Shown: in pieces, positions 1 to 62,896 of the stretch
Position numbering within the stretch: the stretch's first letter is position 1
Layout: every line of letters begins with the position of its first letter
From: a virus
Taxonomy: Duplodnaviria > Caudoviricetes
Virus record (IMG/VR): IMGVR_UViG_3300030202_001144
Coordinates: 1-62,896 of that record
Direction: 5' to 3' (one strand)
Length of the DNA: 62,896 nucleotides
Translations under genes and position numbers: made by a program
Notes under the pieces: model-generated
Databases searched by the model: none
The model's input: only the letters and a program-made list of their open reading frames with translations
What the model was told of the DNA's origin: nothing

Positions 1-2
1 AA

Positions 3-1145
3 CCAAAAGGAGACGTCAACAGACAATCCCTTAACTTACATCAATGCGCGGTTGTCGGCGATAAGTTTATGCGAAGACTTGTTGCAGGAGATAACAATGC
101 TAGAAAAAAATGGGGGAAGTTATTACAGAAACGTAAAGCTACTGGTGAACCTTATATCTTATTTAAGGGAAATACAAATAAAAATAACCCAATAGCGTAT
201 AAAGACAACGCGCTTAAAGTTCACATGACAAATATATGTAGTGAAATAACATTACATACAGATGAAAATCACTCATTCGTTTGTTGTTTGTCTAGCTTAA
301 ACCTAGCTAAGTATGACGAATGGAAAAATACAAATATAATTTATGACTCAATATGGTTTCTTGATGGAGTGCTTGAAGAGTTTATACAAAGAGCTAAATA
401 CAGAAAAGGATTTGAAAACTCTGTAAGATCTGCTGAAAAAGGTAGAGCGTTAGGTCTAGGTGTACTCGGCTGGCATACATATTTACAAGAAAAAGGTTTA
501 CCATTTGAAGGTCTATTGTCACAATATGAAACAAGAAGAATTTTTAGTCAAATTAAAATCGAGTCTGAAAGAGCTTCAATGGCTCTTGCTGATGCTTATG
601 GAGAACCTCTTTGGTGTGTCGGTACTGGCTTTCGCAATACCCATTTACGTGCTATTGCTCCCACTGTATCTAATAGCAAGTTATCTGGAAATATCTCTCC
701 CGGGATTGAACCGTGGGCAGCAAACGTCTTTACAGAACAATCAGCTAAAGGTACGTTTATACGGAAAAATCCTACACTTGTTAAAGTTTTGGAAAAGGTA
801 GGAATAAATAATAAAGAAACATGGGACAAAATATTAGCAGATGGAGGTTCGGTACAAGATATACCAGAATTAGACGAAGATACAAAAGAAGTATTTAAAA
901 CATTTAAAGAAATAAATCAATTAGAATTAGTTAGACAAGCTGGTATACGTCAACAATATATTGATCAGTCAGTTAGTTTAAATTTAGCATTTCCAGCTGA
1001 AGCAACTCCTAAATGGATAAATCAAGTTCATTTAGATGCGTGGAAAAAAGGAATAAAAACTCTGTATTATATGCGTACAGAGTCAGTCTTACGTGGAGAT
1101 ATAGCGATGAAAGCAATGGAAGACTGTGTTAGTTGTGATGGGTAA
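3..1145 (+). CDS. nrdA: Class I ribonucleotide reductase alpha subunit (5' truncated by window)
   Basis: Frame open from position 3; NICSE (NxCxE), CCLSS, IAPT, QQYIDQSVS, KTLYY and C-terminal CxxC (CVSCDG) motifs. Confidence 0.95.
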   Translation, partial: PKGDVNRQSLNLHQCAVVGDKFMRRLVAGDNNARKKWGKLLQKRKATGEPYILFKGNTNKNNPIAYKDNALKVHMTNICSEITLHTDENHSFVCCLSSLNLAKYDEWKNTNIIYDSIWFLDGVLEEFIQRAKYRKGFENSVRSAEKGRALGLGVLGWHTYLQEKGLPFEGLLSQYETRRIFSQIKIESERASMALADAYGEPLWCVGTGFRNTHLRAIAPTVSNSKLSGNISPGIEPWAANVFTEQSAKGTFIRKNPTLVKVLEKVGINNKETWDKILADGGSVQDIPELDEDTKEVFKTFKEINQLELVRQAGIRQQYIDQSVSLNLAFPAEATPKWINQVHLDAWKKGIKTLYYMRTESVLRGDIAMKAMEDCVSCDG

Positions 1146-1147
1146 TT

Positions 1148-1172
1148 AAAAAGGGAGGCGCAATGCCTCCCT
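1148..1172. terminator. Intrinsic terminator between convergent arms
   Basis: AGGGAGGCG-CAA-TGCCTCCCT hairpin; A5 run gives a U-tract on the minus strand. Confidence 0.75.
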
Positions 1173-1218
1173 AATTACTGGAACTTTTGGGTATGGTACG
1201 CCCATTATTTACTTGTTC

Positions 1219-1683
1219 CTATATTGTTTTATATTTAGTTTTACCGTTTTCATCTTTATAAGCTTTTAAACAACGGTTTCTATTTTCTTCTGGTGAAACA
1301 TATGATACATGTATCCAATTAGGATTCATATCTGTACCAAATTCCCATATAACTTGATCAAAGTCTAACATTTCTCTTATGTAGGTAAACATTTCTGCAT
1401 TAGATCTTCTTCCATATACATCGTCAATATCAATTGCTTGACCTTTACAATGTTGACTAGATGCAACACCACCAATTGCTGTATTAAGTTCTGGTGATCT
1501 AAAAAATGAATTTACTTTTATTGGTCCACCAACCCAAGATCTTAAAGGTTCAAATACTTTTTCAGCAGTAACTTTCATATTTTCTAACTGAGTAGGATTA
1601 GGTGTATTATCTATTCCTTTACGCTTAGCAGTTTGTGAATGTATTGCTTCAGCATAAGTTATGTGTTTACTTATATTTTCCAT
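1219..1683 (-). CDS. Peptidase M15A family endolysin
   Basis: NSFFRSPELN..GG..SQHCKGQAID and WIHVSY zinc-ligand motifs; start moved to MENISKH (1683). Confidence 0.85.
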   Translation of the reverse strand: MENISKHITYAEAIHSQTAKRKGIDNTPNPTQLENMKVTAEKVFEPLRSWVGGPIKVNSFFRSPELNTAIGGVASSQHCKGQAIDIDDVYGRRSNAEMFTYIREMLDFDQVIWEFGTDMNPNWIHVSYVSPEENRNRCLKAYKDENGKTKYKTI

Positions 1684-1684
1684 A

Positions 1685-2071
1685 TTATTCTCCACATTTT
1701 TTACTAGGGTTATCAACTCTTCTCCAGTCTTCTTTTTCAAACCAGTCTCTAAGCGTAGCTCCTTTTTTACGAGCACCCTTTACATTTGTTTTAGATGATC
1801 TTCTATATTTACCTTTAGCACCTGCAGATTTTTTAGCATTAACTAATTTCTTTCTTTGTGCTTTACTCATACTACGTATTTTAGAAGCAGGCAAACAAGT
1901 TTTAGTTGTGCCACCACCTTTTTGTTTTTTCTTTTGTACAGGATCATCTATCATCTTAGCAGGTGAAGATTTACGACAACTACCCTTGGCACCTTTTTTT
2001 GTACCAGGAACTCTTTCATATCCTTTCCAACATTTAACAGGAAAAGGATTATTAGACTGTATATATGACAT
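1685..2071 (-). CDS. Small Lys-rich protein (CWKGY motif; DUF5872-like LRDWFEKEDW segment)
   Basis: ORF track, start moved to MSYIQ; family recognised from memory. Confidence 0.6.
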   Translation of the reverse strand: MSYIQSNNPFPVKCWKGYERVPGTKKGAKGSCRKSSPAKMIDDPVQKKKQKGGGTTKTCLPASKIRSMSKAQRKKLVNAKKSAGAKGKYRRSSKTNVKGARKKGATLRDWFEKEDWRRVDNPSKKCGE

Positions 2072-2072
2072 A

Positions 2073-2231
2073 CTATTTTTTCTTTTTACCTCCTCCAAAT
2101 TTACCTGGACCTCCAGCTTTAGTGCATCTTACACCCCATCCTGAAGCATAAGCACTAGGCCAAACTTTAAATTTTCTTTTTGCAGCAGCTTTACAAGCTG
2201 AACTAATTTTAGCATATAATGGTGAACTCAT
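2073..2231 (-). CDS. 52-aa basic protein, DUF5872-like N-terminal motif (not in ORF track)
   Basis: Manual translation MSSPLYAKISSACKAAAKRKFKVWPSAYASGWGVRCTKAGGPGKFGGGKKKK; fills the gap between neighbours. Confidence 0.75.
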   Translation of the reverse strand: MSSPLYAKISSACKAAAKRKFKVWPSAYASGWGVRCTKAGGPGKFGGGKKKK

Positions 2232-2236
2232 AATTA

Positions 2237-2383
2237 TTATATTTCGCTAAACACCGCATAGACTTTAACTTCACGTTTTTTGCCTTTTGGTATTACAGCT
2301 ATTAATTCTTTTCTTTCTTTTACCAGATCCTCTTCAACTGGATAATACTTAGGATTTTTACTATTTAATTTTCTTTTTTTCAT
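2237..2383 (-). CDS. Small hypothetical protein
   Basis: ATG at 2383 directly follows the upstream stop codon. Confidence 0.55.
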   Translation of the reverse strand: MKKRKLNSKNPKYYPVEEDLVKERKELIAVIPKGKKREVKVYAVFSEI

Positions 2384-2384
2384 T

Positions 2385-2933
2385 TTAACATTTCCATCTA
2401 CGTCTAGCAGCTTTACCTCTTTCACCGGTCCAGCCTTTTGATCTAGCGCAAAATGATTTTCTTCGTTTAGCAGCTTTGCTACCAGGTTTTACTTTACCTG
2501 TTACAGCTGTTTTTAATTTACTACCTGGGTTTTTACGTCTATATTCTTTAACTCCTTTTTCAGTCATACCAGCACCTTCTTTAGTAGTACGGAAATTACG
2601 ACCTTTACCTTTTGTAGTTTTTCTAGGTTCGTTACTTTTTTTTCTTTTTTTCTTAGGAACAACAGTGTCAATAGCTCCAGTATTATCTTGAGGTAGTTTA
2701 AAAGATTGTATTTTATTTTTAAACTCTTCTGTAGTAGGTTTTTGTCTACCTGATAATTCATATGGATCTCTTGGCCCAGTGCTTTTATTTATGTAATTTA
2801 CAGCAGCCATTGGTAATGAAAACATACCTAAAGAAGGTTGACCCATTAACGGTTCAGGAGCTTCTTCCATGTATCTAATTTCACCTTCTTGTTTAAGAGG
2901 GTAAGGAGATTTTATTTTAAATTTATTTCTCAT
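2385..2933 (-). CDS. Basic protein with C-terminal DUF6321-like domain
   Basis: GMTEKGVKEYRRKNPGSKLK...RRKSFCAR...RRWKC pattern. Confidence 0.65.
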   Translation of the reverse strand: MRNKFKIKSPYPLKQEGEIRYMEEAPEPLMGQPSLGMFSLPMAAVNYINKSTGPRDPYELSGRQKPTTEEFKNKIQSFKLPQDNTGAIDTVVPKKKRKKSNEPRKTTKGKGRNFRTTKEGAGMTEKGVKEYRRKNPGSKLKTAVTGKVKPGSKAAKRRKSFCARSKGWTGERGKAARRRWKC

Positions 2934-2935
2934 AA

Positions 2936-3334
2936 TTAAAATTTACTAGCATTATTAACTTCATTAATTGCTTCTTGTATTTCACTTAAATCAGCTGGTA
3001 ACATTAAATCTAAACCAGCTTTAAAAACAGTTTCTTTTATACCGTCTTTAAATATTATAAGTGTAGGTGCCATACGCACTTTATATTTTTTCTTAGCAGC
3101 TGGACATGCGGCTATATCTGCTCTATAATATATAACGTTTTCTAACTCTGACCATTGCTCAAATTTATTTGCATCGTTAAACTTAGCGTAAAACTCTACA
3201 ATTACAGGTTTTGTTTGATCATCACCAAAAGCCTGTCTTTCATTTATCTTATTATCAAAGTTACCATCAGTAATCCACTCTTGAGCTGACATATTAAATG
3301 ATATTAATAATAAAATTATATTTAAGTATTTCAT
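2936..3334 (-). CDS. Secreted thioredoxin-fold protein lacking CxxC
   Basis: Signal peptide MKYLNIILLLISFNMSA|Q; KPVIVEFYAKF and YKVRMAPTLIIFKDG thioredoxin signature. Confidence 0.7.
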   Translation of the reverse strand: MKYLNIILLLISFNMSAQEWITDGNFDNKINERQAFGDDQTKPVIVEFYAKFNDANKFEQWSELENVIYYRADIAACPAAKKKYKVRMAPTLIIFKDGIKETVFKAGLDLMLPADLSEIQEAINEVNNASKF

Positions 3335-3335
3335 A

Positions 3336-3623
3336 TTATCTACCTCTTTGTTGCAACTCGTATAAGCGTTCGTCAATTTTCTCTATAGTTTCTTTTATTT
3401 CTTCTACATCTTCTTGCGTATCCATAATTGTTTGACGAATTAACTCATCTTTTAAATCATATTCTACCCTATCAATAACTGGTTTGGGTAATTCTTTAGC
3501 AAGAGCTATATCAGCCTGCATTACAAAGTATAAGCTAGCTAATGACACTACACCTCCTATTATTATTCCTATTGTTTTAAGATCAAGTGTTATTTTTGTA
3601 TCTTCACCTATTTGATTTGCCAT
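3336..3623 (-). CDS. Single-TM membrane protein with C-terminal coiled coil
   Basis: IGIIIGGVVSLASLYFVM TM segment followed by a heptad-like charged tail. Confidence 0.7.
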   Translation of the reverse strand: MANQIGEDTKITLDLKTIGIIIGGVVSLASLYFVMQADIALAKELPKPVIDRVEYDLKDELIRQTIMDTQEDVEEIKETIEKIDERLYELQQRGR

Positions 3624-3624
3624 T

Positions 3625-4800
3625 TTATCTTAGTGTTATATTTAATCCAACTGAGCTGTTGTATATTCTACTATCCCAAAACTTAGTATATTCACCTTCA
3701 AAAAACACACCAATGCTTTTACTAAGTTTCCAACCAAACTGTACTCCTGTTTGATAATCTTCCCATTGTTCTTTTTCAGCGTCTTGTACTAATCCTCCTA
3801 ATCCCCAATTATTTCTATTGTGATAACTAAAGTCTTCATCACCTTTTACATATTTGTGGTAAGGTAATAAATAAGAACCATAAGCATGAAGCCAAAAGTT
3901 ATTTTTATAATGATAGAAGTCAAAACCGAGCACTGGTGATATAACACCAAAAGCATCTATATCTTCCCATATCTCATTATTATAACGATTCATAAGATCA
4001 GTAAACACTGTTTGCCTAAATTGTAAATCTGTATAAGCTACAGTTTCACCTTCAGGATTAATCCAATACCAATCACTTATTTCATTTCCATCTTGATCTT
4101 CTGATGTGTAATAAATATCATCATAGCCATAATAAAAACCAAGCGTGTACCATGGGTTTACAGCCCATCCGTTTTCATCTGTTTCGTTTAACCATATTTC
4201 TACAGGATTATAACCATAAGGTCTTTCATGTGTACGATACATGACTCCAGCTGATAAACTAAACTTTTTACCAATAGGTAGTTTAGCTCTTAACTCTGCA
4301 GATTTATAATCAAAGTTTATTTTACCTTGTGCTCTACTTTCAAGCTTAACAATATGATATTTACCGCTGTGTTTTAAGAAATATCGATGATTTTTAAATA
4401 CATCATCTCTGACTCTTTCTTTTTCAGTATGAAATACATATTCAAATCCATTAATCGCTGAGTTAGGAGCAGTCATAGATACGTTAGATTCAGTTCCATC
4501 GTAGTATTGTTTGCCTTTTAACTCATAATCAAACCTAGCAATCTTACGAATACCAAAACCATAGCGATAGTCATGATCGTAATAATCTGTACCGTCAACA
4601 ACAACAGGCACATCATACAAGTTACCATTAGGATTTGTTCTTACAAAATAACTAGGTGCATTTTCTTTTGAATTTTTAATATCTCCAGAAATATAAACCG
4701 TACTATATTTTAGAAAGTCTTTAAATAATTTCTTTTTTTCTTGAGCATTAGCAGAGACCGCAAACGCCACCACAAAGAGGACAATTTTCCATAATTTCAT
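3625..4800 (-). CDS. Putative outer-membrane beta-barrel protein
   Basis: Sec signal MKLWKIVLFVVAFAVSANA|Q; aromatic-rich amphipathic beta strands; C-terminal strand SSVGLNITLR. Confidence 0.65.
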   Translation of the reverse strand: MKLWKIVLFVVAFAVSANAQEKKKLFKDFLKYSTVYISGDIKNSKENAPSYFVRTNPNGNLYDVPVVVDGTDYYDHDYRYGFGIRKIARFDYELKGKQYYDGTESNVSMTAPNSAINGFEYVFHTEKERVRDDVFKNHRYFLKHSGKYHIVKLESRAQGKINFDYKSAELRAKLPIGKKFSLSAGVMYRTHERPYGYNPVEIWLNETDENGWAVNPWYTLGFYYGYDDIYYTSEDQDGNEISDWYWINPEGETVAYTDLQFRQTVFTDLMNRYNNEIWEDIDAFGVISPVLGFDFYHYKNNFWLHAYGSYLLPYHKYVKGDEDFSYHNRNNWGLGGLVQDAEKEQWEDYQTGVQFGWKLSKSIGVFFEGEYTKFWDSRIYNSSVGLNITLR

Positions 4801-4806
4801 TTTTTA

Positions 4807-4896
4807 TTATTTATATTTTTTAAACATTAATTTATATAATAGCTTATTCCAAGCTTCCTGTAGTTTGTCTACGAATTTTGTAAATTTTTCTTTCAT
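4807..4896 (-). CDS. 29-aa cationic amphipathic peptide (not in ORF track)
   Basis: MKEKFTKFVDKLQEAWNKLLYKLMFKKYK; fills the gap between two genes, A-rich start context. Confidence 0.55.
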   Translation of the reverse strand: MKEKFTKFVDKLQEAWNKLLYKLMFKKYK

Positions 4897-4899
4897 TTT

Positions 4900-7800
4900 T
4901 TAAAATTTTATTTTAGGTGCAAAACGTAAATCATTATCAAATTCTATATTTGGACCAAAATCTAATTCACTTGCTCTGCCTCTTCTACCACTTGATCCAT
5001 CTTCTAATCCTAAGTTCCATGTGCTATAACCTAATAAGAACATAAGCCTTAAGAAATAACTATATTCTTGATTAAACGCATTAGAAACATTTGTTAGTTT
5101 ATTATATATTCTAGATGTAGGTATGTTTGTAAATCCTTCAATTACTGCGGCTGCAGACTGTATCATGTATGGATTTTTTAAACTAAACAACCCATGCTGT
5201 TCTACTAACCAATCATTTTCTTTTTTATTCCAAACTAACGTGTTATATGCTTGGAAAATTTTTCTAGCTTTTATTGCTATAGGTGTTAAACCATCTGTTA
5301 AAGCAAGTGCAAACTCTCCTGATTTATACATGTTTTTAGGATCATTATATAATTGATAACCTTTTAAACCTATATTTTTAGCCCATGCTAAGTAAGCTCC
5401 AGGTAGTCCAGCACCTCTTAACATACTGTCAAGCCAACCATTCCAAAATCTACTTTCTTGTTTATCATATTTACCGCTTGGCCACTCTTGTTCTTCTTCA
5501 TCAAAAAACTTAGCAAACAACGCGTTTTGTATAAAAGCAAATACCGCGTATTGAAGAGTGCTATAATATAAAACTTTAGAAGCATTGTTAAAGTCACCTT
5601 TACCAATTTTAAATTGAGAAGGATCTTTTAATCCTGTACCTCTACGTTTAATTAAATCAACAGCGCCTCTTTTAATTATTCTACCGTACTGTAAAGGTGT
5701 GTTTTGAAATGCTAGCATTAGTCTACCCATTTGACTTGCTTGATTCATAGATATTTTAGAAGGATCACCAGATTGCTGTGCTTCTTCAGTTAATTTAAAC
5801 CAATCAAAATAAGCTTTTTCTTCTGCTTCAGCTTTACTAAAACCTTCATTTAAATAAGTTCCTATTCTATTTCTATAAAATGTAGCACCACCTGCTGATA
5901 TTGCAATACTATCAAATATTCTAGTTAATATAAAACCTTTTTTAAGCGTCCAAGAAATTAAATTATTAATTACTGTTTTAAAATCTTTTTCTTTAGTATT
6001 TCTAATTATATCTTGTATTTCTTGTTCTTGCAAACTAGTTAACATACCTTGTCTTCTATCTTTCATGTAATCAGAATTCCATAAATATAAAAAGTCTTTA
6101 CTCATCTGAGGTACATTAGCCATTGCTACACCAAATTTTAAAACATTATTATCTGATGTATTTATATAGTTTATAGTAGATATAAGCTGTAACATAGCTG
6201 ATCTAGCATTTAAGAACATTGTTACACCTACAGAACCATTTAGCCAACCCATAAAACCTGATGTTGCTTTGTCTTGCTCTCCTTTGTTTTGATTTTTACC
6301 AGTTTTCATACTGTAAATCATATTTTCTAAAGCTTCTCTATATGGTTTACCGTAAACAGCTTCTAGTTTATTATACATTTCAGGTGTAAAAACTAAATCA
6401 ACTTTTTGTATCCAAGGTGCTAAATATTTTTTTCTATCAATATTAACTAATTTTTTTGAAATATCTATCATTAAAGTACTATAACTCCAATCAGCTTCAG
6501 GTTCAATATAACCATTAGGTTGTTTAGAAAGCAAGCTAACTTCACCAGCAAATGTTCTTAACGTTTTATCTTTTCTTATAATATTTGATAATTCAAATTC
6601 ATTTTTCTTACTTAGACCTGGTATTTTCATTCTACCTTTATTCCATAAATAAATTCTAACAGCATCACCATATGTAAACTCACCATATCCAGGTACTTTT
6701 TCTTCTAATCTACCTTTTATTCCAGGGTATTTATTTAGCAACGTCATCCAACTATTAAGCAATGATATTCTAGCTTTACGTAGATTAAGGTTACCCATTT
6801 CATATGGGTCTAATAAATTTTCATATAGCCAATCAATTTGTTGATCACCTTTTGCTCCACTAGCTCTAGCTAACATCCATAGTAATCCTTTGTAATCTTG
6901 ATCAGCAGGGCCCATCCACCAAGTATTTCTATATTTACCTTTTTTACCTTTAGCTCTAGCTTCAACATTATCAAATTGTTTTTTAGGAGATATGTTTTCA
7001 TTTTCAGCTACAATCTGATTTAAACCTTTATTTAAATCTGTACTATATTCATCATAGTTGAAATCACTAGAAAACTTAACATCACCTTCTTCTAATAGTT
7101 GTTTAGTTAATTTACCTTGTGAGTTTTCAATATTTCTAAATTCAAAATTATTATAACCTTTAGAAAACTTATCTATTAAATAAAAAGCAACTGTTTGGTC
7201 TTTCATCTTACCTAGATTAGGTACAAAAAACTTTCTAGAGTTTTTAACTTCGCTACGCTTAGATTTAACTTGGGTGTTGATCTTTGCTTTAGCCATAACC
7301 TCAGACATGAGTATTTGTTGTAAAGCTGTTCTACCTTTAAAGAAAGGACTTAAATCATTGTTAATACTAAATCTAACGCTAGACGATTTACCACTTGCCA
7401 TGTCATTAAGAACAGCATCCATTATGTTATCGTTCTTTAATTCATTATATAAGTTAGGATTTTTATTACCTATTTGGTTTAAAAAACTTTGATTTCTTAA
7501 AGACTTTCTAGCTTGTTGTAATACAGCAACATTAGTAATTAATCTAATTAAAGATGTTCTTCTATCAAAAACACCAGTTAAACCTATTTCTCTACCTGTT
7601 TTTTCTGTTATTTCTACAGGACCTAATTGTTTTAATTCTGCAGCAGGACTTTTACTATATTTATTTATAATTTCTGTAGCTTTAGCTTTACCATAATATG
7701 TTTGTAAAAACAATGCTCTTGTTACTTTTTTCTTTTTTATTCTTTGACCTTCATCGTTAAATTCTTTTAAGACTTCTGGCATCATTTTAGCAGAATAAGT

Positions 7801-10800
7801 AGACTCACCTGTTATAGGATCAACTGGATTATTAATAACATCAAGTAATAACTTCCAATTGTCATACATAAATTTATCTAAATCAGAACCTTTTTTAAAA
7901 GTTATTGTTCTAACTAATGGGTACAATTTGTCTTGTAAAAGTTTTTGAAAATTATAAAACTGTAGTGTTTCAATATTAGGTGATCTTAATATTTCATTTT
8001 CTACTTGCTTTATAATCATTTCTACAGGGTTTTGATTAACTCTTAAAGCTTCATAAGTTTTAACAATAGAACCAGAACCTAAATCAAAAGCTTCAAAACT
8101 TCTTAATTTTTGTAATTCATCATTTTCCGCCTTAGTCCTACCTTGTATAGCTTCTAATTCTAAACCTCTTTTTAAATCTCTTTTTTGTTGTTCTAATTGT
8201 TTTTTAACTTCAGGATCTTCTTCCGCAGCTATTCTTTTATTTATAGTTGTATCAGGATCATCTAAAGTTTCTAAACTAATAATTCTATCACCTAACGGTA
8301 TAGTTTCTATAGTAATATCATTACCATCTACATCTACAAAACTAAAAACAGGATCACTTAGTAGTTCAATTAATTGATCTTGATCTTCATCAAATTTAAT
8401 TTTTTGTTCTTCTGCAGTTGATTCATCTATTTCACTAGTAGTTCTTTCATCTATTTCACCAGTAAATTTTTGAGTTGTAATACCAGGTTTTTTTAAGGCT
8501 TCCTTTATTTTATTATTTAACTGAGCATTTATCCATGCGTTTAAATCATTGTTCTCTGTTATTGTTTCACCTTTTTTGTTTTTATAACCTTTTTTATCTT
8601 GAGCTTCAAGTCTTTTAGATATTTCAGCTTGACTCATTCCTTTCGCCGCTAAACCATCTTTAAATTGTTCTCTTAATTTTAAAAATTCTTTATTAAAGTT
8701 TCTTATGTGTTTTAATAGTTCTACCTGTGTTTCAGCTATTAAATCCTCTATTAAAATATTAGGTAGATTAGAATATTGAGTTTGTATTTTATAACCTATA
8801 ACATCAGCATAATCTTGTAATATATCATACACAACACTATCAATACCTGTTTGTGTAGAAAATACTTCAGGACTATAATAATCGTTTATATTATCTTTAA
8901 ATTCCTCAGGGTTTAATCTTTTTGTAACTTTTAAAGAAAACTTAGTATCTATTTCATCTGCTAGTTGACTTTCTTCTTCGTCAGTTGTTGCTGCTGTTGC
9001 GGCTGCTGTAACAGCTGCTCTACGCTGTGCTCTTTTTCTATTTTTTTCAACTATAGTTTCAGCTACTTTTTTAAAACGATCAGCTTGTTCTTGCTGTCTT
9101 ATTTTTTTCTTTTTAAGTTTTTCTTTAGTAGTTGTTTCAAGTTCTTTTTCTTCTTGCTGTAATCCCTTTTTTTCTTCTTTTGTTAAACCTTGTTTTTCAC
9201 CTAGCTTTTTAAAAGCTCTATTATATTTTAACATACCTGATTTAACACTTTTATTATAATCACGCAGCATGTTAAATACATCTTTACCACTACCTAAATC
9301 TATATCTCTTGCACCAACAAATTGCATAGCTCTTCTCCAAGAGTTTCTAATTTTTTGTATTGCGTCTTCATCATAACTTAAGTTTATATCAGGATCACCT
9401 ATAGCTTCTGAATATAAAGTTAAAGCTTCTTCCCAACTATTACTTAGTGATTCATCTATTAGTCTATCACCTTCTTGTTTACTTATAGCTTTGTTTTGAA
9501 CACTTCTTCTAACTTTTTCTTTTACATCCTCAGCTCTTTGTAAATAACCTAATAATCTTCTTTTAAATGAACTAGGTAATACACTTTGATCTGCATCATC
9601 TTTTAACTGTAAATCTAGCTTAGCTAATTCATTAAATAAAGCTTTACCAAGCAGTCTACCTGCTTCCGGATCATTTTTAACTACTTCGTTTATTAACGCA
9701 TGTAAAAATTCATGTTGAGCTGTTTGAGTCATTCGTCTACCAGAAGCATCAGGTTTACCAGCATTGTATTTAAATTCAAGAGCATATTTAGTTCCGTCTT
9801 GATCAAACATAGCTCCAAATGAACCTTTTTTAAGGAATCTATTTTTTAAATATCTTTCAAACTCTTGATTTGTCATTTCTCTACCAAGACTTTTACTATA
9901 TCTATTTACAGTGCTTTTTAAATATTCTAAAGCTTGTTGTTCATTGTCAAAAGCTTTATATATAGTATTACCTGCTACACCAGCTCTAGCAGCTGCCATT
10001 ATACCTTTTCTTTGTGACTTAGTTAACTCGTTATAATAAGTATTATTTATTCTGTCTTTTAACGCTTGAATTTGATCATCATAACCAGTAAAACCTTTAG
10101 GAGCTTTTTTCTTATCGTTTTCTAGTTGATTTAACTGTTGTATGTCAGATAAAATAGTCGAAGCTGCTTTAGCTGACATATTTGGTGGAACATGATTAAT
10201 AGTATTTTTATATTGATCAACTTCACCTAATAAATTATCTACTTCTTGCTGTGTATATATACCTTGTTCTATTTGACTAGCTAACAATGATTTTAAATCA
10301 GACTCATTGTAAGCCATAAATGCTAAAGAATTAAATCTATCAACAGCGTCCCAACCCATAAACTCTCTTAACTGCTGATTTGCAGAAGAAGTTATTGTTC
10401 CTGCGCCTGGCATAAATGCACCAGCTGTAAATGATAAAGCAGAAGTGTGTATAAAATCTTGTAAAGTATAATCTTCTTTGACTATTTGTTGACCAGCTTG
10501 TCTATTAATATCAGCACCAATTTGAGTTGTTTCTCCAAACTGTTGTATATTTTCTTGAAAAAGCTCTTTCCAACCTTCTCTTTGTATCATATCAGCTGTT
10601 CTGATAATATCTTTTCCAGTTTGTTTTAAACCTTCTCTAGTTCCAAATCTTTGACCTTGTGTTTTCCAAAAATCACTCCAACCTTTCCAACCACCTTTCA
10701 TGTATCTTTGAACAGCTACTTCAATGTTTTCTTTAACAGGTTTACCAAATAATAAGTTTTGAGCTTTTGTTTGGGGACTTATAGGTGCTGTAATAGCATA

Positions 10801-12900
10801 CCAAAAACCTGTTTGTGTTGATGCGCTAGCAGCAAGTTCTCTAACTTCATCTTCAGGTAAACCAGCTGCTCTTCCAGCCATCATAGTATCTTCATAACCT
10901 CTTACAAAACCTATAGTAGACTGTGCTATAATAGCATCCGCAACTACACTTTTAACCGGTAATGATTTTAAAAATCTTTTTGTGTTACCTAATACACCCA
11001 TACCTTTAGTGTAACCTCCTACTGCAGCTTTAAACTTACCAATACCTCTTGTTAATGCTACTTGTCCAAATAAGTCTCCAATAACTCTAGATGACTCAAA
11101 AGCTAAACCATAACCCGATGCGCTACTACCAGCAGAACCATCTCTTCTTACTCTTGAAATAATTTCAGATCTTTGCTGAGGTGTTAATAAAGCTGTTGCT
11201 TCAATTTTATTAGTAGTATCATAAATTCTATTAGTATTATCTACTAAATATTCAACACCATAATCTTCTAAAAATAATTTTCTACCTCTTTTATAACCAT
11301 ACCTTAAATTATCACCTCTTTCAAAATTGTTAATTAAAGTATTACGCCTCCAATTTTCTGCAATTTCATCAGTATATTCGCCAGGCAAACTTTCCATTGT
11401 ATACGTGGCAAGTGGAGTTGTAAAGTCATGCCAAAAACCTATCCAAGCATTACTACCTATTTTATTTAAAAACTCTCCTGTAGTTATATCACCTTTAGAT
11501 TCAATAACTTTTTGATATTCTTTTTCTATTTTTAGTTGATTTTTTTCTAATTGATTATAAACATAAGGTGTTTCTACTTTCATCCAGTCTTTTATAAAAG
11601 AAGGATTAAAGTTTCCTGGAGATATATTAAACTGTATTCCTTCAGTATCAGCATCTCTACCTGGATTATTTCTTTCCCAAATTAATTTTTGTTGTTTTAA
11701 ATCTCTAGTTATCTGCTCGTTTAAATATAAGTTTAAACCTTGTAATTTTAAAAGCTCTCTATGCTTCATTGCATTTTCACTATCATCACCTTTTATTTTA
11801 CCAAGCATTTCTTGTATGTATCTTTTATGCTGCCTGTTAACTAAAAACCCATTAAAATCTTTTATATTAAAATTAGAATCCATTTTTAAAGATTCAGCAC
11901 CAAAAAAATCTTCTACAAAACCATCGTCTTCTGAAAACTCTTCAAATATGTAAGGTTGATCTAATTTTTCTAAATCAATAACTGATGCTATTTGATCAGG
12001 AGTTCTTAAAACAAATCTATCAACTTTTCTTCTAGCTTGTCTTTTTAGTCTTTCTACATCAGTCCAATATGGCATATCATTTTGCCACATTATTTCAAAA
12101 ACTTCATGGTTTTTTAAATATCTATTTTCTTTTTCTATAAATATCTTAGATGTACCTTTTATAATATCATCATAATTGTGAACCCATGAAGTGTAACCTG
12201 GATACATCCCAAACATTAAATCTTGTTTTTCTATTAAACCTTCGTCTAAAGCTTTTTGAATACCAGGTTGTTTTAAAAATGCAGCAATATCTCTTTGTCC
12301 GTAAACTTGATCTTCAGGTTTTCCAAGTGATCCGTATCCTTCTGAATCAAACCCTGCAATTTGAAAATTATCTCTTTCAGGATCTAACCCACCTACTTTA
12401 TTATAAACTTTTTTAATTTGATTTAGTGTAGTTTCATCAAGTTTATCTCCTTCATTCCATTTTTTAGGTTTAGAAAGCTTGGTAGCATATGATCTACCTG
12501 TAGCAACGTCAAGAATTTTTATATCATCACCAAACACTGTATTACCAATATCTCCAAACATTCTATCAAATTCTTCAACATTACCAATTAAAGGCTCGGG
12601 ACCTTGTGGAATACCAAAATTAGTATGAAAATCTTCTTTAAAAAGTCTTTCAGTCATTTTGTCTAAATCAAAATCTTGATATTTAGGAACTGGCATAAAA
12701 GGATCTTCAGGAAGAATACGCATCTTACCACCTCCAAACATACTTTCATCCATTGGTTGCATACTTATTTCTTCTTCTGTAGCCTCAACTGCTTTTGCAT
12801 TTGGATTTGACGCCAACCATAAGAATTTTTCTGTCTCTGGCCAGTTTGAAACATCTACCCTTTGACCGTCAGGCAATTGATAGATAAATAATTCTTCCAT
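4900..12900 (-). CDS. Giant internal virion/ejection protein (2666 aa) with HExxH zincin-like motif
   Basis: Size, position after the tail genes, hydrophobic helices, HEFLH at ~9700-9714. Confidence 0.65.
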   Translation of the reverse strand: MEELFIYQLPDGQRVDVSNWPETEKFLWLASNPNAKAVEATEEEISMQPMDESMFGGGKMRILPEDPFMPVPKYQDFDLDKMTERLFKEDFHTNFGIPQGPEPLIGNVEEFDRMFGDIGNTVFGDDIKILDVATGRSYATKLSKPKKWNEGDKLDETTLNQIKKVYNKVGGLDPERDNFQIAGFDSEGYGSLGKPEDQVYGQRDIAAFLKQPGIQKALDEGLIEKQDLMFGMYPGYTSWVHNYDDIIKGTSKIFIEKENRYLKNHEVFEIMWQNDMPYWTDVERLKRQARRKVDRFVLRTPDQIASVIDLEKLDQPYIFEEFSEDDGFVEDFFGAESLKMDSNFNIKDFNGFLVNRQHKRYIQEMLGKIKGDDSENAMKHRELLKLQGLNLYLNEQITRDLKQQKLIWERNNPGRDADTEGIQFNISPGNFNPSFIKDWMKVETPYVYNQLEKNQLKIEKEYQKVIESKGDITTGEFLNKIGSNAWIGFWHDFTTPLATYTMESLPGEYTDEIAENWRRNTLINNFERGDNLRYGYKRGRKLFLEDYGVEYLVDNTNRIYDTTNKIEATALLTPQQRSEIISRVRRDGSAGSSASGYGLAFESSRVIGDLFGQVALTRGIGKFKAAVGGYTKGMGVLGNTKRFLKSLPVKSVVADAIIAQSTIGFVRGYEDTMMAGRAAGLPEDEVRELAASASTQTGFWYAITAPISPQTKAQNLLFGKPVKENIEVAVQRYMKGGWKGWSDFWKTQGQRFGTREGLKQTGKDIIRTADMIQREGWKELFQENIQQFGETTQIGADINRQAGQQIVKEDYTLQDFIHTSALSFTAGAFMPGAGTITSSANQQLREFMGWDAVDRFNSLAFMAYNESDLKSLLASQIEQGIYTQQEVDNLLGEVDQYKNTINHVPPNMSAKAASTILSDIQQLNQLENDKKKAPKGFTGYDDQIQALKDRINNTYYNELTKSQRKGIMAAARAGVAGNTIYKAFDNEQQALEYLKSTVNRYSKSLGREMTNQEFERYLKNRFLKKGSFGAMFDQDGTKYALEFKYNAGKPDASGRRMTQTAQHEFLHALINEVVKNDPEAGRLLGKALFNELAKLDLQLKDDADQSVLPSSFKRRLLGYLQRAEDVKEKVRRSVQNKAISKQEGDRLIDESLSNSWEEALTLYSEAIGDPDINLSYDEDAIQKIRNSWRRAMQFVGARDIDLGSGKDVFNMLRDYNKSVKSGMLKYNRAFKKLGEKQGLTKEEKKGLQQEEKELETTTKEKLKKKKIRQQEQADRFKKVAETIVEKNRKRAQRRAAVTAAATAATTDEEESQLADEIDTKFSLKVTKRLNPEEFKDNINDYYSPEVFSTQTGIDSVVYDILQDYADVIGYKIQTQYSNLPNILIEDLIAETQVELLKHIRNFNKEFLKLREQFKDGLAAKGMSQAEISKRLEAQDKKGYKNKKGETITENNDLNAWINAQLNNKIKEALKKPGITTQKFTGEIDERTTSEIDESTAEEQKIKFDEDQDQLIELLSDPVFSFVDVDGNDITIETIPLGDRIISLETLDDPDTTINKRIAAEEDPEVKKQLEQQKRDLKRGLELEAIQGRTKAENDELQKLRSFEAFDLGSGSIVKTYEALRVNQNPVEMIIKQVENEILRSPNIETLQFYNFQKLLQDKLYPLVRTITFKKGSDLDKFMYDNWKLLLDVINNPVDPITGESTYSAKMMPEVLKEFNDEGQRIKKKKVTRALFLQTYYGKAKATEIINKYSKSPAAELKQLGPVEITEKTGREIGLTGVFDRRTSLIRLITNVAVLQQARKSLRNQSFLNQIGNKNPNLYNELKNDNIMDAVLNDMASGKSSSVRFSINNDLSPFFKGRTALQQILMSEVMAKAKINTQVKSKRSEVKNSRKFFVPNLGKMKDQTVAFYLIDKFSKGYNNFEFRNIENSQGKLTKQLLEEGDVKFSSDFNYDEYSTDLNKGLNQIVAENENISPKKQFDNVEARAKGKKGKYRNTWWMGPADQDYKGLLWMLARASGAKGDQQIDWLYENLLDPYEMGNLNLRKARISLLNSWMTLLNKYPGIKGRLEEKVPGYGEFTYGDAVRIYLWNKGRMKIPGLSKKNEFELSNIIRKDKTLRTFAGEVSLLSKQPNGYIEPEADWSYSTLMIDISKKLVNIDRKKYLAPWIQKVDLVFTPEMYNKLEAVYGKPYREALENMIYSMKTGKNQNKGEQDKATSGFMGWLNGSVGVTMFLNARSAMLQLISTINYINTSDNNVLKFGVAMANVPQMSKDFLYLWNSDYMKDRRQGMLTSLQEQEIQDIIRNTKEKDFKTVINNLISWTLKKGFILTRIFDSIAISAGGATFYRNRIGTYLNEGFSKAEAEEKAYFDWFKLTEEAQQSGDPSKISMNQASQMGRLMLAFQNTPLQYGRIIKRGAVDLIKRRGTGLKDPSQFKIGKGDFNNASKVLYYSTLQYAVFAFIQNALFAKFFDEEEQEWPSGKYDKQESRFWNGWLDSMLRGAGLPGAYLAWAKNIGLKGYQLYNDPKNMYKSGEFALALTDGLTPIAIKARKIFQAYNTLVWNKKENDWLVEQHGLFSLKNPYMIQSAAAVIEGFTNIPTSRIYNKLTNVSNAFNQEYSYFLRLMFLLGYSTWNLGLEDGSSGRRGRASELDFGPNIEFDNDLRFAPKIKF

Positions 12901-12908
12901 ATTTAATT

Positions 12909-14738
12909 TTAATTTGAAGGATAATCTCTTTTAAACTGTTTTTTATAAGCAGCTTTCATTCTAGCAATATATTCCTCCATAGTTTCGTAATTGTCTTTTG
13001 TTCTTGCTACACCTTCAGCAGGAATTATTTGCGGGTTATCAACTCTCCAATCAGCAGCCCATGCCAATGCTCTAAGCGAGCTTAAGTTTTCCATTTTCTT
13101 TCTTTCAGCAGAAGACAAATTGTTTAATACATATTCAAATCTATCTTGAGCTTTTGATAAATCATAATCACCTATACCAACTACACGTCCATTTTTAACT
13201 TCAAACAACTCACCCTTCATATCCATTTTATTAAATGCTTTTCTAGGATCTTGTTTTTTAAGATCGTAATAGTCTTTATTAGTAGGAGCATTAGTTTTAA
13301 GCTCAGCAGCTGGAGCAGAGTTTAACCATACATCATAAACCTCGTCTTTACTAAATAATTCTTTATTAGTTAGTTTTTTCATAACAGAAGCTATAGCTGA
13401 ACTAGGTTGTTTACTATTAAGTGTTATGACTTCTTGCAACGTATTTACTCTATAATCTAGAGGTCCTTCAGGTCCGGATGAAACACTTGGTTTAGTAATA
13501 TTTTTATTAGTCTGCATAAATATATTACCATTTTCGTCTTTAGTAATACCATCGTAACTAGTTAAATTTTCTAATACTGTATTAAATAAAGCTTCTTCCA
13601 TAGTAGCATTATCTGGTAATAAATTTTGATAAGAGTTTTCAAAACCTTTATTTAAATTTTTTAAATCAATGTTCCAAAAATTAGCTAATTGCTGTGGACC
13701 TGTAGAAACAACACCACCAATTTTTTGCTTTATTAAACCTATCATATCTTTTCTTAACAGATCAATATTTAACTGTTTGTTAACAGCTGTGGAAACATAA
13801 CCGTCATTTAAGTTAGTTGTTGTTACAGCTTCACCACTCCAGTATTTATCAGATAATACACCTCTATCATTTAAAATACCTAAACCATCACCTTCTGGTG
13901 TTTTAGTACTAGGATATAATTTTTTAATAGTTTCATTAACTACTTGAGGTACTGTTGAAACAAAACCAAAATCTTTACCTTCTCCAGTTCTAGCATTAAA
14001 AGCTCTAGCACTCATAATTTTTTCTCTATAAGCACCTTGTACCATTTTACCATCTACTAAATCATGTTCATAGCCAGAAACTTTTATCATTATATCGTTG
14101 TTAGCTTCATCATATAACATTTCAAATCTAGCATCGTCATAAACACCACCTAATGCATTTACAAAATATTGATTATTGGCTATTTCATTTTCATCATTAC
14201 CTATGATGGTTATAGCTGAACCAATAGTTGGAGCTTTTTCTTTCCAATAAGAACCTAAAGCACCAAAATTAGTTGTAGTTTGTTTTGTTAAAGTCAACAA
14301 GTCATAATAATCATTAATAGCTTTTTGTGCAGACTTTCTAGCTTCTTTATCTCCAAATTGAGTTTTTAAATAAACTTGTGCTTGAGTTGCAATATCAAGT
14401 CTTTTTTGTAATGTAGCTTGTAATTGATCATCTATGGCTGAAGTTTGAGGCATAGTGTTCATATTACTCATCTGCTCTAAGTTCCAAAGATCAGCATTTG
14501 TTTGAACCTGCTGCATCCTGTTTATTACTTGTTGCTGTTCTTGTCTTTTTCTTTCTTCTTCTTGTCGTCTAGCTTCTTCTTGTTGCTGAGTTAGTTTTTG
14601 ACCTCCTTGTAGTACATTTACCATTGCAGCTCCTGGAGCTACAGATCTACCTCTTCTTGGTTGAGAATATTGACCGTAGTTTACGTTAGGTAAACTAACT
14701 CCTGGTAAGGGATAACTTGATGATTGTTTTGTAGCCAT
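12909..14738 (-). CDS. Putative internal virion protein
   Basis: 609 aa, Q/E-rich N-terminal coil, lies in the ejection-protein block. Confidence 0.5.
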   Translation of the reverse strand: MATKQSSSYPLPGVSLPNVNYGQYSQPRRGRSVAPGAAMVNVLQGGQKLTQQQEEARRQEEERKRQEQQQVINRMQQVQTNADLWNLEQMSNMNTMPQTSAIDDQLQATLQKRLDIATQAQVYLKTQFGDKEARKSAQKAINDYYDLLTLTKQTTTNFGALGSYWKEKAPTIGSAITIIGNDENEIANNQYFVNALGGVYDDARFEMLYDEANNDIMIKVSGYEHDLVDGKMVQGAYREKIMSARAFNARTGEGKDFGFVSTVPQVVNETIKKLYPSTKTPEGDGLGILNDRGVLSDKYWSGEAVTTTNLNDGYVSTAVNKQLNIDLLRKDMIGLIKQKIGGVVSTGPQQLANFWNIDLKNLNKGFENSYQNLLPDNATMEEALFNTVLENLTSYDGITKDENGNIFMQTNKNITKPSVSSGPEGPLDYRVNTLQEVITLNSKQPSSAIASVMKKLTNKELFSKDEVYDVWLNSAPAAELKTNAPTNKDYYDLKKQDPRKAFNKMDMKGELFEVKNGRVVGIGDYDLSKAQDRFEYVLNNLSSAERKKMENLSSLRALAWAADWRVDNPQIIPAEGVARTKDNYETMEEYIARMKAAYKKQFKRDYPSN

Positions 14739-14739
14739 T

Positions 14740-15411
14740 TTAACTTCCTATTAATTTACCAATTCCGCCAACTACTTGACCAACTGAATTATACATATTT
14801 GCTTCAGCAGCAGCTTCAGCTGCACGCATATCTCTTAGATCTTGGTTAGCATTGTCTAACATACCAGCAGTTCTATTCAACTCTGCAACTTGTCTTTGTT
14901 CCTCTACATTAAACATAAATTGTTTACCCATTACATCTGCCGACTGTAATCTTTGTTGCTCTTGCATCCTCATGTTATTTAATCTTTCTTCACCTTGAGC
15001 ATATAGTTTTTGATTTTGAGCTTCTTGTAATTGTATGCTAGCAGAAACTTGTTTTTTACTTTGTAATGCAGCTTGAGCTAAAGCTGTAGCACCACCAGCA
15101 CTAGCACCTGTTGCTCTTAAAGTGTCTAATGTATTTGCTAAAGATATATCAGCTTGTTCTGCTTGAAATTTAGCTGCTTCTGTTGCTACACCTAAATTAG
15201 CATATGTATTAGTTAACTCACCACTAGTATCCGATATATTTTCATAAGGATTTATAATAGGCTGTCTAGTATTTTCTAGTGTAGTTAGTTCACCTTTAAG
15301 ACGTTGTGTTTCAAGCTCCGCTCTTTTTCTATCATCTCTCGCTCTTCTTTGTGCGGCTCCTGCTCCAAGTATACCAACTGCTCCGCTGATTACTCCTGAT
15401 GCTGCTCCCAT
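14740..15411 (-). CDS. Putative internal virion/DNA-ejection protein
   Basis: Gly/Ala-rich hydrophobic ends with a coiled-coil core, typical of podovirus ejection proteins. Confidence 0.6.
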   Translation of the reverse strand: MGAASGVISGAVGILGAGAAQRRARDDRKRAELETQRLKGELTTLENTRQPIINPYENISDTSGELTNTYANLGVATEAAKFQAEQADISLANTLDTLRATGASAGGATALAQAALQSKKQVSASIQLQEAQNQKLYAQGEERLNNMRMQEQQRLQSADVMGKQFMFNVEEQRQVAELNRTAGMLDNANQDLRDMRAAEAAAEANMYNSVGQVVGGIGKLIGS

Positions 15412-15413
15412 AT

Positions 15414-15803
15414 TTATGAATATTTATATATTATATCGTGTTTTTTATCTAACACTTTGTATTTTAGTTTTTTTACTTTGTCTACTATGTTTTTATTAGA
15501 TGTTGTTGCCCATACAAATTTACAACCTTTTTTTAAAGCTTTATTAACCATGTGATCAATAAGTGCTGTAATTAAATCGTTTCTATTTTTTTCTCTATAA
15601 TTAATATTAGATATAACAAAATCAACATAAGCTATTTTAGCATTAGTATAATACAAATAACCTGCTGCTACTTTTATATTATTATAGATTACAACATAAC
15701 CTTTTTTAGGTAGACATTCTATATCTGGAGTTTTTAAACCCCAGTCGTTCCACCAATTAAGAATATTTTTTTCTTTATTAGTTTTAAATTTTTTTATTAG
15801 CAT
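15414..15803 (-). CDS. GNAT-fold acetyltransferase-like protein
   Basis: VAAGYLY..NAKIAYVDFVISNINYRE pattern; sits before the ejection proteins as in many podoviruses. Confidence 0.6.
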   Translation of the reverse strand: MLIKKFKTNKEKNILNWWNDWGLKTPDIECLPKKGYVVIYNNIKVAAGYLYYTNAKIAYVDFVISNINYREKNRNDLITALIDHMVNKALKKGCKFVWATTSNKNIVDKVKKLKYKVLDKKHDIIYKYS

Positions 15804-15808
15804 TTAAT

Positions 15809-17146
15809 TTAATATGATGATTGCTTGTATTCTGTAGATACAGCAAATAATTCGTTTGTTTGACTAGATCCTGCTGAGTTAGTGGCTTTAAATGTAGCTA
15901 CTGCAAAAAATCCTTTTACACCTGATATATCAGCTCCAAAAATAATTTCACCAGGATTTGATGGACTAGTATTGATTAAGTTAGCAAAGTATTTATTTTC
16001 TTTTGCTTTAAAAGTGTTTGCTAATAAATCTTTTTCCATGTTAAGCAATGACGTAGGCACTTGATAAACATCTATAGGGTGAGCTGTATCTGACGTATCA
16101 TTTAAAAATGTTTGAAAAGTTTCTAGTTGCCAATTACCATCTCCTTCATAATTAATAGTTTGAAAACTTTTACTCATAGATGGTTGAGCATTAAAAATAG
16201 TAGTTACAGTTGAATCGTGTTTTTCTTCATAAAACTGAGCTCTATTTACATTTTCAGAATAATGTTGATAAAGATCTCCTGTTAAATTAAAAGTATAAAA
16301 CCTATTATCTACGCTAAACATTTGAGCAGGAACAAAATCAAAAAAGCTTGTCCAGCCTCTAACTTTTTCATCAAACCCTAAAGTAAAAGCTCTAGATCCA
16401 TCACTTTTACCAATAGTAGGTTGTATTGATAAAACATATTGTTTACTATGAATATCCCAACCACCTACTAATTTACCTAAGCTACCTAAGTTGCTTAAAC
16501 TTAATTGATCTCTAAAATAATCAAACATACCATAACTAGATATTTCTGTTAAACCATCTTGAGATAATCTCATTACAGCACTTTTATTAGCGTCTGTAAA
16601 ATATTTTCTATAACCATAAACAGCAAATGATTCAGGATTTGTTGCAATACCATATTCACCAGCATAAGGTTGTATTTGTCCAATTACTAAATTAGTGCTT
16701 GTTGTTATAGGTTGACCTTCAGCCGTATATATAGCGTCTTTATCAATTAAAGCTCTATTAACTTTATATTCTTGAAATATATTTAAATTAGTATCTTCAG
16801 CATATAATAGTTGTATTGTACCTTTTGCTGGATCTACTGTTCTTGTTATGTCATTAGCAACTGAAAACTGATTAGTTTCATTTACATCTGTTCTTGAATT
16901 AAAAACACCAGAGTATATTATAGTATTACCAAACTGCTCTTGATATTTATTTTCTGTAGCTAAATAAGCTCTTGGTGCAATACCAGAAAACTTACCATTA
17001 AAATCACCTTTTATTCTAGACTCTTCAACATACCAATCATATTGAGCATTTGTTCTATCCATAGTACCAGTTGCAGAGTTCCAAGTTTGGTTTATCTTCT
17101 TTAAAATATAGGTATTATAGTATTTTATTTGTAATGTAGTTGCCAT
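15809..17146 (-). CDS. Tail nozzle/stabilisation protein, C-terminal part (beta-propeller)
   Basis: IIYSG..NSRT.VNETNQF, GEYGIATNPESFA..G.RKYFTD, GWTSF motifs of crAss-like/P22 gp10-like proteins. Confidence 0.7.
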   Translation of the reverse strand: MATTLQIKYYNTYILKKINQTWNSATGTMDRTNAQYDWYVEESRIKGDFNGKFSGIAPRAYLATENKYQEQFGNTIIYSGVFNSRTDVNETNQFSVANDITRTVDPAKGTIQLLYAEDTNLNIFQEYKVNRALIDKDAIYTAEGQPITTSTNLVIGQIQPYAGEYGIATNPESFAVYGYRKYFTDANKSAVMRLSQDGLTEISSYGMFDYFRDQLSLSNLGSLGKLVGGWDIHSKQYVLSIQPTIGKSDGSRAFTLGFDEKVRGWTSFFDFVPAQMFSVDNRFYTFNLTGDLYQHYSENVNRAQFYEEKHDSTVTTIFNAQPSMSKSFQTINYEGDGNWQLETFQTFLNDTSDTAHPIDVYQVPTSLLNMEKDLLANTFKAKENKYFANLINTSPSNPGEIIFGADISGVKGFFAVATFKATNSAGSSQTNELFAVSTEYKQSSY

Positions 17147-17150
17147 GTTT

Positions 17151-17179
17151 TATAATCACTTATTTATTTAATATTTTAC
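17151..17179 (-). promoter_or_regulatory. Class 2 promoter GTAAA-N15-GTGATTATA
   Basis: One of six copies with identical spacing; ends 4 nt before ATG 17146. Confidence 0.7.
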
Positions 17180-20100
17180 TATGATGGCCAGCCAGTTGTC
17201 TTGTACCACGATGTAGTGTGGAAAGGTGGACTAGTATTACTAACAGCTTGAATATTTTGAGGACTTGGTGGTGGAACTTGCAATACAGTGTCATACACTA
17301 AAGATAATCTTGCATTAGCACCACAAGTACTTAAGCTTGTCCATGTTATCTTATTATTTATCCAAGTACATTCACTGTAATCAAATGGACCATCACCAAC
17401 GTTTCCAGAATCACCTGGAACCACCGAATTGTTTTGTTGCAACTGTGTAGGATTAAAAGCACTTAATTGACCTATAACATGATATTGTACACCTGCTGTA
17501 CTGTGATTAATTGCTACTGGACCAGTGAAAGCTCTGTTTCCATCACCTTTAGCAGGAGCATCCATTCCAGTAGTATCTTGTGTATTATAACCACCAAAAC
17601 TAGCATTTAAAATAAACGTTGTACTAGTTTGACTATATGTTTTAGCGTATATATAAACATCATTACTAGTCCAGTTAGCAATTTCACCAACCCATGTTGG
17701 AAGAACAGGAGTTGAAGTAGCTGTTGGACACGTAGCCGCCATACCAGTACCGGTTGGTGGAGTTTGCCAGTGATTAAGAGGATTTATATAAAACGGACTT
17801 GAAGGAACTGTAGAAGCAGTATAAGAACTTGCAACAACATTGCTATAAGTTGTAGCTGTAGGCGTAAACTGTATAGCTAGTATACTTGAAGCCCCTGTTC
17901 CATTTTGATCAGTAAGTTGAATAGTAACTTCATGTAGATTAGGTGCAAAGAAATCACCTTGTAAAGTTCCTGGTTGTCCACTTACATTTGTTTTTCTTTC
18001 TAACCATATACCATAAAAATTATCTGGACTATTACCAGTACAAGTTGTTTGGTTTTCTTGACCTTGAGCTTTTATAAAATAATAAGTTGCTATGTCAGTA
18101 GAAGATGTAGGAGCTGTTGTATTAGTTCCTGTTATATAACTATACCATACTCCTGAACCATTCTGCCATCTTGCAGATTGTATAGTCCACTGCAGATCTC
18201 TCGTTCTGTCACATGTATTACAACTACCATTAAATCCTTTTACTAAACCTATACCATTAAACGCATTACCTGTAGCTTTTAATATTGTTGATTGAGTTGG
18301 GCCTGGTTGAGGATTAGTAACTAAATCTATAACTGGTAAATCATTTAATAAAGTTCTTACAAATGTTTGATTTGAAACAGTTCCATCTGCTTGTGTAAAT
18401 TGTATATTAAATTGATATTTTTCTAAAAATTCAAAGTTTAATAAAGCAGCATGAGGTTCTACTAATTGTATTTTCCAAGATCCTCCACCTGCAGCTACAA
18501 TTTGAAACTCACTATTTCTATTAACACTAGTATCTATTTGATCACTTAAATCAAAAGAATAAACAGATGATAAAATAGCTGTACTTGTAACATCATTACC
18601 TTGAGGAGTTAATGCAAAAAACGGAGTGGTTAAATCAGCTCCTGCACAATCACCTTCGTTATGTAACCAAGTAAAAGTACTTAAGCCAATTATTGCAGTA
18701 CCAGAACTTACAATAGCTGTATTAATGTCTGATATTAAACCACTTGTTGATGTTTCGTAAAATAAATCTAAATTAGAAACAGTAGGTGAAGTTTCATAAA
18801 CCGACAAAGACATTGAGTCTGGATATTCCGCGCCACCAGCTTGAGTATTAAAAGTAGCTTGTTGTACTCCAATAGCTTTTTGTACATTTACTTTAGCTAT
18901 AAAAGGTTTTGATTCTACATCAAATATAGCGTTATTATTTATTTCACCGTTAGTAGTAGGTGCATCATCAAAAGCTACACCAGGAAAAACATCTTTAATA
19001 GCACCTATTAATTCAACTGAATCAGGCGTTGTATTAGGGCCGTATTGTTGATTGTTACCAGCAGCCAAAACAGAATTATTAGTTACTCTACCAAACCAAG
19101 TTAATTCACTATTAAACTGAACATCTTGATTACTTATCTCTTTTAATTGTCTAGGTACTTTATTTATATTGTCATGTATTAGTGTTACAAAAGCAGTACT
19201 ACCTATTTCTGTTGTATTACCTTGTATTGGATAACCACTAACTATTCCAGGTAAATATACATTGTAAAACTCTTGTTGTTGTTGTTTTACTACTACTCTA
19301 TATGAATAAAAACCATTTACATTTATATCAAATGTATAATTGTTTACAGTAAGAAAAGTTTTAGGTTCTGTTCTAGTGCTAGGATTACTACTAGGATCAG
19401 TGTCGCCTTGGAACATATATGCATCATCTATTTCTTCATTTGTAAAAAATAAATACCTATCAGCTGAGCCTTGCTGATTAAATGATTCAACTTCAACATA
19501 GTCTTGATATTTACCTCTTAAGTATTTACCAGCACCAAACAACTCAGTAGTAGCTGTAACAGTAAGTCCAAAGTTTTCTATTTGGTATCTATATTGAGAA
19601 TTATATAATACTCTTCCTCTTAATTTATAATTAGAAGCAGCAGGTGCACCAGAACTAAATGTAACAACTATTTCATCATTACCACTATCAGTAACAGCAT
19701 ATGTGTTAGAAGCAACTTCTACCCAGCCTTTTCCTTCATTCAACCATAAAGTAAATAAAGTAGTAGCATTTAAATCTTGATAAGATAAATTAAGAAATGT
19801 ATAAGCAGCTTGATTAGCTACTGTATTAAGCTCTTGTGTGCTCCAATTAAAAAAAGCTGGAAAAGGACTAGACATTGGTCCTTCTACAGTATACAAACTA
19901 GGTTGTGCATATAAACCACTAGTGTCACCATTAATATTTATAATAGAGTCAAATCTTATATTTAAATTTTCTCCTGTCCAACCTTGAACCTGTGATGCGT
20001 TTTCAACAGGTCTATAAGTTGTAAAATAATTTGATCCTTCAGTTGGTTCACCACCTGCAATTAACACATTATCTTTTGAAGATAATATTACATCAGTTTG

Positions 20101-21921
20101 CCTACCCCATTTGTCTGCTAAAATTATACCTACTTGATAATTTCTGTTTTGTTTTACTGAATGTTGAGGATATTCCTCTGCTATTTGAGCAACTCTATCA
20201 CTTAAACCAACCGCATAGTTTAAACCTAACGGAGCGTTATATCCTTGTGTAAAGTTAGCATACATAACTCTATTACCAGCTATAGCTTGAGCTAAAGCTT
20301 TTACAGGAACCTTATCATAAACTCTTGTTGTTTCGTCTGTAGGTAAAGTTTTAAAAGGTACTGTTGATTGATATGTATATTGATATATGTTAGTATTATT
20401 TAGATTAGTTATAAATTGTGGATTAACTTCAATGCTTTGAAGAATTTTATAAGCTAATGCATCAGACTCTTTATATATAATATCTATTTCGTTTATTTTA
20501 TAATCATCTATTATATTTAATGAAGGCAGCTCTATGTTTAATATTATGTTGTTAATATTGTTTTGCATAAACTTTACAATAGTAGATCTCATTGTATCGT
20601 CTTCATCTTCATTTAAAAACTCACCTTCATGTTGAGGTATAAAACACTCCTGTGTAAATGGAGCTATAATAGAATATTCACCATCATCAAATCTAAACCT
20701 ATAACTAAACCTTATAAATTTATCACGTAATAATTCTGGATCACCTTGCCAACCTTTAAAACCAGCTTCTTGCACAACTCTTACAGCATATCCTTGTTTA
20801 GTACCTGTGTTTGAAACTACACTTGGATTACCTGCGTTATTATTGTCTTGTAAATAAAAATATTTATTAACATCAGACACCCACCATTTTCCTTGAGTGT
20901 TTAAATTATTAAAGTCATTATTGTTAGCAGTTGCTGATCTTTCACCAGAAGGAGTACCATCCCATCCTGATGAATTATTTGTAGCAGCAGCCGTACTAGT
21001 CCAAAAATCTGTAGATTTTAAACTTGCTGGTGCTGTTGTTTGTGTTTCAGTTATAAGATTATTATAATCAGCTTCTGTAGCTAATCTATAACCGTATGGA
21101 GCTAGATTTCTCGTATCAGTTACAGCATGCCTATTGTAAAGCTTTTGATATATAACGCCATTAGATAATTGATTTTCATAATAACACCAGCAACCAGTGC
21201 TAAGTTGATCAAAATTATCCCAATCAGCAAAAGATTCAGCTTGTGGTATTAAATCGCCATTTCTATATCTACTTACATCTAAATTATCAGTAGCCCAAAT
21301 AGTAGAACCTATAGTAATACTAGGTAGGTTTTCAGCATCAGACATTGTACTAGGTTTTAAAGCGCTAACACTTCTTAAATCTATTAAAGCAGGAGCAATA
21401 TAAGGAGAAAACTTAGCAACACTTACGCTTTCTTCACTATTATAATAATTAGGGTTTTGAGTAGCTGTAACTACATTTATAACCCTAGGTTGATTTCTAT
21501 TATCTGTAAAAAACAATAAAGACTCTAACAGGTTTATACCATGCATTGTATTAGCTGTAGAAAAATTTAAATATGAACCACTTGCTAAAACAGTTGCAAC
21601 AGTAGTATTAGAACTTGGCTGCCATCTATTTATAGAACAATTAGCTGTAGAAGGCGCTAAAGTACTACCTGTATAATCTGTTAAAAAGAAATAAACATAA
21701 CCACTAGCGTCATCAACATATGTACCTATACACTGTTGACCTGAAGCACTGTTTATTATAATTTCATTACCTAAAACAGCTTCTAGCGCGCCAACATCTT
21801 GGTCTTCAGATCTAGAGACCGCAATATTCTTTGCGTCTCTGTATTCGTTATTTGGTACTAGTCTATCATCTAAGTCTTTATTCATTTTAGACTTGATGAA
21901 GCTGTTTTTATTTTCTGCCAT
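17179..21921 (-). CDS. Tail stabilisation protein, N-terminal part, with inserted FISUMP domain
   Basis: KMNKDLDDRLVPNNEYRDA, LLFFTDNRNQPR, RFSYRFRFDDGEYS, GNRVMYANF motifs; FISUMP domain at 20767-21321. Confidence 0.7.
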   Translation of the reverse strand: MAENKNSFIKSKMNKDLDDRLVPNNEYRDAKNIAVSRSEDQDVGALEAVLGNEIIINSASGQQCIGTYVDDASGYVYFFLTDYTGSTLAPSTANCSINRWQPSSNTTVATVLASGSYLNFSTANTMHGINLLESLLFFTDNRNQPRVINVVTATQNPNYYNSEESVSVAKFSPYIAPALIDLRSVSALKPSTMSDAENLPSITIGSTIWATDNLDVSRYRNGDLIPQAESFADWDNFDQLSTGCWCYYENQLSNGVIYQKLYNRHAVTDTRNLAPYGYRLATEADYNNLITETQTTAPASLKSTDFWTSTAAATNNSSGWDGTPSGERSATANNNDFNNLNTQGKWWVSDVNKYFYLQDNNNAGNPSVVSNTGTKQGYAVRVVQEAGFKGWQGDPELLRDKFIRFSYRFRFDDGEYSIIAPFTQECFIPQHEGEFLNEDEDDTMRSTIVKFMQNNINNIILNIELPSLNIIDDYKINEIDIIYKESDALAYKILQSIEVNPQFITNLNNTNIYQYTYQSTVPFKTLPTDETTRVYDKVPVKALAQAIAGNRVMYANFTQGYNAPLGLNYAVGLSDRVAQIAEEYPQHSVKQNRNYQVGIILADKWGRQTDVILSSKDNVLIAGGEPTEGSNYFTTYRPVENASQVQGWTGENLNIRFDSIININGDTSGLYAQPSLYTVEGPMSSPFPAFFNWSTQELNTVANQAAYTFLNLSYQDLNATTLFTLWLNEGKGWVEVASNTYAVTDSGNDEIVVTFSSGAPAASNYKLRGRVLYNSQYRYQIENFGLTVTATTELFGAGKYLRGKYQDYVEVESFNQQGSADRYLFFTNEEIDDAYMFQGDTDPSSNPSTRTEPKTFLTVNNYTFDINVNGFYSYRVVVKQQQQEFYNVYLPGIVSGYPIQGNTTEIGSTAFVTLIHDNINKVPRQLKEISNQDVQFNSELTWFGRVTNNSVLAAGNNQQYGPNTTPDSVELIGAIKDVFPGVAFDDAPTTNGEINNNAIFDVESKPFIAKVNVQKAIGVQQATFNTQAGGAEYPDSMSLSVYETSPTVSNLDLFYETSTSGLISDINTAIVSSGTAIIGLSTFTWLHNEGDCAGADLTTPFFALTPQGNDVTSTAILSSVYSFDLSDQIDTSVNRNSEFQIVAAGGGSWKIQLVEPHAALLNFEFLEKYQFNIQFTQADGTVSNQTFVRTLLNDLPVIDLVTNPQPGPTQSTILKATGNAFNGIGLVKGFNGSCNTCDRTRDLQWTIQSARWQNGSGVWYSYITGTNTTAPTSSTDIATYYFIKAQGQENQTTCTGNSPDNFYGIWLERKTNVSGQPGTLQGDFFAPNLHEVTIQLTDQNGTGASSILAIQFTPTATTYSNVVASSYTASTVPSSPFYINPLNHWQTPPTGTGMAATCPTATSTPVLPTWVGEIANWTSNDVYIYAKTYSQTSTTFILNASFGGYNTQDTTGMDAPAKGDGNRAFTGPVAINHSTAGVQYHVIGQLSAFNPTQLQQNNSVVPGDSGNVGDGPFDYSECTWINNKITWTSLSTCGANARLSLVYDTVLQVPPPSPQNIQAVSNTSPPFHTTSWYKTTGWPS

Positions 21922-21923
21922 TA

Positions 21924-23192
21924 TTAATTTTTAATCCATTTAGATTTGTTACGCATAACTTGTACTATTTCATCTAGTTTAATATTAGACAATCTAATTT
22001 TTGCGTTTCTTAGCTTAGCTGCTTTTTCTTTTTTAAGTCTCATTACAACATACTCTGGTTGATTAATTCTTGTAGAAATTATAGAATATATTATATAAGC
22101 ATACATAGCGTCTTCTGCTAATTTAGGTACTTTACTATCAAGATCATATGCTAAACCATCTGATACATATTCAAAAACCATTAAATTACCAGCTAAATTA
22201 CTAGAAAAAGAAAGTTTGTTTTCTCTTTCATTTATATTAAACCAACCGTTCATTTGAGAAGCAGACGGCTCTAATCCATATCTTTCACCATAACCATAAC
22301 CAGTACCTAAGCCCCAACCATAACCATATCCATAGAAATCTGGATCAATAGAGTTATTTATTTCAGCTTCAGTTAAATTACTGTTTATTAAAGTAGTATT
22401 TGCTTTGTGCCATCTTTCTTGAACTATTGATGTACCTTCTGTATCATTTCCAAAATTATCTTGAGTAGGAATACCATCATCATCTTGAAGTTGGGTATAA
22501 TAAGGACTAATAGTTATGTTATTTGTAGGATATATAATATGTTTAACACCTAATTGATCTATCCATGAACACCTAACATAGTTAACATAATCTTGAGGAA
22601 GTATTAATGTTAAGTTAGCAGGTATAGTTAATTCAGCTGACTTTATACTTTTTAATGTATCATAACTAAATTCTTGCATTGCTCTTTTAGCATGAAATAT
22701 TACATCAGTTCTTTTTACATTAGGTATTAATTTGTCTTTTCCAACATATCCTACTAAAAAATTATTTACAATATCATTTAGTTTTATGTATTGATAACTA
22801 CCATAGTTATCTTCAACCACTTCACCAAAAGCTTTTTCTTGATCTGTATCTCCATATTTACCACCGCTTAATGATTTTAATTGAACAACTATAAATAAAT
22901 TGTTTGCTGGAGCACCTTGAGTAAACTCAATTGTATTACCTGAAACCGCATATTGTGTTGTAAATTCAGACCATGTTCCTGGTGTACCTAATAAACTAGT
23001 ATATATTTTAAAATTATTTAAAGCATATTCTGCAGTTGTAGGATTCCATGAACCATAATATAAATCAGTGTCAAATGTAGTTGTAAACTTAGTGGTGTTA
23101 CCATCGCCTCTAAAGTTTTGTGAACCTGCATAATATTGTTGCGCTGTTTCTGTTATTAAACCGTTATTCGGTGGTTTTATTATACTAGCCAT
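21924..23192 (-). CDS. Tail/neck structural (ring) protein
   Basis: LPQDYVNYVR and conserved C-terminal LRNAKIRLSN; position after the capsid genes. Confidence 0.6.
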   Translation of the reverse strand: MASIIKPPNNGLITETAQQYYAGSQNFRGDGNTTKFTTTFDTDLYYGSWNPTTAEYALNNFKIYTSLLGTPGTWSEFTTQYAVSGNTIEFTQGAPANNLFIVVQLKSLSGGKYGDTDQEKAFGEVVEDNYGSYQYIKLNDIVNNFLVGYVGKDKLIPNVKRTDVIFHAKRAMQEFSYDTLKSIKSAELTIPANLTLILPQDYVNYVRCSWIDQLGVKHIIYPTNNITISPYYTQLQDDDGIPTQDNFGNDTEGTSIVQERWHKANTTLINSNLTEAEINNSIDPDFYGYGYGWGLGTGYGYGERYGLEPSASQMNGWFNINERENKLSFSSNLAGNLMVFEYVSDGLAYDLDSKVPKLAEDAMYAYIIYSIISTRINQPEYVVMRLKKEKAAKLRNAKIRLSNIKLDEIVQVMRNKSKWIKN

Positions 23193-23198
23193 TTTTTA

Positions 23199-24113
23199 TT
23201 ATTGTTTTTCGTTTATTTCATTAGCTGCTAATTCTTGAGCTGCTGCTTGAACTATAGCAGGATCTTTAATAGTTACACCAGCATATTTTAAAACTTCTAA
23301 AATAACTGTGCTTTGCTCTGATACATCTAATTCAAAATCAACAGAAGTTGTTGGATCCCAAACATAATAACCAGTAGGAGTTGTAAAATTCCACATTACA
23401 TCTGATGGTTTTCTAACATAAGTTACTGATATATTAGAGTTTATTGTTTGAGGATATATTATAATTTTTTTATCTTCATATACATATACTGGAAAATACT
23501 CAGAAGGTTTTGTAATAGTAGACATATTCATTTGAGCTAGCTCATTTCTTTCTACACATTGAACTTCTTTATCATCTTTGTATAATACAGTTCCTAATTT
23601 ATAAAAATCTTGTGGATATAAAGTTATTAATAACGTAGATCCAGCCGCAATAGATCCAGCAGTAAGATTAAAAGTACCACCAGTTATATTGTAATTAGTA
23701 TAAGCAACACCATTTAGTGTTACTATAACATTACTATCTTCTACTTGAGCTTGTGTTATTGTTGTTAATGTATAAGCGGTTTGATTATTAACTGTCGCAA
23801 AAGTCTGCGTACCGCTTGCCACTCCAGAGTTGGGAGTGTTAAAATAGTTGGGATTACTAGCAACATAAGTAGCGCTGCCTAGTACTTTAAAAATATCTAG
23901 TTTTTCTTGAACCGTTTTATATCTATCACCATACTCACTTTCGTTTTGTGGTAATCTCATTTGTTGATTTAACGTTTCAAAATAGCTTTCAAATATTTCT
24001 AGTTGAACTTGAGTTGCAATTTTATTAAACTCGTCTGGAGTTAAATAACCTCTTTGTTCTTTGTTGATTATAAGTAAGACTGTTTTGTAAACTTTATCTA
24101 CATTTATTGCCAT
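23199..24113 (-). CDS. Tail/neck structural (ring/adaptor) protein
   Basis: VYKTVL.IINKEQRGYLTPDEFN and YVRKP motifs; position. Confidence 0.6.
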   Translation of the reverse strand: MAINVDKVYKTVLLIINKEQRGYLTPDEFNKIATQVQLEIFESYFETLNQQMRLPQNESEYGDRYKTVQEKLDIFKVLGSATYVASNPNYFNTPNSGVASGTQTFATVNNQTAYTLTTITQAQVEDSNVIVTLNGVAYTNYNITGGTFNLTAGSIAAGSTLLITLYPQDFYKLGTVLYKDDKEVQCVERNELAQMNMSTITKPSEYFPVYVYEDKKIIIYPQTINSNISVTYVRKPSDVMWNFTTPTGYYVWDPTTSVDFELDVSEQSTVILEVLKYAGVTIKDPAIVQAAAQELAANEINEKQ

Positions 24114-24127
24114 TTAATCTTATTTTT

Positions 24128-24218
24128 AAAACGGCCAGGGGGATGAGTCCGCTTCCTATTACGCTCCCCGGTGAGGGGGAGTGTAAGGGAGGAGGCGAGC
24201 TCATCTCTTTGCTGTTTT
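24128..24218 (+). ncRNA. 91-nt GC-rich rod-like hairpin (candidate ncRNA or structured DNA)
   Basis: Three stacked helices with six G-U pairs only on the + strand; GC island in AT-rich intergenic DNA. Confidence 0.5.
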
Positions 24219-24311
24219 GTAAAGCCCACGATTAACATCTGCACGGACCGCTCTCACACACAGTTTGCACTAGCTGGTCCTTATAGTCACTTGCGCGTTC
24301 TTTACAATTAT

Positions 24312-24340
24312 TATTATTACATGTTTTTAGAGTTTTTTAT
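24312..24340 (-). promoter_or_regulatory. Class 2 promoter variant ATAAA-N15-GTAATAATA
   Basis: Same spacing as the other copies; an extra GTGACTATA box lies at 24282-24290. Confidence 0.45.
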
Positions 24341-25133
24341 CTATAGACTTGTAAATTTCTACTCCTTCATCTGTTTTAAAGAAAGCAGCCATTGCTGAAT
24401 AAGGATTTTCATCAAAAGGAACATTCATTAGTTTTCTATTGTTAGAAGCCCAACTAAATGATCTTTGATCTTGAGATAATTTTATAATCCCTGCTTCAGT
24501 TGCTCTAATTGCAACGTTTCTAAGATGAACATTTTCATCTCTTACTAACTCCATAAATAATATAGGATTAGCTCTTGCAAAAATTAATAAATCTCTTTTT
24601 AATTCTTTTGAAGACATCTCATTAACTTTAGAACCTACTTCAACTCTTAATATTGCTTCTGCTAAATCAATATCAATTTCTCTAGCTAAATTTAAAGCAT
24701 CAACTTGAAGGCTTAATAATTGTAGTTCATCAGTAGCTTCTTCTACAGCGTTAAACTCTGAATACATTTTGTTTCTTAACGGATGATATAATGATAAAAG
24801 CTTTTGAAGATTTTGTTTTTCTTTAGGAACCATTAATGCTCCATCTTTAAAAATTATATGACCTAAAGTTGCTTCACCTTTTTGTTCATCTACAAAAGGA
24901 GAATCTTGATTAGTAGCATATCTAAGTTCTCTTTGTTTACCTGACTCAGCGTCAAAATAAAGTAATGAGTGTTTTCTAGTATGTTTAGAAGGTATTGTAA
25001 ATGTTAATGGTTCTTTATTATCATTTAAGTAATATCTTCTATCTTTTATTTCCCAAGAAGGTTTAACTTCTTTTTTAGGTGGATTAACCTTAATAGGTTT
25101 TTCAACCACCTCTGATTTTTTATTTTTTTCCAT
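24327..25133 (-). CDS. Conserved hypothetical protein of the head module
   Basis: Clean 268-aa ORF immediately after MCP. Confidence 0.7.
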   Translation of the reverse strand: MEKNKKSEVVEKPIKVNPPKKEVKPSWEIKDRRYYLNDNKEPLTFTIPSKHTRKHSLLYFDAESGKQRELRYATNQDSPFVDEQKGEATLGHIIFKDGALMVPKEKQNLQKLLSLYHPLRNKMYSEFNAVEEATDELQLLSLQVDALNLAREIDIDLAEAILRVEVGSKVNEMSSKELKRDLLIFARANPILFMELVRDENVHLRNVAIRATEAGIIKLSQDQRSFSWASNNRKLMNVPFDENPYSAMAAFFKTDEGVEIYKSIDKKL

Positions 25134-25157
25134 AATATAATATAATTAAATAAGTTA

Positions 25158-25189
25158 AAGGTATATGGGCGCCGAAGCGCCCTTACCTT
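25158..25189 (-). terminator. Hairpin/terminator after MCP
   Basis: GGGCGC-TTCG-GCGCCC extended by AAGGTA/TACCTT. Confidence 0.7.
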
Positions 25190-25200
25190 ATTTCAAGTAC

Positions 25201-26643
25201 TTACACTCCTTTGAATAATACAAAGTTGTTAGCACCTTGAGTTACAAGACATCTCTCTGATAAGAAGTTAACTTCCATAGCATCAAGAGTAGAAGTAAAT
25301 GCCCCACCAACTGAACCAGTTAGCCAAGACTTCATTCTTCTATCATCAGCTTGAGAAGCTCTATATCTTACGTGTAAGAAAGGTCTTCTAATGTTTGTAC
25401 CAAGAATCTGATCATAAACAGTAGATGTTCCAGCAGGTATTAATACACCTTCAATAGAACTAACACCGTCCATAGCACCTCTAGTAGAAGCATCGTTTAA
25501 GTATTTCCAGTCAGTTTTATAGAAGTCATAAGAACCTCTTCTGAATCCAGAGAAACCTAAATTTAATGCCATTTCCTCAGAGTTCTCAAATAAACCAAAT
25601 GCAGTACCACCAGCATAGCCTCCAGATATATTAGCTAACATATCATCAAAATCTAAAGCTGTTTGTCTTTGTAAGAAAAGCATGTTTTCTTCAATAGCAC
25701 CTTGAGTATCTAAGTTTTTAAGAATAGCATCGAATGAATCAATACCAGCAGCAGCAGTGAATCCAACGTTTACATTACCTCTATCTTCAATAGCAGCAAA
25801 TAAACCTTGTGTACCTTTAGTAAGTGCTTTAATAGCAGCACCACCATTTTTAGATAATTCACCTTCAACCATAGACATTTCTAAGTAATCTTCAAATCTA
25901 AGTCTTGTTTCAGACTCAGCTTTAAGATACCATAAATATCCAGATGTTCCGTCTTCAGTAGCAACTTCAACCCAACCGATTTGTGCAGTATCAGAACCAG
26001 ATACAACGTACTTACTTCTAATAATGATTGGTGAGTTAGAGAATTGTGTGAAAGCAGGATCAACACTGATGTATTGATCGCCAGTTACAGCACCTGCAGC
26101 GTCTGGAGCATTGCTTACAGACTGACCTTTTTGTACGTCAGAACCATAAACAAAGATTTTACCAGTTGCAGCAAATCCTTGTAAATCAGCAGCTGTGTAA
26201 GGAAGAACGTTTAATACACCTGTAGCAGTGTTACTAGCAGATACATAAGCTTTGATTTCTTTACCAGCGTCATCCATAATAACGATAGTACTCTTAGGAG
26301 ATACTACGTTTTTTACTGTAGCTGTTACAGTAATTGTAATAGTATTTACACCTGCACCATTTCCGATAGCAACACCGTCATACGCAATGTGTAATCTATT
26401 TTGTTCAGACCAAATTACTTGGTCAGACGTCATAGGCATTTCAGCACCTACCATTCTCAAGAAACCTGATAACGTTCTGTTTCCATAACGCTCAACTTCT
26501 TGTTCGTAGATTTCTGGTAAATATTGCTGCGCAAAGTCAACAAAATCATTACCTGCCTTATCAGTCCACTGTAAGTAGTTACTATTAAGTAACTCTTGTT
26601 TTTGTGATGGGATAATAGACCCAAATTGTGGAGTTAAACTCAT
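25201..26643 (-). CDS. Major capsid protein
   Basis: 480 aa after portal and scaffold; strongly biased codon usage; NLGFSGFRRGSYDFY and TQGANNFVL patterns. Confidence 0.85.
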   Translation of the reverse strand: MSLTPQFGSIIPSQKQELLNSNYLQWTDKAGNDFVDFAQQYLPEIYEQEVERYGNRTLSGFLRMVGAEMPMTSDQVIWSEQNRLHIAYDGVAIGNGAGVNTITITVTATVKNVVSPKSTIVIMDDAGKEIKAYVSASNTATGVLNVLPYTAADLQGFAATGKIFVYGSDVQKGQSVSNAPDAAGAVTGDQYISVDPAFTQFSNSPIIIRSKYVVSGSDTAQIGWVEVATEDGTSGYLWYLKAESETRLRFEDYLEMSMVEGELSKNGGAAIKALTKGTQGLFAAIEDRGNVNVGFTAAAGIDSFDAILKNLDTQGAIEENMLFLQRQTALDFDDMLANISGGYAGGTAFGLFENSEEMALNLGFSGFRRGSYDFYKTDWKYLNDASTRGAMDGVSSIEGVLIPAGTSTVYDQILGTNIRRPFLHVRYRASQADDRRMKSWLTGSVGGAFTSTLDAMEVNFLSERCLVTQGANNFVLFKGV

Positions 26644-26654
26644 TTTAATTAGTT

Positions 26655-27851
26655 TTAATTGTTAAATTTCCTTGTTTTTATTCTAAGTTTTGAAGCATCA
26701 GAGCCACTTATTGCGCGAACTTTGAGTCCTTTAACAAAAACATCTCCTGAGCTTTCTTTTCTAGGTTCAGTACTTAAGTTTTTAGTTTTAGCAACTAATT
26801 CTTTAGTAGCATCCGCTTTTCCTTGCTCATAAAAATGTTTTGCAATAGTATCAGAATTCCTTGCAGCATACATGGCTTTGTGGTATCCTTGTGGATCAAC
26901 TAACATGCCATCTTTGTCTAAGAACGTCTCGACAAAGTTTGTAATATCTGTTTGATTTTCCACTATTTCGTTAGGATTTCTTACTCCGTACCTAAATTTT
27001 TTATCACCTACTTTAAAATCAAAACCTTTGAATTCATCAGTAAAAGTATCTTTAGTTACTTTTTGAAAAACCTCTCTTTGTTTAGATAGTGTTTTCTGAT
27101 CTTCGTTGTATCGGTTGAAAAAATCTATAGCTTTTTGTTGATCAGCATTTACATTTGATCTCAACTTGATTTCATCATAGTACTTGCTTTTTAAATCGTT
27201 TAAATAGCTTTTAGCTTTTCCAACTTCTTCTTTGAACGCTAATTTTTTCTTTTTAACTTCGCGTTCTTCATCTACATCTTCATCTACTTTAAAATTATCT
27301 TCCATTAAGAAGTTAACTTCATCGTAGCTTAAATGTGGACGAGTATTTTTATAATATTCTCTTAACAATGCTTCATTATCAATATTTTCATAATCAGCAT
27401 TTAATCTTACATAATCTTCTACCGTTCCTCCAGTTTCTTCCATAAATGAAACTAGTTTTTCTACATTTTCAGGTAACTGTTTTACCGGAGCTTCTACTTT
27501 TTTTATCGGCTCAGGTTTTTCTTTTGTTTCTTTTTCTTTTTCTTCTTCAGTTACTGGTATTTCTTCAATAACATTCTCAGCGGTCCCTTCGTGTGTTTGT
27601 CCCACTTCTTGCAATCCCACCTCGGATCCTTCTTCGCGTAACACGCTGCTCTCTGTTTCTTGCTTTTGAACGGCATCTTTTTCTTCTGTTTTAGTTAAAT
27701 CAACTTTAATTGGTTCTGCTGCTTTTTTTTGAGCTGCTAAATCAATTTTAACTGTTTCTTCTGGAACTGTTAATTTTTTAGGTACTCTTTTCTTTTTAAT
27801 TTTAAAGTCACCTTCTTGTTTAACAGGTTCATTTGTTTTAGTTTCTGACAT
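26655..27851 (-). CDS. Putative scaffolding protein
   Basis: Acidic, E/K-rich, between portal and MCP. Confidence 0.6.
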   Translation of the reverse strand: MSETKTNEPVKQEGDFKIKKKRVPKKLTVPEETVKIDLAAQKKAAEPIKVDLTKTEEKDAVQKQETESSVLREEGSEVGLQEVGQTHEGTAENVIEEIPVTEEEKEKETKEKPEPIKKVEAPVKQLPENVEKLVSFMEETGGTVEDYVRLNADYENIDNEALLREYYKNTRPHLSYDEVNFLMEDNFKVDEDVDEEREVKKKKLAFKEEVGKAKSYLNDLKSKYYDEIKLRSNVNADQQKAIDFFNRYNEDQKTLSKQREVFQKVTKDTFTDEFKGFDFKVGDKKFRYGVRNPNEIVENQTDITNFVETFLDKDGMLVDPQGYHKAMYAARNSDTIAKHFYEQGKADATKELVAKTKNLSTEPRKESSGDVFVKGLKVRAISGSDASKLRIKTRKFNN

Positions 27852-27884
27852 AATATAATATAATTAAATAATTAATAAATAGTT

Positions 27885-30299
27885 TTATCTAGGTTCAAAT
27901 TGTTCTAAATCAAAACCACCTAAAGAATCAAAACCAGCAGATTCAAAATCAGTAGGCAAAGCGTTGTTCTGTCTTTGCTGTATTAATTGAGATTCCTGCG
28001 TGCCTTGCATTTTAATTCTTTTATCTTTTCTGTTTTCTATTTCTTGTTCTTTTCTTCCTTCTGCATCTGCTTTAATTTGAGCTAACTGCATATTGTAATT
28101 AAACTCTTCAGCCATTAATTCTTTTTTAATACTAGCTTCAGTTTGCATACGCTGTATTTCAAATTGAGATTTAGCTTGTTCTATTTGAACTTCAGTTTCA
28201 GCTAACGCTTGTCTTTTCTGCATTTCAGCTAACGTTGCTTGTTCAGCAGCTTGAGCATTAGCAGCAGCTTGAGCTTGTATATTAGCTTGTTGAGCTGCTT
28301 GATCTTTTTCTAATTTCTTCTTACGCTTTTGCTTTAGTAATTGATTAGCTAGTTTTAAATTTTTAACTTGTCTAATATCTATAGCATCGTCTAAATCTAT
28401 ACCACCAGAAGCTAAAGCAACTTGTATGTTTTGTTCAAGCTGTGCTTTTTGCTCTTCGTCTGGTTCTAATTCTAAAAATATACCAAAGTCTTGTAAACTT
28501 TTTTCTTGTAACTCTTCTAATGTACCTGTATTGTATGCAGATATAGAATCTATTAAAGCAGCTCTAGTTAAAGGATATTGAAGAACATCTGCTATTCTTA
28601 ATGAAATGTTTTCACATACTCTTAACGTTAAATACAAACTAGCTTTCATCAAATGTCTTAAAGCTGTGTTAGAATTAGCTGCAGCAATTTTTTGTAAACC
28701 TACTAACGCTTTTACATCAGGAGTACTTGCATCTGTAGCTTCGTTTAATCCGGTCACGTCTCTTATCATTTGTAAATAATATTGATAAGTTTGTATTAAG
28801 CTAGCTATTTTTTGTCCACCTGAAGACGTTTGTAATTCTTGAATAGGTACTTTACCTCTATTTATATCACCTTCTTGCGTCATTGATCTACCAACAATAC
28901 TACCTGTTTGAAAGTACATGTTTAATGCTTCTGCAGGATTATAGTTAGTACCATTACCTAAATCAACTTCAGCTAAACCATCAACATCTACAAAAACACC
29001 ATCTGGAACCATACGAGATAACACTTGTTGTAGTTTTAAATGCGTCAATTGAATCATATCAGCAAAACCTGTAATACGACTTACTGTTGATTCAATCATA
29101 CCCTTATATAATTTAGGAGCACATATACAGTAATTCATATTTACTTTACTAACATTAGAGTTAGGTCTAGTCATATTTTCAGAAAGTTTCCATTCCAACA
29201 TCATATCGTGACCTAATATTTTAGCGCCTGTATATAATACTTCTATAGCTCTACCAACTCTTTCAAAATTGTCATTAACTGGAGGATTAAATGTATCTGG
29301 CTTTTCTAGTGCTTTTTCTAAACCTTGTTCAGTTTGTTTTATTTTAAAAACTTGATTACTATATGTTTTATATTCAAAATATAATACCTGAACCTGATTA
29401 TAAGAATCTTGTTGAGCATAAAAGTTTCTAGTGTAATTAGCATCACCAGGATATTTTTCTATTTTTTCTAACTCTTGATCAGTTAACCATGGAAATTGTT
29501 TTTTTACTTCTACTAAACTCATTGATTTAACTTCACCTACATAGTATATATCTTCAAAATTTGGATCTTCTGTGTAAGAATATACTAGATTAGCAGGATC
29601 AACATAATCAATATCAATTCCATTTGCTAAATTAAAATTAGTTTTTGTTGCACCTATACCTATTACTGTTAAATCTTCTATTAATCTTCTTTTAACTAAC
29701 TCATATTTGTTAGCTTGTAATACGTTGTCAATAGCCTCTTCTTCTGCAATTTCTATAGACTGCTTGTAACTTAGCTGCATATGTAAGTCTAAATCCTCTT
29801 GAGTTTCAGGAATATTATTAGGATCAGCGCTATTAAAGAAATTTAAACCTGTAGCTTCTTTAGTAGCCTGTATCATTTCTTTAGCATACATATCACGCAT
29901 TATAGCGTCTGCGTATTTTGTTCTTTGCTTTAATGACTCAGGATCTTGAGCAAATGCTTTTATATCAAAAATTCTTTGAGACATACCATTAACTATTATA
30001 TCTACAAATTTCGGTATAATAGGAACTGGTTTCCAGTCTAAATTAAGATATGATAAATCACCGTTTACAGCAAGTTCATCTTTATATTTTTGAACGGGTT
30101 GTTCACCTCTAGCATATAGTCTTAGTCTATGAAAATTTAACCAGCTGTTTTGGTATCTGTTACCCATACCTCCTCTATCTCCAGAAAACCACTCTCCTTC
30201 AATAGCTCTACCTACAGCGTAACCATATTCCATTGTTTGCTTTTCCGCGTCCGGTACCACCTGACTAGGAAATGAACCTGCATAATTATATGTTATCAT
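27885..30299 (-). CDS. Portal protein
   Basis: 804 aa directly after TerL; PIIPKFVDI, VTGLNEA motifs; long C-terminal coiled coil (barrel). Confidence 0.85.
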   Translation of the reverse strand: MITYNYAGSFPSQVVPDAEKQTMEYGYAVGRAIEGEWFSGDRGGMGNRYQNSWLNFHRLRLYARGEQPVQKYKDELAVNGDLSYLNLDWKPVPIIPKFVDIIVNGMSQRIFDIKAFAQDPESLKQRTKYADAIMRDMYAKEMIQATKEATGLNFFNSADPNNIPETQEDLDLHMQLSYKQSIEIAEEEAIDNVLQANKYELVKRRLIEDLTVIGIGATKTNFNLANGIDIDYVDPANLVYSYTEDPNFEDIYYVGEVKSMSLVEVKKQFPWLTDQELEKIEKYPGDANYTRNFYAQQDSYNQVQVLYFEYKTYSNQVFKIKQTEQGLEKALEKPDTFNPPVNDNFERVGRAIEVLYTGAKILGHDMMLEWKLSENMTRPNSNVSKVNMNYCICAPKLYKGMIESTVSRITGFADMIQLTHLKLQQVLSRMVPDGVFVDVDGLAEVDLGNGTNYNPAEALNMYFQTGSIVGRSMTQEGDINRGKVPIQELQTSSGGQKIASLIQTYQYYLQMIRDVTGLNEATDASTPDVKALVGLQKIAAANSNTALRHLMKASLYLTLRVCENISLRIADVLQYPLTRAALIDSISAYNTGTLEELQEKSLQDFGIFLELEPDEEQKAQLEQNIQVALASGGIDLDDAIDIRQVKNLKLANQLLKQKRKKKLEKDQAAQQANIQAQAAANAQAAEQATLAEMQKRQALAETEVQIEQAKSQFEIQRMQTEASIKKELMAEEFNYNMQLAQIKADAEGRKEQEIENRKDKRIKMQGTQESQLIQQRQNNALPTDFESAGFDSLGGFDLEQFEPR

Positions 30300-32510
30300 C
30301 TATTTTATTATTTTTGAAATATTTCCTTTATTACTATATTTTTTAAAACCTAATGGTTTTGGTGTTAAAGTTCTAGTAAATATGGGTTTATACATATTTT
30401 TATTACAACCCATTATTGCTAAACCACTACTAATAGAAGCATCGTGTTTTGTTCGATTATTTATATCAAACTTAGCCCAGTCTTCTAATGTTTTTTGAAA
30501 ATACATATCACCATATTTTAAACCTAAATTACCAATGTAAGTTTCTATATATGATTCTATAGCAGCGGCATGCGCTTGTTTAATATCTTCACTTGAGTTA
30601 GGTATTCCACCTATTTCTCTTTCTGTTACTGAAAGTTTCATAAAAAGTTTATCAGGTCTGTTCATGCTAAAACCTCTATAACCTCTTCTTTTAAAATGAT
30701 ACAGCAATCTTGGCTTATTGTTTTCTGCTAATATTGGCATACCATAAAAAATACAAGCCATCAAAACATCTTCAAAAAATATTTCAGCTGTTTGTGGTCT
30801 TGATATATATTCTAAAAAAAACATATTTGGAGGTACGTTTTCCATAGAAAATTTAGTAAGTCCGTGTAACGAACCGTTTGATCCTCTAGAATCTACTGTT
30901 CCAGATATGTCATAAGGGTCACATCCAAAACATCCTGTATGTTCGTTTCCTGGATATTTAACACCATTTTTAATTATAACATTGTTTTGTAAATGTTTAG
31001 GTGGAACCCATGAAACATTAAATCTACCGTTTTCATTTGGCATAAAAATAACTCTAGTATCTTTAACACCATTCTCCCACATAAAAGATCCTTTAGTTAC
31101 TATTTTGTAGCTATTTGTATCTTCGTTAAAATCTATTTGTTCGTATATCTTTACTAGATTAAATAAAGAAGCTTTAGATTCATCTCTAAAAGCATGTTGA
31201 GTTGTTCTTGGAAACTGTCTGTAAAACTCATTTAAAGCGTTTTGATCTTGCTTTAATCCTTCAACTTCATTTTCCCAATATTTAATAACTCCAATATCAA
31301 TTTTATCTCCTCTAGGTCCAATGATTGGTTTTCTAGGTGTGTCGAACACAGGTAATCCATAAGAATCAATGTATCCTTCGTAATTCCATTCCATAGGAAT
31401 GAACAAACTATAGAGTCCCGAACGTGTTTGTCCATTTGCGTTTCTTTGTGTAACATCTGAATCATCATATAATTTTTTAAAATTATCACCACCTTTGTCT
31501 AACGAGTTGCTTGTTGAACCCATCATACATTTTCCAATAATTCTACTACCTAATCTTAGTGTGGTTTTTGTAACCCTCCAGTTGTTGAGGATGTTGTTCG
31601 GCTTCTCCCACTTCCCTGATTCATCATGTACAAGGAGTTTGAGTTTCTCCCCATCGTAGGAGTTATCACCTGTGTTCTTCCAGTCGATGGTGGTATCAAG
31701 TCCTTGTAACTCCTCCACGGTTTCATTGGTTTCGAGTTTACGTCTGGTAAACTTGGAGGCGGGTACACGATAGGCAAGCTCGGTTTTTGGACGATCCATT
31801 CCGTCCTGTATTGGTTTGAAAAAGAAGGGATAATTAACCGAAATTGGAACCACTTTGTCTGTGAACATCTTCTTTGCATCAGGACCGGACTTTGATAATA
31901 TACCATACCTGGAGTCACTTGATATGGTTGCCAGGTTGACCACCTCTCCAGAGGCCATGAAAGAAAACCCGGAACGTCTGTTCTTAAGGTAGCACATCCC
32001 GTAGCATCGTTGATCTGCTTTACAAGCTTCCCAGAAAATAAAGAATAATCTATTTGCTTCTCGAAAGTCTGGTGCCCCGACGTCAATTTTAGACCACTGC
32101 AGGTACATATAATGAGTGCCAGTAATATAAGTAGCTTCATCTTTATTATAAAACCAAAAACCTTCTTCTCTACGAGTAAATTCTTGATCAATATAATCAT
32201 ACCATTTTTCTTTAAAATCTTCTGGATATTGTTTCCAATCAAAAACAGTTTTAATTTTTGATAAAGATTTAGGATACTCTGTTTTATCCCATTTATTATC
32301 TTCAAAACTGTGTATGTTTTTTTGTTTAGGTAAAGCTATTTTAAGGTTTTGTATTTCATATATCTCACCTATTTGACCGCTTTTACTTATTATAACAATA
32401 TCGTGCTCTTTATTATAACCATATTCCCATTTTTTCTTTTTATTGTTTTTACTAACAATATGTGGCTTAATATGATCTTTTAATATTTTATATAAAGTTT
32501 GCGAATACAT
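30300..32510 (-). CDS. terL: Terminase large subunit
   Basis: KNRRSGFS (Walker A-like), LLVHDESGK (Walker B), GST coupling motif, GCDPYD nuclease motif. Confidence 0.92.
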   Translation of the reverse strand: MYSQTLYKILKDHIKPHIVSKNNKKKKWEYGYNKEHDIVIISKSGQIGEIYEIQNLKIALPKQKNIHSFEDNKWDKTEYPKSLSKIKTVFDWKQYPEDFKEKWYDYIDQEFTRREEGFWFYNKDEATYITGTHYMYLQWSKIDVGAPDFREANRLFFIFWEACKADQRCYGMCYLKNRRSGFSFMASGEVVNLATISSDSRYGILSKSGPDAKKMFTDKVVPISVNYPFFFKPIQDGMDRPKTELAYRVPASKFTRRKLETNETVEELQGLDTTIDWKNTGDNSYDGEKLKLLVHDESGKWEKPNNILNNWRVTKTTLRLGSRIIGKCMMGSTSNSLDKGGDNFKKLYDDSDVTQRNANGQTRSGLYSLFIPMEWNYEGYIDSYGLPVFDTPRKPIIGPRGDKIDIGVIKYWENEVEGLKQDQNALNEFYRQFPRTTQHAFRDESKASLFNLVKIYEQIDFNEDTNSYKIVTKGSFMWENGVKDTRVIFMPNENGRFNVSWVPPKHLQNNVIIKNGVKYPGNEHTGCFGCDPYDISGTVDSRGSNGSLHGLTKFSMENVPPNMFFLEYISRPQTAEIFFEDVLMACIFYGMPILAENNKPRLLYHFKRRGYRGFSMNRPDKLFMKLSVTEREIGGIPNSSEDIKQAHAAAIESYIETYIGNLGLKYGDMYFQKTLEDWAKFDINNRTKHDASISSGLAIMGCNKNMYKPIFTRTLTPKPLGFKKYSNKGNISKIIK
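31556..32140 (-). CDS. Putative overprinted lipoprotein-like gene in the +1 frame of terL (194 aa)
   Basis: MKLLILLALIICTC signal/lipobox-like start; frame stop-free for 249 codons; GC rise confined to the overlap. Confidence 0.55.
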   Translation of the reverse strand: MKLLILLALIICTCSGLKLTSGHQTFEKQIDYSLFSGKLVKQINDATGCATLRTDVPGFLSWPLERWSTWQPYQVTPGMVYYQSPVLMQRRCSQTKWFQFRLIIPSFSNQYRTEWIVQKPSLPIVYPPPSLPDVNSKPMKPWRSYKDLIPPSTGRTQVITPTMGRNSNSLYMMNQGSGRSRTTSSTTGGLQKPH

Positions 32511-32788
32511 TACTTAGATCTTCCTTCTGCAAAACCCTTGAAGGTTTTTTCTTTTTTAACTTCTTCTTTTGGCTTATCTTCTAGCATATTTTTTTCTTCT
32601 TCAATACGGTTAAGTATTTCAAAAGCATCAAATATAGCTAGTTTTTTTGTAGCTGCTGCATTTTTAAGTCTGTCTGCAGATATATCATCATCACTATCAA
32701 CAATAGGTTCTTTTGCAACTTTTATTAATTCATCTACTGCTACTTGCCCAGCTTGGATTATATTCTTCTTCGTTTCCTTTATTTTCAT
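32510..32788 (-). CDS. Putative terminase small subunit
   Basis: Small helical protein abutting terL (positional inference). Confidence 0.45.
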   Translation of the reverse strand: MKIKETKKNIIQAGQVAVDELIKVAKEPIVDSDDDISADRLKNAAATKKLAIFDAFEILNRIEEEKNMLEDKPKEEVKKEKTFKGFAEGRSK

Positions 32789-33338
32789 ATTTAATTACAA
32801 TATCATTTGATTTCATACAATAAAGACGTTCTTCGTCTATAACAAACTCCCATTCACCGTATGGAGTATAACCTATTAAGTCTCCTGGATATATTTCTTT
32901 GCTTTCTAAGAAACTATTACCATATTTTAGTATACCTATTAAGTCTTGTTCTTTTTTGCTGCTTAGATTTGATTTGTTTTTTATAGGTTTTACAAAACAT
33001 CTATCATTAAAAGTATTCCAAACATCATTTTGTTTATATAAATAAACTTGATCTGGTTGGCAAAAATATAAATTATCTTTGAACCAAGATCTACTTTTCT
33101 TTTGTTTACCTTTAGTATCATAAAAAACTCTAAAAACGTTTTGATGAACTATAACAATATCTCCCACATTTATTCCGGTATAATAGGCTAAAGGGCATGC
33201 TTTAACAACAGCATGTCTATTAACAAATTTAAAGCTTTCTATTTTAGAATTTACTATTAATTTTTTATCCTCTACCTGAACTTCATTGTTATATGTTTCA
33301 CCTAGGGGTTCTACGATAAAATCATATAAGCTTTTCAT
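32730..33338 (-). CDS. GroES-like tandem-domain protein
   Basis: Two FIVEP/FVKP...GD.V/I repeats resembling the Cpn10 fold. Confidence 0.45.
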   Translation of the reverse strand: MKSLYDFIVEPLGETYNNEVQVEDKKLIVNSKIESFKFVNRHAVVKACPLAYYTGINVGDIVIVHQNVFRVFYDTKGKQKKSRSWFKDNLYFCQPDQVYLYKQNDVWNTFNDRCFVKPIKNKSNLSSKKEQDLIGILKYGNSFLESKEIYPGDLIGYTPYGEWEFVIDEERLYCMKSNDIVIKYENKGNEEEYNPSWASSSR

Positions 33339-33565
33339 TAGTACTCTAAATCATATTCTATTGAAATAGCCATGTTAGAGTTAAACTTCTTCCACGGCAA
33401 AACCTCATTAGATTTTTTTATATGTATGTTGTAAGAATTATCTTTTTCATTAAACAATATGTGTGATATTTCATGACCACCATATACTTGTTGTCCAACT
33501 GCATAATGCATTGCGTCATTCTTATAATCAGTGCCAATACTGATTTTTCTTATATTATTTTCCAT
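33338..33565 (-). CDS. Hypothetical protein
   Basis: ORF track; start moved to MENNIRKISIG. Confidence 0.65.
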   Translation of the reverse strand: MENNIRKISIGTDYKNDAMHYAVGQQVYGGHEISHILFNEKDNSYNIHIKKSNEVLPWKKFNSNMAISIEYDLEY

Positions 33566-33806
33566 TTTCAACCTCATCAATTGATTTTATAGAACCATCT
33601 TTTAAATCAATAGATACATCTCCGTATTTTTCTTGCAATTCATTTTTAGCTTTATCTACAAGTACATTGTTTGATAAAAATTCTTTTACTAATAAATCTT
33701 TTTGAACTTCTAAACTTCCTATTTGTACAGCTATTTCATTAGCTTTGTTATTTAAGTTTTTAACGTTCTCTAATTCTTCCTTTGTAATTTTTTTAGCTTT
33801 TGCCAT
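33555..33806 (-). CDS. Small coiled-coil protein
   Basis: ORF track; KYGDVSIDLKDG tail. Confidence 0.65.
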   Translation of the reverse strand: MAKAKKITKEELENVKNLNNKANEIAVQIGSLEVQKDLLVKEFLSNNVLVDKAKNELQEKYGDVSIDLKDGSIKSIDEVENGK

Positions 33807-33839
33807 AATTTAATAAAATTTAATTGTTTTTAATTGTGT

Positions 33840-34433
33840 TTACTGTAGTAAAACTAAACTTCCTGCAGTTGTAGTAGTACTATTTAATGATTTAAAAGCG
33901 ACTGGTAAAACACCTGAATTTGCAGCCACTGCTATTGTAGTTTCAGAATCATCTGAAGCTAATGTACCAACTATATTACCAGCTGAACCACCTACATAAA
34001 CTGCAACACATTCGTTGTTCCAATATTTAGTAGATACAGGAAAATCAAGATTACCAGCTACTAATGTAACTGTAACTGTTCCTGCGATTGGGTTTTGACC
34101 ATCACTTCCTAGTGGAGCTAAAGCAGCTGCATTAAATATAAAAGTTTCTGTAGCTAAAGCTTTATTGTATGCTTTAGGACCTACATATGTAGCTTTTACA
34201 CTATTAACAGAAGCATTAGGAACACTACTATCAGTTGTTAATTCAAAAGTATAATCAGTTGATTTTGCATATGCTGTTCCACCTGAAGGAACACATACAG
34301 CTGTTTGTGAAGCTGCTAAATTAGCACTAGTATTCGCGCTAATATTTAAAGCAGTATCTTGTTTTACTGTACTTGCAACAAACGGTATTGCTCTAACCGC
34401 GAAATCATTTAAACTTGCTATGTAACTTCCCAT
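33840..34433 (-). CDS. Putative virion structural protein
   Basis: A/S/T-rich beta protein; VYVGGSAGNI...G.LPV C-terminal motif. Confidence 0.5.
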   Translation of the reverse strand: MGSYIASLNDFAVRAIPFVASTVKQDTALNISANTSANLAASQTAVCVPSGGTAYAKSTDYTFELTTDSSVPNASVNSVKATYVGPKAYNKALATETFIFNAAALAPLGSDGQNPIAGTVTVTLVAGNLDFPVSTKYWNNECVAVYVGGSAGNIVGTLASDDSETTIAVAANSGVLPVAFKSLNSTTTTAGSLVLLQ

Positions 34434-34441
34434 TATTTTTT

Positions 34442-34900
34442 TTATTTTTTGTTAAATATATTACTTGCCTTTTCTGTCGTACGTCCGCCGAAATAGGCTA
34501 AAACAACGGCCATCATGACCTTCTCAAAAGTATCGTTCCATAATTCATTTATATGAAATGGTATAGTTTCTACACTATCTAATATTCCAGCAAATGAAAA
34601 AACTATTATACACCATACTAAAACTAAAGGTCGTACGTTTTTTGACATCCATGAATCACTCATAGAATCTGCTTGCCATCTTGATGTTATGGCTTCTATT
34701 TCTTTATTTTGTTGTTCAAAAATTATTTGTTGTAATTTTACTTTATCTTCAGCAGGAGCATCTGATTTAGTAATAGCTTCAATAGCTTCTTTTGGAGATG
34801 TAACACCTTGTAATACATTACCTAATGTAGGGTTTATTACAGATGCAGCGCCAAACAATAATTGACCAACAGTTGTATCTTTAAATTTCTTTTTACTCAT
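34442..34900 (-). CDS. Holin (GTA 3TM holin family)
   Basis: RWQAD..SDSWMSKNVRP and YFGGRT.EK motifs; TM segments. Confidence 0.8.
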   Translation of the reverse strand: MSKKKFKDTTVGQLLFGAASVINPTLGNVLQGVTSPKEAIEAITKSDAPAEDKVKLQQIIFEQQNKEIEAITSRWQADSMSDSWMSKNVRPLVLVWCIIVFSFAGILDSVETIPFHINELWNDTFEKVMMAVVLAYFGGRTTEKASNIFNKK

Positions 34901-34904
34901 CTTT

Positions 34905-34933
34905 TATAATCACTTGATTAACAATGTTTTTAC
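34905..34933 (-). promoter_or_regulatory. Class 2 promoter GTAAA-N15-GTGATTATA
   Basis: Exact consensus; 4 nt before ATG 34900. Confidence 0.7.
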
Positions 34934-36243
34934 TTTTTCTTTCTAGTTGCGTTTATTACTATAGGTTCTGAGCCTGATCCCATGCCTCCACCAGCATCAT
35001 GTATACCATAAAACTCTTGCATAAACTCTTTATCTTCATCTGAAATATAATCTTTATATTTATCAGGTGTAAAAAAGAATTGATCATATGTTTTAAAACC
35101 ACCCGCAGCGCCTTGATCACGTGAAGCTCTACTTAAAAGTTGAGCTTGCATATAACCTCTTTTTGCTTGATCTTTTTCTTTTTCAGTTGCATTTGGATTA
35201 TTTTGTTCCCATTTAGCTAACCAACCACCTTTACCAAGTGTTTGATAATCGTTAGCATCCCAAACACTCATATATGGTAAATTACCTTTAGTACTTACAC
35301 CAGCTCTCATACCACCCATATCAGCACCTAAATAACCTCTACCTAAATTAATATTTTCTTCTCCTGTACCGTAAAAAGTTTTACCTTTGTATAAATCTTT
35401 AAAGTTTTCTTCCATAGATTTATTAGGATTATAACCTGAGTCTTTTAAATCACCTCGATCATCATAAGCTTCAGTGCGACGCATAACGTCAGCTAACGCG
35501 TATGGAAAGTTTTCTCTATATGTTCTTTTATCAAAATTAGAAGAATCTGATTCTAAAGCTTCTGGTTTTATTAAACCATCTCTACCATATAATTCATAAT
35601 TACTAGTAGTATCTACAGCATCGATACCTTTGTCAAATTCATCACCTTTAAGACTATAAGTTTTCATCCAACCATAATCATCTGATTTAGGTGCTTCATC
35701 TTGTACTTTGAACAAATCTTTAGGAGATAAAAATTGATCAGCTAATGTTGGACCACCTTCTGGTTTCCAGCCAACTTGATCTGAACCTGTATAATTTTCA
35801 CCACCCTTAATATTCTCGATTATTTCATTCATACTTACTCCACCGCCTTTACCACCAGATTTAGCCATCATAAATTTAGTAGCACCTTTATATGCTTCAT
35901 TAATTAAAGGATATTTACTAGCAACCTTTCCTATAATAGGATTATCATATAAAAACTTAACACCTCTATCCATTAAACTAGGATTAGACATTTCTATATC
36001 GGGTTGCATAGAAATACTAGCATCATATTCTTCTGCAGTTCTAGGATCTTTTATTCTGCTTAAATCTTCAAATTTTAGATTATCACCCATTGCTACAGCA
36101 TCTTTATAATCTAATACTGTTCCTTCTCTAGTATCATCATCAGTTTGTCTTACTGGCGAAATAACTCTCCCATCTCTACCTAGCGTTCGTTGATTACTAA
36201 GAGTAGGTTGAGGTCTAAAAGGGTTTTTTATTTTAAAAGCCAT
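34930..36243 (-). CDS. Hypothetical protein with MAFK N-terminus (cargo candidate)
   Basis: ORF track; MAFKIKNP...SPVRQ. Confidence 0.7.
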   Translation of the reverse strand: MAFKIKNPFRPQPTLSNQRTLGRDGRVISPVRQTDDDTREGTVLDYKDAVAMGDNLKFEDLSRIKDPRTAEEYDASISMQPDIEMSNPSLMDRGVKFLYDNPIIGKVASKYPLINEAYKGATKFMMAKSGGKGGGVSMNEIIENIKGGENYTGSDQVGWKPEGGPTLADQFLSPKDLFKVQDEAPKSDDYGWMKTYSLKGDEFDKGIDAVDTTSNYELYGRDGLIKPEALESDSSNFDKRTYRENFPYALADVMRRTEAYDDRGDLKDSGYNPNKSMEENFKDLYKGKTFYGTGEENINLGRGYLGADMGGMRAGVSTKGNLPYMSVWDANDYQTLGKGGWLAKWEQNNPNATEKEKDQAKRGYMQAQLLSRASRDQGAAGGFKTYDQFFFTPDKYKDYISDEDKEFMQEFYGIHDAGGGMGSGSEPIVINATRKKK

Positions 36244-37202
36244 TACGAATACATTGATTGATTATCTTGCTCTATATCACCTAACATTTCTTTAGCTGAT
36301 AATTGATTCCATTTAGTTGTTCCAGGTGATTTTTGCTCTTGAAATGCTACATTATTTAAAGCATCAAGTAGTCTTTGTCTTTCTTCTGGTGTATCATATA
36401 AACGTAAAAGATGACTGTTACCACTCGATAAACCAGCTTCACTTATTCTTTTTTCTAATGCTTCAAGGCTTTCTATTTGTTCATTTGGTTTTAATCCTAT
36501 TTGAGCACCAAGTTTATAAAAATTACCATAAAGCTCACTTGGTTGATTTAAATATCTAGCAATACGTCCTTGAGCATCTGAACCTGATCTAGCTTCAGTA
36601 GGACTTCCTAAATACTCTCTAATTATTTTATCTTGTAAATGTCCTGTAGCTACGTGACTTAATTCTTCACCTTTTATTGCGTCATCAGTGTCTGGTAAAA
36701 ACCTAATTTGAGTTTTAGGACCTTCACCAATATAAATTGGCTTTCCATTCATATTATCTTGCATAAAAGTTGCATCAGCATCTTTTCTTCCTACATTAGT
36801 AGTTTCATTATAAGGAACGTTTAAAGTAGATATAATCATTTTGTCAATATCTTCTTCATTCATTTTTTCACCTGTTGCAAATCTAGCTTGCTCCATTAGT
36901 TTTTTTCTTATTTCAGGATCAGTATATCTATCGTAATATCTTTTTTGTGCAGCATCTAAACTATCATAGTCAATTTGACTTAAGTCTGTGTTCATGTTAG
37001 GATTAAAACTAGCCCACTCTTGATCACCTGTACGATATGAATCATCTATGCTACTTCTTTCATATCTCACTATTTGTTTAGGACTTTCTTGTCCATAAGC
37101 AAAACCATAACCTCCTGGTTCATCGCGATTAGGTAATTGTTGAAACCAATCATGATTTTGTTTTAGTGGTGATTTTAAGGGGTTTTTTAATTTAAATGCC
37201 AT
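36243..37202 (-). CDS. Zincin-like protein with degenerate motif (EELSH...YLNQPSE)
   Basis: MAFKLKNPLKSPLKQ start; HExxH-like motif with the first His replaced. Confidence 0.5.
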   Translation of the reverse strand: MAFKLKNPLKSPLKQNHDWFQQLPNRDEPGGYGFAYGQESPKQIVRYERSSIDDSYRTGDQEWASFNPNMNTDLSQIDYDSLDAAQKRYYDRYTDPEIRKKLMEQARFATGEKMNEEDIDKMIISTLNVPYNETTNVGRKDADATFMQDNMNGKPIYIGEGPKTQIRFLPDTDDAIKGEELSHVATGHLQDKIIREYLGSPTEARSGSDAQGRIARYLNQPSELYGNFYKLGAQIGLKPNEQIESLEALEKRISEAGLSSGNSHLLRLYDTPEERQRLLDALNNVAFQEQKSPGTTKWNQLSAKEMLGDIEQDNQSMYS

Positions 37203-37564
37203 TATGAATTTCTATAAGCTTTTTGTTCCCATTTAAATCCTGGCCAACCTTCAGGTCTCCATTTACCTTCATATTTTATTTTACCATTTCTACGAGGATA
37301 TGATACCCCGTCAAATATTAATTCATCTTCGTTATAATCTAAACCTTTAGATCCTCCTGAAGTTCTATAATCTTTTATATCTTGTAAATGAATTAATTCA
37401 TGATTTATAGTACCTTGTTGTTCAGCTGGTGACATTGTTCTTTCAACAAGTATACTACCATTTTTTGTGGCAACACCTAATGTACCTTCCTCCATATCCA
37501 TATTGTATATAGGTGTATTCATACTACAAGTGCAATAAGGTGCACCTTTCATCTTAAATGCCAT
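37202..37564 (-). CDS. Putative zincin metallopeptidase
   Basis: LGVA...G.I...INHELIH...WEQKAY. Confidence 0.65.
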   Translation of the reverse strand: MAFKMKGAPYCTCSMNTPIYNMDMEEGTLGVATKNGSILVERTMSPAEQQGTINHELIHLQDIKDYRTSGGSKGLDYNEDELIFDGVSYPRRNGKIKYEGKWRPEGWPGFKWEQKAYRNS

Positions 37565-37582
37565 AATATTTTTTTTTATAAT

Positions 37583-37604
37583 AGCCCCGGTAAAAACCGG
37601 AGCT
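37583..37604 (-). terminator. Intergenic hairpin, possible terminator
   Basis: AGC-C-CCGGT-AAAA-ACCGG-A-GCT. Confidence 0.45.
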
Positions 37605-37621
37605 TATTATTTTAAAGAACT

Positions 37622-38269
37622 TTATTTGTGTCCTGGACTACAATGTCTAAGTATTGCTGGTCTTCCAGCTAACTTCATAGCAGGTCCATGAGGCTTACCA
37701 TGCTCTTTAGCAGGGTGAGATACATTACCTTTTATGTAATCTCTATGTGTAGCTGATTGATCTCCGTGAGATGAACCGCTATGTCCATGATAACCTTTGT
37801 CAGTACCTTTATAGTTTGCATAATCTATATGAGTAGCTGATTGATCACCTTTCATAGAACCATGTTTTTTAACTGGTGCGTATTCTCTAACAGCTTTATC
37901 AAGCATTCTATTTGGCATGTCGCCTTCAGCTTTACCTTCTTCAATATCTGGTATAGGCATAGCTTTAAGATCTTCGCTTTCTTTTACTGGAAAAGTTTTT
38001 CCTGCATATTCAAAAGATTTGTCTCCTGCTTTTTTAGCTTGTGAAGCTACATAGCCAAAGTTTTGAACCGGCATGTCCATTTCTCTTGCTGGATAATCCA
38101 TTTTAGCTGGATAATCCATTTTAGCTGGATGATGAGTTTCATCATTTTCTAAATAATGTAATCTTGCAGAGGCACTCAAATCTTTATTATGAGCCATTTT
38201 AGCATCATAACGTTCTTCTTGTCTTTTAGAAAACCTTGGGTGGTTTCCTGAATAATGTCCGTGTCCCAT
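37622..38269 (-). CDS. His/Lys-rich low-complexity protein with PAK repeats
   Basis: ORF track; HPAKMDYPAKMDYPAR and two GDQSATHxDY copies. Confidence 0.7.
   Translation of the reverse strand: MGHGHYSGNHPRFSKRQEERYDAKMAHNKDLSASARLHYLENDETHHPAKMDYPAKMDYPAREMDMPVQNFGYVASQAKKAGDKSFEYAGKTFPVKESEDLKAMPIPDIEEGKAEGDMPNRMLDKAVREYAPVKKHGSMKGDQSATHIDYANYKGTDKGYHGHSGSSHGDQSATHRDYIKGNVSHPAKEHGKPHGPAMKLAGRPAILRHCSPGHK
38088..38130. repeat. 18-nt tandem repeat (2.4 copies) encoding PAKMDY
   Basis: GCTGGATAATCCATTTTA x2 plus a partial copy. Confidence 0.9.
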
Positions 38270-38331
38270 TTTTTTAGTTTTAATAAAACCCTGCTAGAAA
38301 ACTAACAGGGAATTATGATTAATAATTTGTG

Positions 38332-38622
38332 TTATGCTACTACTAAGTCAGTAATTTTTACGCCTGTATTGTTTTGTACAATTGACATAATACCTCCTGG
38401 GTTCGCAGTTACAGCTGAAATAAATAAATCAGCCCACTCTTTACCTTTTGCAGTTACTTCAAATAAGTAGCTTTTACCTCCAGCATAAACTACAAAGTTA
38501 TCAGCAGATGCGTTTCCATTTGCTAAACCTTGGTATACTGCTTCAACGTCTCCGATTAATATATCAGAAAGTTGATTAGCTACATTAATGTCTGCAGCTT
38601 TAATTTTAATGAAATTTGCCAT
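38332..38622 (-). CDS. Small putative structural protein
   Basis: MCP-like codon bias; structured, repetitive leader. Confidence 0.65.
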   Translation of the reverse strand: MANFIKIKAADINVANQLSDILIGDVEAVYQGLANGNASADNFVVYAGGKSYLFEVTAKGKEWADLFISAVTANPGGIMSIVQNNTGVKITDLVVA

Positions 38623-38691
38623 AATTTTCGTGTTAAATGTTATTGTTAAATGTTAAATGTTATTGTTGAGTTTTATACAGCTCTCTTACTG

Positions 38692-38904
38692 TTATCCTTT
38701 TGCAAGTTGAGTTATAGGTCCTGCTTTATACGAACAAGGAGCTTTTAATACTTCTTTACCGTATATACCTGAACTTAAGCCTGGACCATGAGGTCTACCA
38801 ACTTGATCTAGCGGCCCATCCCATATATGTGATTCACCTACTATACCAACTTTAGTTCCTGGCTTTAACTTTTCCATTGCTGGGTCATATTTTTTATGAT
38901 TCAT
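38692..38904 (-). CDS. Hypothetical protein
   Basis: ORF track. Confidence 0.65.
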   Translation of the reverse strand: MNHKKYDPAMEKLKPGTKVGIVGESHIWDGPLDQVGRPHGPGLSSGIYGKEVLKAPCSYKAGPITQLAKG

Positions 38905-38914
38905 AACTATTGTG

Positions 38915-39418
38915 TTAAACTGGTTTATATAATTCTTCTAATTTATTTTGCGGTGCCTGCATTTCTGGTGGATTCACATTTGACATAACATCATTTATTA
39001 CTTCGTTTTTAAACTCTGTTTTGTCTGCAGGATCTATTTCAGATGAAAATGTATTAACTGATTCTTTAACATTGTCAACTAAAGGTTTACCAGTATTTAT
39101 AGCATTTTGCATTAAAGTTTGTTTTGAAACACCGGTTTTATCAACAGCACCACCTAATGGAGCTAATGTTTGATTTTGTAACTGAGGATTAATAGGATTT
39201 GTATTGGCAATATAAGTTGGCATAAAACCACCTGGGTTTTGACCATATTGAGCTGTTCTATCCATGTGACCCATTGTATAAGCTTCAGGAGTTGCAAACT
39301 GCTGATAATTAGTCATACCTTCAATTCCTTCGTGAGCAAAACCTGTTTGTTTTAAACCACCAGGCAAACCCATTTGTCTCAATGGAGGTATTTTATAAGA
39401 TATTTTTTTTCTTGCCAT
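38915..39418 (-). CDS. Hypothetical low-complexity protein
   Basis: ORF track; PPLRQ motif near the N-terminus. Confidence 0.65.
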   Translation of the reverse strand: MARKKISYKIPPLRQMGLPGGLKQTGFAHEGIEGMTNYQQFATPEAYTMGHMDRTAQYGQNPGGFMPTYIANTNPINPQLQNQTLAPLGGAVDKTGVSKQTLMQNAINTGKPLVDNVKESVNTFSSEIDPADKTEFKNEVINDVMSNVNPPEMQAPQNKLEELYKPV

Positions 39419-39420
39419 AA

Positions 39421-40116
39421 TTATTCGTTTTCTTTATTAACATCAGGTGCAAACTCTTTCATAAAATCTTCACCTGCTCTATTAGTTTGACTCTTGATAA
39501 AATTTTCTTTTTTCTTTTGTAATCTTTTTGCTTTTGCGTATTTACCATCAGCTAATGCTTGTTTTAATCTAGCGTCAATCGAAGGTAAATTTCTTTTGTT
39601 AAATCCAAATTTATTTTTATTAGGATCTCTTTCTGCGTCTAACATTGGATCGTCCATAAAACTATATGGATTTATAGTATTGCTGTTATTGTTAGCGCCT
39701 GAATCAGTAGTACTTTGTGGGTTTGAATAACTACCACTTCCAAAAACAGGAGGTTTTACATCTGGTAATTTCATTCCACCAAACTTTGTTTGAGTTGGCG
39801 TGCCTGGAATTAAAGGTGCAGGTTCTGGTTTAGTAAACTTATCAAGCATATTAAGCTCTGATAAAGCATTATAAGCAGCGCTACCTGGTCTTACGTGATT
39901 ATTTTTTACTGGATGAGTAGTTCTCATTTTTTCAGCTTTTTTATAACTAGCGTCATTACCTGCTGTGCCGGGACTATTCATTTGTCTCATCTTGTTCCAA
40001 CCTTCAGAGTGCATCATATCACTACCGCAGTGTTTTAATGGATGAGGTAAATCTCTTTCTAAGTCATCACCAAACATTATTTTTGCAGCGCGTTTTACAT
40101 TATTTTTAAAAGCCAT
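39421..40116 (-). CDS. Hypothetical protein with MAFK N-terminus
   Basis: ORF track; HPLKH and HPVKN motifs. Confidence 0.65.
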   Translation of the reverse strand: MAFKNNVKRAAKIMFGDDLERDLPHPLKHCGSDMMHSEGWNKMRQMNSPGTAGNDASYKKAEKMRTTHPVKNNHVRPGSAAYNALSELNMLDKFTKPEPAPLIPGTPTQTKFGGMKLPDVKPPVFGSGSYSNPQSTTDSGANNNSNTINPYSFMDDPMLDAERDPNKNKFGFNKRNLPSIDARLKQALADGKYAKAKRLQKKKENFIKSQTNRAGEDFMKEFAPDVNKENE

Positions 40117-40118
40117 GT

Positions 40119-40565
40119 TTATCTATTTTTATCTATATTAACATTATATATAGAAGTTCTTAAAACTTTATTTGTATACGTATCTTTTCTCATTATAATA
40201 TTTCTTCTTTCGCTTGTAGGTATATCTTCATAACCTAACATTATTTTATAAATTTTATTTATAAGTTGTTTTGCTTTAAACGATATTTTATAAATATTAT
40301 ATTTTTGAGTCGTTCTATTTCTATGACGCCAAACAACTATCCAGTTGTTCTTTATTAATTTGTTCCATCTTTTTTTATCCCAACTATAAGAGTATGTACC
40401 CATTTTAAAATCTTTTATGGTAAACATATCTACACAATCTAAATAAATTAACAATTCTAATTCAGCATCATTTAAGCCGTTGTTCTTACAAGCCCACTTA
40501 CGTATTATACGATAATGTTTCAGCAAATTCAGATCTTTTAAATCTGATGCTTCTAGCCTTTTCAT
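40119..40565 (-). CDS. Basic hypothetical protein, possible winged-helix
   Basis: GLNDAELELLIYL...YKISFKAKQL resembles MarR-type wHTH. Confidence 0.45.
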   Translation of the reverse strand: MKRLEASDLKDLNLLKHYRIIRKWACKNNGLNDAELELLIYLDCVDMFTIKDFKMGTYSYSWDKKRWNKLIKNNWIVVWRHRNRTTQKYNIYKISFKAKQLINKIYKIMLGYEDIPTSERRNIIMRKDTYTNKVLRTSIYNVNIDKNR

Positions 40566-40825
40566 AAAACAACGACCACATCTTGTGATTTTATAACATG
40601 ATAAGTATTATCTTCTACTTCTATTTTATGTCCTGCGTGTCTATCAAAATAAATAGTATCATTTTCATTTAATCCTTTTATTTCATCACCTACAGCTAAA
40701 ATAGTAGCTTTAGTATATCTAATATCATCTTTATGTTTTTCACCTAAAAGTAAACCACCTTTTGTTTTTGTGGTTCCTTCTTTGGTTTTTTCTATTATTA
40801 AATTTCTACCTATTGCTTTCATCAA
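40562..40825 (-). CDS. groS: Co-chaperonin GroES
   Basis: TKGGLLL mobile loop, AVGD, small Cpn10 size. Confidence 0.85.
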   Translation of the reverse strand: MMKAIGRNLIIEKTKEGTTKTKGGLLLGEKHKDDIRYTKATILAVGDEIKGLNENDTIYFDRHAGHKIEVEDNTYHVIKSQDVVVVL

Positions 40826-42362
40826 CTCTAATATTATTAATTACACAATCTGTAGATAAAATTGTAGTAGCTACTGAAGCAGCGTTTTTTAACGCGCTTT
40901 TAGTTACAAGCAAAGGATCAATTACACCTTCATCTATCATGTTTGCTTTAGCTTTATTTATTACATTTATACCTACACCATCTTCAGCAGGTATAACTAT
41001 TTCATCTATACCAGCATTATTTAATATAACTTTATAAGGAGACATAATAGATTCTAATAAAATTTGTTCACCTTGATTATCTCCTTTTACATTAAAAGAA
41101 GCATTTAACAAAGCAACTCCTCCTCCAGGAACTATACCTTCTTTTATAGCAGCTTTAGTAGCACATATAGCGTCTTCAGCTCTATCTAATTTTTCTTTTA
41201 GTTCAACTTCTGAATTAGCACCTATTTTTACAACCGCAATTTTTGCAGATAATCTAGCTAATCTTTTTTCTAAACTTATTATTTTATCAGGTATTTTACA
41301 ACTTTTTAATTCCTTTTTGATTTCTTCTATTATACTTAATGTTTCCGGTTTTGTTTCACCTATTTGTATAATAGTTTCATCTTCTGTAGTAACACTTTTT
41401 AAACATGAACCTAAATAGTCTATATCTATTAAATCCATATCGTCACCTAAATTTTCATTTATAACAACAGCATTTGTAAGTAATGCAATATCATCTAATA
41501 TTTGCTTTCTATTTATACCTAATACTGGAGCTTCTACTACATTTATTTTTATATTGCCTTTTGTTTTGTTCATTGCTAATGCAGTTAAAACATCAGGACT
41601 TAAATCACCTATTATTAATAATTGTTTTTTATTTTTTATAACATGTTCTAATATAGATTGTATTTGCCTTATAGTAGAAACTTCAGAATCAATAATTAAA
41701 ACTAATGGATTATCTAATTCTGCAGACTTGTTTTCTTTGTTTGTTATAAAATGAGGTGATGTTATACCTTTAGGATATTGTGCACCATCAATTACTTCAG
41801 TTTTAGTTTCACCCGAAACTGATACTTCCATCATTACTACGCCTGTTTTATCTACTGATCTAAAAGCATTAGCTATTAATGTACCTAATTTTTTATCGTT
41901 ATTAGTAGATATAGTTGCAACATGATCAAGCATTTCATCTTTAACAGGTATTGAAATATTATCTAAATATTTTACAACTTTATCAACACAGCTGTTTACA
42001 CCTTCTTTTATTATTCTTACGTTTTTTTTATCTAACACTTTATAAGCATTATCTAAAATAGCGTGAGCTAATACGGTTGCTGTAGTGGTTCCGTCGCCTG
42101 CTTCCTGTACTGTTTTTTTAGCAGCTTGTTTTAATAATGTAGCACCCATATTTTCTACTGGGTTTCTCAATATTATGTTTTCTGCTACAGTTACACCATC
42201 TTTAGTAATTATAGGATTACCATTGGAATCTTCTAAAATAACACACTTACCGCTAGCTCCTAAAGTGGAGCTAACAGCTTGTGTAAGTTTTTCAATTCCT
42301 TCAAATACTTTATCTCTAGCCTCGTTACCGAAGTTAAGATTTTTTACTATCATATTTGACAT
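40806..42362 (-). CDS. groL: Chaperonin GroEL
   Basis: ITKDGVTVA, AGDGTTTATVL, GIVPGGG, GVIDP motifs. Confidence 0.95.
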   Translation of the reverse strand: MSNMIVKNLNFGNEARDKVFEGIEKLTQAVSSTLGASGKCVILEDSNGNPIITKDGVTVAENIILRNPVENMGATLLKQAAKKTVQEAGDGTTTATVLAHAILDNAYKVLDKKNVRIIKEGVNSCVDKVVKYLDNISIPVKDEMLDHVATISTNNDKKLGTLIANAFRSVDKTGVVMMEVSVSGETKTEVIDGAQYPKGITSPHFITNKENKSAELDNPLVLIIDSEVSTIRQIQSILEHVIKNKKQLLIIGDLSPDVLTALAMNKTKGNIKINVVEAPVLGINRKQILDDIALLTNAVVINENLGDDMDLIDIDYLGSCLKSVTTEDETIIQIGETKPETLSIIEEIKKELKSCKIPDKIISLEKRLARLSAKIAVVKIGANSEVELKEKLDRAEDAICATKAAIKEGIVPGGGVALLNASFNVKGDNQGEQILLESIMSPYKVILNNAGIDEIVIPAEDGVGINVINKAKANMIDEGVIDPLLVTKSALKNAASVATTILSTDCVINNIRVDESNR

Positions 42363-42387
42363 AATTTAATTTAATTTAATTTAATTG

Positions 42388-42675
42388 TTATTTAAAGGTT
42401 TTGACGACTTTTGGTCCTTTTAAGAAATCTACTTTCTTAGCATAGTGTTCTACTGATCCATCAATAGCTTGTTCTGCTCCTTCAATAGTTTCTCTACGGG
42501 TTACGTCGTGCCAAGTATCTTCATTTGGATCTTGGTATTCAGTTTGATAAAAACCGTTAGGTAATTGGGTTATCCTCCAGTTCTTTTTTTCTGAAAGATG
42601 TTTCCAAAGGTTAATGGTTTCTTCTGAAATTTGTGGTTGACTATTCCACGTTCTAGTCTGATAATAAAACGTCAT
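42388..42675 (-). CDS. Hypothetical protein
   Basis: ORF track; first gene after a class 2 promoter. Confidence 0.7.
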   Translation of the reverse strand: MTFYYQTRTWNSQPQISEETINLWKHLSEKKNWRITQLPNGFYQTEYQDPNEDTWHDVTRRETIEGAEQAIDGSVEHYAKKVDFLKGPKVVKTFK

Positions 42676-42732
42676 AATTTTGGTTTTAAGTTATTATTGG
42701 TTTATTGCTCTTACCCGAGCAGGGTATAATAT

Positions 42733-42761
42733 TATTATTACTGATTTTATGTATATTTTAC
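42733..42761 (-). promoter_or_regulatory. Class 2 promoter GTAAA-N15-GTAATAATA
   Basis: Conserved spacing; intergenic. Confidence 0.65.
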
Positions 42762-43451
42762 TTATATTCCAGCTACATTATCTATATCAGCTGCATCTAC
42801 ACTTATTATGTTATCTATATCATCACCATCAACCCCTATAACATTATTTGAATAACCAGTAGCTGTAGCTGTAAATTCAAGTCTTGGAACATAAGAAAAA
42901 TTTTGATAACCATTCAGGGTTTGTACTAAAAGCGGCGCTTGATTATTATAATCGTCATACCACATTACAGCTAGTTTTAAGTAACCAGTACTAAATGCAC
43001 TAATAGCAGTTGAGTTTAAAGTTATGTCACTAATACTATTTGTATCAGGCCAATATGTTGTACTACTTCCTCCATATAGAGTGCTAAAATCTACATCACC
43101 AAAATCACTTGATGATAAATTTGTATCTGCATTTCCTTGAGCTGTAGACTTTACAATAGCTATTGGAAAATTACTACTACTAGTAGCTGTAGGATCAAGT
43201 CTTAATCTTAAGTTACTAATAGTGTATCCTGTTTGATAACTAGTTACATCAAAAGCAAAGAAAGCGCGATATAACTGCCATTCACTTCCTTTACCACCAG
43301 ATACATATCTCATCCTAACAGAAATAGCATTGCTACTAGTAGGTTGATTTGAAGTAAAATCATTTGCAGTACTAGAGTTTCTACATTGACTAAACGAATT
43401 AATTGATGAATTCCCTAGTATTCCATATTTAGATGCATTTATTGTAGGCAT
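42762..43451 (-). CDS. Putative virion carbohydrate-binding (DNRLRE-like) protein
   Basis: RAFFAFDV..ISNLRLRL...PRLEFT pattern; lies in the tail fibre block. Confidence 0.4.
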   Translation of the reverse strand: MPTINASKYGILGNSSINSFSQCRNSSTANDFTSNQPTSSNAISVRMRYVSGGKGSEWQLYRAFFAFDVTSYQTGYTISNLRLRLDPTATSSSNFPIAIVKSTAQGNADTNLSSSDFGDVDFSTLYGGSSTTYWPDTNSISDITLNSTAISAFSTGYLKLAVMWYDDYNNQAPLLVQTLNGYQNFSYVPRLEFTATATGYSNNVIGVDGDDIDNIISVDAADIDNVAGI

Positions 43452-43453
43452 GA

Positions 43454-44752
43454 TTAACTAACTTCTACCCAAGTACCGCTTGGATTAAAATATATTATAT
43501 TTGAATCTATAGTATATCCAACAACTCTAACATAATCACCAGCTCCACTAGGTGGAGTTGTAGTAAATTCACCAGCTGTAGTAGATACATATAGAGGCGC
43601 ACCAGCGCTTAAACCATGTGATGCAATTCTAATAAGTCCTTGTAATAACATACCATCACTAGATGAACTTGTTCCTAAAGCAACACCTAACATCCTTGTA
43701 GCTCCATCACTATCTGCATCGGCTAACGACCAAGCAGCTGCTAAATTACTTTTATAATATATTTTACCAAATGTAGTAGATGAGCTGTGTAGTTTTATAA
43801 TTATACCGTTTCCTTCTGCACCAGCTCCAGGAGCAGCAAAAGTATTTAATTCAATACCACTATCTGGATCTAATACAAGATTTCCATCACTTGATAACGT
43901 ACAGTTTCCTGTAACTGATACACCACTTGATGTTGTTTGAAATTTCTGTGAATTATTATGATATAATTGAACACCAGCGTTACCTGTACAATAAACAGCA
44001 TTTTCACTACTTTGTGATTGTATTATAACATCATCACTAGCTCTTAAATATAAATCATCACCATTACTATCTATATATAAATCAGCTGTTGCATTTAAAA
44101 TATAAGAGTTTGATCCGTCGTGATATAATTCTAAATCAGTAGAACTTCCCAGCGTTATACGAGATTTATCAGGCCATTTAGTATAAAGAGCACTACCAGT
44201 ACTTGCAGCACTACCATCTAATCTAAAATATTCAGTAGCAGTTCCATTACCACTATCTGCATAAAATGTTATATCACCATCTTCAGCTTGATTCCATAAT
44301 TCAAAATTTCTACCACCACTTTCATTTATTAAAAAGAAATCATTATTTGCATCGTTTAACATTGAAAATGTATTGGCTGTGTTGCCAAAATTTCTCCATT
44401 GAAAAGCAACTAGATTACTTAAATAAACATTATTTGTTATTAGTGTAGAAGTAGAGTTGCCAGCTAAAGGTAAATATGCAAAACCTGATACAGCACCAAG
44501 ATCAGAAACTAATTGAGTTCCTGTTCTATACTTAATCTCTCCACTATCACTTACTAAAAATTTATCAGTATCTGATGTAGCATTAGATATAGTATCAACT
44601 TTTGCTTTACCACCAACATGTAAGGAATATGTTGTAGCTTGTGCAGCGCCGCCAGTAAATACACCACCGGCAGCTACTACATCTCCTTCTTTTTGGTTTC
44701 CATTTAATATTATGTCACCATCAGTTGTTATATTTGTTTCAAAATGTGGCAT
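43454..44752 (-). CDS. Tail fibre/spike protein
   Basis: DLELYHDGSNSYI, KFQTTSSGVSVTG fibre motifs; C-terminal beta domain. Confidence 0.7.
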   Translation of the reverse strand: MPHFETNITTDGDIILNGNQKEGDVVAAGGVFTGGAAQATTYSLHVGGKAKVDTISNATSDTDKFLVSDSGEIKYRTGTQLVSDLGAVSGFAYLPLAGNSTSTLITNNVYLSNLVAFQWRNFGNTANTFSMLNDANNDFFLINESGGRNFELWNQAEDGDITFYADSGNGTATEYFRLDGSAASTGSALYTKWPDKSRITLGSSTDLELYHDGSNSYILNATADLYIDSNGDDLYLRASDDVIIQSQSSENAVYCTGNAGVQLYHNNSQKFQTTSSGVSVTGNCTLSSDGNLVLDPDSGIELNTFAAPGAGAEGNGIIIKLHSSSTTFGKIYYKSNLAAAWSLADADSDGATRMLGVALGTSSSSDGMLLQGLIRIASHGLSAGAPLYVSTTAGEFTTTPPSGAGDYVRVVGYTIDSNIIYFNPSGTWVEVS

Positions 44753-44777
44753 TTAATTTAATTTTATTTTTGTTGTT

Positions 44778-47267
44778 TTATCCAACATATGTTAATAATA
44801 CTTCATAAGCACTATCAGAAGGTGTTCCTAAGAAAGCTATTTCTAAATCAGCTGAAGATCTAGTTACATCCGCGTATACTGTTGCTCCACCAGATGTTAT
44901 TACTTCGCATTTTACATCTAAAGCAACAGTCCCAGCTCCGAATACACTAGAGTTTGAAACATCAACTGTAAATGTTCTTACACCACCTGAATCAGCTTTT
45001 GATACATATGCTAAACTTGAGTTTAAAACTATACGTTTACCAAGAGCACCTGTATCAGTTGGAGTAGCCCAAGAACCATCACCTCTTAAGAATGTACTAG
45101 CAGAACCACCGCTTGGTACATAACCTACGTTATTTCCACCGTTATATTTATTCGCTATTACTTCGACAGCTCCTGTGGTTGGAGTAACTTCTATAGCATT
45201 TGATAATCCTGTTGAAGTACCTGAAGTACCTTGAGATACACTAGTTACATTTTGAGTATTTGTATCTGTCCACGGAACGTTAACTACTAATTGATCACTT
45301 GAATTTTTAGTAACACCATAAGTTCTATTAGCAGTTGTTGATTGTGAATTTGCTGCAGGTGTGCTTCCAGTAGAATATCTAATTTTGCCAAGACCAAGTG
45401 TACTAGTGGTCATTGCACTATATGTTGTATTTGTGTCACTCCATGGTACGTTAACAACTAGTTGATTACTTGAATTCTTTTGAATACCATAAGTACGACT
45501 TGCGGTTGCACTAACAGCATTTGCAGCTACAGTTTGTGTAGTGTTGTCTTCTAACTTACCTAAACCTAATGTAGTTGCTGTCATCATACTATATTCAGTA
45601 TTGGTTGGAGTAACCCAAGTACCGTCACCACGTAAGAACGTAGTTGAAGAACCACCAGTTGGAACAATACCTATTGATGTAGTACCACCGTAAATTTTAG
45701 ACTGTACCCATCCATTTGCGGTTACTGTAAACATATCTGAATCAAATCCAGCCACACCTTTTTCAGTAGCACCATCTGTAGATCCTGCACCTGCTATGTT
45801 TTGGTCAGCAAGAACTGTTGTATAGTCTGAAGCAGATGGAGTTGAACTTGCAGCAATTGCATTATTAGCAAAGATAAAGTCACCAACTTCTACAGTATCA
45901 CTAAAGAAAGTACCATCAGTTGTTACTACATAAAAGTCACCTTGATCAAGCGCCACGTTACTACCACCAGTTAACGCTGGTGAGTTTGTACTAGCATTAT
46001 ATCCTCCTTGGAATTTACCAACACCACCAACTTGAGATAATACATATCCTTTAGAAGCAGCATCTGTAGAAGCACTTGGAGTAGCTGGTACTGTTACTTG
46101 ACCAGCAAAACTTGATTGACCTGTACCTGAGACAGTTAATTCACCACCTACAGTTAAATCATTAGTAGTAGTTATATTATTTCCACTAAATGTTGCTGGT
46201 GCATTTATGAGTTGACCATTTGTGTCGTCCCAAGCCATAAATGTATCATCAGATAAAGCAGCATTGTTTTTAAGAACAATAGTACCAGATCCTGTTATTG
46301 TTCCACCACTAATACCACCGTCAGTTGCAATACTTGTTACAGTACCACCTGAGTTTGTATCACTCCAAGGAACATTTACTACTAACTGATTACTAGAATT
46401 TTTCTGTATACCATATGTTCTTGATGCTGTAGCTGAAACTGTATTAGCAGCAACTGTTTGAGTTGTATTGCTAAATAATTTTCCTAGACCAAGAGTAGTA
46501 GCAGTCATCATGCTATAAGTAGTATTCGTATCTGTCCAAGGTACGTTTACTAGCATTTGATCACTAGAGTTTAATTGTACTTTATATGATCTACTTGCTG
46601 TACTTGATACAGTATTACCCGCAACTGATTGCGTAGTATCACTACCAAGTTTTACTAATCCTAATGCAGAAGCTGTTGCTGTACTATATGTAGTGTTAGT
46701 ATCAGGTAATGTAATAGCTAATACATAAGGATCACCAGTTGTACCTGTTCCTGATAAATTAGTACCAGCTGTACCAGTAGCTGCAGTAACTTTTACATAT
46801 TTGTTATTGCTAACTGTTTTATCATCGTTGTCATCATCTCTAAGATACCATTGTGACATAGTACCTGCTGTACCGCTTGAAGCAGCTGTTAAACGACCTT
46901 GATCATCTACTGTAATAGACGCGTTTGTGTAAGATCCAGCTGACACCGCTGTGTCATCTAGTTTAATAGAAATTGTATCAGTTGATGGAACTGATGATGT
47001 TAATCCTGTTCCACCTGCTATTGTTAATGTGTTACCGTCGTTTATTACAGATGAACCTGTATCACCTGCTGCTGTAAAACTATATGAAGCTCCTATGTCT
47101 ACCCAACCAGAACCTGTATATAGCCTAGCTACATCACTTGCGGTATTGTAATAAACTCGTCCTTCGTATAAATTACTACTTGGATCAGAGCCTAAATTCT
47201 CAAATCTTAGTTTTTGCGCCGATGCACCACTACTAAAATCGATATTGTTTACGAATGCTATTGCCAT
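44778..47267 (-). CDS. Tail fibre protein with internal repeats
   Basis: S/T/G-rich; GSYTNASITVDDQGRLTAAS, two FLRGDGxW motifs, four 57-aa repeats. Confidence 0.8.
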   Translation of the reverse strand: MAIAFVNNIDFSSGASAQKLRFENLGSDPSSNLYEGRVYYNTASDVARLYTGSGWVDIGASYSFTAAGDTGSSVINDGNTLTIAGGTGLTSSVPSTDTISIKLDDTAVSAGSYTNASITVDDQGRLTAASSGTAGTMSQWYLRDDDNDDKTVSNNKYVKVTAATGTAGTNLSGTGTTGDPYVLAITLPDTNTTYSTATASALGLVKLGSDTTQSVAGNTVSSTASRSYKVQLNSSDQMLVNVPWTDTNTTYSMMTATTLGLGKLFSNTTQTVAANTVSATASRTYGIQKNSSNQLVVNVPWSDTNSGGTVTSIATDGGISGGTITGSGTIVLKNNAALSDDTFMAWDDTNGQLINAPATFSGNNITTTNDLTVGGELTVSGTGQSSFAGQVTVPATPSASTDAASKGYVLSQVGGVGKFQGGYNASTNSPALTGGSNVALDQGDFYVVTTDGTFFSDTVEVGDFIFANNAIAASSTPSASDYTTVLADQNIAGAGSTDGATEKGVAGFDSDMFTVTANGWVQSKIYGGTTSIGIVPTGGSSTTFLRGDGTWVTPTNTEYSMMTATTLGLGKLEDNTTQTVAANAVSATASRTYGIQKNSSNQLVVNVPWSDTNTTYSAMTTSTLGLGKIRYSTGSTPAANSQSTTANRTYGVTKNSSDQLVVNVPWTDTNTQNVTSVSQGTSGTSTGLSNAIEVTPTTGAVEVIANKYNGGNNVGYVPSGGSASTFLRGDGSWATPTDTGALGKRIVLNSSLAYVSKADSGGVRTFTVDVSNSSVFGAGTVALDVKCEVITSGGATVYADVTRSSADLEIAFLGTPSDSAYEVLLTYVG
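45258..46694 (-). repeat. Four 171-nt repeats in two tandem pairs (46524-46694, 46353-46523, 45429-45599, 45258-45428)
   Basis: TTYS....LGLGKL...SRTYGIQKNSSNQLVVNVPW.DTN units. Confidence 0.9.
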
Positions 47268-47274
47268 GTTTTTG

Positions 47275-47979
47275 TTAGTTTAAAAATGCTTTGCCCGCAA
47301 ATGACGAGCTAAATGTTATTGTTAATTGATTTGTGTTTGTATATTCTACCGCACCACCTAAAACAGAAGTATCCCCGGTGTCAACCACTGACACTGATGG
47401 ATATTTTCCTAAGTTATGCGTTATATTCCAAGTAGATGCAGCAGCACCTTGAGTGAAATTAAATGTTTTATCGCCAGCTTCAATATTAAAATGTATAATA
47501 GTATATTGAGATCCTTCTGGAGCTATAACACCATTACCACCTATATATGTTAAAGTAGCGATATAATATTGATTGTTAGTAGGATCTACAACATATGAGT
47601 TTAATTTATAATGACCAAACTGACTTATTTGTTCACCTTCTCCTAGTAATATATCTTTTCCTACTAAATATTCTAAAAATTTTACTACATTTTGACTGTT
47701 TAGTTCTATTATAGATAAATGAACAGTAGTTAATGTATTAAATGCGTCTCCTGATCCACCACCTCCAGATTTTGATATTGTTCCTTCACCACCATTTTCT
47801 GTGTCAGACCATTTAAAAGACATTTGTCCGCCAATATTTACTTTAGCGTTTAAATTTAAATAAGTAGCAACATCTTTAGCTGTAAACTGTTTGGTTCGCC
47901 TGTTAGATGCTTCTGTTCCTATCCATGCATCATTGTCTGTAACTGTTCTATCGTACGGATATGAACTTATTCTAGCCAT
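47275..47979 (-). CDS. Virion structural protein
   Basis: MARISSY...D.WIGT start; C-terminal WNITHNLGKYPSVSVVD domain. Confidence 0.6.
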   Translation of the reverse strand: MARISSYPYDRTVTDNDAWIGTEASNRRTKQFTAKDVATYLNLNAKVNIGGQMSFKWSDTENGGEGTISKSGGGGSGDAFNTLTTVHLSIIELNSQNVVKFLEYLVGKDILLGEGEQISQFGHYKLNSYVVDPTNNQYYIATLTYIGGNGVIAPEGSQYTIIHFNIEAGDKTFNFTQGAAASTWNITHNLGKYPSVSVVDTGDTSVLGGAVEYTNTNQLTITFSSSFAGKAFLN

Positions 47980-47994
47980 TTTTTTTAAATTTTA

Positions 47995-48456
47995 TTATGA
48001 ATATACTCTAATTTCTATAGATCCAGCTACTAATTTAGCGTCAGCACCACCAGTTAATATAGTTATTATACTTGTGCTTGTTCTTGTCCATCTAACCACT
48101 GTTCCGTCGTTATTACCACCGTTTACGAACACTTGTACTTTGTCAGCTGTAAAAGGCGTACCAGAATTTGTTATTGTATAAACACCTGCACCTGTTCTTG
48201 CTAATGTCATTGTGCCAGGTATAGTATTTTGTAGCTGAATTGATGTTGGAGCGTTAGTTCCAGTCTGTGTTAATAACGCGGAGTACAGTGTATAACCTAA
48301 TGTTCCGATAGATTTAGCTAAATCGGTTATTTGTTGTACTGTAAAATTTCTTGTTTTGTTAGTATCTCCCTCTATATTTGGATCCGCAAGCTGAGTTCCA
48401 AGAACCATATCGCTTGCTTTGGGAGTTCCTACTGTATATGTGCTTATATCTGCCAT
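47995..48456 (-). CDS. Virion structural protein
   Basis: YSALLTQTGTNAP..RTGAGVY..IEIRVY beta domain. Confidence 0.55.
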   Translation of the reverse strand: MADISTYTVGTPKASDMVLGTQLADPNIEGDTNKTRNFTVQQITDLAKSIGTLGYTLYSALLTQTGTNAPTSIQLQNTIPGTMTLARTGAGVYTITNSGTPFTADKVQVFVNGGNNDGTVVRWTRTSTSIITILTGGADAKLVAGSIEIRVYS

Positions 48457-48467
48457 TTTTTGCTATT

Positions 48468-48707
48468 TTAACTTTTTGGTTTTGTTCCTTTACCGTAATT
48501 ACCTCTATTTTGCGCTACTTTTACGAATCTTTTTTTAGTATGATCGTAATCTTTGTCTAACAACCAGTTAATACCGTGTTTTTTTGCAGCTTTTCTTCTT
48601 TTTCGCTGATTTTCTGCCTTTTTTTGTCTTCTACTAGGCGTTTTTGCAGCGGCAAGATCTCTTTTTGCTTTTGCTTTAGCGGCTTTAGGACTTAGTTTTT
48701 GAGGCAT
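48468..48707 (-). CDS. Small basic protein (degenerate HNH-like tail)
   Basis: K/R-rich; DYDH...NRG. Confidence 0.55.
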   Translation of the reverse strand: MPQKLSPKAAKAKAKRDLAAAKTPSRRQKKAENQRKRRKAAKKHGINWLLDKDYDHTKKRFVKVAQNRGNYGKGTKPKS

Positions 48708-48712
48708 TTTTT

Positions 48713-49075
48713 TTATAAATTAGAATAACCAGCTCCTTTTGCAAAAATTTTCATGAAATTATTAACTCTATCTTTAAATGAAGGTTTTGTAACTGGCTTC
48801 GGTAATACAGGAGCAGTTCCTGTTGAATCATTTACTGGTACAGGCTTAGGTCTAGTATCATCATGCTTCTTTCTTTCTGCTGCATCTGCTAAATCTTTAG
48901 CCTTTGCATTAGCAAATTTATCATGAACTTCATATTTAGCTGCTTGAGCTAATGAATCAAGCTTAGAAACATGATTTTGTTTACCTGGATGTCCTTTTCC
49001 ACCGTCTTTTTTGCTGGCATGAACCGCTTTTCTTTGTGCTGCAGACTTATATCCGCCGTGTTTACCTTTTCCCAT
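48713..49075 (-). CDS. Basic low-complexity protein, first gene of the late arm
   Basis: GYKSAAQRKAVHA motif; HPGKQ. Confidence 0.65.
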   Translation of the reverse strand: MGKGKHGGYKSAAQRKAVHASKKDGGKGHPGKQNHVSKLDSLAQAAKYEVHDKFANAKAKDLADAAERKKHDDTRPKPVPVNDSTGTAPVLPKPVTKPSFKDRVNNFMKIFAKGAGYSNL

Positions 49076-49101
49076 AATTTTTTATTTAGAGTGTATATAT
49101 A

Positions 49102-49130
49102 TATCCTTACAGGTTTTTTAGCTAATTTAC
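49102..49130 (-). promoter_or_regulatory. Class 2 promoter GTAAA-N15-GTAAGGATA at the head of the late arm
   Basis: Conserved spacing; intergenic, upstream of 49075. Confidence 0.6.
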
Positions 49131-49167
49131 ATTGTGACACAGCTACTTATTAATAATAGTATATATA

Positions 49168-49190
49168 GATATTATACTTAGTATAATATC
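49168..49190. repeat. Perfect 11-bp inverted repeat at the divergent switch
   Basis: GATATTATACT-T-AGTATAATATC. Confidence 0.85.
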
Positions 49191-49371
49191 ATAAGGGGTT
49201 ACTTATAGAGGGTTATGGGGTTACTACCTATTTTTTGACATAGCTTTTTTTTAGGAAAGTCGTTTTGTTTTTGCCGGGTTGCCCTTTGTTTTAGAGATTT
49301 GCAATAACGTTTTTACCTTTGGTTTGTAATACCGTCTAGCTTTTTAGCTTTTTTTATAGTGCTATGCGAGT

Positions 49372-49440
49372 CACGGACTTGCGAGTGAATGATTACGATG
49401 GAAACTTCACGGACTTATGTCTATGTTATGTAGATACTAT
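49372..49440 (+). promoter_or_regulatory. Tandem class 1 promoters P1 (degenerate -10) and P2: GGACTT-N16-GATACTAT
   Basis: CACGGACTT at 49372 and 49408. Confidence 0.75.
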
Positions 49441-49465
49441 ATTTGAATTTAAAAAATAATATACT

Positions 49466-49720
49466 ATGAGTAACACAAAGAAAACTAAAGTAAACACATT
49501 GCAAACTAAAAGATTTGTAATACGTAAGTCATTAATCGGTAAGAATACTGTAATCGTATTCACTAATCACAAAGGTGATAAATGCGAGTACAATCACGAT
49601 GTAGTCTATAACCAATTAAAAGACAAGTTCGAGTCAATGCCATGCTTCGCTAAGTATTCCAGTTATACCAATAGCAAGAATCTACCAAAGTTTGTCCGTG
49701 ACTTAGAAGTCATTATGTAG
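49466..49720 (+). CDS. Early hypothetical protein, paralog A
   Basis: ORF track; highly similar to the next gene. Confidence 0.85.
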   Translation: MSNTKKTKVNTLQTKRFVIRKSLIGKNTVIVFTNHKGDKCEYNHDVVYNQLKDKFESMPCFAKYSSYTNSKNLPKFVRDLEVIM

Positions 49721-49727
49721 TGTAAGC

Positions 49728-49758
49728 AAAGAGGTAACTTCGGTTGCCTCTTTCTTTT
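49728..49758 (+). terminator. Intrinsic terminator
   Basis: AAAGAGGTAAC-TTCG-GTTGCCTCTTT followed by CTTTT. Confidence 0.85.
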
Positions 49759-49779
49759 ACCCTCTGCCCTGACCTTCAC

Positions 49780-49809
49780 GGACTTGCATAATGATTTAAA
49801 CGATACTAT
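49780..49809 (+). promoter_or_regulatory. Class 1 promoter P3
   Basis: GGACTT-N16-GATACTAT. Confidence 0.8.
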
Positions 49810-49834
49810 TTCTGAATTTAAAAAATATATAACT

Positions 49835-50074
49835 ATGAGTAAAAATCAAAACTTAGTCACAAAAAGGTTTGTCATTAGAAAGACCTTAATTGGTAAAAAT
49901 GTAGTAATTACTTTTACTAATAAAAACAACGAGCAATGCACTTATAACCATGACCTGGTTTATAATCAACTAAAAGAGAAGTTTGATAATATGCCTTGCT
50001 TCAATAAATATGGCAATTATACTAACACTAATAACTTACCTAAGTTTGTTAGAGATTTAAAGAAATTAGTATAA
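49835..50074 (+). CDS. Early hypothetical protein, paralog B
   Basis: ATG at 49835; TKRFVIRK.LIGKN...NLPKFVRDL shared with paralog A. Confidence 0.85.
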   Translation: MSKNQNLVTKRFVIRKTLIGKNVVITFTNKNNEQCTYNHDLVYNQLKEKFDNMPCFNKYGNYTNTNNLPKFVRDLKKLV

Positions 50075-50081
50075 TTAATTA

Positions 50082-50127
50082 GTGACATTAGGCTATTACT
50101 ATTATAATCTTAATAGCCTTTTGTCAT
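50082..50127 (+). terminator. Hairpin, probable terminator
   Basis: GACA.AGGCTATTA / TAATAGCCT.TGTC inverted repeat. Confidence 0.55.
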
Positions 50128-50155
50128 TTATTATTCTAACTGATGTCACCTCCAC

Positions 50156-50185
50156 GGACTTGCGTGATATTCCTTGCGATAATAT
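50156..50185 (+). promoter_or_regulatory. Class 1 promoter P4
   Basis: GGACTT-N16-GATAATAT. Confidence 0.8.
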
Positions 50186-50261
50186 ATATAACAAGTTGCA
50201 CATCAAGAGATAGTGCATTGAGCATACTAACAATTTTTAATAACTAAATAAATTATCACCT

Positions 50262-50498
50262 ATGAACTATGAAGAACTAAACTACTTACTAGCTCAACAT
50301 ACTGAGATAAACTACGTAGATGACTGCGAAGTTTTCTTTGATGATAATAACTTAAACATAGAAGACTACAAAGATTATAAATTTATACTCTTTGAATACA
50401 CCTCTGATATGGTTGAACTAATTGAATCACTCACGTCTAACAACATAAAATACACTAAAGAAACTGACGAGTGGGGACTAGATTATATATTAATCTAA
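50262..50498 (+). CDS. Small acidic early protein
   Basis: ORF track. Confidence 0.7.
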   Translation: MNYEELNYLLAQHTEINYVDDCEVFFDDNNLNIEDYKDYKFILFEYTSDMVELIESLTSNNIKYTKETDEWGLDYILI

Positions 50499-50501
50499 CA
50501 C

Positions 50502-50531
50502 AGACTTAATAATAACAAGTAACGATAATAT
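50502..50531 (+). promoter_or_regulatory. Class 1 promoter P5 (probably leaderless)
   Basis: AGACTT-N16-GATAATAT; ATG 6 nt after GATAAT. Confidence 0.75.
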
Positions 50532-50535
50532 TAAT

Positions 50536-50784
50536 ATGGAAAATTTATACGAACAACTGCTACCTAAAGTAAAATACGGTCTTAATAAAAACAAGGCTAG
50601 TTATAGTAGCACAGTAAAACATATCATCGCTAAGCTTCATGTTTACGATAGATATACTCAAATGACAATAGAAGAAATACGAACACTAGCTACCTTTTCT
50701 GATCAAGATTTATTTACTTGGTCTACATTCGATTGGAAATGGGGCAATAAATTATTTAAACAAGATGAAGAAAAAAAATCATAA
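50536..50784 (+). CDS. Hypothetical early protein
   Basis: ORF track. Confidence 0.7.
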   Translation: MENLYEQLLPKVKYGLNKNKASYSSTVKHIIAKLHVYDRYTQMTIEEIRTLATFSDQDLFTWSTFDWKWGNKLFKQDEEKKS

Positions 50785-50929
50785 AACAATAGTAAAAGTA
50801 ACAGACTTAATTATTCAAGCGTGGATATATAGTTTGATGGGTTTAACTATCATTGGTATGTTAACTTTAATATTTGGTTTTATTACTGGTGAAGCAGATT
50901 TTCCTGCATCATTTGGTATATATGGATAA
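50765..50929 (+). CDS. 54-aa membrane protein (not in ORF track)
   Basis: MKKKNHKTIVKVTDLIIQAWIYSLMGLTIIGMLTLIFGFITGEADFPASFGIYG. Confidence 0.6.
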   Translation: MKKKNHKTIVKVTDLIIQAWIYSLMGLTIIGMLTLIFGFITGEADFPASFGIYG

Positions 50930-50944
50930 GCCTCTAGAGGCAAT

Positions 50945-50992
50945 GGAGCATACTACGGTACTAAGGTGTGGGTTCGACTCCCACTATGCTCC
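50945..50992 (+). ncRNA. 48-nt mini tRNA-like element (acceptor plus T arm only)
   Basis: GGAGCATA/TATGCTCC stem plus GTGGG-TTCGACT-CCCAC. Confidence 0.7.
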
Positions 50993-51006
50993 CTAAAATT
51001 ATAATT

Positions 51007-51366
51007 ATGAATTGGAAACAAAAACAACTATGGCTTGAAGACTGCTTTGTAAGAGCTATGCTTCATGAACATAATATTGTAGAAACTACTACAAAAAGAC
51101 AATGGCGTAATGGTACACGTCAGTTTAAGTTACCAACAGGTCAAACGCTAGCAACCTATAAATCAGGTATGGTTCGTAGATGTGATAGTAGTGACAGAGT
51201 TTATCAGATTAATCCTCAATATAAAAGAAAAGTTAGATGGATGTATCTTGATGGTATTGATTTAGTCACAAAAGAATACACAACTACGTCACGAGTAAAG
51301 ATCTGGTCAGGTTTAGCTAGACTAAACTATTTATTACAGTATTATCTTAAAAACTATAAAAAATGA
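51007..51366 (+). CDS. Basic hypothetical early protein
   Basis: Start moved to ATG 51007, after the tRNA-like element. Confidence 0.7.
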   Translation: MNWKQKQLWLEDCFVRAMLHEHNIVETTTKRQWRNGTRQFKLPTGQTLATYKSGMVRRCDSSDRVYQINPQYKRKVRWMYLDGIDLVTKEYTTTSRVKIWSGLARLNYLLQYYLKNYKK

Positions 51367-51578
51367 ATGGAGACTTATATTTATTTGTACTAGACTTTGA
51401 AGATGGTAGAGTGTATAAATACTTATACCCTGAAGTTGTACAAAACGAGGATGGTAAGGTTGTGGAAAATGACCACGAATCTTATTTAGTCCAGTTAGGA
51501 CATAAAGCAACTAACTGTGAATGGATGATAACTAAATACGAAGAAATAATAGATGAAGCATACACAAAATTTAATTAG
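51363..51578 (+). CDS. Hypothetical protein
   Basis: ORF track; ATGA overlap. Confidence 0.65.
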   Translation: MNGDLYLFVLDFEDGRVYKYLYPEVVQNEDGKVVENDHESYLVQLGHKATNCEWMITKYEEIIDEAYTKFN

Positions 51579-51750
51579 TAAACTATTGATGTTTGCATTA
51601 GTTTACTTTGTAGGTATTTTTACTGCTATGTATTACTGCTACAAGCAACCACTTGATGAGCATATTCTAATACATAATAGAGAAATTAATTTTCCTGATC
51701 AAGAATGTTATACTAGGTCAGACATACACTTAATAATATATGGTGAATAA
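51553..51750 (+). CDS. Small membrane protein
   Basis: N-terminal TM helix. Confidence 0.6.
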   Translation: MKHTQNLISKLLMFALVYFVGIFTAMYYCYKQPLDEHILIHNREINFPDQECYTRSDIHLIIYGE

Positions 51751-51759
51751 TATCTACAC

Positions 51760-51789
51760 GAACTTAATAAAATTTACTTCAGATAATAT
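51760..51789 (+). promoter_or_regulatory. Class 1 promoter P6
   Basis: GAACTT-N16-GATAATAT. Confidence 0.75.
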
Positions 51790-51809
51790 TAATGTAAAAA
51801 ATAATTATT

Positions 51810-51998
51810 ATGTGGTGTAAATGTGGTAACAAACTGCCGCAAGTCAGAGTTGACTACGGCTATAAAAAATGTGTGCAATGTTCTGATACAGAGCAAGTTA
51901 GCTATGTACCAATCATTACTCACAAAACTGGTAACACAATACAAATTGTTAGTCAAGCAGTATCTGCCAGTGTACATAAAGCTTGGCGACGTAAATAA
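51810..51998 (+). CDS. DksA/TraR-like C4 zinc-finger protein
   Basis: CKCG..LP..R...GYKKCVQC. Confidence 0.6.
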   Translation: MWCKCGNKLPQVRVDYGYKKCVQCSDTEQVSYVPIITHKTGNTIQIVSQAVSASVHKAWRRK

Positions 51999-52005
51999 AA
52001 TAACT

Positions 52006-52197
52006 ATGGCAAAAATGAAAGAATTAGATCGAGTTGCACAAGTTGTAGCCGAGAATATGTTAGAACAATTATATGAGAATATACATTGGTCTATGCCCGC
52101 AGATGAAAATCTTGAAGGCGATGAATACATGCAAATGCATAACTATATAATGTCAAGAGCATTACATTATATGTTTAAACTTACAAAAAAGAAATAA
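52006..52197 (+). CDS. Hypothetical protein
   Basis: Start moved to MAKMKELD. Confidence 0.65.
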   Translation: MAKMKELDRVAQVVAENMLEQLYENIHWSMPADENLEGDEYMQMHNYIMSRALHYMFKLTKKK

Positions 52198-52199
52198 CT

Positions 52200-52325
52200 A
52201 TGGAATGGTATGATTATATGAATCCACACGACCAACCAGAATATCAGTGTTGTGTATGTGAAAAACCATTACAAAATGATGAAAGATATTGCAGTCATGA
52301 CTGCTTTAAAGCCGATATGCGATAG
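52200..52325 (+). CDS. 41-aa zinc-ribbon protein, YacG/DUF2116-like (not in ORF track)
   Basis: MEWYDYMNPHDQPEYQCCVCEKPLQNDERYCSHDCFKADMR. Confidence 0.65.
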   Translation: MEWYDYMNPHDQPEYQCCVCEKPLQNDERYCSHDCFKADMR

Positions 52326-52427
52326 TGTTTTTCATAGTTATATAGTAGCATATTGGCAAACAACCGGAAGCGCACCGCTAACACCTACAATTTAACATAG
52401 GTAAGTTATGAGCGACTCGAGGTTGGT

Positions 52428-52527
52428 TGACTAGGTCAGGTTGTGGTAGATAAAGCTAGGGTGAAATAGACCAATGATGTGGTTCTACTGGCTACGACGG
52501 TATGAGGTTCGAGTCCTCACTAGTCAC
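52428..52527 (+). ncRNA. 100-nt tRNA-like RNA without a canonical anticodon arm
   Basis: TGACTAG/CTAGTCA acceptor, TGAGG-TTCGAGT-CCTCA T arm, internal GTTGTGGT/GCTACGAC stem. Confidence 0.7.
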
Positions 52528-52678
52528 TAATAGGGTAAAACACGAAGGACGGTTAGCTTAACGTCAAAAACATTATGTGGTGTCTACGGAGTAATTACCG
52601 AGTGACGTACGGAAGTGTATTATGTGAGACGGCGAACCCCTGAAAGCGTGGGTATGTGCACGATACCACCCTTGACAT

Positions 52679-52750
52679 AGCGGGATAGAGCAGTGGTAGC
52701 TCGCAAGGCTCATAACCTTGAGGTCGTAGGTTCGACTCCTACTCCCGCAA
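52679..52750 (+). tRNA. tRNA-Met (CAT), initiator type
   Basis: Full cloverleaf; 1:72 A-A mismatch, A11:U24, anticodon CAT; CCA not encoded. Confidence 0.92.
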
Positions 52751-52770
52751 CTAATTTTAAATCTAAAACT

Positions 52771-53304
52771 ATGGCAACAAGAAATATGATTATGGTTGTA
52801 CCAGAAGAGTACGGCTTCAATGAACATGGTCTAATGACTGCGGTTCCTAACAGTGTAGAAGAAAAAAGCTACCTTAATTTATACATGCATCATGATGGTT
52901 ATCCTGAATGGCAAGGTGTACAACTAGCAAATTGGAGATTAGCTAATCCAACTATGGATATAGCTCGTGCTTCAGCTAAACTAGCACGTGATATGTACTA
53001 TGACAGTAGCTATTTATATCCATCAGTAAATAGTATTGATCACCAATATACTTACATAGTATGGGTCGGTAAAGAAAATAATAAAATATCTTGCTTTGAT
53101 AGATATAATAGTAAACATGTATTTACTATGACACCTAATGAAATTAAAACTAAGTATGCAGGCGATATGGATTATACTGATTTTGCTAAAGGTGAAACTA
53201 GATGTCGCCGTAATAATACAATTTCAAAAGAAGAATTAGCTACATATAATAAAGTTAGAGCTAATGCACAGAATATAATAGATATATTAACCCATTCGGA
53301 CTAA
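52771..53304 (+). CDS. Conserved phage protein (YxHxDGYP family)
   Basis: MATR...LYMHHDGYPE; start moved out of the tRNA. Confidence 0.75.
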   Translation: MATRNMIMVVPEEYGFNEHGLMTAVPNSVEEKSYLNLYMHHDGYPEWQGVQLANWRLANPTMDIARASAKLARDMYYDSSYLYPSVNSIDHQYTYIVWVGKENNKISCFDRYNSKHVFTMTPNEIKTKYAGDMDYTDFAKGETRCRRNNTISKEELATYNKVRANAQNIIDILTHSD

Positions 53305-53327
53305 AATAAATTAACTCACGATAATAT
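53298..53327 (+). promoter_or_regulatory. Class 1 promoter P7
   Basis: GGACTA-N16-GATAATAT. Confidence 0.7.
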
Positions 53328-53354
53328 AAATGTATAACAAATAAAAATTAGATT

Positions 53355-53570
53355 ATGAGAACTATTAAATTCAAAGGTAAAGACACAATGTTTATTGACG
53401 GTGTTGAGTACAAAGGTTACACAGTTGGTAATCTGCCAAATTCATTTGGTTTTAAAGAAAAATATTTAGGCACAGATGAAGAGGGTAATGACCAATACAA
53501 ATATGGTAAATCAAAGTGGTTTAAATTCAGAAGTTTAACTTGGTTAGAAAAACCTCCAACACCTTGGTAA
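53355..53570 (+). CDS. Hypothetical protein
   Basis: ORF track. Confidence 0.7.
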   Translation: MRTIKFKGKDTMFIDGVEYKGYTVGNLPNSFGFKEKYLGTDEEGNDQYKYGKSKWFKFRSLTWLEKPPTPW

Positions 53571-53571
53571 T

Positions 53572-53832
53572 ATGGATTCAAAGAAAAAATATGAACAAAT
53601 GGTAGAAGACGGAGATATAGTTCCTACATATGCTAGAGAATTATATGAGTTATCTAAACTACCTCCGCCAAAGCCAAGGCCTTTAGGTACAATGATAGTA
53701 CCTGATGAAGCTAATGCTAGAGAATTATGGGAACAATACTTTAAAGCTAATAGTCCTGGTATATATGGATGGGAAGAGTTTGAAATAGCTTACTCATTCA
53801 TGATCTGGTGCTATGGAAAACGAAAAAGATGA
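53572..53832 (+). CDS. Hypothetical protein
   Basis: ORF track. Confidence 0.65.
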   Translation: MDSKKKYEQMVEDGDIVPTYARELYELSKLPPPKPRPLGTMIVPDEANARELWEQYFKANSPGIYGWEEFEIAYSFMIWCYGKRKR

Positions 53833-54026
53833 GAAAATTTAGAAGATACAAAGAAAACTTAAGACGAGTAGGTAATGATATATGGTCTTACTCTACTCAT
53901 GTCGCAACAATAGAATATCCTGGTAAACTAATACAACATGGTTGGTGGAGTGTAACAACACAGAAACATATTAACTATGTAGCAAGAGAATTATGTTTAA
54001 CTATTGAAAAGGATTATACAGATTAA
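53829..54026 (+). CDS. Conserved small phage protein (SYxTxVA...WSxTTxKHIN)
   Basis: Motif recognised; ATGA overlap. Confidence 0.7.
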   Translation: MRKFRRYKENLRRVGNDIWSYSTHVATIEYPGKLIQHGWWSVTTQKHINYVARELCLTIEKDYTD

Positions 54027-54031
54027 TTAAC

Positions 54032-54177
54032 GGGCGCGATAAGGTATTGACCGAGACGTGGTAACAGTAAGCTAAGAACAGTCACAACTCACCAGGGAAT
54101 CCCATGGTTGACCGTACGGCTGAGACGCTGAATCCAACCGAGTCATGGTAACGCAGGTTCGAGTCCTGCCGCGTCCA
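54032..54177 (+). ncRNA. Miniature tmRNA-like RNA (146 nt)
   Basis: GGGCGCG/CGCGTCC acceptor with G3-U70, discriminator A, stemless D loop ending TTGAC, T arm GCAGG-TTCGAGT-CCTGC. Confidence 0.7.
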
Positions 54178-54197
54178 CTAACTTTAAATTTAAAACA

Positions 54198-54662
54198 ATG
54201 GCAGAATTATTAACTGATGAAATCATCAAAGAAAAATTAGAGATGGATGGCTTTATGGAAGAGCCAGATGCTCCTTGGTTACTAGAATATATTTCAACAG
54301 AGTATGGTGGTAACTTAGATAATACAACAGACTTTGTAGATGACAAATGGACTTTAAAAATATACAGTGAAATGACCTACGATGGTTACGATATATTTTG
54401 GTGTACTCATGAAGATAAACCTTATGTATCTCAAGACGGTTATTATTATGAAGACTATAATGAATGGTCAGACAAAGCAGTACAAGAACTAACTAGTGGT
54501 AACAATGTATGGGTAGATCCTAATCTATGGTCAGACATGGAGTTTGACTTTAACCATGAGCTAGAACATTGGTGGCAAGATATATATGAAGAGTATTGGG
54601 ATCAGTATAAAGAAGAATTATTAGACTCAGGAGATTATTATGAAGAAGAAGATAAAGGATAA
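54198..54662 (+). CDS. Highly acidic aromatic-rich protein
   Basis: About 44 D/E versus about 8 K and no R by manual count. Confidence 0.75.
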   Translation: MAELLTDEIIKEKLEMDGFMEEPDAPWLLEYISTEYGGNLDNTTDFVDDKWTLKIYSEMTYDGYDIFWCTHEDKPYVSQDGYYYEDYNEWSDKAVQELTSGNNVWVDPNLWSDMEFDFNHELEHWWQDIYEEYWDQYKEELLDSGDYYEEEDKG

Positions 54663-54725
54663 TGCAGAACAAATATGCATTATAGTATTTGTAATAGCTT
54701 ATACTATAATAGTAAATAGTTGATA

Positions 54726-55250
54726 ATGAAAAAAAGATTAGAAGAAATATTTAAGAATAATTATGGAGATATATATGCGGTGATCTATAATAAAACTAAG
54801 AACAAGCATTTGTCTCATGAAATAATACAAAGAACTTTCTTTAAATTATTAAATAGTAAATCTAAACCTAAAGATACTAAGCTATTGTCTTATGTTATAG
54901 TAGCCGCATGTACTACATTATTAGATCACTATCGTTCATTAAAAACTAGAAGAAAAAATCTAGATGATAATAGATATAATGAAAATATTTTAGACATAGT
55001 TGATAATAATCTTTCAATTGAAGACGTTATAATACTGAATAATAATAATAAATTAATCAAAAGATTAATTGATTCTTTATGTGATGACTTTAAAAAAGTT
55101 ATAATATATAAGTATTATAAAGAGATGACGTTTAAGCAGATAGCTGAGAAAACAAATGTAAGTATTAATACAGCTTTAGGCAGACATAGATATGCTTTAA
55201 ATAAATTAAGGAAATTATCATCCGGACTTAATATAAATAACTTTAGATAA
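54726..55250 (+). CDS. ECF-type RNA polymerase sigma factor
   Basis: Region 2 (EIIQRTFFKL..LLDHYR) and region 4 (MTFKQIAEKTNVSINTALGRHRYAL), as in Bacteroidetes ECF sigmas. Confidence 0.85.
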   Translation: MKKRLEEIFKNNYGDIYAVIYNKTKNKHLSHEIIQRTFFKLLNSKSKPKDTKLLSYVIVAACTTLLDHYRSLKTRRKNLDDNRYNENILDIVDNNLSIEDVIILNNNNKLIKRLIDSLCDDFKKVIIYKYYKEMTFKQIAEKTNVSINTALGRHRYALNKLRKLSSGLNINNFR

Positions 55251-55253
55251 TAT
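55224..55253 (+). promoter_or_regulatory. Class 1 promoter P8 (probably leaderless)
   Basis: GGACTT-N16-GATAATAT overlapping the end of the ECF gene; ATG 6 nt after GATAAT. Confidence 0.8.
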
Positions 55254-55257
55254 AAAC

Positions 55258-55764
55258 ATGAATATATTTTATTTACATTCCGATCCAGTTAAAGCTGCAA
55301 CAGTACAATACAATAAGCATGTAGTTAAAATGATATTAGAATCAGCTCAAATGCTTTGTACAGCTCATCATCATTATGGCGCTGGTGATAATGTTCCTTA
55401 TAAAAAAGCACATTATAATCACCCTTCAACTATATGGTGTAGGCAAAACGATAAACAATATATGTGGTTGTTTAATCACATGTTAGCATTAGGAGCAGAG
55501 TATACTAAACGATATGGTAAAAAACATGTATCAATAGATAAATGCTTTGGTCCATTATCTTTTTTACCTCCTAATATACCAACAGATCAAGAATTTACAG
55601 AACCTCCACAGTGTATGCCTGATAAATATAAAGTTCCAGGTTGTAGTATTACAGCTTATTGGAATTATTATGAAGGTGAAAAATATATTGTAGCTAATAA
55701 AAACGAAATGTTAATAACAAGACCCAAAGAATATGAGACGAAAATTATATCAACACTTAATTGA
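55258..55764 (+). CDS. Pyrimidine-dimer DNA glycosylase (DenV/endonuclease V)-like protein
   Basis: MNIFYL...KHVVKMILESAQML...HYNHPSTIW. Confidence 0.75.
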   Translation: MNIFYLHSDPVKAATVQYNKHVVKMILESAQMLCTAHHHYGAGDNVPYKKAHYNHPSTIWCRQNDKQYMWLFNHMLALGAEYTKRYGKKHVSIDKCFGPLSFLPPNIPTDQEFTEPPQCMPDKYKVPGCSITAYWNYYEGEKYIVANKNEMLITRPKEYETKIISTLN

Positions 55765-55817
55765 AACTAATTATAGAAACATTGCATCAGCAATTAAACA
55801 ATTTAAAAAGAAACGTA

Positions 55818-56096
55818 ATGACAGAAAAAGAACTAAATAGACTAGCAGATTTAATTGTAGAAAAATTAATTGGTGCTCAAGAAGAGAATGATGCTCAGTT
55901 TAAAAAAGAATTAGCTGAGATACAGGCTTTAAATCCTAACTTAGAAATAGGTACGATTACACAAGAACAACTTATTAAACAAGAAATAGAACCATTAGAA
56001 GAATTAATGGCAGAACAAATAGCTAATGAAGAATATCTTGAAGCTAAAAAGACTCATGATAAAATTGAAGAGCTTAAAAAGAAATACAAACTGTAG
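55818..56096 (+). CDS. Coiled-coil protein with UVR-like C-terminus
   Basis: EEYLEAKKTHDKI motif; start moved to MTEKEL. Confidence 0.55.
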   Translation: MTEKELNRLADLIVEKLIGAQEENDAQFKKELAEIQALNPNLEIGTITQEQLIKQEIEPLEELMAEQIANEEYLEAKKTHDKIEELKKKYKL

Positions 56097-56131
56097 TACG
56101 CATAGTAATGTGTATAGCATAATGTAGCATT

Positions 56132-56746
56132 ATGAATGAACGTAATATTAACTGGTTAATTGAACGCAGGATTATATTTAGACGAGATCCTATAAACGAT
56201 AAACCAACTATTGAAACCCATCAGTATAAATACTATGAAGACGGGACGTATGAGTGTTATCATTTATTTAATAGTAAATCTAAAATTACTACATATAAAT
56301 CATTAAAGTGGCATTTATTTGTATTATACTATCTTAATATGGATAACATAATAAACTCTGATTTTGTTACTGTAGCTAGATTTATTGCTGATAAACAAAA
56401 TGGTTTTGTTACATTTTTTATTAAGAATAAATTATTAGAAGAAATAATTGGAGATGTATTAATGCAAGGTGGTGATCCTCCAAAAAATAAGCTTAGAAAG
56501 ATAATATTTAAGATGTCAACGGGGTTATCTACTAGGGAAAAGCTATCAATAGTAGGTAAACTAATTGGTAGAAGTAAATTAGATAAAGAAACAATATATC
56601 AAGGTATGATTGATATAAATTCTGATGGTGTAAGAATAACTACGCGTTGGTTAGCAGAGCTATTAGGTGTTTCACAAAGAACAATACATAGACATATGTG
56701 TGAAGATCTTAAAAGAGAAAAAAAATTGATGAATGAAGAGTTATAA
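56132..56746 (+). CDS. DNA-binding protein with C-terminal HTH
   Basis: TTRWLAELLGVSQRTIHRH. Confidence 0.7.
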   Translation: MNERNINWLIERRIIFRRDPINDKPTIETHQYKYYEDGTYECYHLFNSKSKITTYKSLKWHLFVLYYLNMDNIINSDFVTVARFIADKQNGFVTFFIKNKLLEEIIGDVLMQGGDPPKNKLRKIIFKMSTGLSTREKLSIVGKLIGRSKLDKETIYQGMIDINSDGVRITTRWLAELLGVSQRTIHRHMCEDLKREKKLMNEEL

Positions 56747-57482
56747 TGTATCTAATTACATCAGGTATAAAGAAGATTTAAAACAATCAATGCCTGAAGA
56801 TAAGTTCTATGATTATTATACACGAGATGAACTTATTATAAAGTTTCTACCATTAGTTGAAACAATGGCTAGAAAATTCTCTACAGATAGTAGAGCGTGT
56901 GGAGTATTAACTATAATGGATTTAATACAAGCTGGAGCTGAAGCATTAACTAGAGCTGTAGATAAATTAGATTGGTCATTACTAGAAGACTCAGAAGATA
57001 TTGAAAAGACTTTAAAAAGTTTTTTTAGCAAAAGAATAAAAGGACATATACGTAGGCGTATTGATATAGGTAGAGGAACTATGCGTATACCTGAACATAA
57101 ATTAAATGAAATACGTAGTAATCCAAGAGATAAAAAAATGGTTGCTATGTTTTTTAATAGTGTATTTTTATCTATAGATAAAGAATCAAGTGTAGATGAA
57201 AATATGGTTTATCAAATACCTGATAAATCAGAACCATATAATATACAGTTAATGAATGTATATTTAAAAAGTTTAATGCAGAAATATTTAGATTTTGCTG
57301 AATATGAAGTATTAAGATTAAGTTATGGTTTAGACTGTGATAAACATTCTGCTAAACAAATTGCAGAACTTTTAAACATAGTAGGACCGAGTGCTTATGT
57401 TAGAATTTCAGAGCTAAAAAAGCAGGCGGTACAAAAACTTATAGACAATGTAGATCACTCGCAAGTGCTTGATTATCTGTAA
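56733..57482 (+). CDS. Sigma-70 family (RpoD/SigF-like) sigma factor
   Basis: LPLVETMARKF, DLIQAG..L.RAVDK, MRIP, VLRLSYGL, IAELL...RISELKKQAVQKL. Confidence 0.85.
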   Translation: MKSYNVSNYIRYKEDLKQSMPEDKFYDYYTRDELIIKFLPLVETMARKFSTDSRACGVLTIMDLIQAGAEALTRAVDKLDWSLLEDSEDIEKTLKSFFSKRIKGHIRRRIDIGRGTMRIPEHKLNEIRSNPRDKKMVAMFFNSVFLSIDKESSVDENMVYQIPDKSEPYNIQLMNVYLKSLMQKYLDFAEYEVLRLSYGLDCDKHSAKQIAELLNIVGPSAYVRISELKKQAVQKLIDNVDHSQVLDYL

Positions 57483-57491
57483 GTTAAGCAT

Positions 57492-57520
57492 GTAAATATT
57501 AATTAAAACATGTGATTATA
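57492..57520 (+). promoter_or_regulatory. Class 2 promoter GTAAA-N15-GTGATTATA for the replication genes
   Basis: Exact consensus directly after the sigma-70 gene. Confidence 0.7.
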
Positions 57521-57545
57521 ATAATAACGCTTAAAAATAACACGA

Positions 57546-58058
57546 ATGACAATTAACGAAAAATTAGCGACAATCCAAACAAAGTTTAAATCGAAGAAAA
57601 GTAGATTTAACTCCTTCGGCAAATATTACTTTCGCTCTGCTGAAGATATTCTAGAAGCAATTAAACCCTTTATTAAGGAGCTCGGTGTAACAGTAGTAAT
57701 CAACGAAGAATTAGTTGATACAGCGGTAATTAAAACAACTGCAACTGTAACTGATGGTAAAGAAACAATTAATTCTACAGCTATAGTAGGTGTAGATTTA
57801 GATCAGAAAGGTATGCAAATGCCTCAACGATACGGTTCAGCATCTAGTTATGGTAAGAAATATGCATTAGGTAATTTATTTCTTATTGATGACACTCAAG
57901 ATAGTGATGCTACTAATACTCACGGTAAAAAATCTAAAAATAAATTAACTGATATTATTGCAGCTAAAAATTATTTAGTAAACGGTGGTAAATTAGAAAC
58001 AATAAAAAACAAATACGACTTGACAGCTGCTCAAGAAAAAGAATTAAATACATTATAA
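57546..58058 (+). CDS. erf: ERF-family ssDNA annealing protein
   Basis: FNSFGKY.FRSAEDILEA.KP; Q..GSASSY.KKYAL..LFLIDD..DSD. Confidence 0.9.
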   Translation: MTINEKLATIQTKFKSKKSRFNSFGKYYFRSAEDILEAIKPFIKELGVTVVINEELVDTAVIKTTATVTDGKETINSTAIVGVDLDQKGMQMPQRYGSASSYGKKYALGNLFLIDDTQDSDATNTHGKKSKNKLTDIIAAKNYLVNGGKLETIKNKYDLTAAQEKELNTL

Positions 58059-58059
58059 T

Positions 58060-58467
58060 ATGAAACAAAAAGCAAAAGCAATAATATATTTAACACTATT
58101 TGCGTTATTTATATGTGGAGAGATTACAGCTCAAGACTTTAATGGTTCTTGGGGCACAGATCAAAGCAACTATTATTTAACTATTAAAGATAAAGAGTTT
58201 ATTAGTTATAAGTTTGTTCCTTATGAAGATGAAGATGGTTGTATAAGTTGGAAAAAAGTTTATTCACCTGGAATAGAAGAGTTTTTAAAAAAAGAAGACA
58301 ACGTGATTGTAACTAATTACTGGGTAGATGAAAACAAATACTATGTTAAAGTAACATATACTTTAGTAGGTGATAATGATTTAAGTGCAGAATTTAATGG
58401 TAAATTAAAAGGAGATTTTTATTACAAAGTTGTTAACTATAAAAGAATGAAACTTGAAAGTAGATAA
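58060..58467 (+). CDS. Secreted lipocalin-like hypothetical protein
   Basis: Signal peptide ending ITA|Q; FNGSW motif. Confidence 0.55.
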   Translation: MKQKAKAIIYLTLFALFICGEITAQDFNGSWGTDQSNYYLTIKDKEFISYKFVPYEDEDGCISWKKVYSPGIEEFLKKEDNVIVTNYWVDENKYYVKVTYTLVGDNDLSAEFNGKLKGDFYYKVVNYKRMKLESR

Positions 58468-59185
58468 AATAATAGAAAAACTTAAAGATGATGAACACTA
58501 TTACGGAGAGTTTGGTAAACAATACTTAAGTAATAGTGACATCAAAACTTTATTGACTAACCCATTAGCTTTAGGTCAGCCTTCTGAACCGAGGGCTGCG
58601 TTTCTAGTTGGCGGATATTTTCACACCGCTATACTTGAACCAGATAAGTTGAAGAAATACCGAGTAATACCTTCGTCAACTAGAAACACTAAAGTATATA
58701 AAGAAATGTCAGGTGGTGAATTATGTTTACTACAACATGAAGTTGATTCGTTAGAACTAATGATAGATAAGGTTTTAAAGAATAAAATATGTAAAGATTT
58801 AATTAGAGGTATTAATGTAGAATATGAAAAACCAGGTATAAAAGAAATAGCTGGTAAAATGTGGAAAGGTAAAGCTGATATTGTAAATCACGATGAAAGA
58901 TTAGTAGTTGATTTAAAAACAACTAATGATATTCAAAAGTTTTCTAAGTCAGCATGGACTTACAATTACGATTCACAAGCTTATATATATAACTTATTAT
59001 TTGGTTATGAGTTTGTATTTGTAGTTATAGATAAAAACACGCATCAAATAGGGTTATTCGACTGTTCACCCGAATTTTTAGAGCGTGGTAAAGATAAAGT
59101 AGAAAGAGCAGTTGAACAATACAGTCTGTTTTTCGAGACAAAAGGTTTTGAACCAGATCAGTATTTTATTAATAAAACATTATAA
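58454..59185 (+). CDS. PD-(D/E)XK exonuclease, RecE/DUF3799-like
   Basis: FHTAILEP, KGKAD, VDLKT, Y..QAY.Y motifs. Confidence 0.85.
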   Translation: MKVDKIIEKLKDDEHYYGEFGKQYLSNSDIKTLLTNPLALGQPSEPRAAFLVGGYFHTAILEPDKLKKYRVIPSSTRNTKVYKEMSGGELCLLQHEVDSLELMIDKVLKNKICKDLIRGINVEYEKPGIKEIAGKMWKGKADIVNHDERLVVDLKTTNDIQKFSKSAWTYNYDSQAYIYNLLFGYEFVFVVIDKNTHQIGLFDCSPEFLERGKDKVERAVEQYSLFFETKGFEPDQYFINKTL

Positions 59186-59186
59186 T

Positions 59187-59507
59187 ATGGCATCAATAAT
59201 TAGAGCTAGTATTAATCTTACTAATGTAGATAAAACTAAAATTATCAACGGTAAAAAAGGTAAATACTTACCTATTGTATTGACTTTAAACGATGAACCA
59301 GATCAATTTGGTAATCAAGGTCCTATTACAATAGCACAAAGCAAAGAAGAAAGAGACGCTAAAGAAGCTAAAACTTATTTAGGCAATGTACAAGTGGTTT
59401 GGACTAACGGTAATAATGTAGAAGTTGCTCCAAAAGATAATAACCAACAACCAGTTAAAGCAGCTGTAGTTGCTCCTGACGCGGTTGAAGATGATTTACC
59501 ATTTTAA
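59187..59507 (+). CDS. ssb: Single-stranded DNA-binding protein
   Basis: GKKGKYL...DQFGN core and acidic DDLPF tail. Confidence 0.75.
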   Translation: MASIIRASINLTNVDKTKIINGKKGKYLPIVLTLNDEPDQFGNQGPITIAQSKEERDAKEAKTYLGNVQVVWTNGNNVEVAPKDNNQQPVKAAVVAPDAVEDDLPF

Positions 59508-59510
59508 AAT

Positions 59511-61223
59511 ATGACAGAAACATACGAGATCAATGGATTTGTAATTGATACATTCAATCAATATAATCTAGAGCAGAAGAAACAGGGTGTATGTCCTCTT
59601 TGTTCTCATGATAGAAAACCTGAAAATCGTAAGAAGAAATGTGCTTCATACGACTGGGAACGTGGTCTTGGTACTTGTCATAATTGTAATACTACTTTTC
59701 AATTACATACCTATCAGCGTAAAGGCGCTAGTGATAGAGAATACGTTAGACCAGTAGATAATACTGATTATAATATACCAAGAACTAAAGTTGCTGAATG
59801 GTTTAAAAGTAGAGGCATTTCAACAGATACACTTGTCAATTTACAAGTTGGAGAAGGTTTAGAGTATATGCCTCAAACTGGTAAGAAAGAAAATACAATA
59901 CATTTTACTTATCATGTAGGTGATCAGCTTATAAATATAAAATATAGAGATGGACGCAAAAACTTTAAACTATATAAAGGTGCTGAAAAAGTATTTTATA
60001 ATATAAATAGTATTGTAGGTTATGACAGTTGCATTATAACTGAAGGTGAAATGGATGTATTAGCATTACATGAAGCTGGAATTAAAAACGCAATATCAGT
60101 TCCTAATGGAGCTACACTTAGTCACAATAACTTAGATTATCTTGATAACTGTATTGATTACTTTGAAGATAAAACAAAAATAATATTAGCAGTAGATACT
60201 GACGATCCTGGCTTAGCATTAAGATCAGAATTAGTTAGAAGATTAGGAGCAGAAGTATGTTACTTAGTAGATTTTGTAGACTGTAAAGACGCTAATGAAT
60301 ACTTACTTAAGTATGGTAAAGAAAAGTTACAAGAGGCGGTTTCTAAAGCTAGACCCTATCCTTTAGAAAATGTAACAACCTTTAAAGATATTGAAGGTGA
60401 CGTAACAGACTTTGTTAAACATGGTTTTAAACCAGGTTTTCAAGTTGGCCTTTCTAACTTTGATAACATATTTAGTACCTATACAGGACAATTTATAACA
60501 GTAACAGGTATACCTAGTTCAGGTAAATCAGATTTTGTAGATCAAATGGTTGTAGGTTATAATAAAAATTATAACTGGAAAACAGCTTTTGCATCTCCAG
60601 AAAATGCTCCTAATTATCTACATGCTCATAAGCTTATGCGTAAAGTATGGGGTGATATGCCTAGACGAGATGATATTGGCGGAGCTAAATGGAATGAGGT
60701 AGCTGAGCATGTTAATGATAATTTCTTTTTTATCGACATGGAAAAATATACTCTTGAATCTGTATTACGTAAGGGTGCAGAACTAGTTAAACGTAAAGGT
60801 ATTAAATGTTTAGTTATTGACCCGTTTAATAAAGTTAGAGATAAAAATGCTACATCACTAGATGTTAATATGTATACAATGGAATATCTAACAAAGATAG
60901 AAACATTTGCAAAAAAGTATGACGTACTAGTATTTATTGTAGCGCATCCAACTAAAATGTATAAAGATAAAGATGGCAAAATTGAAGAACCAACTATGTA
61001 CAATATTAAAGGTGGAGGGGAATGGTATGACGCGTCATATCATGGCCTTCTCGTACACCGCGACTATGTACTCAAGAATACTAAAGTCAAGGTGCTTAAA
61101 GTTAAGTTTCAAAATCTCGGAGAAAACGGAGCTGAAGCTTACTTTACATGGGAACCTAATTCGGGTAGCTTTGTACCACAAATAACTGATATGATTAACG
61201 AAGAAGCAATGCCTTGGGAATAA
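59511..61223 (+). CDS. Primase-helicase (T7 gp4/Twinkle-like)
   Basis: Zn finger, TOPRIM (EGEMD, DTD, KDANE), GIPSSGKS Walker A, IDP. Confidence 0.92.
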   Translation: MTETYEINGFVIDTFNQYNLEQKKQGVCPLCSHDRKPENRKKKCASYDWERGLGTCHNCNTTFQLHTYQRKGASDREYVRPVDNTDYNIPRTKVAEWFKSRGISTDTLVNLQVGEGLEYMPQTGKKENTIHFTYHVGDQLINIKYRDGRKNFKLYKGAEKVFYNINSIVGYDSCIITEGEMDVLALHEAGIKNAISVPNGATLSHNNLDYLDNCIDYFEDKTKIILAVDTDDPGLALRSELVRRLGAEVCYLVDFVDCKDANEYLLKYGKEKLQEAVSKARPYPLENVTTFKDIEGDVTDFVKHGFKPGFQVGLSNFDNIFSTYTGQFITVTGIPSSGKSDFVDQMVVGYNKNYNWKTAFASPENAPNYLHAHKLMRKVWGDMPRRDDIGGAKWNEVAEHVNDNFFFIDMEKYTLESVLRKGAELVKRKGIKCLVIDPFNKVRDKNATSLDVNMYTMEYLTKIETFAKKYDVLVFIVAHPTKMYKDKDGKIEEPTMYNIKGGGEWYDASYHGLLVHRDYVLKNTKVKVLKVKFQNLGENGAEAYFTWEPNSGSFVPQITDMINEEAMPWE

Positions 61224-61475
61224 ATGCCGAGAAAAAAGAAAGATGTAATGGGTCAATATATGCCTACTACAGAAGAGGTAAAAGCGTATGCTTGGTGTAT
61301 CAACAACATGATATATATATCACCATTCGCAACTGGCGAAGGGACTTGGTACATTGACATACAGATAAATAATAAGAAACATAGATCTCCACAGACATAT
61401 GGCTCTGTAGCTATATGGATTAAGATGTATGAGTATTACAAATATTATTATAATAAATATGCGAACAAAGTTTAG
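61224..61475 (+). CDS. Hypothetical protein
   Basis: ORF track. Confidence 0.65.
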   Translation: MPRKKKDVMGQYMPTTEEVKAYAWCINNMIYISPFATGEGTWYIDIQINNKKHRSPQTYGSVAIWIKMYEYYKYYYNKYANKV

Positions 61476-62112
61476 AAATGCAGAAGAAGCTTATAATTAT
61501 TTTCTTGATAAGATTATAATTGATGGTATACCACAAGGTGATACTAAAGCTTTATTTAATGTAGGTTTTACTATGGAAAAACCTATGGAAAATTATATAG
61601 TAAACGAAGAACGTAATTGGAAACTAAGATATGCTGAAGCTGAATGGGAATGGTATTTATCAGGTGATTCTAACATTGCTAAGTTAGGAGAAATATATGG
61701 TAAAGTACCTCAAATATGGGAACGTATGGCTGACAGTGAAGGATATGTTAATTCTAATTATGGCTGGCAATGGCAAAGAAAAGACCAAATAGATTATGTT
61801 ATTGCTAAATTAAGAAACCAAATAAAAACCAATAAACCAACAAGACATGCAGCGATTTCAATTTACGACGCTAAGGAGTGGCGCGAATATAGTAAAGATA
61901 CTCCTTGTACTTACGCAGTACAGTTTTATATACTACATAATAAATTAAATATGTGTGTTGTGATGCGTTCTAATGATCTCTGGTACGGCTTCTGTAATGA
62001 TCAGTATCAGTTTTCATCATTACAAAAAATGATTGCAGATACGTTGTCTATTGACGTCGGAACTTATTATCATTTTGCTCACAATTTACATTTGTATAAT
62101 AACAAACTCTAA
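61459..62112 (+). CDS. Thymidylate synthase superfamily, dCMP hydroxymethylase-like
   Basis: VNSNYGW, PCT..QF, MRSNDLWYGFCND (Asp at the specificity position), LHLY. Confidence 0.8.
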   Translation: MRTKFRNAEEAYNYFLDKIIIDGIPQGDTKALFNVGFTMEKPMENYIVNEERNWKLRYAEAEWEWYLSGDSNIAKLGEIYGKVPQIWERMADSEGYVNSNYGWQWQRKDQIDYVIAKLRNQIKTNKPTRHAAISIYDAKEWREYSKDTPCTYAVQFYILHNKLNMCVVMRSNDLWYGFCNDQYQFSSLQKMIADTLSIDVGTYYHFAHNLHLYNNKL

Positions 62113-62896
62113 TGTATTACATATATCATATACCAGGAAAAAAAATAGGTGTTACTCGTAATTTAAAAAACCGCGTTACATTAATGCAAGGTTATAAAAA
62201 AGGAGAATATGAGGTTTTAGAAACACATGAGGATATAGATTATGTATCTAAGAGGGAGTTAGAATTACAAAATGAATATGGATATAAAATAGATAATAAA
62301 TCATATAAAGAACTAGTTAATAAAAATAATAAAATGAACGTAAACGTAACAGAGCAAACTACTACGTTTCCATGTCCAGTTAATAAATTAAAAGGACAAT
62401 TGATGGATAACATAGGTATGATATGGCAGACACAACATGGTAAATTTATGTTAGACAAAGAAATGGTAAGATGGATAATGAAAAATGCTAGAGTATCTAT
62501 GTATAATAATGACAGAAGTTATATATACAATAAAGCATTAGCTGAATGGTTTAATGATCAAAATGCTTTAGACACATTATTAGATTATGCAGAAGGTATA
62601 GATAGAATAGAAATATTTAATCAAATAAGATACTGGGCTAAGTCTAGAGGTTTGTTTGATAAAGGTGATGCTAAAACTCAATATATAAAGCTACAAGAAG
62701 AAGCTGGTGAACTAGCTAAAGCATTATTAAAAGATGATGAAGAAGAAGTTATAGATGCTATTGGTGATATGGTTGTAGTATTAACTAACTTAGCACACAT
62801 AAAAGGTGTTAGCATAGAAAGGTGTATAGCATGCGCTTATGATGTAATCAATAAGCGTACAGGTAAAATGATTAACGGAACATTTGTAAAAGATGA
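62112..62896 (+). CDS. GIY-YIG-like plus MazG-type NTP pyrophosphatase fusion (3' truncated; not in ORF track)
   Basis: Manual translation MYYIYHIPGKKIGVTRNLKNR...KLQEEAGELAKA...DAIGDMVVVL; frame open to the window end. Confidence 0.8.
   Translation, partial: MYYIYHIPGKKIGVTRNLKNRVTLMQGYKKGEYEVLETHEDIDYVSKRELELQNEYGYKIDNKSYKELVNKNNKMNVNVTEQTTTFPCPVNKLKGQLMDNIGMIWQTQHGKFMLDKEMVRWIMKNARVSMYNNDRSYIYNKALAEWFNDQNALDTLLDYAEGIDRIEIFNQIRYWAKSRGLFDKGDAKTQYIKLQEEAGELAKALLKDDEEEVIDAIGDMVVVLTNLAHIKGVSIERCIACAYDVINKRTGKMINGTFVKD

Follow-up and report, generated by a model that had tools for sequence, protein, structure and literature searches.

Results

A long open +1 frame lies inside terL

The window analyzed here is the whole stretch of 62,896 nucleotides from a tailed virus (Caudoviricetes), whose minus strand encodes the terminase large subunit, TerL (Table 1). 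A first-pass annotation had proposed a lipoprotein-like gene hidden in the +1 frame of its ATPase domain, based on a stop-free run of 249 codons. That run is present: on the minus strand, the +1 frame is open over 31556..32305, which gives 249 codons counted from a TTG, and the stop-to-stop length is 260 codons. The +1 frame of terL carries 37 stops in all, with remaining gaps of at most 82 codons, and the +2 frame carries 103 stops, with a longest gap of 32 codons. Of the window's 94 ORFs with 70 aa or more, the hidden ORF is the longest that is nested in another ORF, and the runner-up is 137 aa long.

Table 1. Features of the terL locus and of the i-spanin-like locus in the window
Feature	Coordinates	Strand	Description
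terL (terminase large subunit), host frame	30300..32510	minus	ORF; 736 aa; PHROG phrog_6681, E 5e-165
Upstream stretch of the open +1 frame	32201..32335	minus	Includes the TTG at 32305; GC3 rise begins only at terL aa ~101
Putative overprinted gene, +1 frame of terL	31556..32200	minus	214 codons + stop; conserved ATG at 32200
ATG proposed as start by the first-pass annotation	32138..32140	minus	A at −3
Predicted leader, residues 1–36	32093..32200	minus	Lys-rich start, Leu-rich hydrophobic run, C-T-C-S-G (32093–32107)
Core of the mature part, residues 37–87	31940..32092	minus	Sole mature segment kept in the 87-codon short forms
Middle and tail	31559..31939	minus	Disordered, basic, Pro/Ser/Thr/Arg-rich; length differs among lineages
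i-spanin-like gene	3336..3623	minus	95 aa; N-terminal membrane helix and acidic helical part

A tblastn search with TerL matched 87 phage records. Of the 83 terL relatives in the first sample, 59 keep the +1 frame open over 140 codons or more at this position (hereafter, carriers). We then scored 202 sequences, comprising 147 with a long form, 14 with a short form, and 41 with none; for the 163 distinct sequences, the counts are 114, 11, and 38. The hidden gene occurs in long, 204-, 176-, 112-, and 87-codon forms, or is absent. The 87-codon short class stops at terL aa 191 (L027, L195, L011, L056, and L329). The gene is lacking in MW202828, an Elemovirus, L048, and lineages at 66–68% TerL identity; its absence from these distant lineages agrees with the earlier proposal of a real overprinted gene with an export-type leader that was born in the terL ATPase domain. 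None of the 50,697 INPHARED records of cultured phages carries it. The hidden protein belongs to no Pfam or PHROGs family, and an atlas search gave no usable match.

The open frame exceeds chance and follows codon choice in terL

The probability of such a frame was estimated by shuffling synonymous codons inside the ORF region alone, 1000 times per sequence. For the window, 6.9 ± 1.6 stops were expected (minimum 2), and none of the 1000 permutations reached zero, the number observed. For the 59 carriers, the expectation ranged from 1.6 to 7.7 stops, against zero observed in every one. Permutations free of stops made up 0–0.018 of the total in 56 of the 59 carriers, and the highest shares were found in L037 (0.011), L070 (0.016), L073 (0.017), L019 (0.018), L054 (0.04), and the partial sequence L082 (0.12). 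The long open +1 frame of terL is confirmed and lies far beyond chance.

The GC rise reported in the first-pass annotation was recovered as well: in 200-base windows, GC is 0.42–0.48 over 31500–32099, compared with 0.26 over 32100–32299 and 0.28 over 31100–31299. The accompanying codon shift is seen in the third-position GC (GC3) of terL aa 101–320, which is 0.31–0.66 in carriers versus 0.09–0.25 in non-carriers. In all classes, the GC3 rise begins at terL aa ~101; the drop follows aa 317, 289, or 258/267, depending on the class, and in the short class it follows aa 191. Carriers keep the features of the hidden frame through their choice of synonymous terL codons, and the local GC rise results from this choice.

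Suppressed synonymous variation in terL, which the earlier annotation had suggested as a check, was not found over most of the ORF. A synplot-like scan showed variation that was raised over aa 166–300 and slightly lowered over aa 106–150 only, which argues that the mature part is constrained in composition, not in sequence. The general synonymous-site scan was replaced by a comparison of carriers and non-carriers per site and per base. In the leader, third-position T in terL amounts to 0.71 in carriers versus 0.54 in non-carriers, whereas in the mature parts it is 0.20–0.29 versus 0.39–0.45, and third-position C there is 0.22–0.35 versus 0.08. Third-position T in terL yields Leu in the leader of the hidden frame; behind the leader, T is replaced by C or G, which yields Pro, Ser, Thr, or Arg. 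On both flanks (terL aa 40–97 and 330–419), the third-position bases are alike in carriers and non-carriers. Several terL codons are fixed although no stop is avoided thereby (Tyr136 as TAC in 57/58, Leu137 as xTG in 58/58, and Gln138 as CAG in 55/58), and sites beside them are saturated, for example His133 (CAT 33, CAC 25).

These data bear on the possibility that there is no second protein and that a GC-rich terL patch, arising from recombination, biased repair, or codon tuning, left the +1 frame open as a by-product. The GC rise and the open frame always occur together, so causation could be reversed; the patch is rich in synonymous variation; and the 5′ part of terL does recombine, given that the trees of aa 61–325 and aa 331–736 conflict (all trees here were built on terL alone, and the genomes are mosaic). 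Yet the codon usage of the patch itself predicts the stops that are absent from all 59 sequences, the leader of carriers fixes T rather than G or C, and the fixed codons yield Leu, Thr, Cys, and Ser with no stop at stake. In addition, the patch starts at the ATG and not at the upstream stop, it ends at the stop of each lineage, and a by-product would not explain why the frame is mutually exclusive with an unlinked gene at a distance of 27 kb (see below). We therefore consider this explanation very unlikely: the permutation result, the GC3 limits of each lineage, and the choice of T in the leader bind the GC shift to the ORF, and a recombined GC-rich patch is insufficient to account for it.

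It is extremely unlikely that the GC-rich stretch is instead a structured RNA or DNA signal within terL, serving packaging or regulation, for instance. The local GC rise is all that points in this direction, whereas the region 31300–32600 has no Rfam match at E values up to 1, its fold energy has a z-score of −0.81 against 20 shuffles, and the third positions of terL vary strongly. We regard 31556–32200 (minus strand) as, with high confidence, a real protein-coding gene overprinted on the terL ATPase domain.

The hidden gene probably starts at ATG 32200 and encodes an export-type leader

The first-pass annotation placed the start at ATG 32140. This ATG has A at −3, which favors initiation in Flavobacterium johnsoniae (PMC6847099), but just about 13 of the 114 distinct carriers have an ATG at that position. 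About 80 of the 114 have the ATG at 32200 (terL codons 104–105), 20 codons upstream, and 112 have some ATG ahead of the hydrophobic stretch. A total of 84 database proteins match the hidden protein, most of them 210–218 aa long and hence with the same start. The start of the hidden gene is probably ATG 32200 rather than 32140, and the open +1 frame before it (32201..32335) is, judging from the onset of the GC3 rise and the upstream stops of relatives, probably untranslated.

Another possibility is programmed ribosomal frameshifting from terL, which would fuse the TerL N-terminus to the +1 sequence. In some lineages, the frame is indeed open ahead of the ATG (by at most 46 codons in the window), and chimeric TerL/+1 proteins exist in a public protein database. 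However, relatives have an upstream +1 stop at terL aa 58, 83, 86, 97, or 107, and in many lineages this stop (aa 107 or 97) directly precedes the Met; the ATG is kept in nearly all carriers, as given above; and a conserved leader would sit internally in such a fusion, where it would be pointless. The chimeras change frame at varying positions and in either direction, a pattern typical of assembly indels. Frameshifting is thus highly unlikely.

Translation of the ORF gave the features described earlier, namely a hydrophobic stretch ending in C-T-C-S-G, followed by a W/Y/P-rich middle and an S/T/R-rich tail. In the leader, the Lys-rich residues 6–20 and the Leu-rich run of residues 22–31 are both conserved. 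At terL-aligned positions 126, 127, 129, 130, and 132, Leu has a frequency of 0.82–0.96 in carriers versus 0.21–0.58 in non-carriers; the corresponding values are 0.99 versus 0.24 for Thr136, 0.96 versus 0.21 for Cys137, and 0.91 versus 0.18 for Ser138, and Gly145 too is fixed in carriers and not in non-carriers. The first-pass annotation had suggested checking the conservation of the open frame, the ATG, and the Cys; carriers keep the open frame, an ATG ahead of the hydrophobic stretch (rarely the one at 32140), and the Cys. A periplasmic Cys for intermolecular disulfide bonds is a feature of o-spanins; two further Cys residues of the hidden protein are invariant, but they are forced by ATG-T sequences in terL (position 172 and the Met-Phe site).

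The type II signal peptide suggested earlier is not supported in canonical form. The hidden protein has the charged start and the hydrophobic run before a Cys that are typical of lipoproteins, but the lipobox consensus [LVI][ASTVI][GAS]C, as worded in a spanin survey (PMC6139136), is missing in the window and the main clade, where the selected Cys is preceded at −1 by Thr and the first Cys by Ile or Thr. The terL residues Tyr136-Leu137 permit only Thr or Ile at −1, and Thr, the smallest residue allowed, is the one chosen in almost every carrier. In a divergent clade (L084–L090), the leader lies 14 codons further upstream and contains a canonical lipobox, I-G-S-C.

Behind the leader, the combined share of F, L, I, M, and V is 0.20–0.26 in carriers versus 0.39–0.42 in non-carriers, and the middle and tail end in classes at terL aa 258/267, 289, and 317/319. 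AlphaFold predicted a single helix (residues 2–41), and the rest has pLDDT values below 50. The net charge of the hidden protein is +17, and Pro accounts for 8.3% of its residues versus 3.4% in 28 proteins of the window. With this Pro content and the low pLDDT from residue 37 onward, the model is consistent with the unstructured, Pro-rich periplasmic part of an o-spanin. No C-terminal membrane helix was detected of the kind that unimolecular spanins such as T1 gp11 combine with an N-terminal lipoprotein signal; the C-terminal 180 residues are hydrophilic, with no second hydrophobic run.

The long hidden gene and a stand-alone lipoprotein gene exclude each other

Sister phages that are non-carriers have a stand-alone canonical lipoprotein gene, LP (L170–L194, alignment A2). 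In the pool of 69 genomes, the long hidden gene occurs without LP in 46 and LP occurs without the long form in 23; neither a genome with both nor a genome with neither was found. In independent contrasts of the hidden gene and LP, 12 of 12 pairs were opposite (p = 0.0005). All 18 scorable LP contigs, L195 among them, have 7–16 +1 stops in the terL region, and no LP homolog was found in the 15 carrier contigs. In a sample gathered via the i-spanin-like gene, LP was present in 0 of 35 carriers versus 3 of 4 scorable non-carriers. These data establish that the long hidden gene and LP are mutually exclusive among the phage genomes compared, an observation that is new here. The LP genomes L027 and L195 also retain the 87-codon short form, and the short-form contig G111 (77% complete) is without LP.

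LP resembles the hidden protein in having a leader followed by a mature chain that is cationic (net charge of LP, +8), rich in Pro, and disordered for the most part, and models of both proteins stay below pLDDT 51. LP differs in having its own gene, a canonical lipobox, and a conserved short hairpin segment, and the two share no sequence kinship; homology was rejected by hhalign (probability 6.8%). LP has no function assigned by PHROG or Pfam and was not found in INPHARED phages. The LP gene lies near the endolysin gene and upstream of the i-spanin-like gene, neither downstream of nor inside it, and in at least 11 loci it overlaps the start of that gene by about 32 bases, which suggests coupled expression. 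An extra 143-aa gene beside LP in G001 occurs in that genome only and falls outside the pattern. Taken together with the exclusion, the shared architecture makes it fairly likely that the hidden gene stands in for LP.

A possible link to spanin function

If the hidden gene replaces LP, its exclusion with LP and the overlap of LP with the i-spanin-like gene lend indirect support to the possibility of a spanin function, an assignment that we make tentatively. The product of the i-spanin-like gene has no PHROG or Pfam function. Its periplasmic part is acidic (net −7.6) and without Cys. In alignment A3, its mean column identity is 80%, about the same whichever partner is present. No i-spanin-like homolog was detected in the carrier genomes G040 (97% complete) and G035 (88%). 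G040 also lacks the endolysin, thioredoxin, and 391-aa genes of the window. Another canonical lipoprotein is encoded near the i-spanin-like gene in 8 of 35 carriers, seven belonging to a family of 112–114 aa and one of 69 aa.

The counts given in a survey of spanins comprise 182 embedded, 228 overlapped, 118 separated, and 58 unimolecular cases, with no spanin found in 91 of 677 phages (PMC6139136). The hidden gene is neither embedded in, overlapping with, nor adjacent to the i-spanin-like gene, which lies about 27 kb away.

A different role for a real exported product, such as superinfection exclusion (also raised in the first-pass annotation) or receptor masking, would turn the exclusion with LP into one between two alternative accessory envelope proteins, or into linkage. 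Several observations fit such a role: the hidden gene was lost or swapped many times and is thus dispensable in the lineage, its mature part changes rapidly and is variable in length, it occurs in G040 and G035 although no i-spanin-like homolog was detected there, variation in the i-spanin-like protein is not in step with that of its putative partner, and some carriers encode further lipoproteins near the lysis genes. On the other hand, the hidden gene lies on the late mRNA of terL, and the exclusion proteins that are known are active early in infection; the overlap of LP with the start of the i-spanin-like membrane/coiled-coil gene, seen in at least 11 loci, suggests coupled expression; and the acidic periplasmic part of the i-spanin-like protein contrasts with the cationic LP and hidden protein. 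Weighing both sides, we consider a non-lysis role unlikely, though worth keeping in mind.

Discussion

We favor the explanation that a real overprinted gene in terL encodes an exported protein that probably stands in for LP, with an o-spanin-like role as the leading, though less than even, candidate for its job, and we put the probability of this explanation as a whole at roughly 70%. Translation of the hidden gene would begin internally on the late terL mRNA, in the presumed hosts of this marine phage, Flavobacteriia, which make no use of Shine-Dalgarno sequences. The leader would carry the hidden protein across the inner membrane and would then be cleaved, or lipid-modified at the selected Cys, leaving in the cell envelope a disordered mature chain that is cationic and rich in Pro. 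There, it may act in place of LP, with the outer-membrane component of the final lysis step as the leading candidate role. As a tentative scenario for its origin, a gene that arose de novo in terL may have taken over the role of the older LP, likely that of an outer-membrane partner, with the two alternatives segregating in recombining marine phages and the 87-codon forms representing intermediates.

The closest parallel is lambda Rz1, the o-spanin gene embedded in Rz (PMC6139136). Like Rz1, the hidden gene is a same-strand, out-of-frame gene wholly within another late gene, its predicted product combines a Cys-containing N-terminal export leader with a mature part that is rich in Pro and unstructured, and genes of this kind are commonly overlooked by gene callers. 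Unlike Rz1, its host is terL and not the i-spanin gene, it is 27 kb from the i-spanin-like gene, its product is about 5 times longer with a non-canonical lipobox, and its interaction with an i-spanin and role in lysis are putative.

T5 Llp and Cor are small exported superinfection-exclusion lipoproteins that are dispensable and variable; they are encoded by independent genes and expressed early. The hidden gene has the small, exported-type, dispensable, and variable product in common with them, and nothing here links it to receptor blocking.

With overprinted viral genes in general, as reviewed earlier (PMC8227390, PMC3494269), the hidden gene shares youth, confinement to a single clade, disorder, odd composition, and faster evolution than the old frame, and it is detectable by codon permutation, as outlined for a single-genome method (PMC6188560). 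It differs from them in belonging to a tailed dsDNA phage, in occupying the domain of an essential enzyme over about 214 codons, and in a with/without polymorphism that is tied to an ordinary gene elsewhere in the genome. A search of the literature, covering openly accessible sources, returned no report of a gene inside terL.

Hardly any long genes are known that lie out of frame within an essential enzyme of a tailed phage, and gene-calling programs filter such genes out. The natural on/off series described here shows how a host gene is recoded, with T for a hydrophobic leader and C or G for a soluble tail. The exclusion with a lipoprotein gene beside lysis genes provides a testable functional lead, which is rare for a de novo gene. 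If the proposed scenario is true, an ordinary gene has been displaced by an overprinted newcomer and caught midway, a spanin subunit can be encoded far from its partner, and the missing spanin subunits of some phages may hide in unrelated genes.

The hidden-gene stretch is present in marine metagenomes of 13 studies. Short contig pieces of it also occur in two RNA libraries, where they are silent on strand, start, level, and translation and may represent DNA carry-over. On the practical side, metagenome assemblies break within this stretch, and public protein sets include the TerL/hidden-frame chimeras noted above.

An open +1 frame within terL

The window, at 62.9 kb, covers nearly the full genome of an uncultured phage (97% by CheckV). 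Its terL matches those of phages of Flavobacterium, Cellulophaga, Tenacibaculum, and Maribacter, sharing 63% identity with MW202828, an uncultured record, and 45% with the elemoviruses. The long open +1 frame of terL and the local GC rise claimed in the first-pass annotation were both confirmed: the frame spans 260 codons from stop to stop, the remaining +1 gaps in terL reach at most 82 codons and the longest +2-frame gap at most 32, and GC is 0.42–0.48 over 31500–32099 versus 0.26–0.28 on both sides. In a set of 83 terL sequences (80 relatives from viral contigs with 76–91% protein identity, two named records, and the window), a stop-free +1 stretch of 140 or more codons occurs at the same position in 59, the window among them; the remaining sequences have 9–19 stops in the region and no GC rise. 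Synonymous codons were then shuffled only inside the open region (1000 permutations each), a conservative test because it leaves both the encoded terL protein and the codon counts of that region unchanged. The expected number of stops was 6.9 ± 1.6 in the window and 1.6–7.7 across the 59 carriers (phages with the long frame), and none was observed; the share of permutations with zero stops was 0–0.018 in 56 of the 59, 0.04 in L054, and 0.12 in the partial L082. The same pattern recurred in 76 further loci, retrieved with a diverged hidden protein as query and thus biased toward carriers, where third-position GC (GC3) is 0.38–0.55 inside versus 0.18–0.32 outside. We conclude, with a probability of about 0.9, that this frame is a real overprinted gene (the hidden gene) encoding an exported, disordered, cationic protein.

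Two other explanations of the stretch were considered. A structured RNA finds no Rfam family match, and the RNA fold z-score is −0.81. A frameshift fusion of terL with the +1 frame is unlikely, because a +1 stop sits directly before the hidden-gene Met in many lineages.

Features of the window discussed in the text
Feature	Coordinates	Strand	Remarks
+1-frame ORF in terL	31556-32305	-	249 codons from TTG
Hidden gene, from ATG 32200	31556-32200	-	214 residues
terL	30300-32510	-	736 aa; PHROG phrog_6681, E 5e-165
Endolysin	1219-1776		
Basic ORF	1685-2098	-	very basic, Lys/Arg/Gly-rich; adjoins endolysin and overlaps its annotated GTG start by ~90 bases
Basic ORF	2385-2933	-	very basic, Lys/Arg/Gly-rich; adjoins endolysin
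Exported thioredoxin	2936-3376	-	PF00085 at 29.6 bits, above cut-off; signal-peptide-like start
i-spanin-like gene	3336-3623	-	95 aa; N-terminal membrane helix and acidic helical part; first-pass candidate
Very large protein	4900-12900	-	2666 aa; no PHROG match
Very large protein	17179-21921	-	1580 aa; virion structural family match at its start only
GroES-like gene, second	32730-33338	-	phrog_13932; just upstream of terL
Holin	34442-34900		
GroEL gene	40562-42362	-	phrog_5725, E 3e-133; GroES-like gene adjacent

Footprint of the second reading frame

GC3 of terL climbs from aa ~101 in every class, which is the site of the conserved ATG and not of the upstream +1 stop, and drops at each lineage's own ORF end: after aa 317/319, 289, or 258/267, and after aa 191 in a short form of 87 codons. 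The GC rise is the footprint of a second reading frame. The third base of a terL codon is the middle base of a hidden-frame codon. Between 114 distinct carriers and 38 distinct non-carriers, third positions in the hydrophobic leader (terL aa 124–134) differ in T (0.71 versus 0.54) and A (0.02 versus 0.29); in the mature parts, they differ in T (0.20–0.29 versus 0.39–0.45) and C (0.22–0.35 versus 0.08), as do hydrophobic residues in the hidden frame (0.20–0.29 versus 0.39–0.45). The same comparison gave no difference in the flanks (terL aa 40–97 and 330–419). A mere GC-rich patch does not account for the T fixed in the leader of carriers.

Codon choice is also fixed at three terL residues: Tyr136 is TAC in 57/58 carriers and TAT in 16/21 non-carriers, Leu137 is xTG in 58/58 and TTA in 14/21, and Gln138 is CAG in 55/58 and CAA in 15/21, respectively. 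These codons yield hidden-frame Thr-Cys-Ser with no stop at stake, and the nearby His133 and Tyr134 are saturated in carriers (codon splits 33/25 and 34/24); the other invariant Cys residues are imposed by ATG-T in terL and hence uninformative. Suppressed synonymous variation, the check proposed at first pass, was not general: diversity is slightly lowered only over aa 106–150 and is 0.44–0.54 over aa 166–300 versus 0.30–0.40 across most of terL outside the overlap. Since it is not lowered over aa 166–300, what is constrained in the mature part is its composition and openness rather than its sequence.

Start codon, leader, and product

The start originally proposed, ATG 32140, does have an A at −3, a base that promotes initiation in Flavobacterium johnsoniae (PMC6847099), but an ATG occurs there in only ~13 of the 114 distinct carriers. 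ATG 32200 (terL Tyr104-Asp105) is present in ~80, and in 112 at least one ATG follows the last upstream +1 stop and precedes the hydrophobic run. The hidden ORF is called as a gene in 84 database clusters, most of 210–218 aa, consistent with a start at 32200; entries above this length are chimeras of terL and the hidden frame, in which the change of frame falls at differing points. Such chimeras in public collections (P0030, P0039, P0063, P0068, P0072, P0077, and P0084) look like assembly indels.

The product from 32200 consists of a Lys-rich start, a Leu-rich run, a C-T-C-S-G motif, a W/Y/P-rich middle, and a basic tail rich in S/T/R/G; an AlphaFold model built from 59 sequences has a single helix (residues 2–41, pLDDT 58–75) and <50 for the remainder. 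The type II signal peptide suggested earlier lacks a canonical lipobox in the window: the rule [LVI][ASTVI][GAS]C, in the form quoted in PMC6139136, does not match, as Thr occupies −1 of the selected Cys, where terL Tyr-Leu permits only Thr or the larger Ile. In the divergent clade L084–L090, the leader is displaced upstream by 14 codons and closes with I-G-S-C, a canonical lipobox, and the C-T-C-S-G position has no Cys; the predicted export signal has thus been retained while shifting position. The window's predicted exported protein may be either lipid-modified or cut by signal peptidase I.

Lysis neighbourhood

The window was screened with the PROSITE lipobox pattern as a regular expression; the single match was an internal, in-frame terL segment of 68 codons (30300–30506), so the window has no credible lipoprotein ORF. 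The complete genome of the non-carrier G001 has a canonical lipoprotein gene of 145 aa (LP) that sits immediately upstream of the i-spanin-like gene and runs over the latter's start for 32 bases; no LP homolog was found in the window or the complete carrier genome G004. Two more canonical lipoprotein families without a Pfam match, one of 112–114 aa and a 69-aa protein, occur near the i-spanin-like gene in relatives with or without the hidden gene (L229, L233, L235, L236, L240, L244, L250, L251, L282, and L289, ~2150–3290 each; L230:2271–2480).

The thioredoxin gene directly follows the i-spanin-like gene, before the endolysin, and is conserved in G004 and G031; a periplasmic redox protein amid lysis genes is unusual. 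The overlap of the neighbouring basic ORF with the annotated endolysin start suggests that this start may be misplaced.

Mutual exclusion of the hidden gene and LP

Starting from LP, we found 25 contigs, and terL in 20 of the 23 searched; two lacked the scorable part, and the other 18 all show 7–16 +1 stops and no GC rise, with L195 among them retaining the 87-codon form. Starting from carriers, an LP homolog was found in 0/15 contigs, six of which are ≥88% complete. A third sample started from the i-spanin-like gene, blind to both traits, with 60 of 80 loci searched for terL; 13 contigs without terL and 7 without the region were dropped. It held 35 carriers (21 scored over all 154 codons, 14 over 24–137; GC3 0.36–0.62 throughout), and an LP profile search found LP in none of them. 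Three of the five remaining contigs have LP (G109, G096, and G092), G111 carries the 87-codon form without LP, and G099, which stops 76 bases past the i-spanin-like gene, is unscorable. Without G099, LP is present in 0/35 carriers versus three of the four others (Fisher's p = 4/9139).

Pooling the 69 genomes with both traits known (G111 and G099 excluded) gave 46 that have the long hidden gene but lack LP, 23 that have LP but lack the long hidden gene, 0 with both, and 0 with neither. Independent contrasts were opposite in 12/12 well-supported pairs (p = 0.0005; FastTree, terL aa 345–735) and in 5/5 among the first 31 genomes. The two groups do not form two deep clades: carriers intermingle with non-carriers on both terL trees, and the window's i-spanin-like protein is 77% identical to a non-carrier's and 76% to a carrier's. 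At the level of titles and abstracts, no paper on a gene inside terL was found in the literature; this exclusion and the series of shortened forms are new here.

Function and history

The hidden gene rather likely stands in for LP. Homology of the two proteins is ruled out (hhalign probability 6.8%, leaders alone aligning), but in each a leader precedes a chain that is largely disordered; LP is modelled with a helix (3–18) and a hairpin (32–46), and nearly the whole chain from residue 54 on is <50 pLDDT. The mature hidden protein has 8.3% Pro and a net charge of +17, and mature LP 12.5% and +8, compared with 3.4% and −6.8 for 28 window proteins; the periplasmic part of the i-spanin-like protein has 3.4% Pro, 29% Asp+Glu, and a net charge of −7.6.

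A role of the hidden protein as outer-membrane partner in lysis is a tentative and somewhat doubtful proposal. Several observations are at odds with a straightforward spanin role: no function is known for LP, and its gene sits upstream of its neighbour; identity of the i-spanin-like protein is ~80% with either partner; L027 and L195 combine LP with the 87-codon form; and 8/35 carriers have an additional canonical lipoprotein nearby. Moreover, no homolog of the i-spanin-like gene was detected in two carriers, G040 (97% complete) and G035 (88%); in G040 the window's endolysin is missing too, and a crude lipoprotein screen of this genome gave spurious pattern matches only, with no credible ORF. 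All three genes are absent from the outgroup MW202828.

Lineages at 66–68% terL identity (G011, G018, G019, G022, and G027) have LP and no hidden gene, so LP probably predates the hidden gene, which probably arose inside the 75–92% clade. The 87-codon forms may be either beginnings or remnants.

Among the 47 terL-matching contigs retrieved via the i-spanin-like gene, about 22 break off within terL (aa ~87 to ~340) and in every case retain the 3′ part, and Logan contigs over 31400–32600 are only 60–500 bases long. Assemblies break in the dual-coding stretch (31500–32250), probably through strain diversity or through polymorphism for presence of the hidden gene.

Follow-up and report, generated by a model that had tools for sequence, protein, structure and literature searches.

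A tmRNA-derived RNA gene without a tag message in an uncultured marine phage and its relatives

The window analysed here is the whole of IMG/VR virus record IMGVR_UViG_3300030202_001144 (Duplodnaviria; Caudoviricetes), a 62.9-kb record (62,896 nt) estimated to be 97% complete. A 171-nt gap between ORFs on the + strand, of which the upstream one has its stop codon at 54024–54026, holds a tmRNA-like RNA gene of 146 nt (54032–54177, +). An initial annotation had assigned to this element the hallmarks of a tmRNA tRNA-like domain (TLD), namely a G3-U70 pair, a discriminator A, A8, a stemless D loop, a helix and a T arm. Every one of these features was re-read on the window sequence and confirmed. 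The anatomy of the element is as follows, where type A denotes the close relatives described below.

54032–54038, + strand: 5′ strand of the acceptor stem, GGGCGCG; G54034 is G3 of the G3-U70 pair
54039–54049, + strand: A8, U9 and a stemless D-loop-like stretch (AUAAGGUAUUG), unpaired in folds
54050–54062, + strand: 5′ strand of an H2-like helix (ACCG.GAC.UGGU), pairing with 54137–54149 in folds
54063–54069, + strand: 5′ side of a conserved internal loop, AACAGUA (part of UAACAGUA), in 12 of 19 type A versions
54070–54129, + strand: variable hairpin, with a stem AGC/GCU (54070–54072 with 54127–54129) capped by a 54-nt insert (54073–54126)
54130–54136, + strand: 3′ side of the conserved internal loop, GAAUCCA, from alignments
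54137–54149, + strand: 3′ strand of the H2-like helix (ACCG.GUC.UGGU), from folds and covariation
54150–54152, + strand: linker AAC from the helix to the T stem, in the place of a variable loop, from fold comparison
54153–54169, + strand: T arm, GCAGG / UUCGAGU / CCUGC, paired in 22 of 22 sequences
54170–54177, + strand: 3′ strand of the acceptor stem, CGCGUCC (U54174 is U70), and discriminator A54177, followed by the trailer CUAAC

The 11 unpaired nucleotides of the D region (54039–54049) include GGUAUUG and are followed by the AC of the helix; the GG in the AUAAGGUAUUG stretch would be the partner of the T loop. The H2-like helix, of 13 nt per strand, is interrupted and includes CCGAGAC/GUCAUGG with one A/A mismatch. 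Between these two strands we counted 84 nt, in agreement with the interior of about 84 nt given initially, and no reading frame of the window element ended in A[A/V]-stop, as had also been stated for an ssrA-like tag. CCA was not encoded at the 3′ end, where the trailer CUAAC is found instead. The element forms a G+C island (54.8% compared with 31.9% for the window), and its unconstrained fold was the TLD structure (z −2.06, with 3 of 200 shuffles folding equally well). Minimal relatives folded more clearly than the window copy, with z values of −3.1 and −4.4 and none of 200 shuffles folding as well.

A profile search of the genome with the tmRNA model RF00023 matched the element end to end (model positions 1–374) at 30.9 bits, with an E value of 2.5e-12 for this genome. 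RF00023 served as the detector for TLD relatives with scores below its gathering cut-off of 47 bits counted, and all scores lay below that cut-off, those of the relatives at 26.9–37.6 bits. The same search gave 43.2 bits for the published TLD-only tmRNA of mycobacteriophage DS6A as a positive control, and no match at E≤1 on a control record with ordinary tRNAs. For L244, a minimal relative, tmRNA was the best Rfam family (29.1 bits, E 9.5e-11); its alignment matched the 5′ consensus GGGGguGAu.cuGGaUUCGAC, with the D region at ‘GAu.cuGGaUUCGAC’, and the 3′ consensus ...CGcGGGUUCGAuUCCCgCCacCUCCA, with 312 model positions deleted. ARAGORN identified neither a tmRNA nor a tag in the window, its sole call being a tRNA-Met at 52679–52751, and Rfam at the gathering threshold returned nothing beyond this tRNA. 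These negatives are uninformative here because ARAGORN misses the published TLD-only RNA of DS6A as well. Of the two score checks suggested initially, ARAGORN was thus silent, and RF00023 gave a match that spans the element end to end but stays below 47 bits.

The tRNA model RF00005 produced a local match at the T loop only, at 13.2 bits, compared with 65.8 bits for the real tRNA-Met, and ARAGORN called no tRNA in any of 24 loci of the family, results that speak against the intron-containing tRNA considered at the outset. The mitochondrial tmRNA model RF02544 had no match in the window at E≤10, and mascRNA (RF01684) gave weak matches of 17.8 bits on the element and 25.2 bits at 52469–52525 (cut-off 42.5). 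Among the features of full tmRNA, the 7-bp acceptor stem, G3-U70, discriminator A, T arm, stemless reduced D loop and H2 are present, and the pseudoknots PK1–PK4 (the interior being a simple hairpin) and a conserved resume codon, tag frame or stop are absent. The structure is that of the DS6A type, a TLD with a closed H2 hairpin that scores nearer to tmRNA (30.9 bits) than to tRNA (13.2 bits). A two-piece tmRNA was considered and rejected, as the H2 helix is closed by a hairpin and a second strand cannot join; an attP remnant was also rejected, the TLD being complete and an integrase not found. The RF00023 alignment and the comparison of frames bear out the proposal of a tmRNA-derived RNA without pseudoknots or tag reading frame. 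As judged by sequence comparison, it is near certain that the element is a CDS-less phage tmRNA, in which TLD and H2 are kept and the pseudoknots and tag template are replaced by a variable hairpin.

Relatives were found by pattern scans and neighbour-gene searches of IMG/VR, on uncultured marine phage contigs; two viral scans with 14-base or degenerate patterns yielded many chance matches, which were filtered by script. The 24 distinct versions comprise 19 close ones of 76–161 nt (type A, to which the window copy belongs) and five diverged ones of 105–106 nt (type B), which occupy the same location as the window copy, directly upstream of a gene for a 154-aa protein. In type A the acceptor stem, GGGCG[C/U]G / C[G/A]CGUCC, is nearly invariant (19/19), and G3-U70 and discriminator A occur in all 19. 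The trailer is CUA in 17 of these and CAA in two, and CCA in none. Type B has kept the fold with A3-U70 in four of five versions and G3-U70 in one, and the discriminator is U in two of five. All 19 type A versions have an H2-like helix, in seven sequence versions that are replaced wholesale with the pairing preserved.

In an alignment of 22 sequences (18 of type A and four of type B), all seven acceptor pairs and the T arm were paired in 22/22 (100% of cells), and 12 of 23 pairs had changes on both sides, including 1:72, 5:68 and 6:67 of the acceptor. The observed covariation was reached in none of 500 shuffles, and in slid controls pairing fell from 88.5% to 32–45%. Pair 3:70 was GU in 19 of the 22 sequences and AU in three. 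Together, the end-to-end RF00023 match, the fold z value, the covariation and the G+C island indicate that the resemblance to tmRNA is more than chance. A search of genome contigs revealed one true relative, L280, on a contig of 6.7 kb that had been assigned to a MAG of the Ilumatobacteraceae; the remaining five loci from that search were unrelated. Megablast of 53000–55500 against 50,697 phage records gave no match, and blastn of the element returned only T-arm-sized pieces of ordinary tRNAs, with no record reaching a query cover of at least 80%. A recent deletion, the alternative raised initially, is contradicted by the 24 distinct versions in which the reduced form is conserved. On this comparative evidence the reduced RNA is a conserved phage form of tmRNA, neither a recent deletion nor an intron-bearing tRNA.

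The interior between the helix strands ranges from a 5-nt loop in L244 (76 nt in total) to about 100 nt in L259, and L244, L245 and L255, at 76–79 nt in total, have no room for an mRNA-like domain. The window copy differs from L003 by the 54-nt insert at 54073–54126, where L003 has a GUAA tetraloop. Two resume-like motifs sharing one frame had been noted in the window copy; their letters do exist, and GUA-AGC-UAA does terminate at 54073–54075, but they are not conserved as frames. The UAACAGUA motif is found in 12 of the 19 type A versions and is absent from the other seven. The frames that start at its GUA read VS, VSVS, VSES, VSAS, VDSNLIVLS, VSV, VRATAA and VN, each ending at a stop, and three more run without a stop. 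With the motif in 12/19 and the stops differing, the UAA at 54073–54075 failed the conservation check as a functional signal, and no tag frame or stop was conserved among the relatives. The frame VRATAA of L252 (...TAA-stop) was considered as a tag and rejected, since it occurs in 1/19, which is about chance level. The UAACAGUA helix-plus-loop module is also found inside a larger RNA of L004 and L006 that lacks acceptor and T arm there, and L004 and L090 carry the insert module GAACAGUCAC...GGCUGAGAC as well, embedded there in a different RNA. Neither of the loop motifs AACAGTAAG and TGAATCCAAC was enriched in the window, and its RNA region contained no complement to them.

The terminase of the window phage shares 63% identity with that of an uncultured podophage from spring water and 31–45% with its counterparts in Flavobacterium, Maribacter, Cellulophaga and Tenacibaculum phages; from this likeness to flavobacterial phages we infer that the host is a marine member of the Flavobacteriaceae. 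The sequencing runs that hold window sequence are labelled mostly as marine metagenomes. Cellulophaga phages phi38:1 and Calle_2 have full-length tmRNAs of about 360 nt that score 87 bits and for which ARAGORN predicts the tag AQIEANMEAVNAILNLEVAVGV followed by a stop, and Maribacter phage Panino has a permuted (two-piece) tmRNA over the RF00023 cut-off with an ARAGORN tag GKVMNVSFAPTVRQFA followed by a stop. The tmRNAs of these Cellulophaga and Maribacter phages are noted as ‘tmRNA’ by the authors in the respective reports (PMC8776804, PMC11590407). Compared with the phi38:1 tmRNA, the 3′ halves scored 47 for type A (window) and 61 for type B, where shuffles averaged about 20 and none of 300 was as high, and the 5′ half of the window copy scored 34 against a shuffle mean of 22.1, with 1 of 300 as high. 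For both the window element and type B the alignment to the phi38:1 tmRNA runs past the T arm into H2, and the phi38:1 tmRNA has UAUAACAGU after H2a, similar to the 5′ internal loop of the window copy. In 8/8 phage TLD and tmRNA RNAs compared, the 3′ end was UCCA followed by CUA, and the ‘AC’ ahead of the T stem was likewise invariant in 8/8 sequences, including the RNAs of phi38:1, Panino and DS6A. The alignments indicate that the element is descended from a tmRNA gene. The sequence data establish the anatomy and conservation of the element and show that it is homologous to tmRNAs, among them the full-length ones of distant flavobacterial phages.

That relatives might carry full-length tmRNA, as the initial annotation had considered, holds for distant cultured phages, whose terminases are 36–41% identical to that of the window, but not for close ones, as none of the 47 close IMG/VR records searched had an RF00023 match over the cut-off. 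IMG/VR holds more than 625 terminase relatives. Among 80 terminase loci listed, 37 records on contigs of about 11.6 kb or more were searched and two hold the element. It is present in three of five records that are at least 90% complete (the window, G003 and G011, but not G006 and G031), a count in which the window and G003 were found via the element itself. The element was absent from the 90%-complete record of L004 and the 100%-complete G031, and from MW202828.1, Flavobacterium phage elemoF, phi13:2 and Gundel_1. Its distribution in these records marks it as an accessory element that is patchy in its phage group.

The region upstream of the element includes the CCA-less tRNA-Met (52679–52751) with a CUAA trailer and two more tRNA-like elements (50945–50992 and 52428–52527), neither of which is a tRNA or a TLD. 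Behind the TLD, the tRNA-Met and the 50945–50992 element, but not behind 52428–52527, the sequence continues with CUAA and an A/U-rich leader to an ATG 14–20 nt on. The gene for the 154-aa protein lies directly behind the TLD in the window, L007 and L008 and behind the tRNA-Met in L004, L006 and L074. In the other tRNA-like families the acceptor stems vary freely by covariation. Upstream of the tRNA-Met there is a large structured RNA, for which Rfam at E≤10 gave no known family; its hairpin loop stays self-complementary (GUGCAC, AUGCAU) as its stem covaries, a sequence pattern that suggests kissing-loop multimers. Hairpin modules of the H2 arm have been swapped between the TLD and this neighbouring large RNA. 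Searches for SmpB, ArfB/RF-1, Pth, Ro and integrase domains found none, either by Pfam (62 of 74 called ORFs) or by PHROGs (30 ORFs).

RNA evidence came from metatranscriptome contigs, which indicate presence in an RNA library and are silent on strand, ends and DNA carry-over. Run X15 contained a 120-nt contig lying wholly within the element (54040–54159) with 0 mismatches and a depth of 55; the depth in the bin immediately upstream, 53920–54000, was 0. In runs X16, X18 and X19 cover of the element was nil or slight. An exact 180-nt contig over 52325–52503 was present in run X19, and in run X18 a contig of a relative joins 52574–52622 to 54128–54181.

The closest known counterpart is the RNA of phage DS6A (JN698994.1, 28478–28560), which is described as a ‘TLD only’ tmRNA (PMC4131195). 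Like the window element it is phage-encoded, has a G3-U70 acceptor stem, a discriminator A, a D loop without a stem, a hairpin at H2 and a T arm, and lacks a tag frame and CCA (trailer CUA); in both, a linker counted as 4 nt in this comparison ends in AC, the score falls below the Rfam cut-off and ARAGORN misses the gene. The two phages, however, belong to unrelated lineages with hosts of different phyla, and the H2 of DS6A has a short hairpin cap, whereas that of the window has a conserved internal loop and a 54-nt module shared with the neighbouring large RNA. Unlike DS6A, the window family has 24 versions, including a subtype without G3-U70. In the searchable literature, which takes in few subscription journals, DS6A is the only phage for which a TLD-only tmRNA is described, and no such RNA is reported for flavobacterial phages; one supplementary file of PMC11915505 has no ‘Flavobacterium’, ‘Cellulophaga’ or ‘Phage’ entry.

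With phi38:1, Calle_2 and Panino the window phage shares the same broad phage group and a 3′ end of ...UCCA followed by CUAA, without CCA, and with phi38:1 it shares sequence homology in TLD and H2, including the UAUAACAGU loop; the tmRNAs of these three phages are, however, about 360 nt long or in two pieces and have ARAGORN-predicted tag frames, whereas the window element lacks the middle part. Mitochondrial (RF02544) and Mallomonadaceae plastid CDS-less tmRNAs likewise consist of the tRNA-like part only and are tag-less as described in PMC11915505, but they are organellar and, according to the same source, co-occur with a dedicated imported SmpB. Bacterial tmRNA (ssrA) has in common with the element the alanine pair, discriminator A, T arm, stemless D loop and H2 (as laid out in PMC3968760), in contrast to which the element has no pseudoknots, resume codon, tag or encoded CCA and reaches 30.9 bits against the cut-off of 47. 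The mascRNA (RF01684) resembles the element in its acceptor-like stem and T arm, a likeness that bears only on a role in processing, and mascRNA-type elements differ in having neither an alanine identity pair nor a tmRNA-type D loop and linker.

While the identity of the element is near certain, its function is put forward with moderate confidence. The most likely function, at about an even chance and by analogy, is that of a decoy which competes with host tmRNA for SmpB, because the TLD features are complete, there is nothing to resume on and a DS6A-like RNA is reported to inhibit tmRNA. The alternatives of a decoy and of tag-free rescue had both been proposed initially, and the former has published precedent in phage DS6A, as cited in PMC4131195 and PMC11915505. 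On the decoy model, host RNase P and a 3′ nuclease would cut the RNA from an early (+ strand) transcript, and a host enzyme would add CCA, as for the CCA-less tRNA-Met of the phage. The type A form, including the window copy, would be charged by host AlaRS through G3-U70 and A73; with these determinants AlaRS is given as the only synthetase for tmRNA in PMC3968760. Host SmpB would then be bound at the D-loop/T-loop elbow; the same review places SmpB binding at the elbow of the stemless D loop and T loop and has H2 mimic a long variable arm (PMC3968760). As the RNA offers no template for resumed translation, it would draw SmpB, and perhaps also EF-Tu and stalled ribosomes, away from host tmRNA, and the outcome would be a damping of ssrA tagging and likewise of the ensuing proteolysis and RNase R recruitment. 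An RNase P cut at 54032 would moreover leave the stop of the upstream ORF (54024–54026) 5 nt from a new 3′ end; tmRNA-SmpB can act on ends of this kind, which may be why the phage would blunt tagging. Inhibition of E. coli tmRNA is reported for a DS6A-like TLD-only RNA, whether or not it could be charged (Mao 2009, as cited in PMC4131195 and PMC11915505), perhaps through titration of SmpB (PMC4131195, Hudson et al., 2014; PMC11915505, a tmRNA database paper of 2025). That four of five type B versions have A3-U70 and yet keep the fold fits a role independent of charging.

The strict retention of G3-U70 and A73 in 19/19 type A versions, where one transition would abolish the wobble, argues in turn that charging matters in type A, and it speaks in favour of tag-free rescue, in which the alanylated TLD with SmpB and EF-Tu would enter stalled ribosomes and accept the nascent chain, to be released by host ArfB or, after drop-off, by peptidyl-tRNA hydrolase. 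Mitochondrial CDS-less tmRNAs that co-occur with SmpB are thought to aid incomplete mRNAs according to PMC11915505, and the tags of related phages (AQIEANMEAVNAILNLEVAVGV and GKVMNVSFAPTVRQFA) lack the usual Ala-Ala end, which hints at a degron-free habit of the lineage. Such rescue is nevertheless unlikely: in the lack of a template or stop codon an extra release factor would be needed, ArfB/RF-1, Pth and SmpB domains were not found by Pfam (62/74 ORFs), four of five type B versions have lost G3-U70, and the DS6A-like molecule is described as inhibiting tmRNA and not as replacing it (PMC4131195). Somewhat less likely again is a processing or stability signal, by which cuts of RNase P and a 3′ nuclease would punctuate an early polycistronic transcript and free RNA modules or downstream mRNA, with the tmRNA features inherited and unused. 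It would account for the two further tRNA-like elements of the window (50945–50992 and 52428–52527), for the CUAA, A/U-rich leader and ATG behind three of four tRNA or tRNA-like elements, and for the 154-aa gene being placed behind the TLD in some phages and behind tRNA-Met in others. However, mere processing does not depend on an acceptor of fixed sequence, nor on G3-U70 and A73; type A versions with unrelated H2 arms have nearly the same acceptor, unlike the other tRNA-like families with their varying acceptors; and the D-loop and linker sequences have remained tmRNA-like.

Full-length or permuted tmRNAs in distant relatives and the lack of the element in several near-complete relatives would be expected if the gene were a decaying, functionless remnant of a phage tmRNA gene. 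This is very improbable in view of acceptor and T arms that are intact in 24 distinct versions (with 100% pairing among the 22 aligned), compensatory changes in H2, the G+C island and the exact 120-nt contig from an RNA library inside the element. An intron-containing or otherwise aberrant tRNA is hardly credible at all; the acceptor stem, the T arm, the GG in the D region and the tRNA-like size of the 76-nt minimal relative would agree with it, but a D stem and a 7-nt anticodon loop are both absent, ARAGORN called none in 24 loci, the RF00005 match was local at 13.2 bits, and the interior has no fixed junctions and a length anywhere between 5 and about 100 nt.

The H2 arm and its UAACAGUA/GAAUCCAA loop may also serve a purpose of their own that is not accounted for by the decoy model, because arm and loop occur TLD-less in the larger RNA of L004 and L006. 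A broader reading, in which the TLD acts as a targeting handle, bringing interchangeable RNA modules to SmpB or stalled ribosomes, and the TLD, the two tRNA-like RNAs and the large RNA form one modular machine acting on host translation or RNA decay, is improbable.

To the single case of DS6A these data add a whole family of TLD-only tmRNAs, with 24 versions, in an abundant clade of marine flavobacterial phages. Within one phage group there is now a series from full-length tmRNA (phi38:1, Calle_2) through the permuted form (Panino) and the decorated TLD with H2 to the 76-nt minimal RNA, which amounts to a natural experiment on the tmRNA functions retained by a virus. New features of the family are the subtype without the alanine pair and the decoration of the H2 arm with modules common to the neighbouring large RNA. 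Genes of this kind are overlooked by standard annotation, since both ARAGORN and the Rfam gathering threshold miss the element. The RNAs are candidate natural inhibitors of trans-translation, against which antibiotics are being sought.

A large structured RNA, with two smaller elements inside it, lies next to the tRNA-Met of the window:

52326-52678 (+): large non-coding RNA stretch of about 350 nt, immediately 5' of tRNA-Met (52679-52751)
52428-52527 (+): second tRNA-like element, within the large RNA, with an acceptor stem UGACUAG/CUAGUCA and a T arm
52650-52671 (+): hairpin with a self-complementary 6-nt loop core, from a comparison of 16 distinct relatives

The large RNA showed conservation and a modular build among relatives, its counterpart in the related IMG/VR phage locus L004 measuring about 580 nt (L004:2330-2910). 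The conserved core includes GGGUAAAACACGAAGGACGG at 52533-52552 and ...GAAAGCGUGGG-hairpin-ACCC. An Rfam search with the large RNA at E<=10 returned no family matches; a 180-nt contig from an RNA library matched positions 52325-52503 exactly. The tRNA-like element within it lacks the alanine pair and gave a weak match to mascRNA (25.2 bits, Rfam). Relatives of this element were located in other IMG/VR phage loci (L008:1503-1591, L235:50-161 and inside L099:12-161), and in some phages such a relative immediately precedes the TLD, the tRNA-like domain of the reduced, tag-less tmRNA. The loop core of the hairpin reads GUGCAC in 14 of the 16 distinct relatives, with AUGCAU and GUGCAU in one each, and its stem covaries (GGGUAU/AUACC, GGGCAC/GUGC, GGGUAC/GUAC); it looks like a kissing-loop dimerisation site.

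The large RNA of L004 (2600-2720) and the same region of L006, a further related phage locus, contain an H2 arm of the TLD type, that is, the helix leaving the TLD between D loop and T arm, reading GACCGAG...GGUAACAGUAAG...CUGAAU(C/A)CAACCGA...GUGG. This embedded arm has neither acceptor stem nor T arm, and the TLD itself is absent throughout the 90%-complete record of L004. Contigs of Acidobacteriota and Nocardia MAGs (L281, L282, L284) carry a T arm identical to that of the search pattern together with an acceptor-like 3' strand; ARAGORN made no tRNA call for these T-arm elements, which have no relation to the phage family.

Three cultured phages encode tmRNAs of other kinds:

KC821614.1, 26803-27164 (-): full-length tmRNA, Cellulophaga phage phi38:1 (L379)
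MT732433.1, 42950-43311: full-length tmRNA, Cellulophaga phage Calle_2 (L380)
PP540027.1, about 27557-27889: permuted tmRNA, Maribacter phage Panino (L381)

The 22-aa tag predicted by ARAGORN for phi38:1 and Calle_2 ends in VGV, as against the usual Ala-Ala. In Panino, the order is permuted: T arm and 3' acceptor strand lead, and about 40 nt separate them from the 5' acceptor strand; the GenBank tmRNA feature of this phage overlaps an annotated tRNA-Asp and tRNA-Thr.

Elsewhere in the window, the phage encodes the following proteins:

4900-12900 (-): 2666-aa protein, without a match in a PHROG comparison
40562-42362 (-): GroES and GroEL homologues
54726-55250 and 56733-57482 (+): at least two sigma-factor-like proteins, shortly downstream of the TLD

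Where minus-strand genes give way to plus-strand genes, TCACGGACTTG occurs in four copies at <=1 mismatch (49371-50162, +) against 0.23 expected, a count reached in 0 of 100 shuffles. The copies lie ahead of a third gene and of a pair of paralogous small ORFs (49466-49720 and 49835-50074), and probably serve as early promoters or operators.

Further downstream, three tRNA or tRNA-like RNAs are each followed by a similar leader:

50930-50992 (+): small hairpin (50930-50941), then a tRNA 'minihelix'
50993-51009, 52752-52773 and 54178-54200: CUAA and an A/U-rich leader, then ATG, 3' of minihelix, tRNA-Met and TLD, respectively

The minihelix has an 8-bp stem (GGAGCAUA/UAUGCUCC), an unpaired stretch of 15 nt that includes GG, and a T arm, but no anticodon arm, and scored 20.5 bits with RF00005; its stem covaries, being AGAGCAUA/UAUGCUCU in the related loci L007 and L008. 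After minihelix, tRNA-Met and TLD alike, the ATG lies 14-20 nt on, and the two longer leaders are near-identical, CUAA(C/U)UUUAAAU(U/C)UAAAAC(A/U)AUGGCA. This common layout of CUAA, leader and ATG suggests that 3' cleavage of the tRNA-like RNAs generates the 5' termini of the mRNAs that follow.
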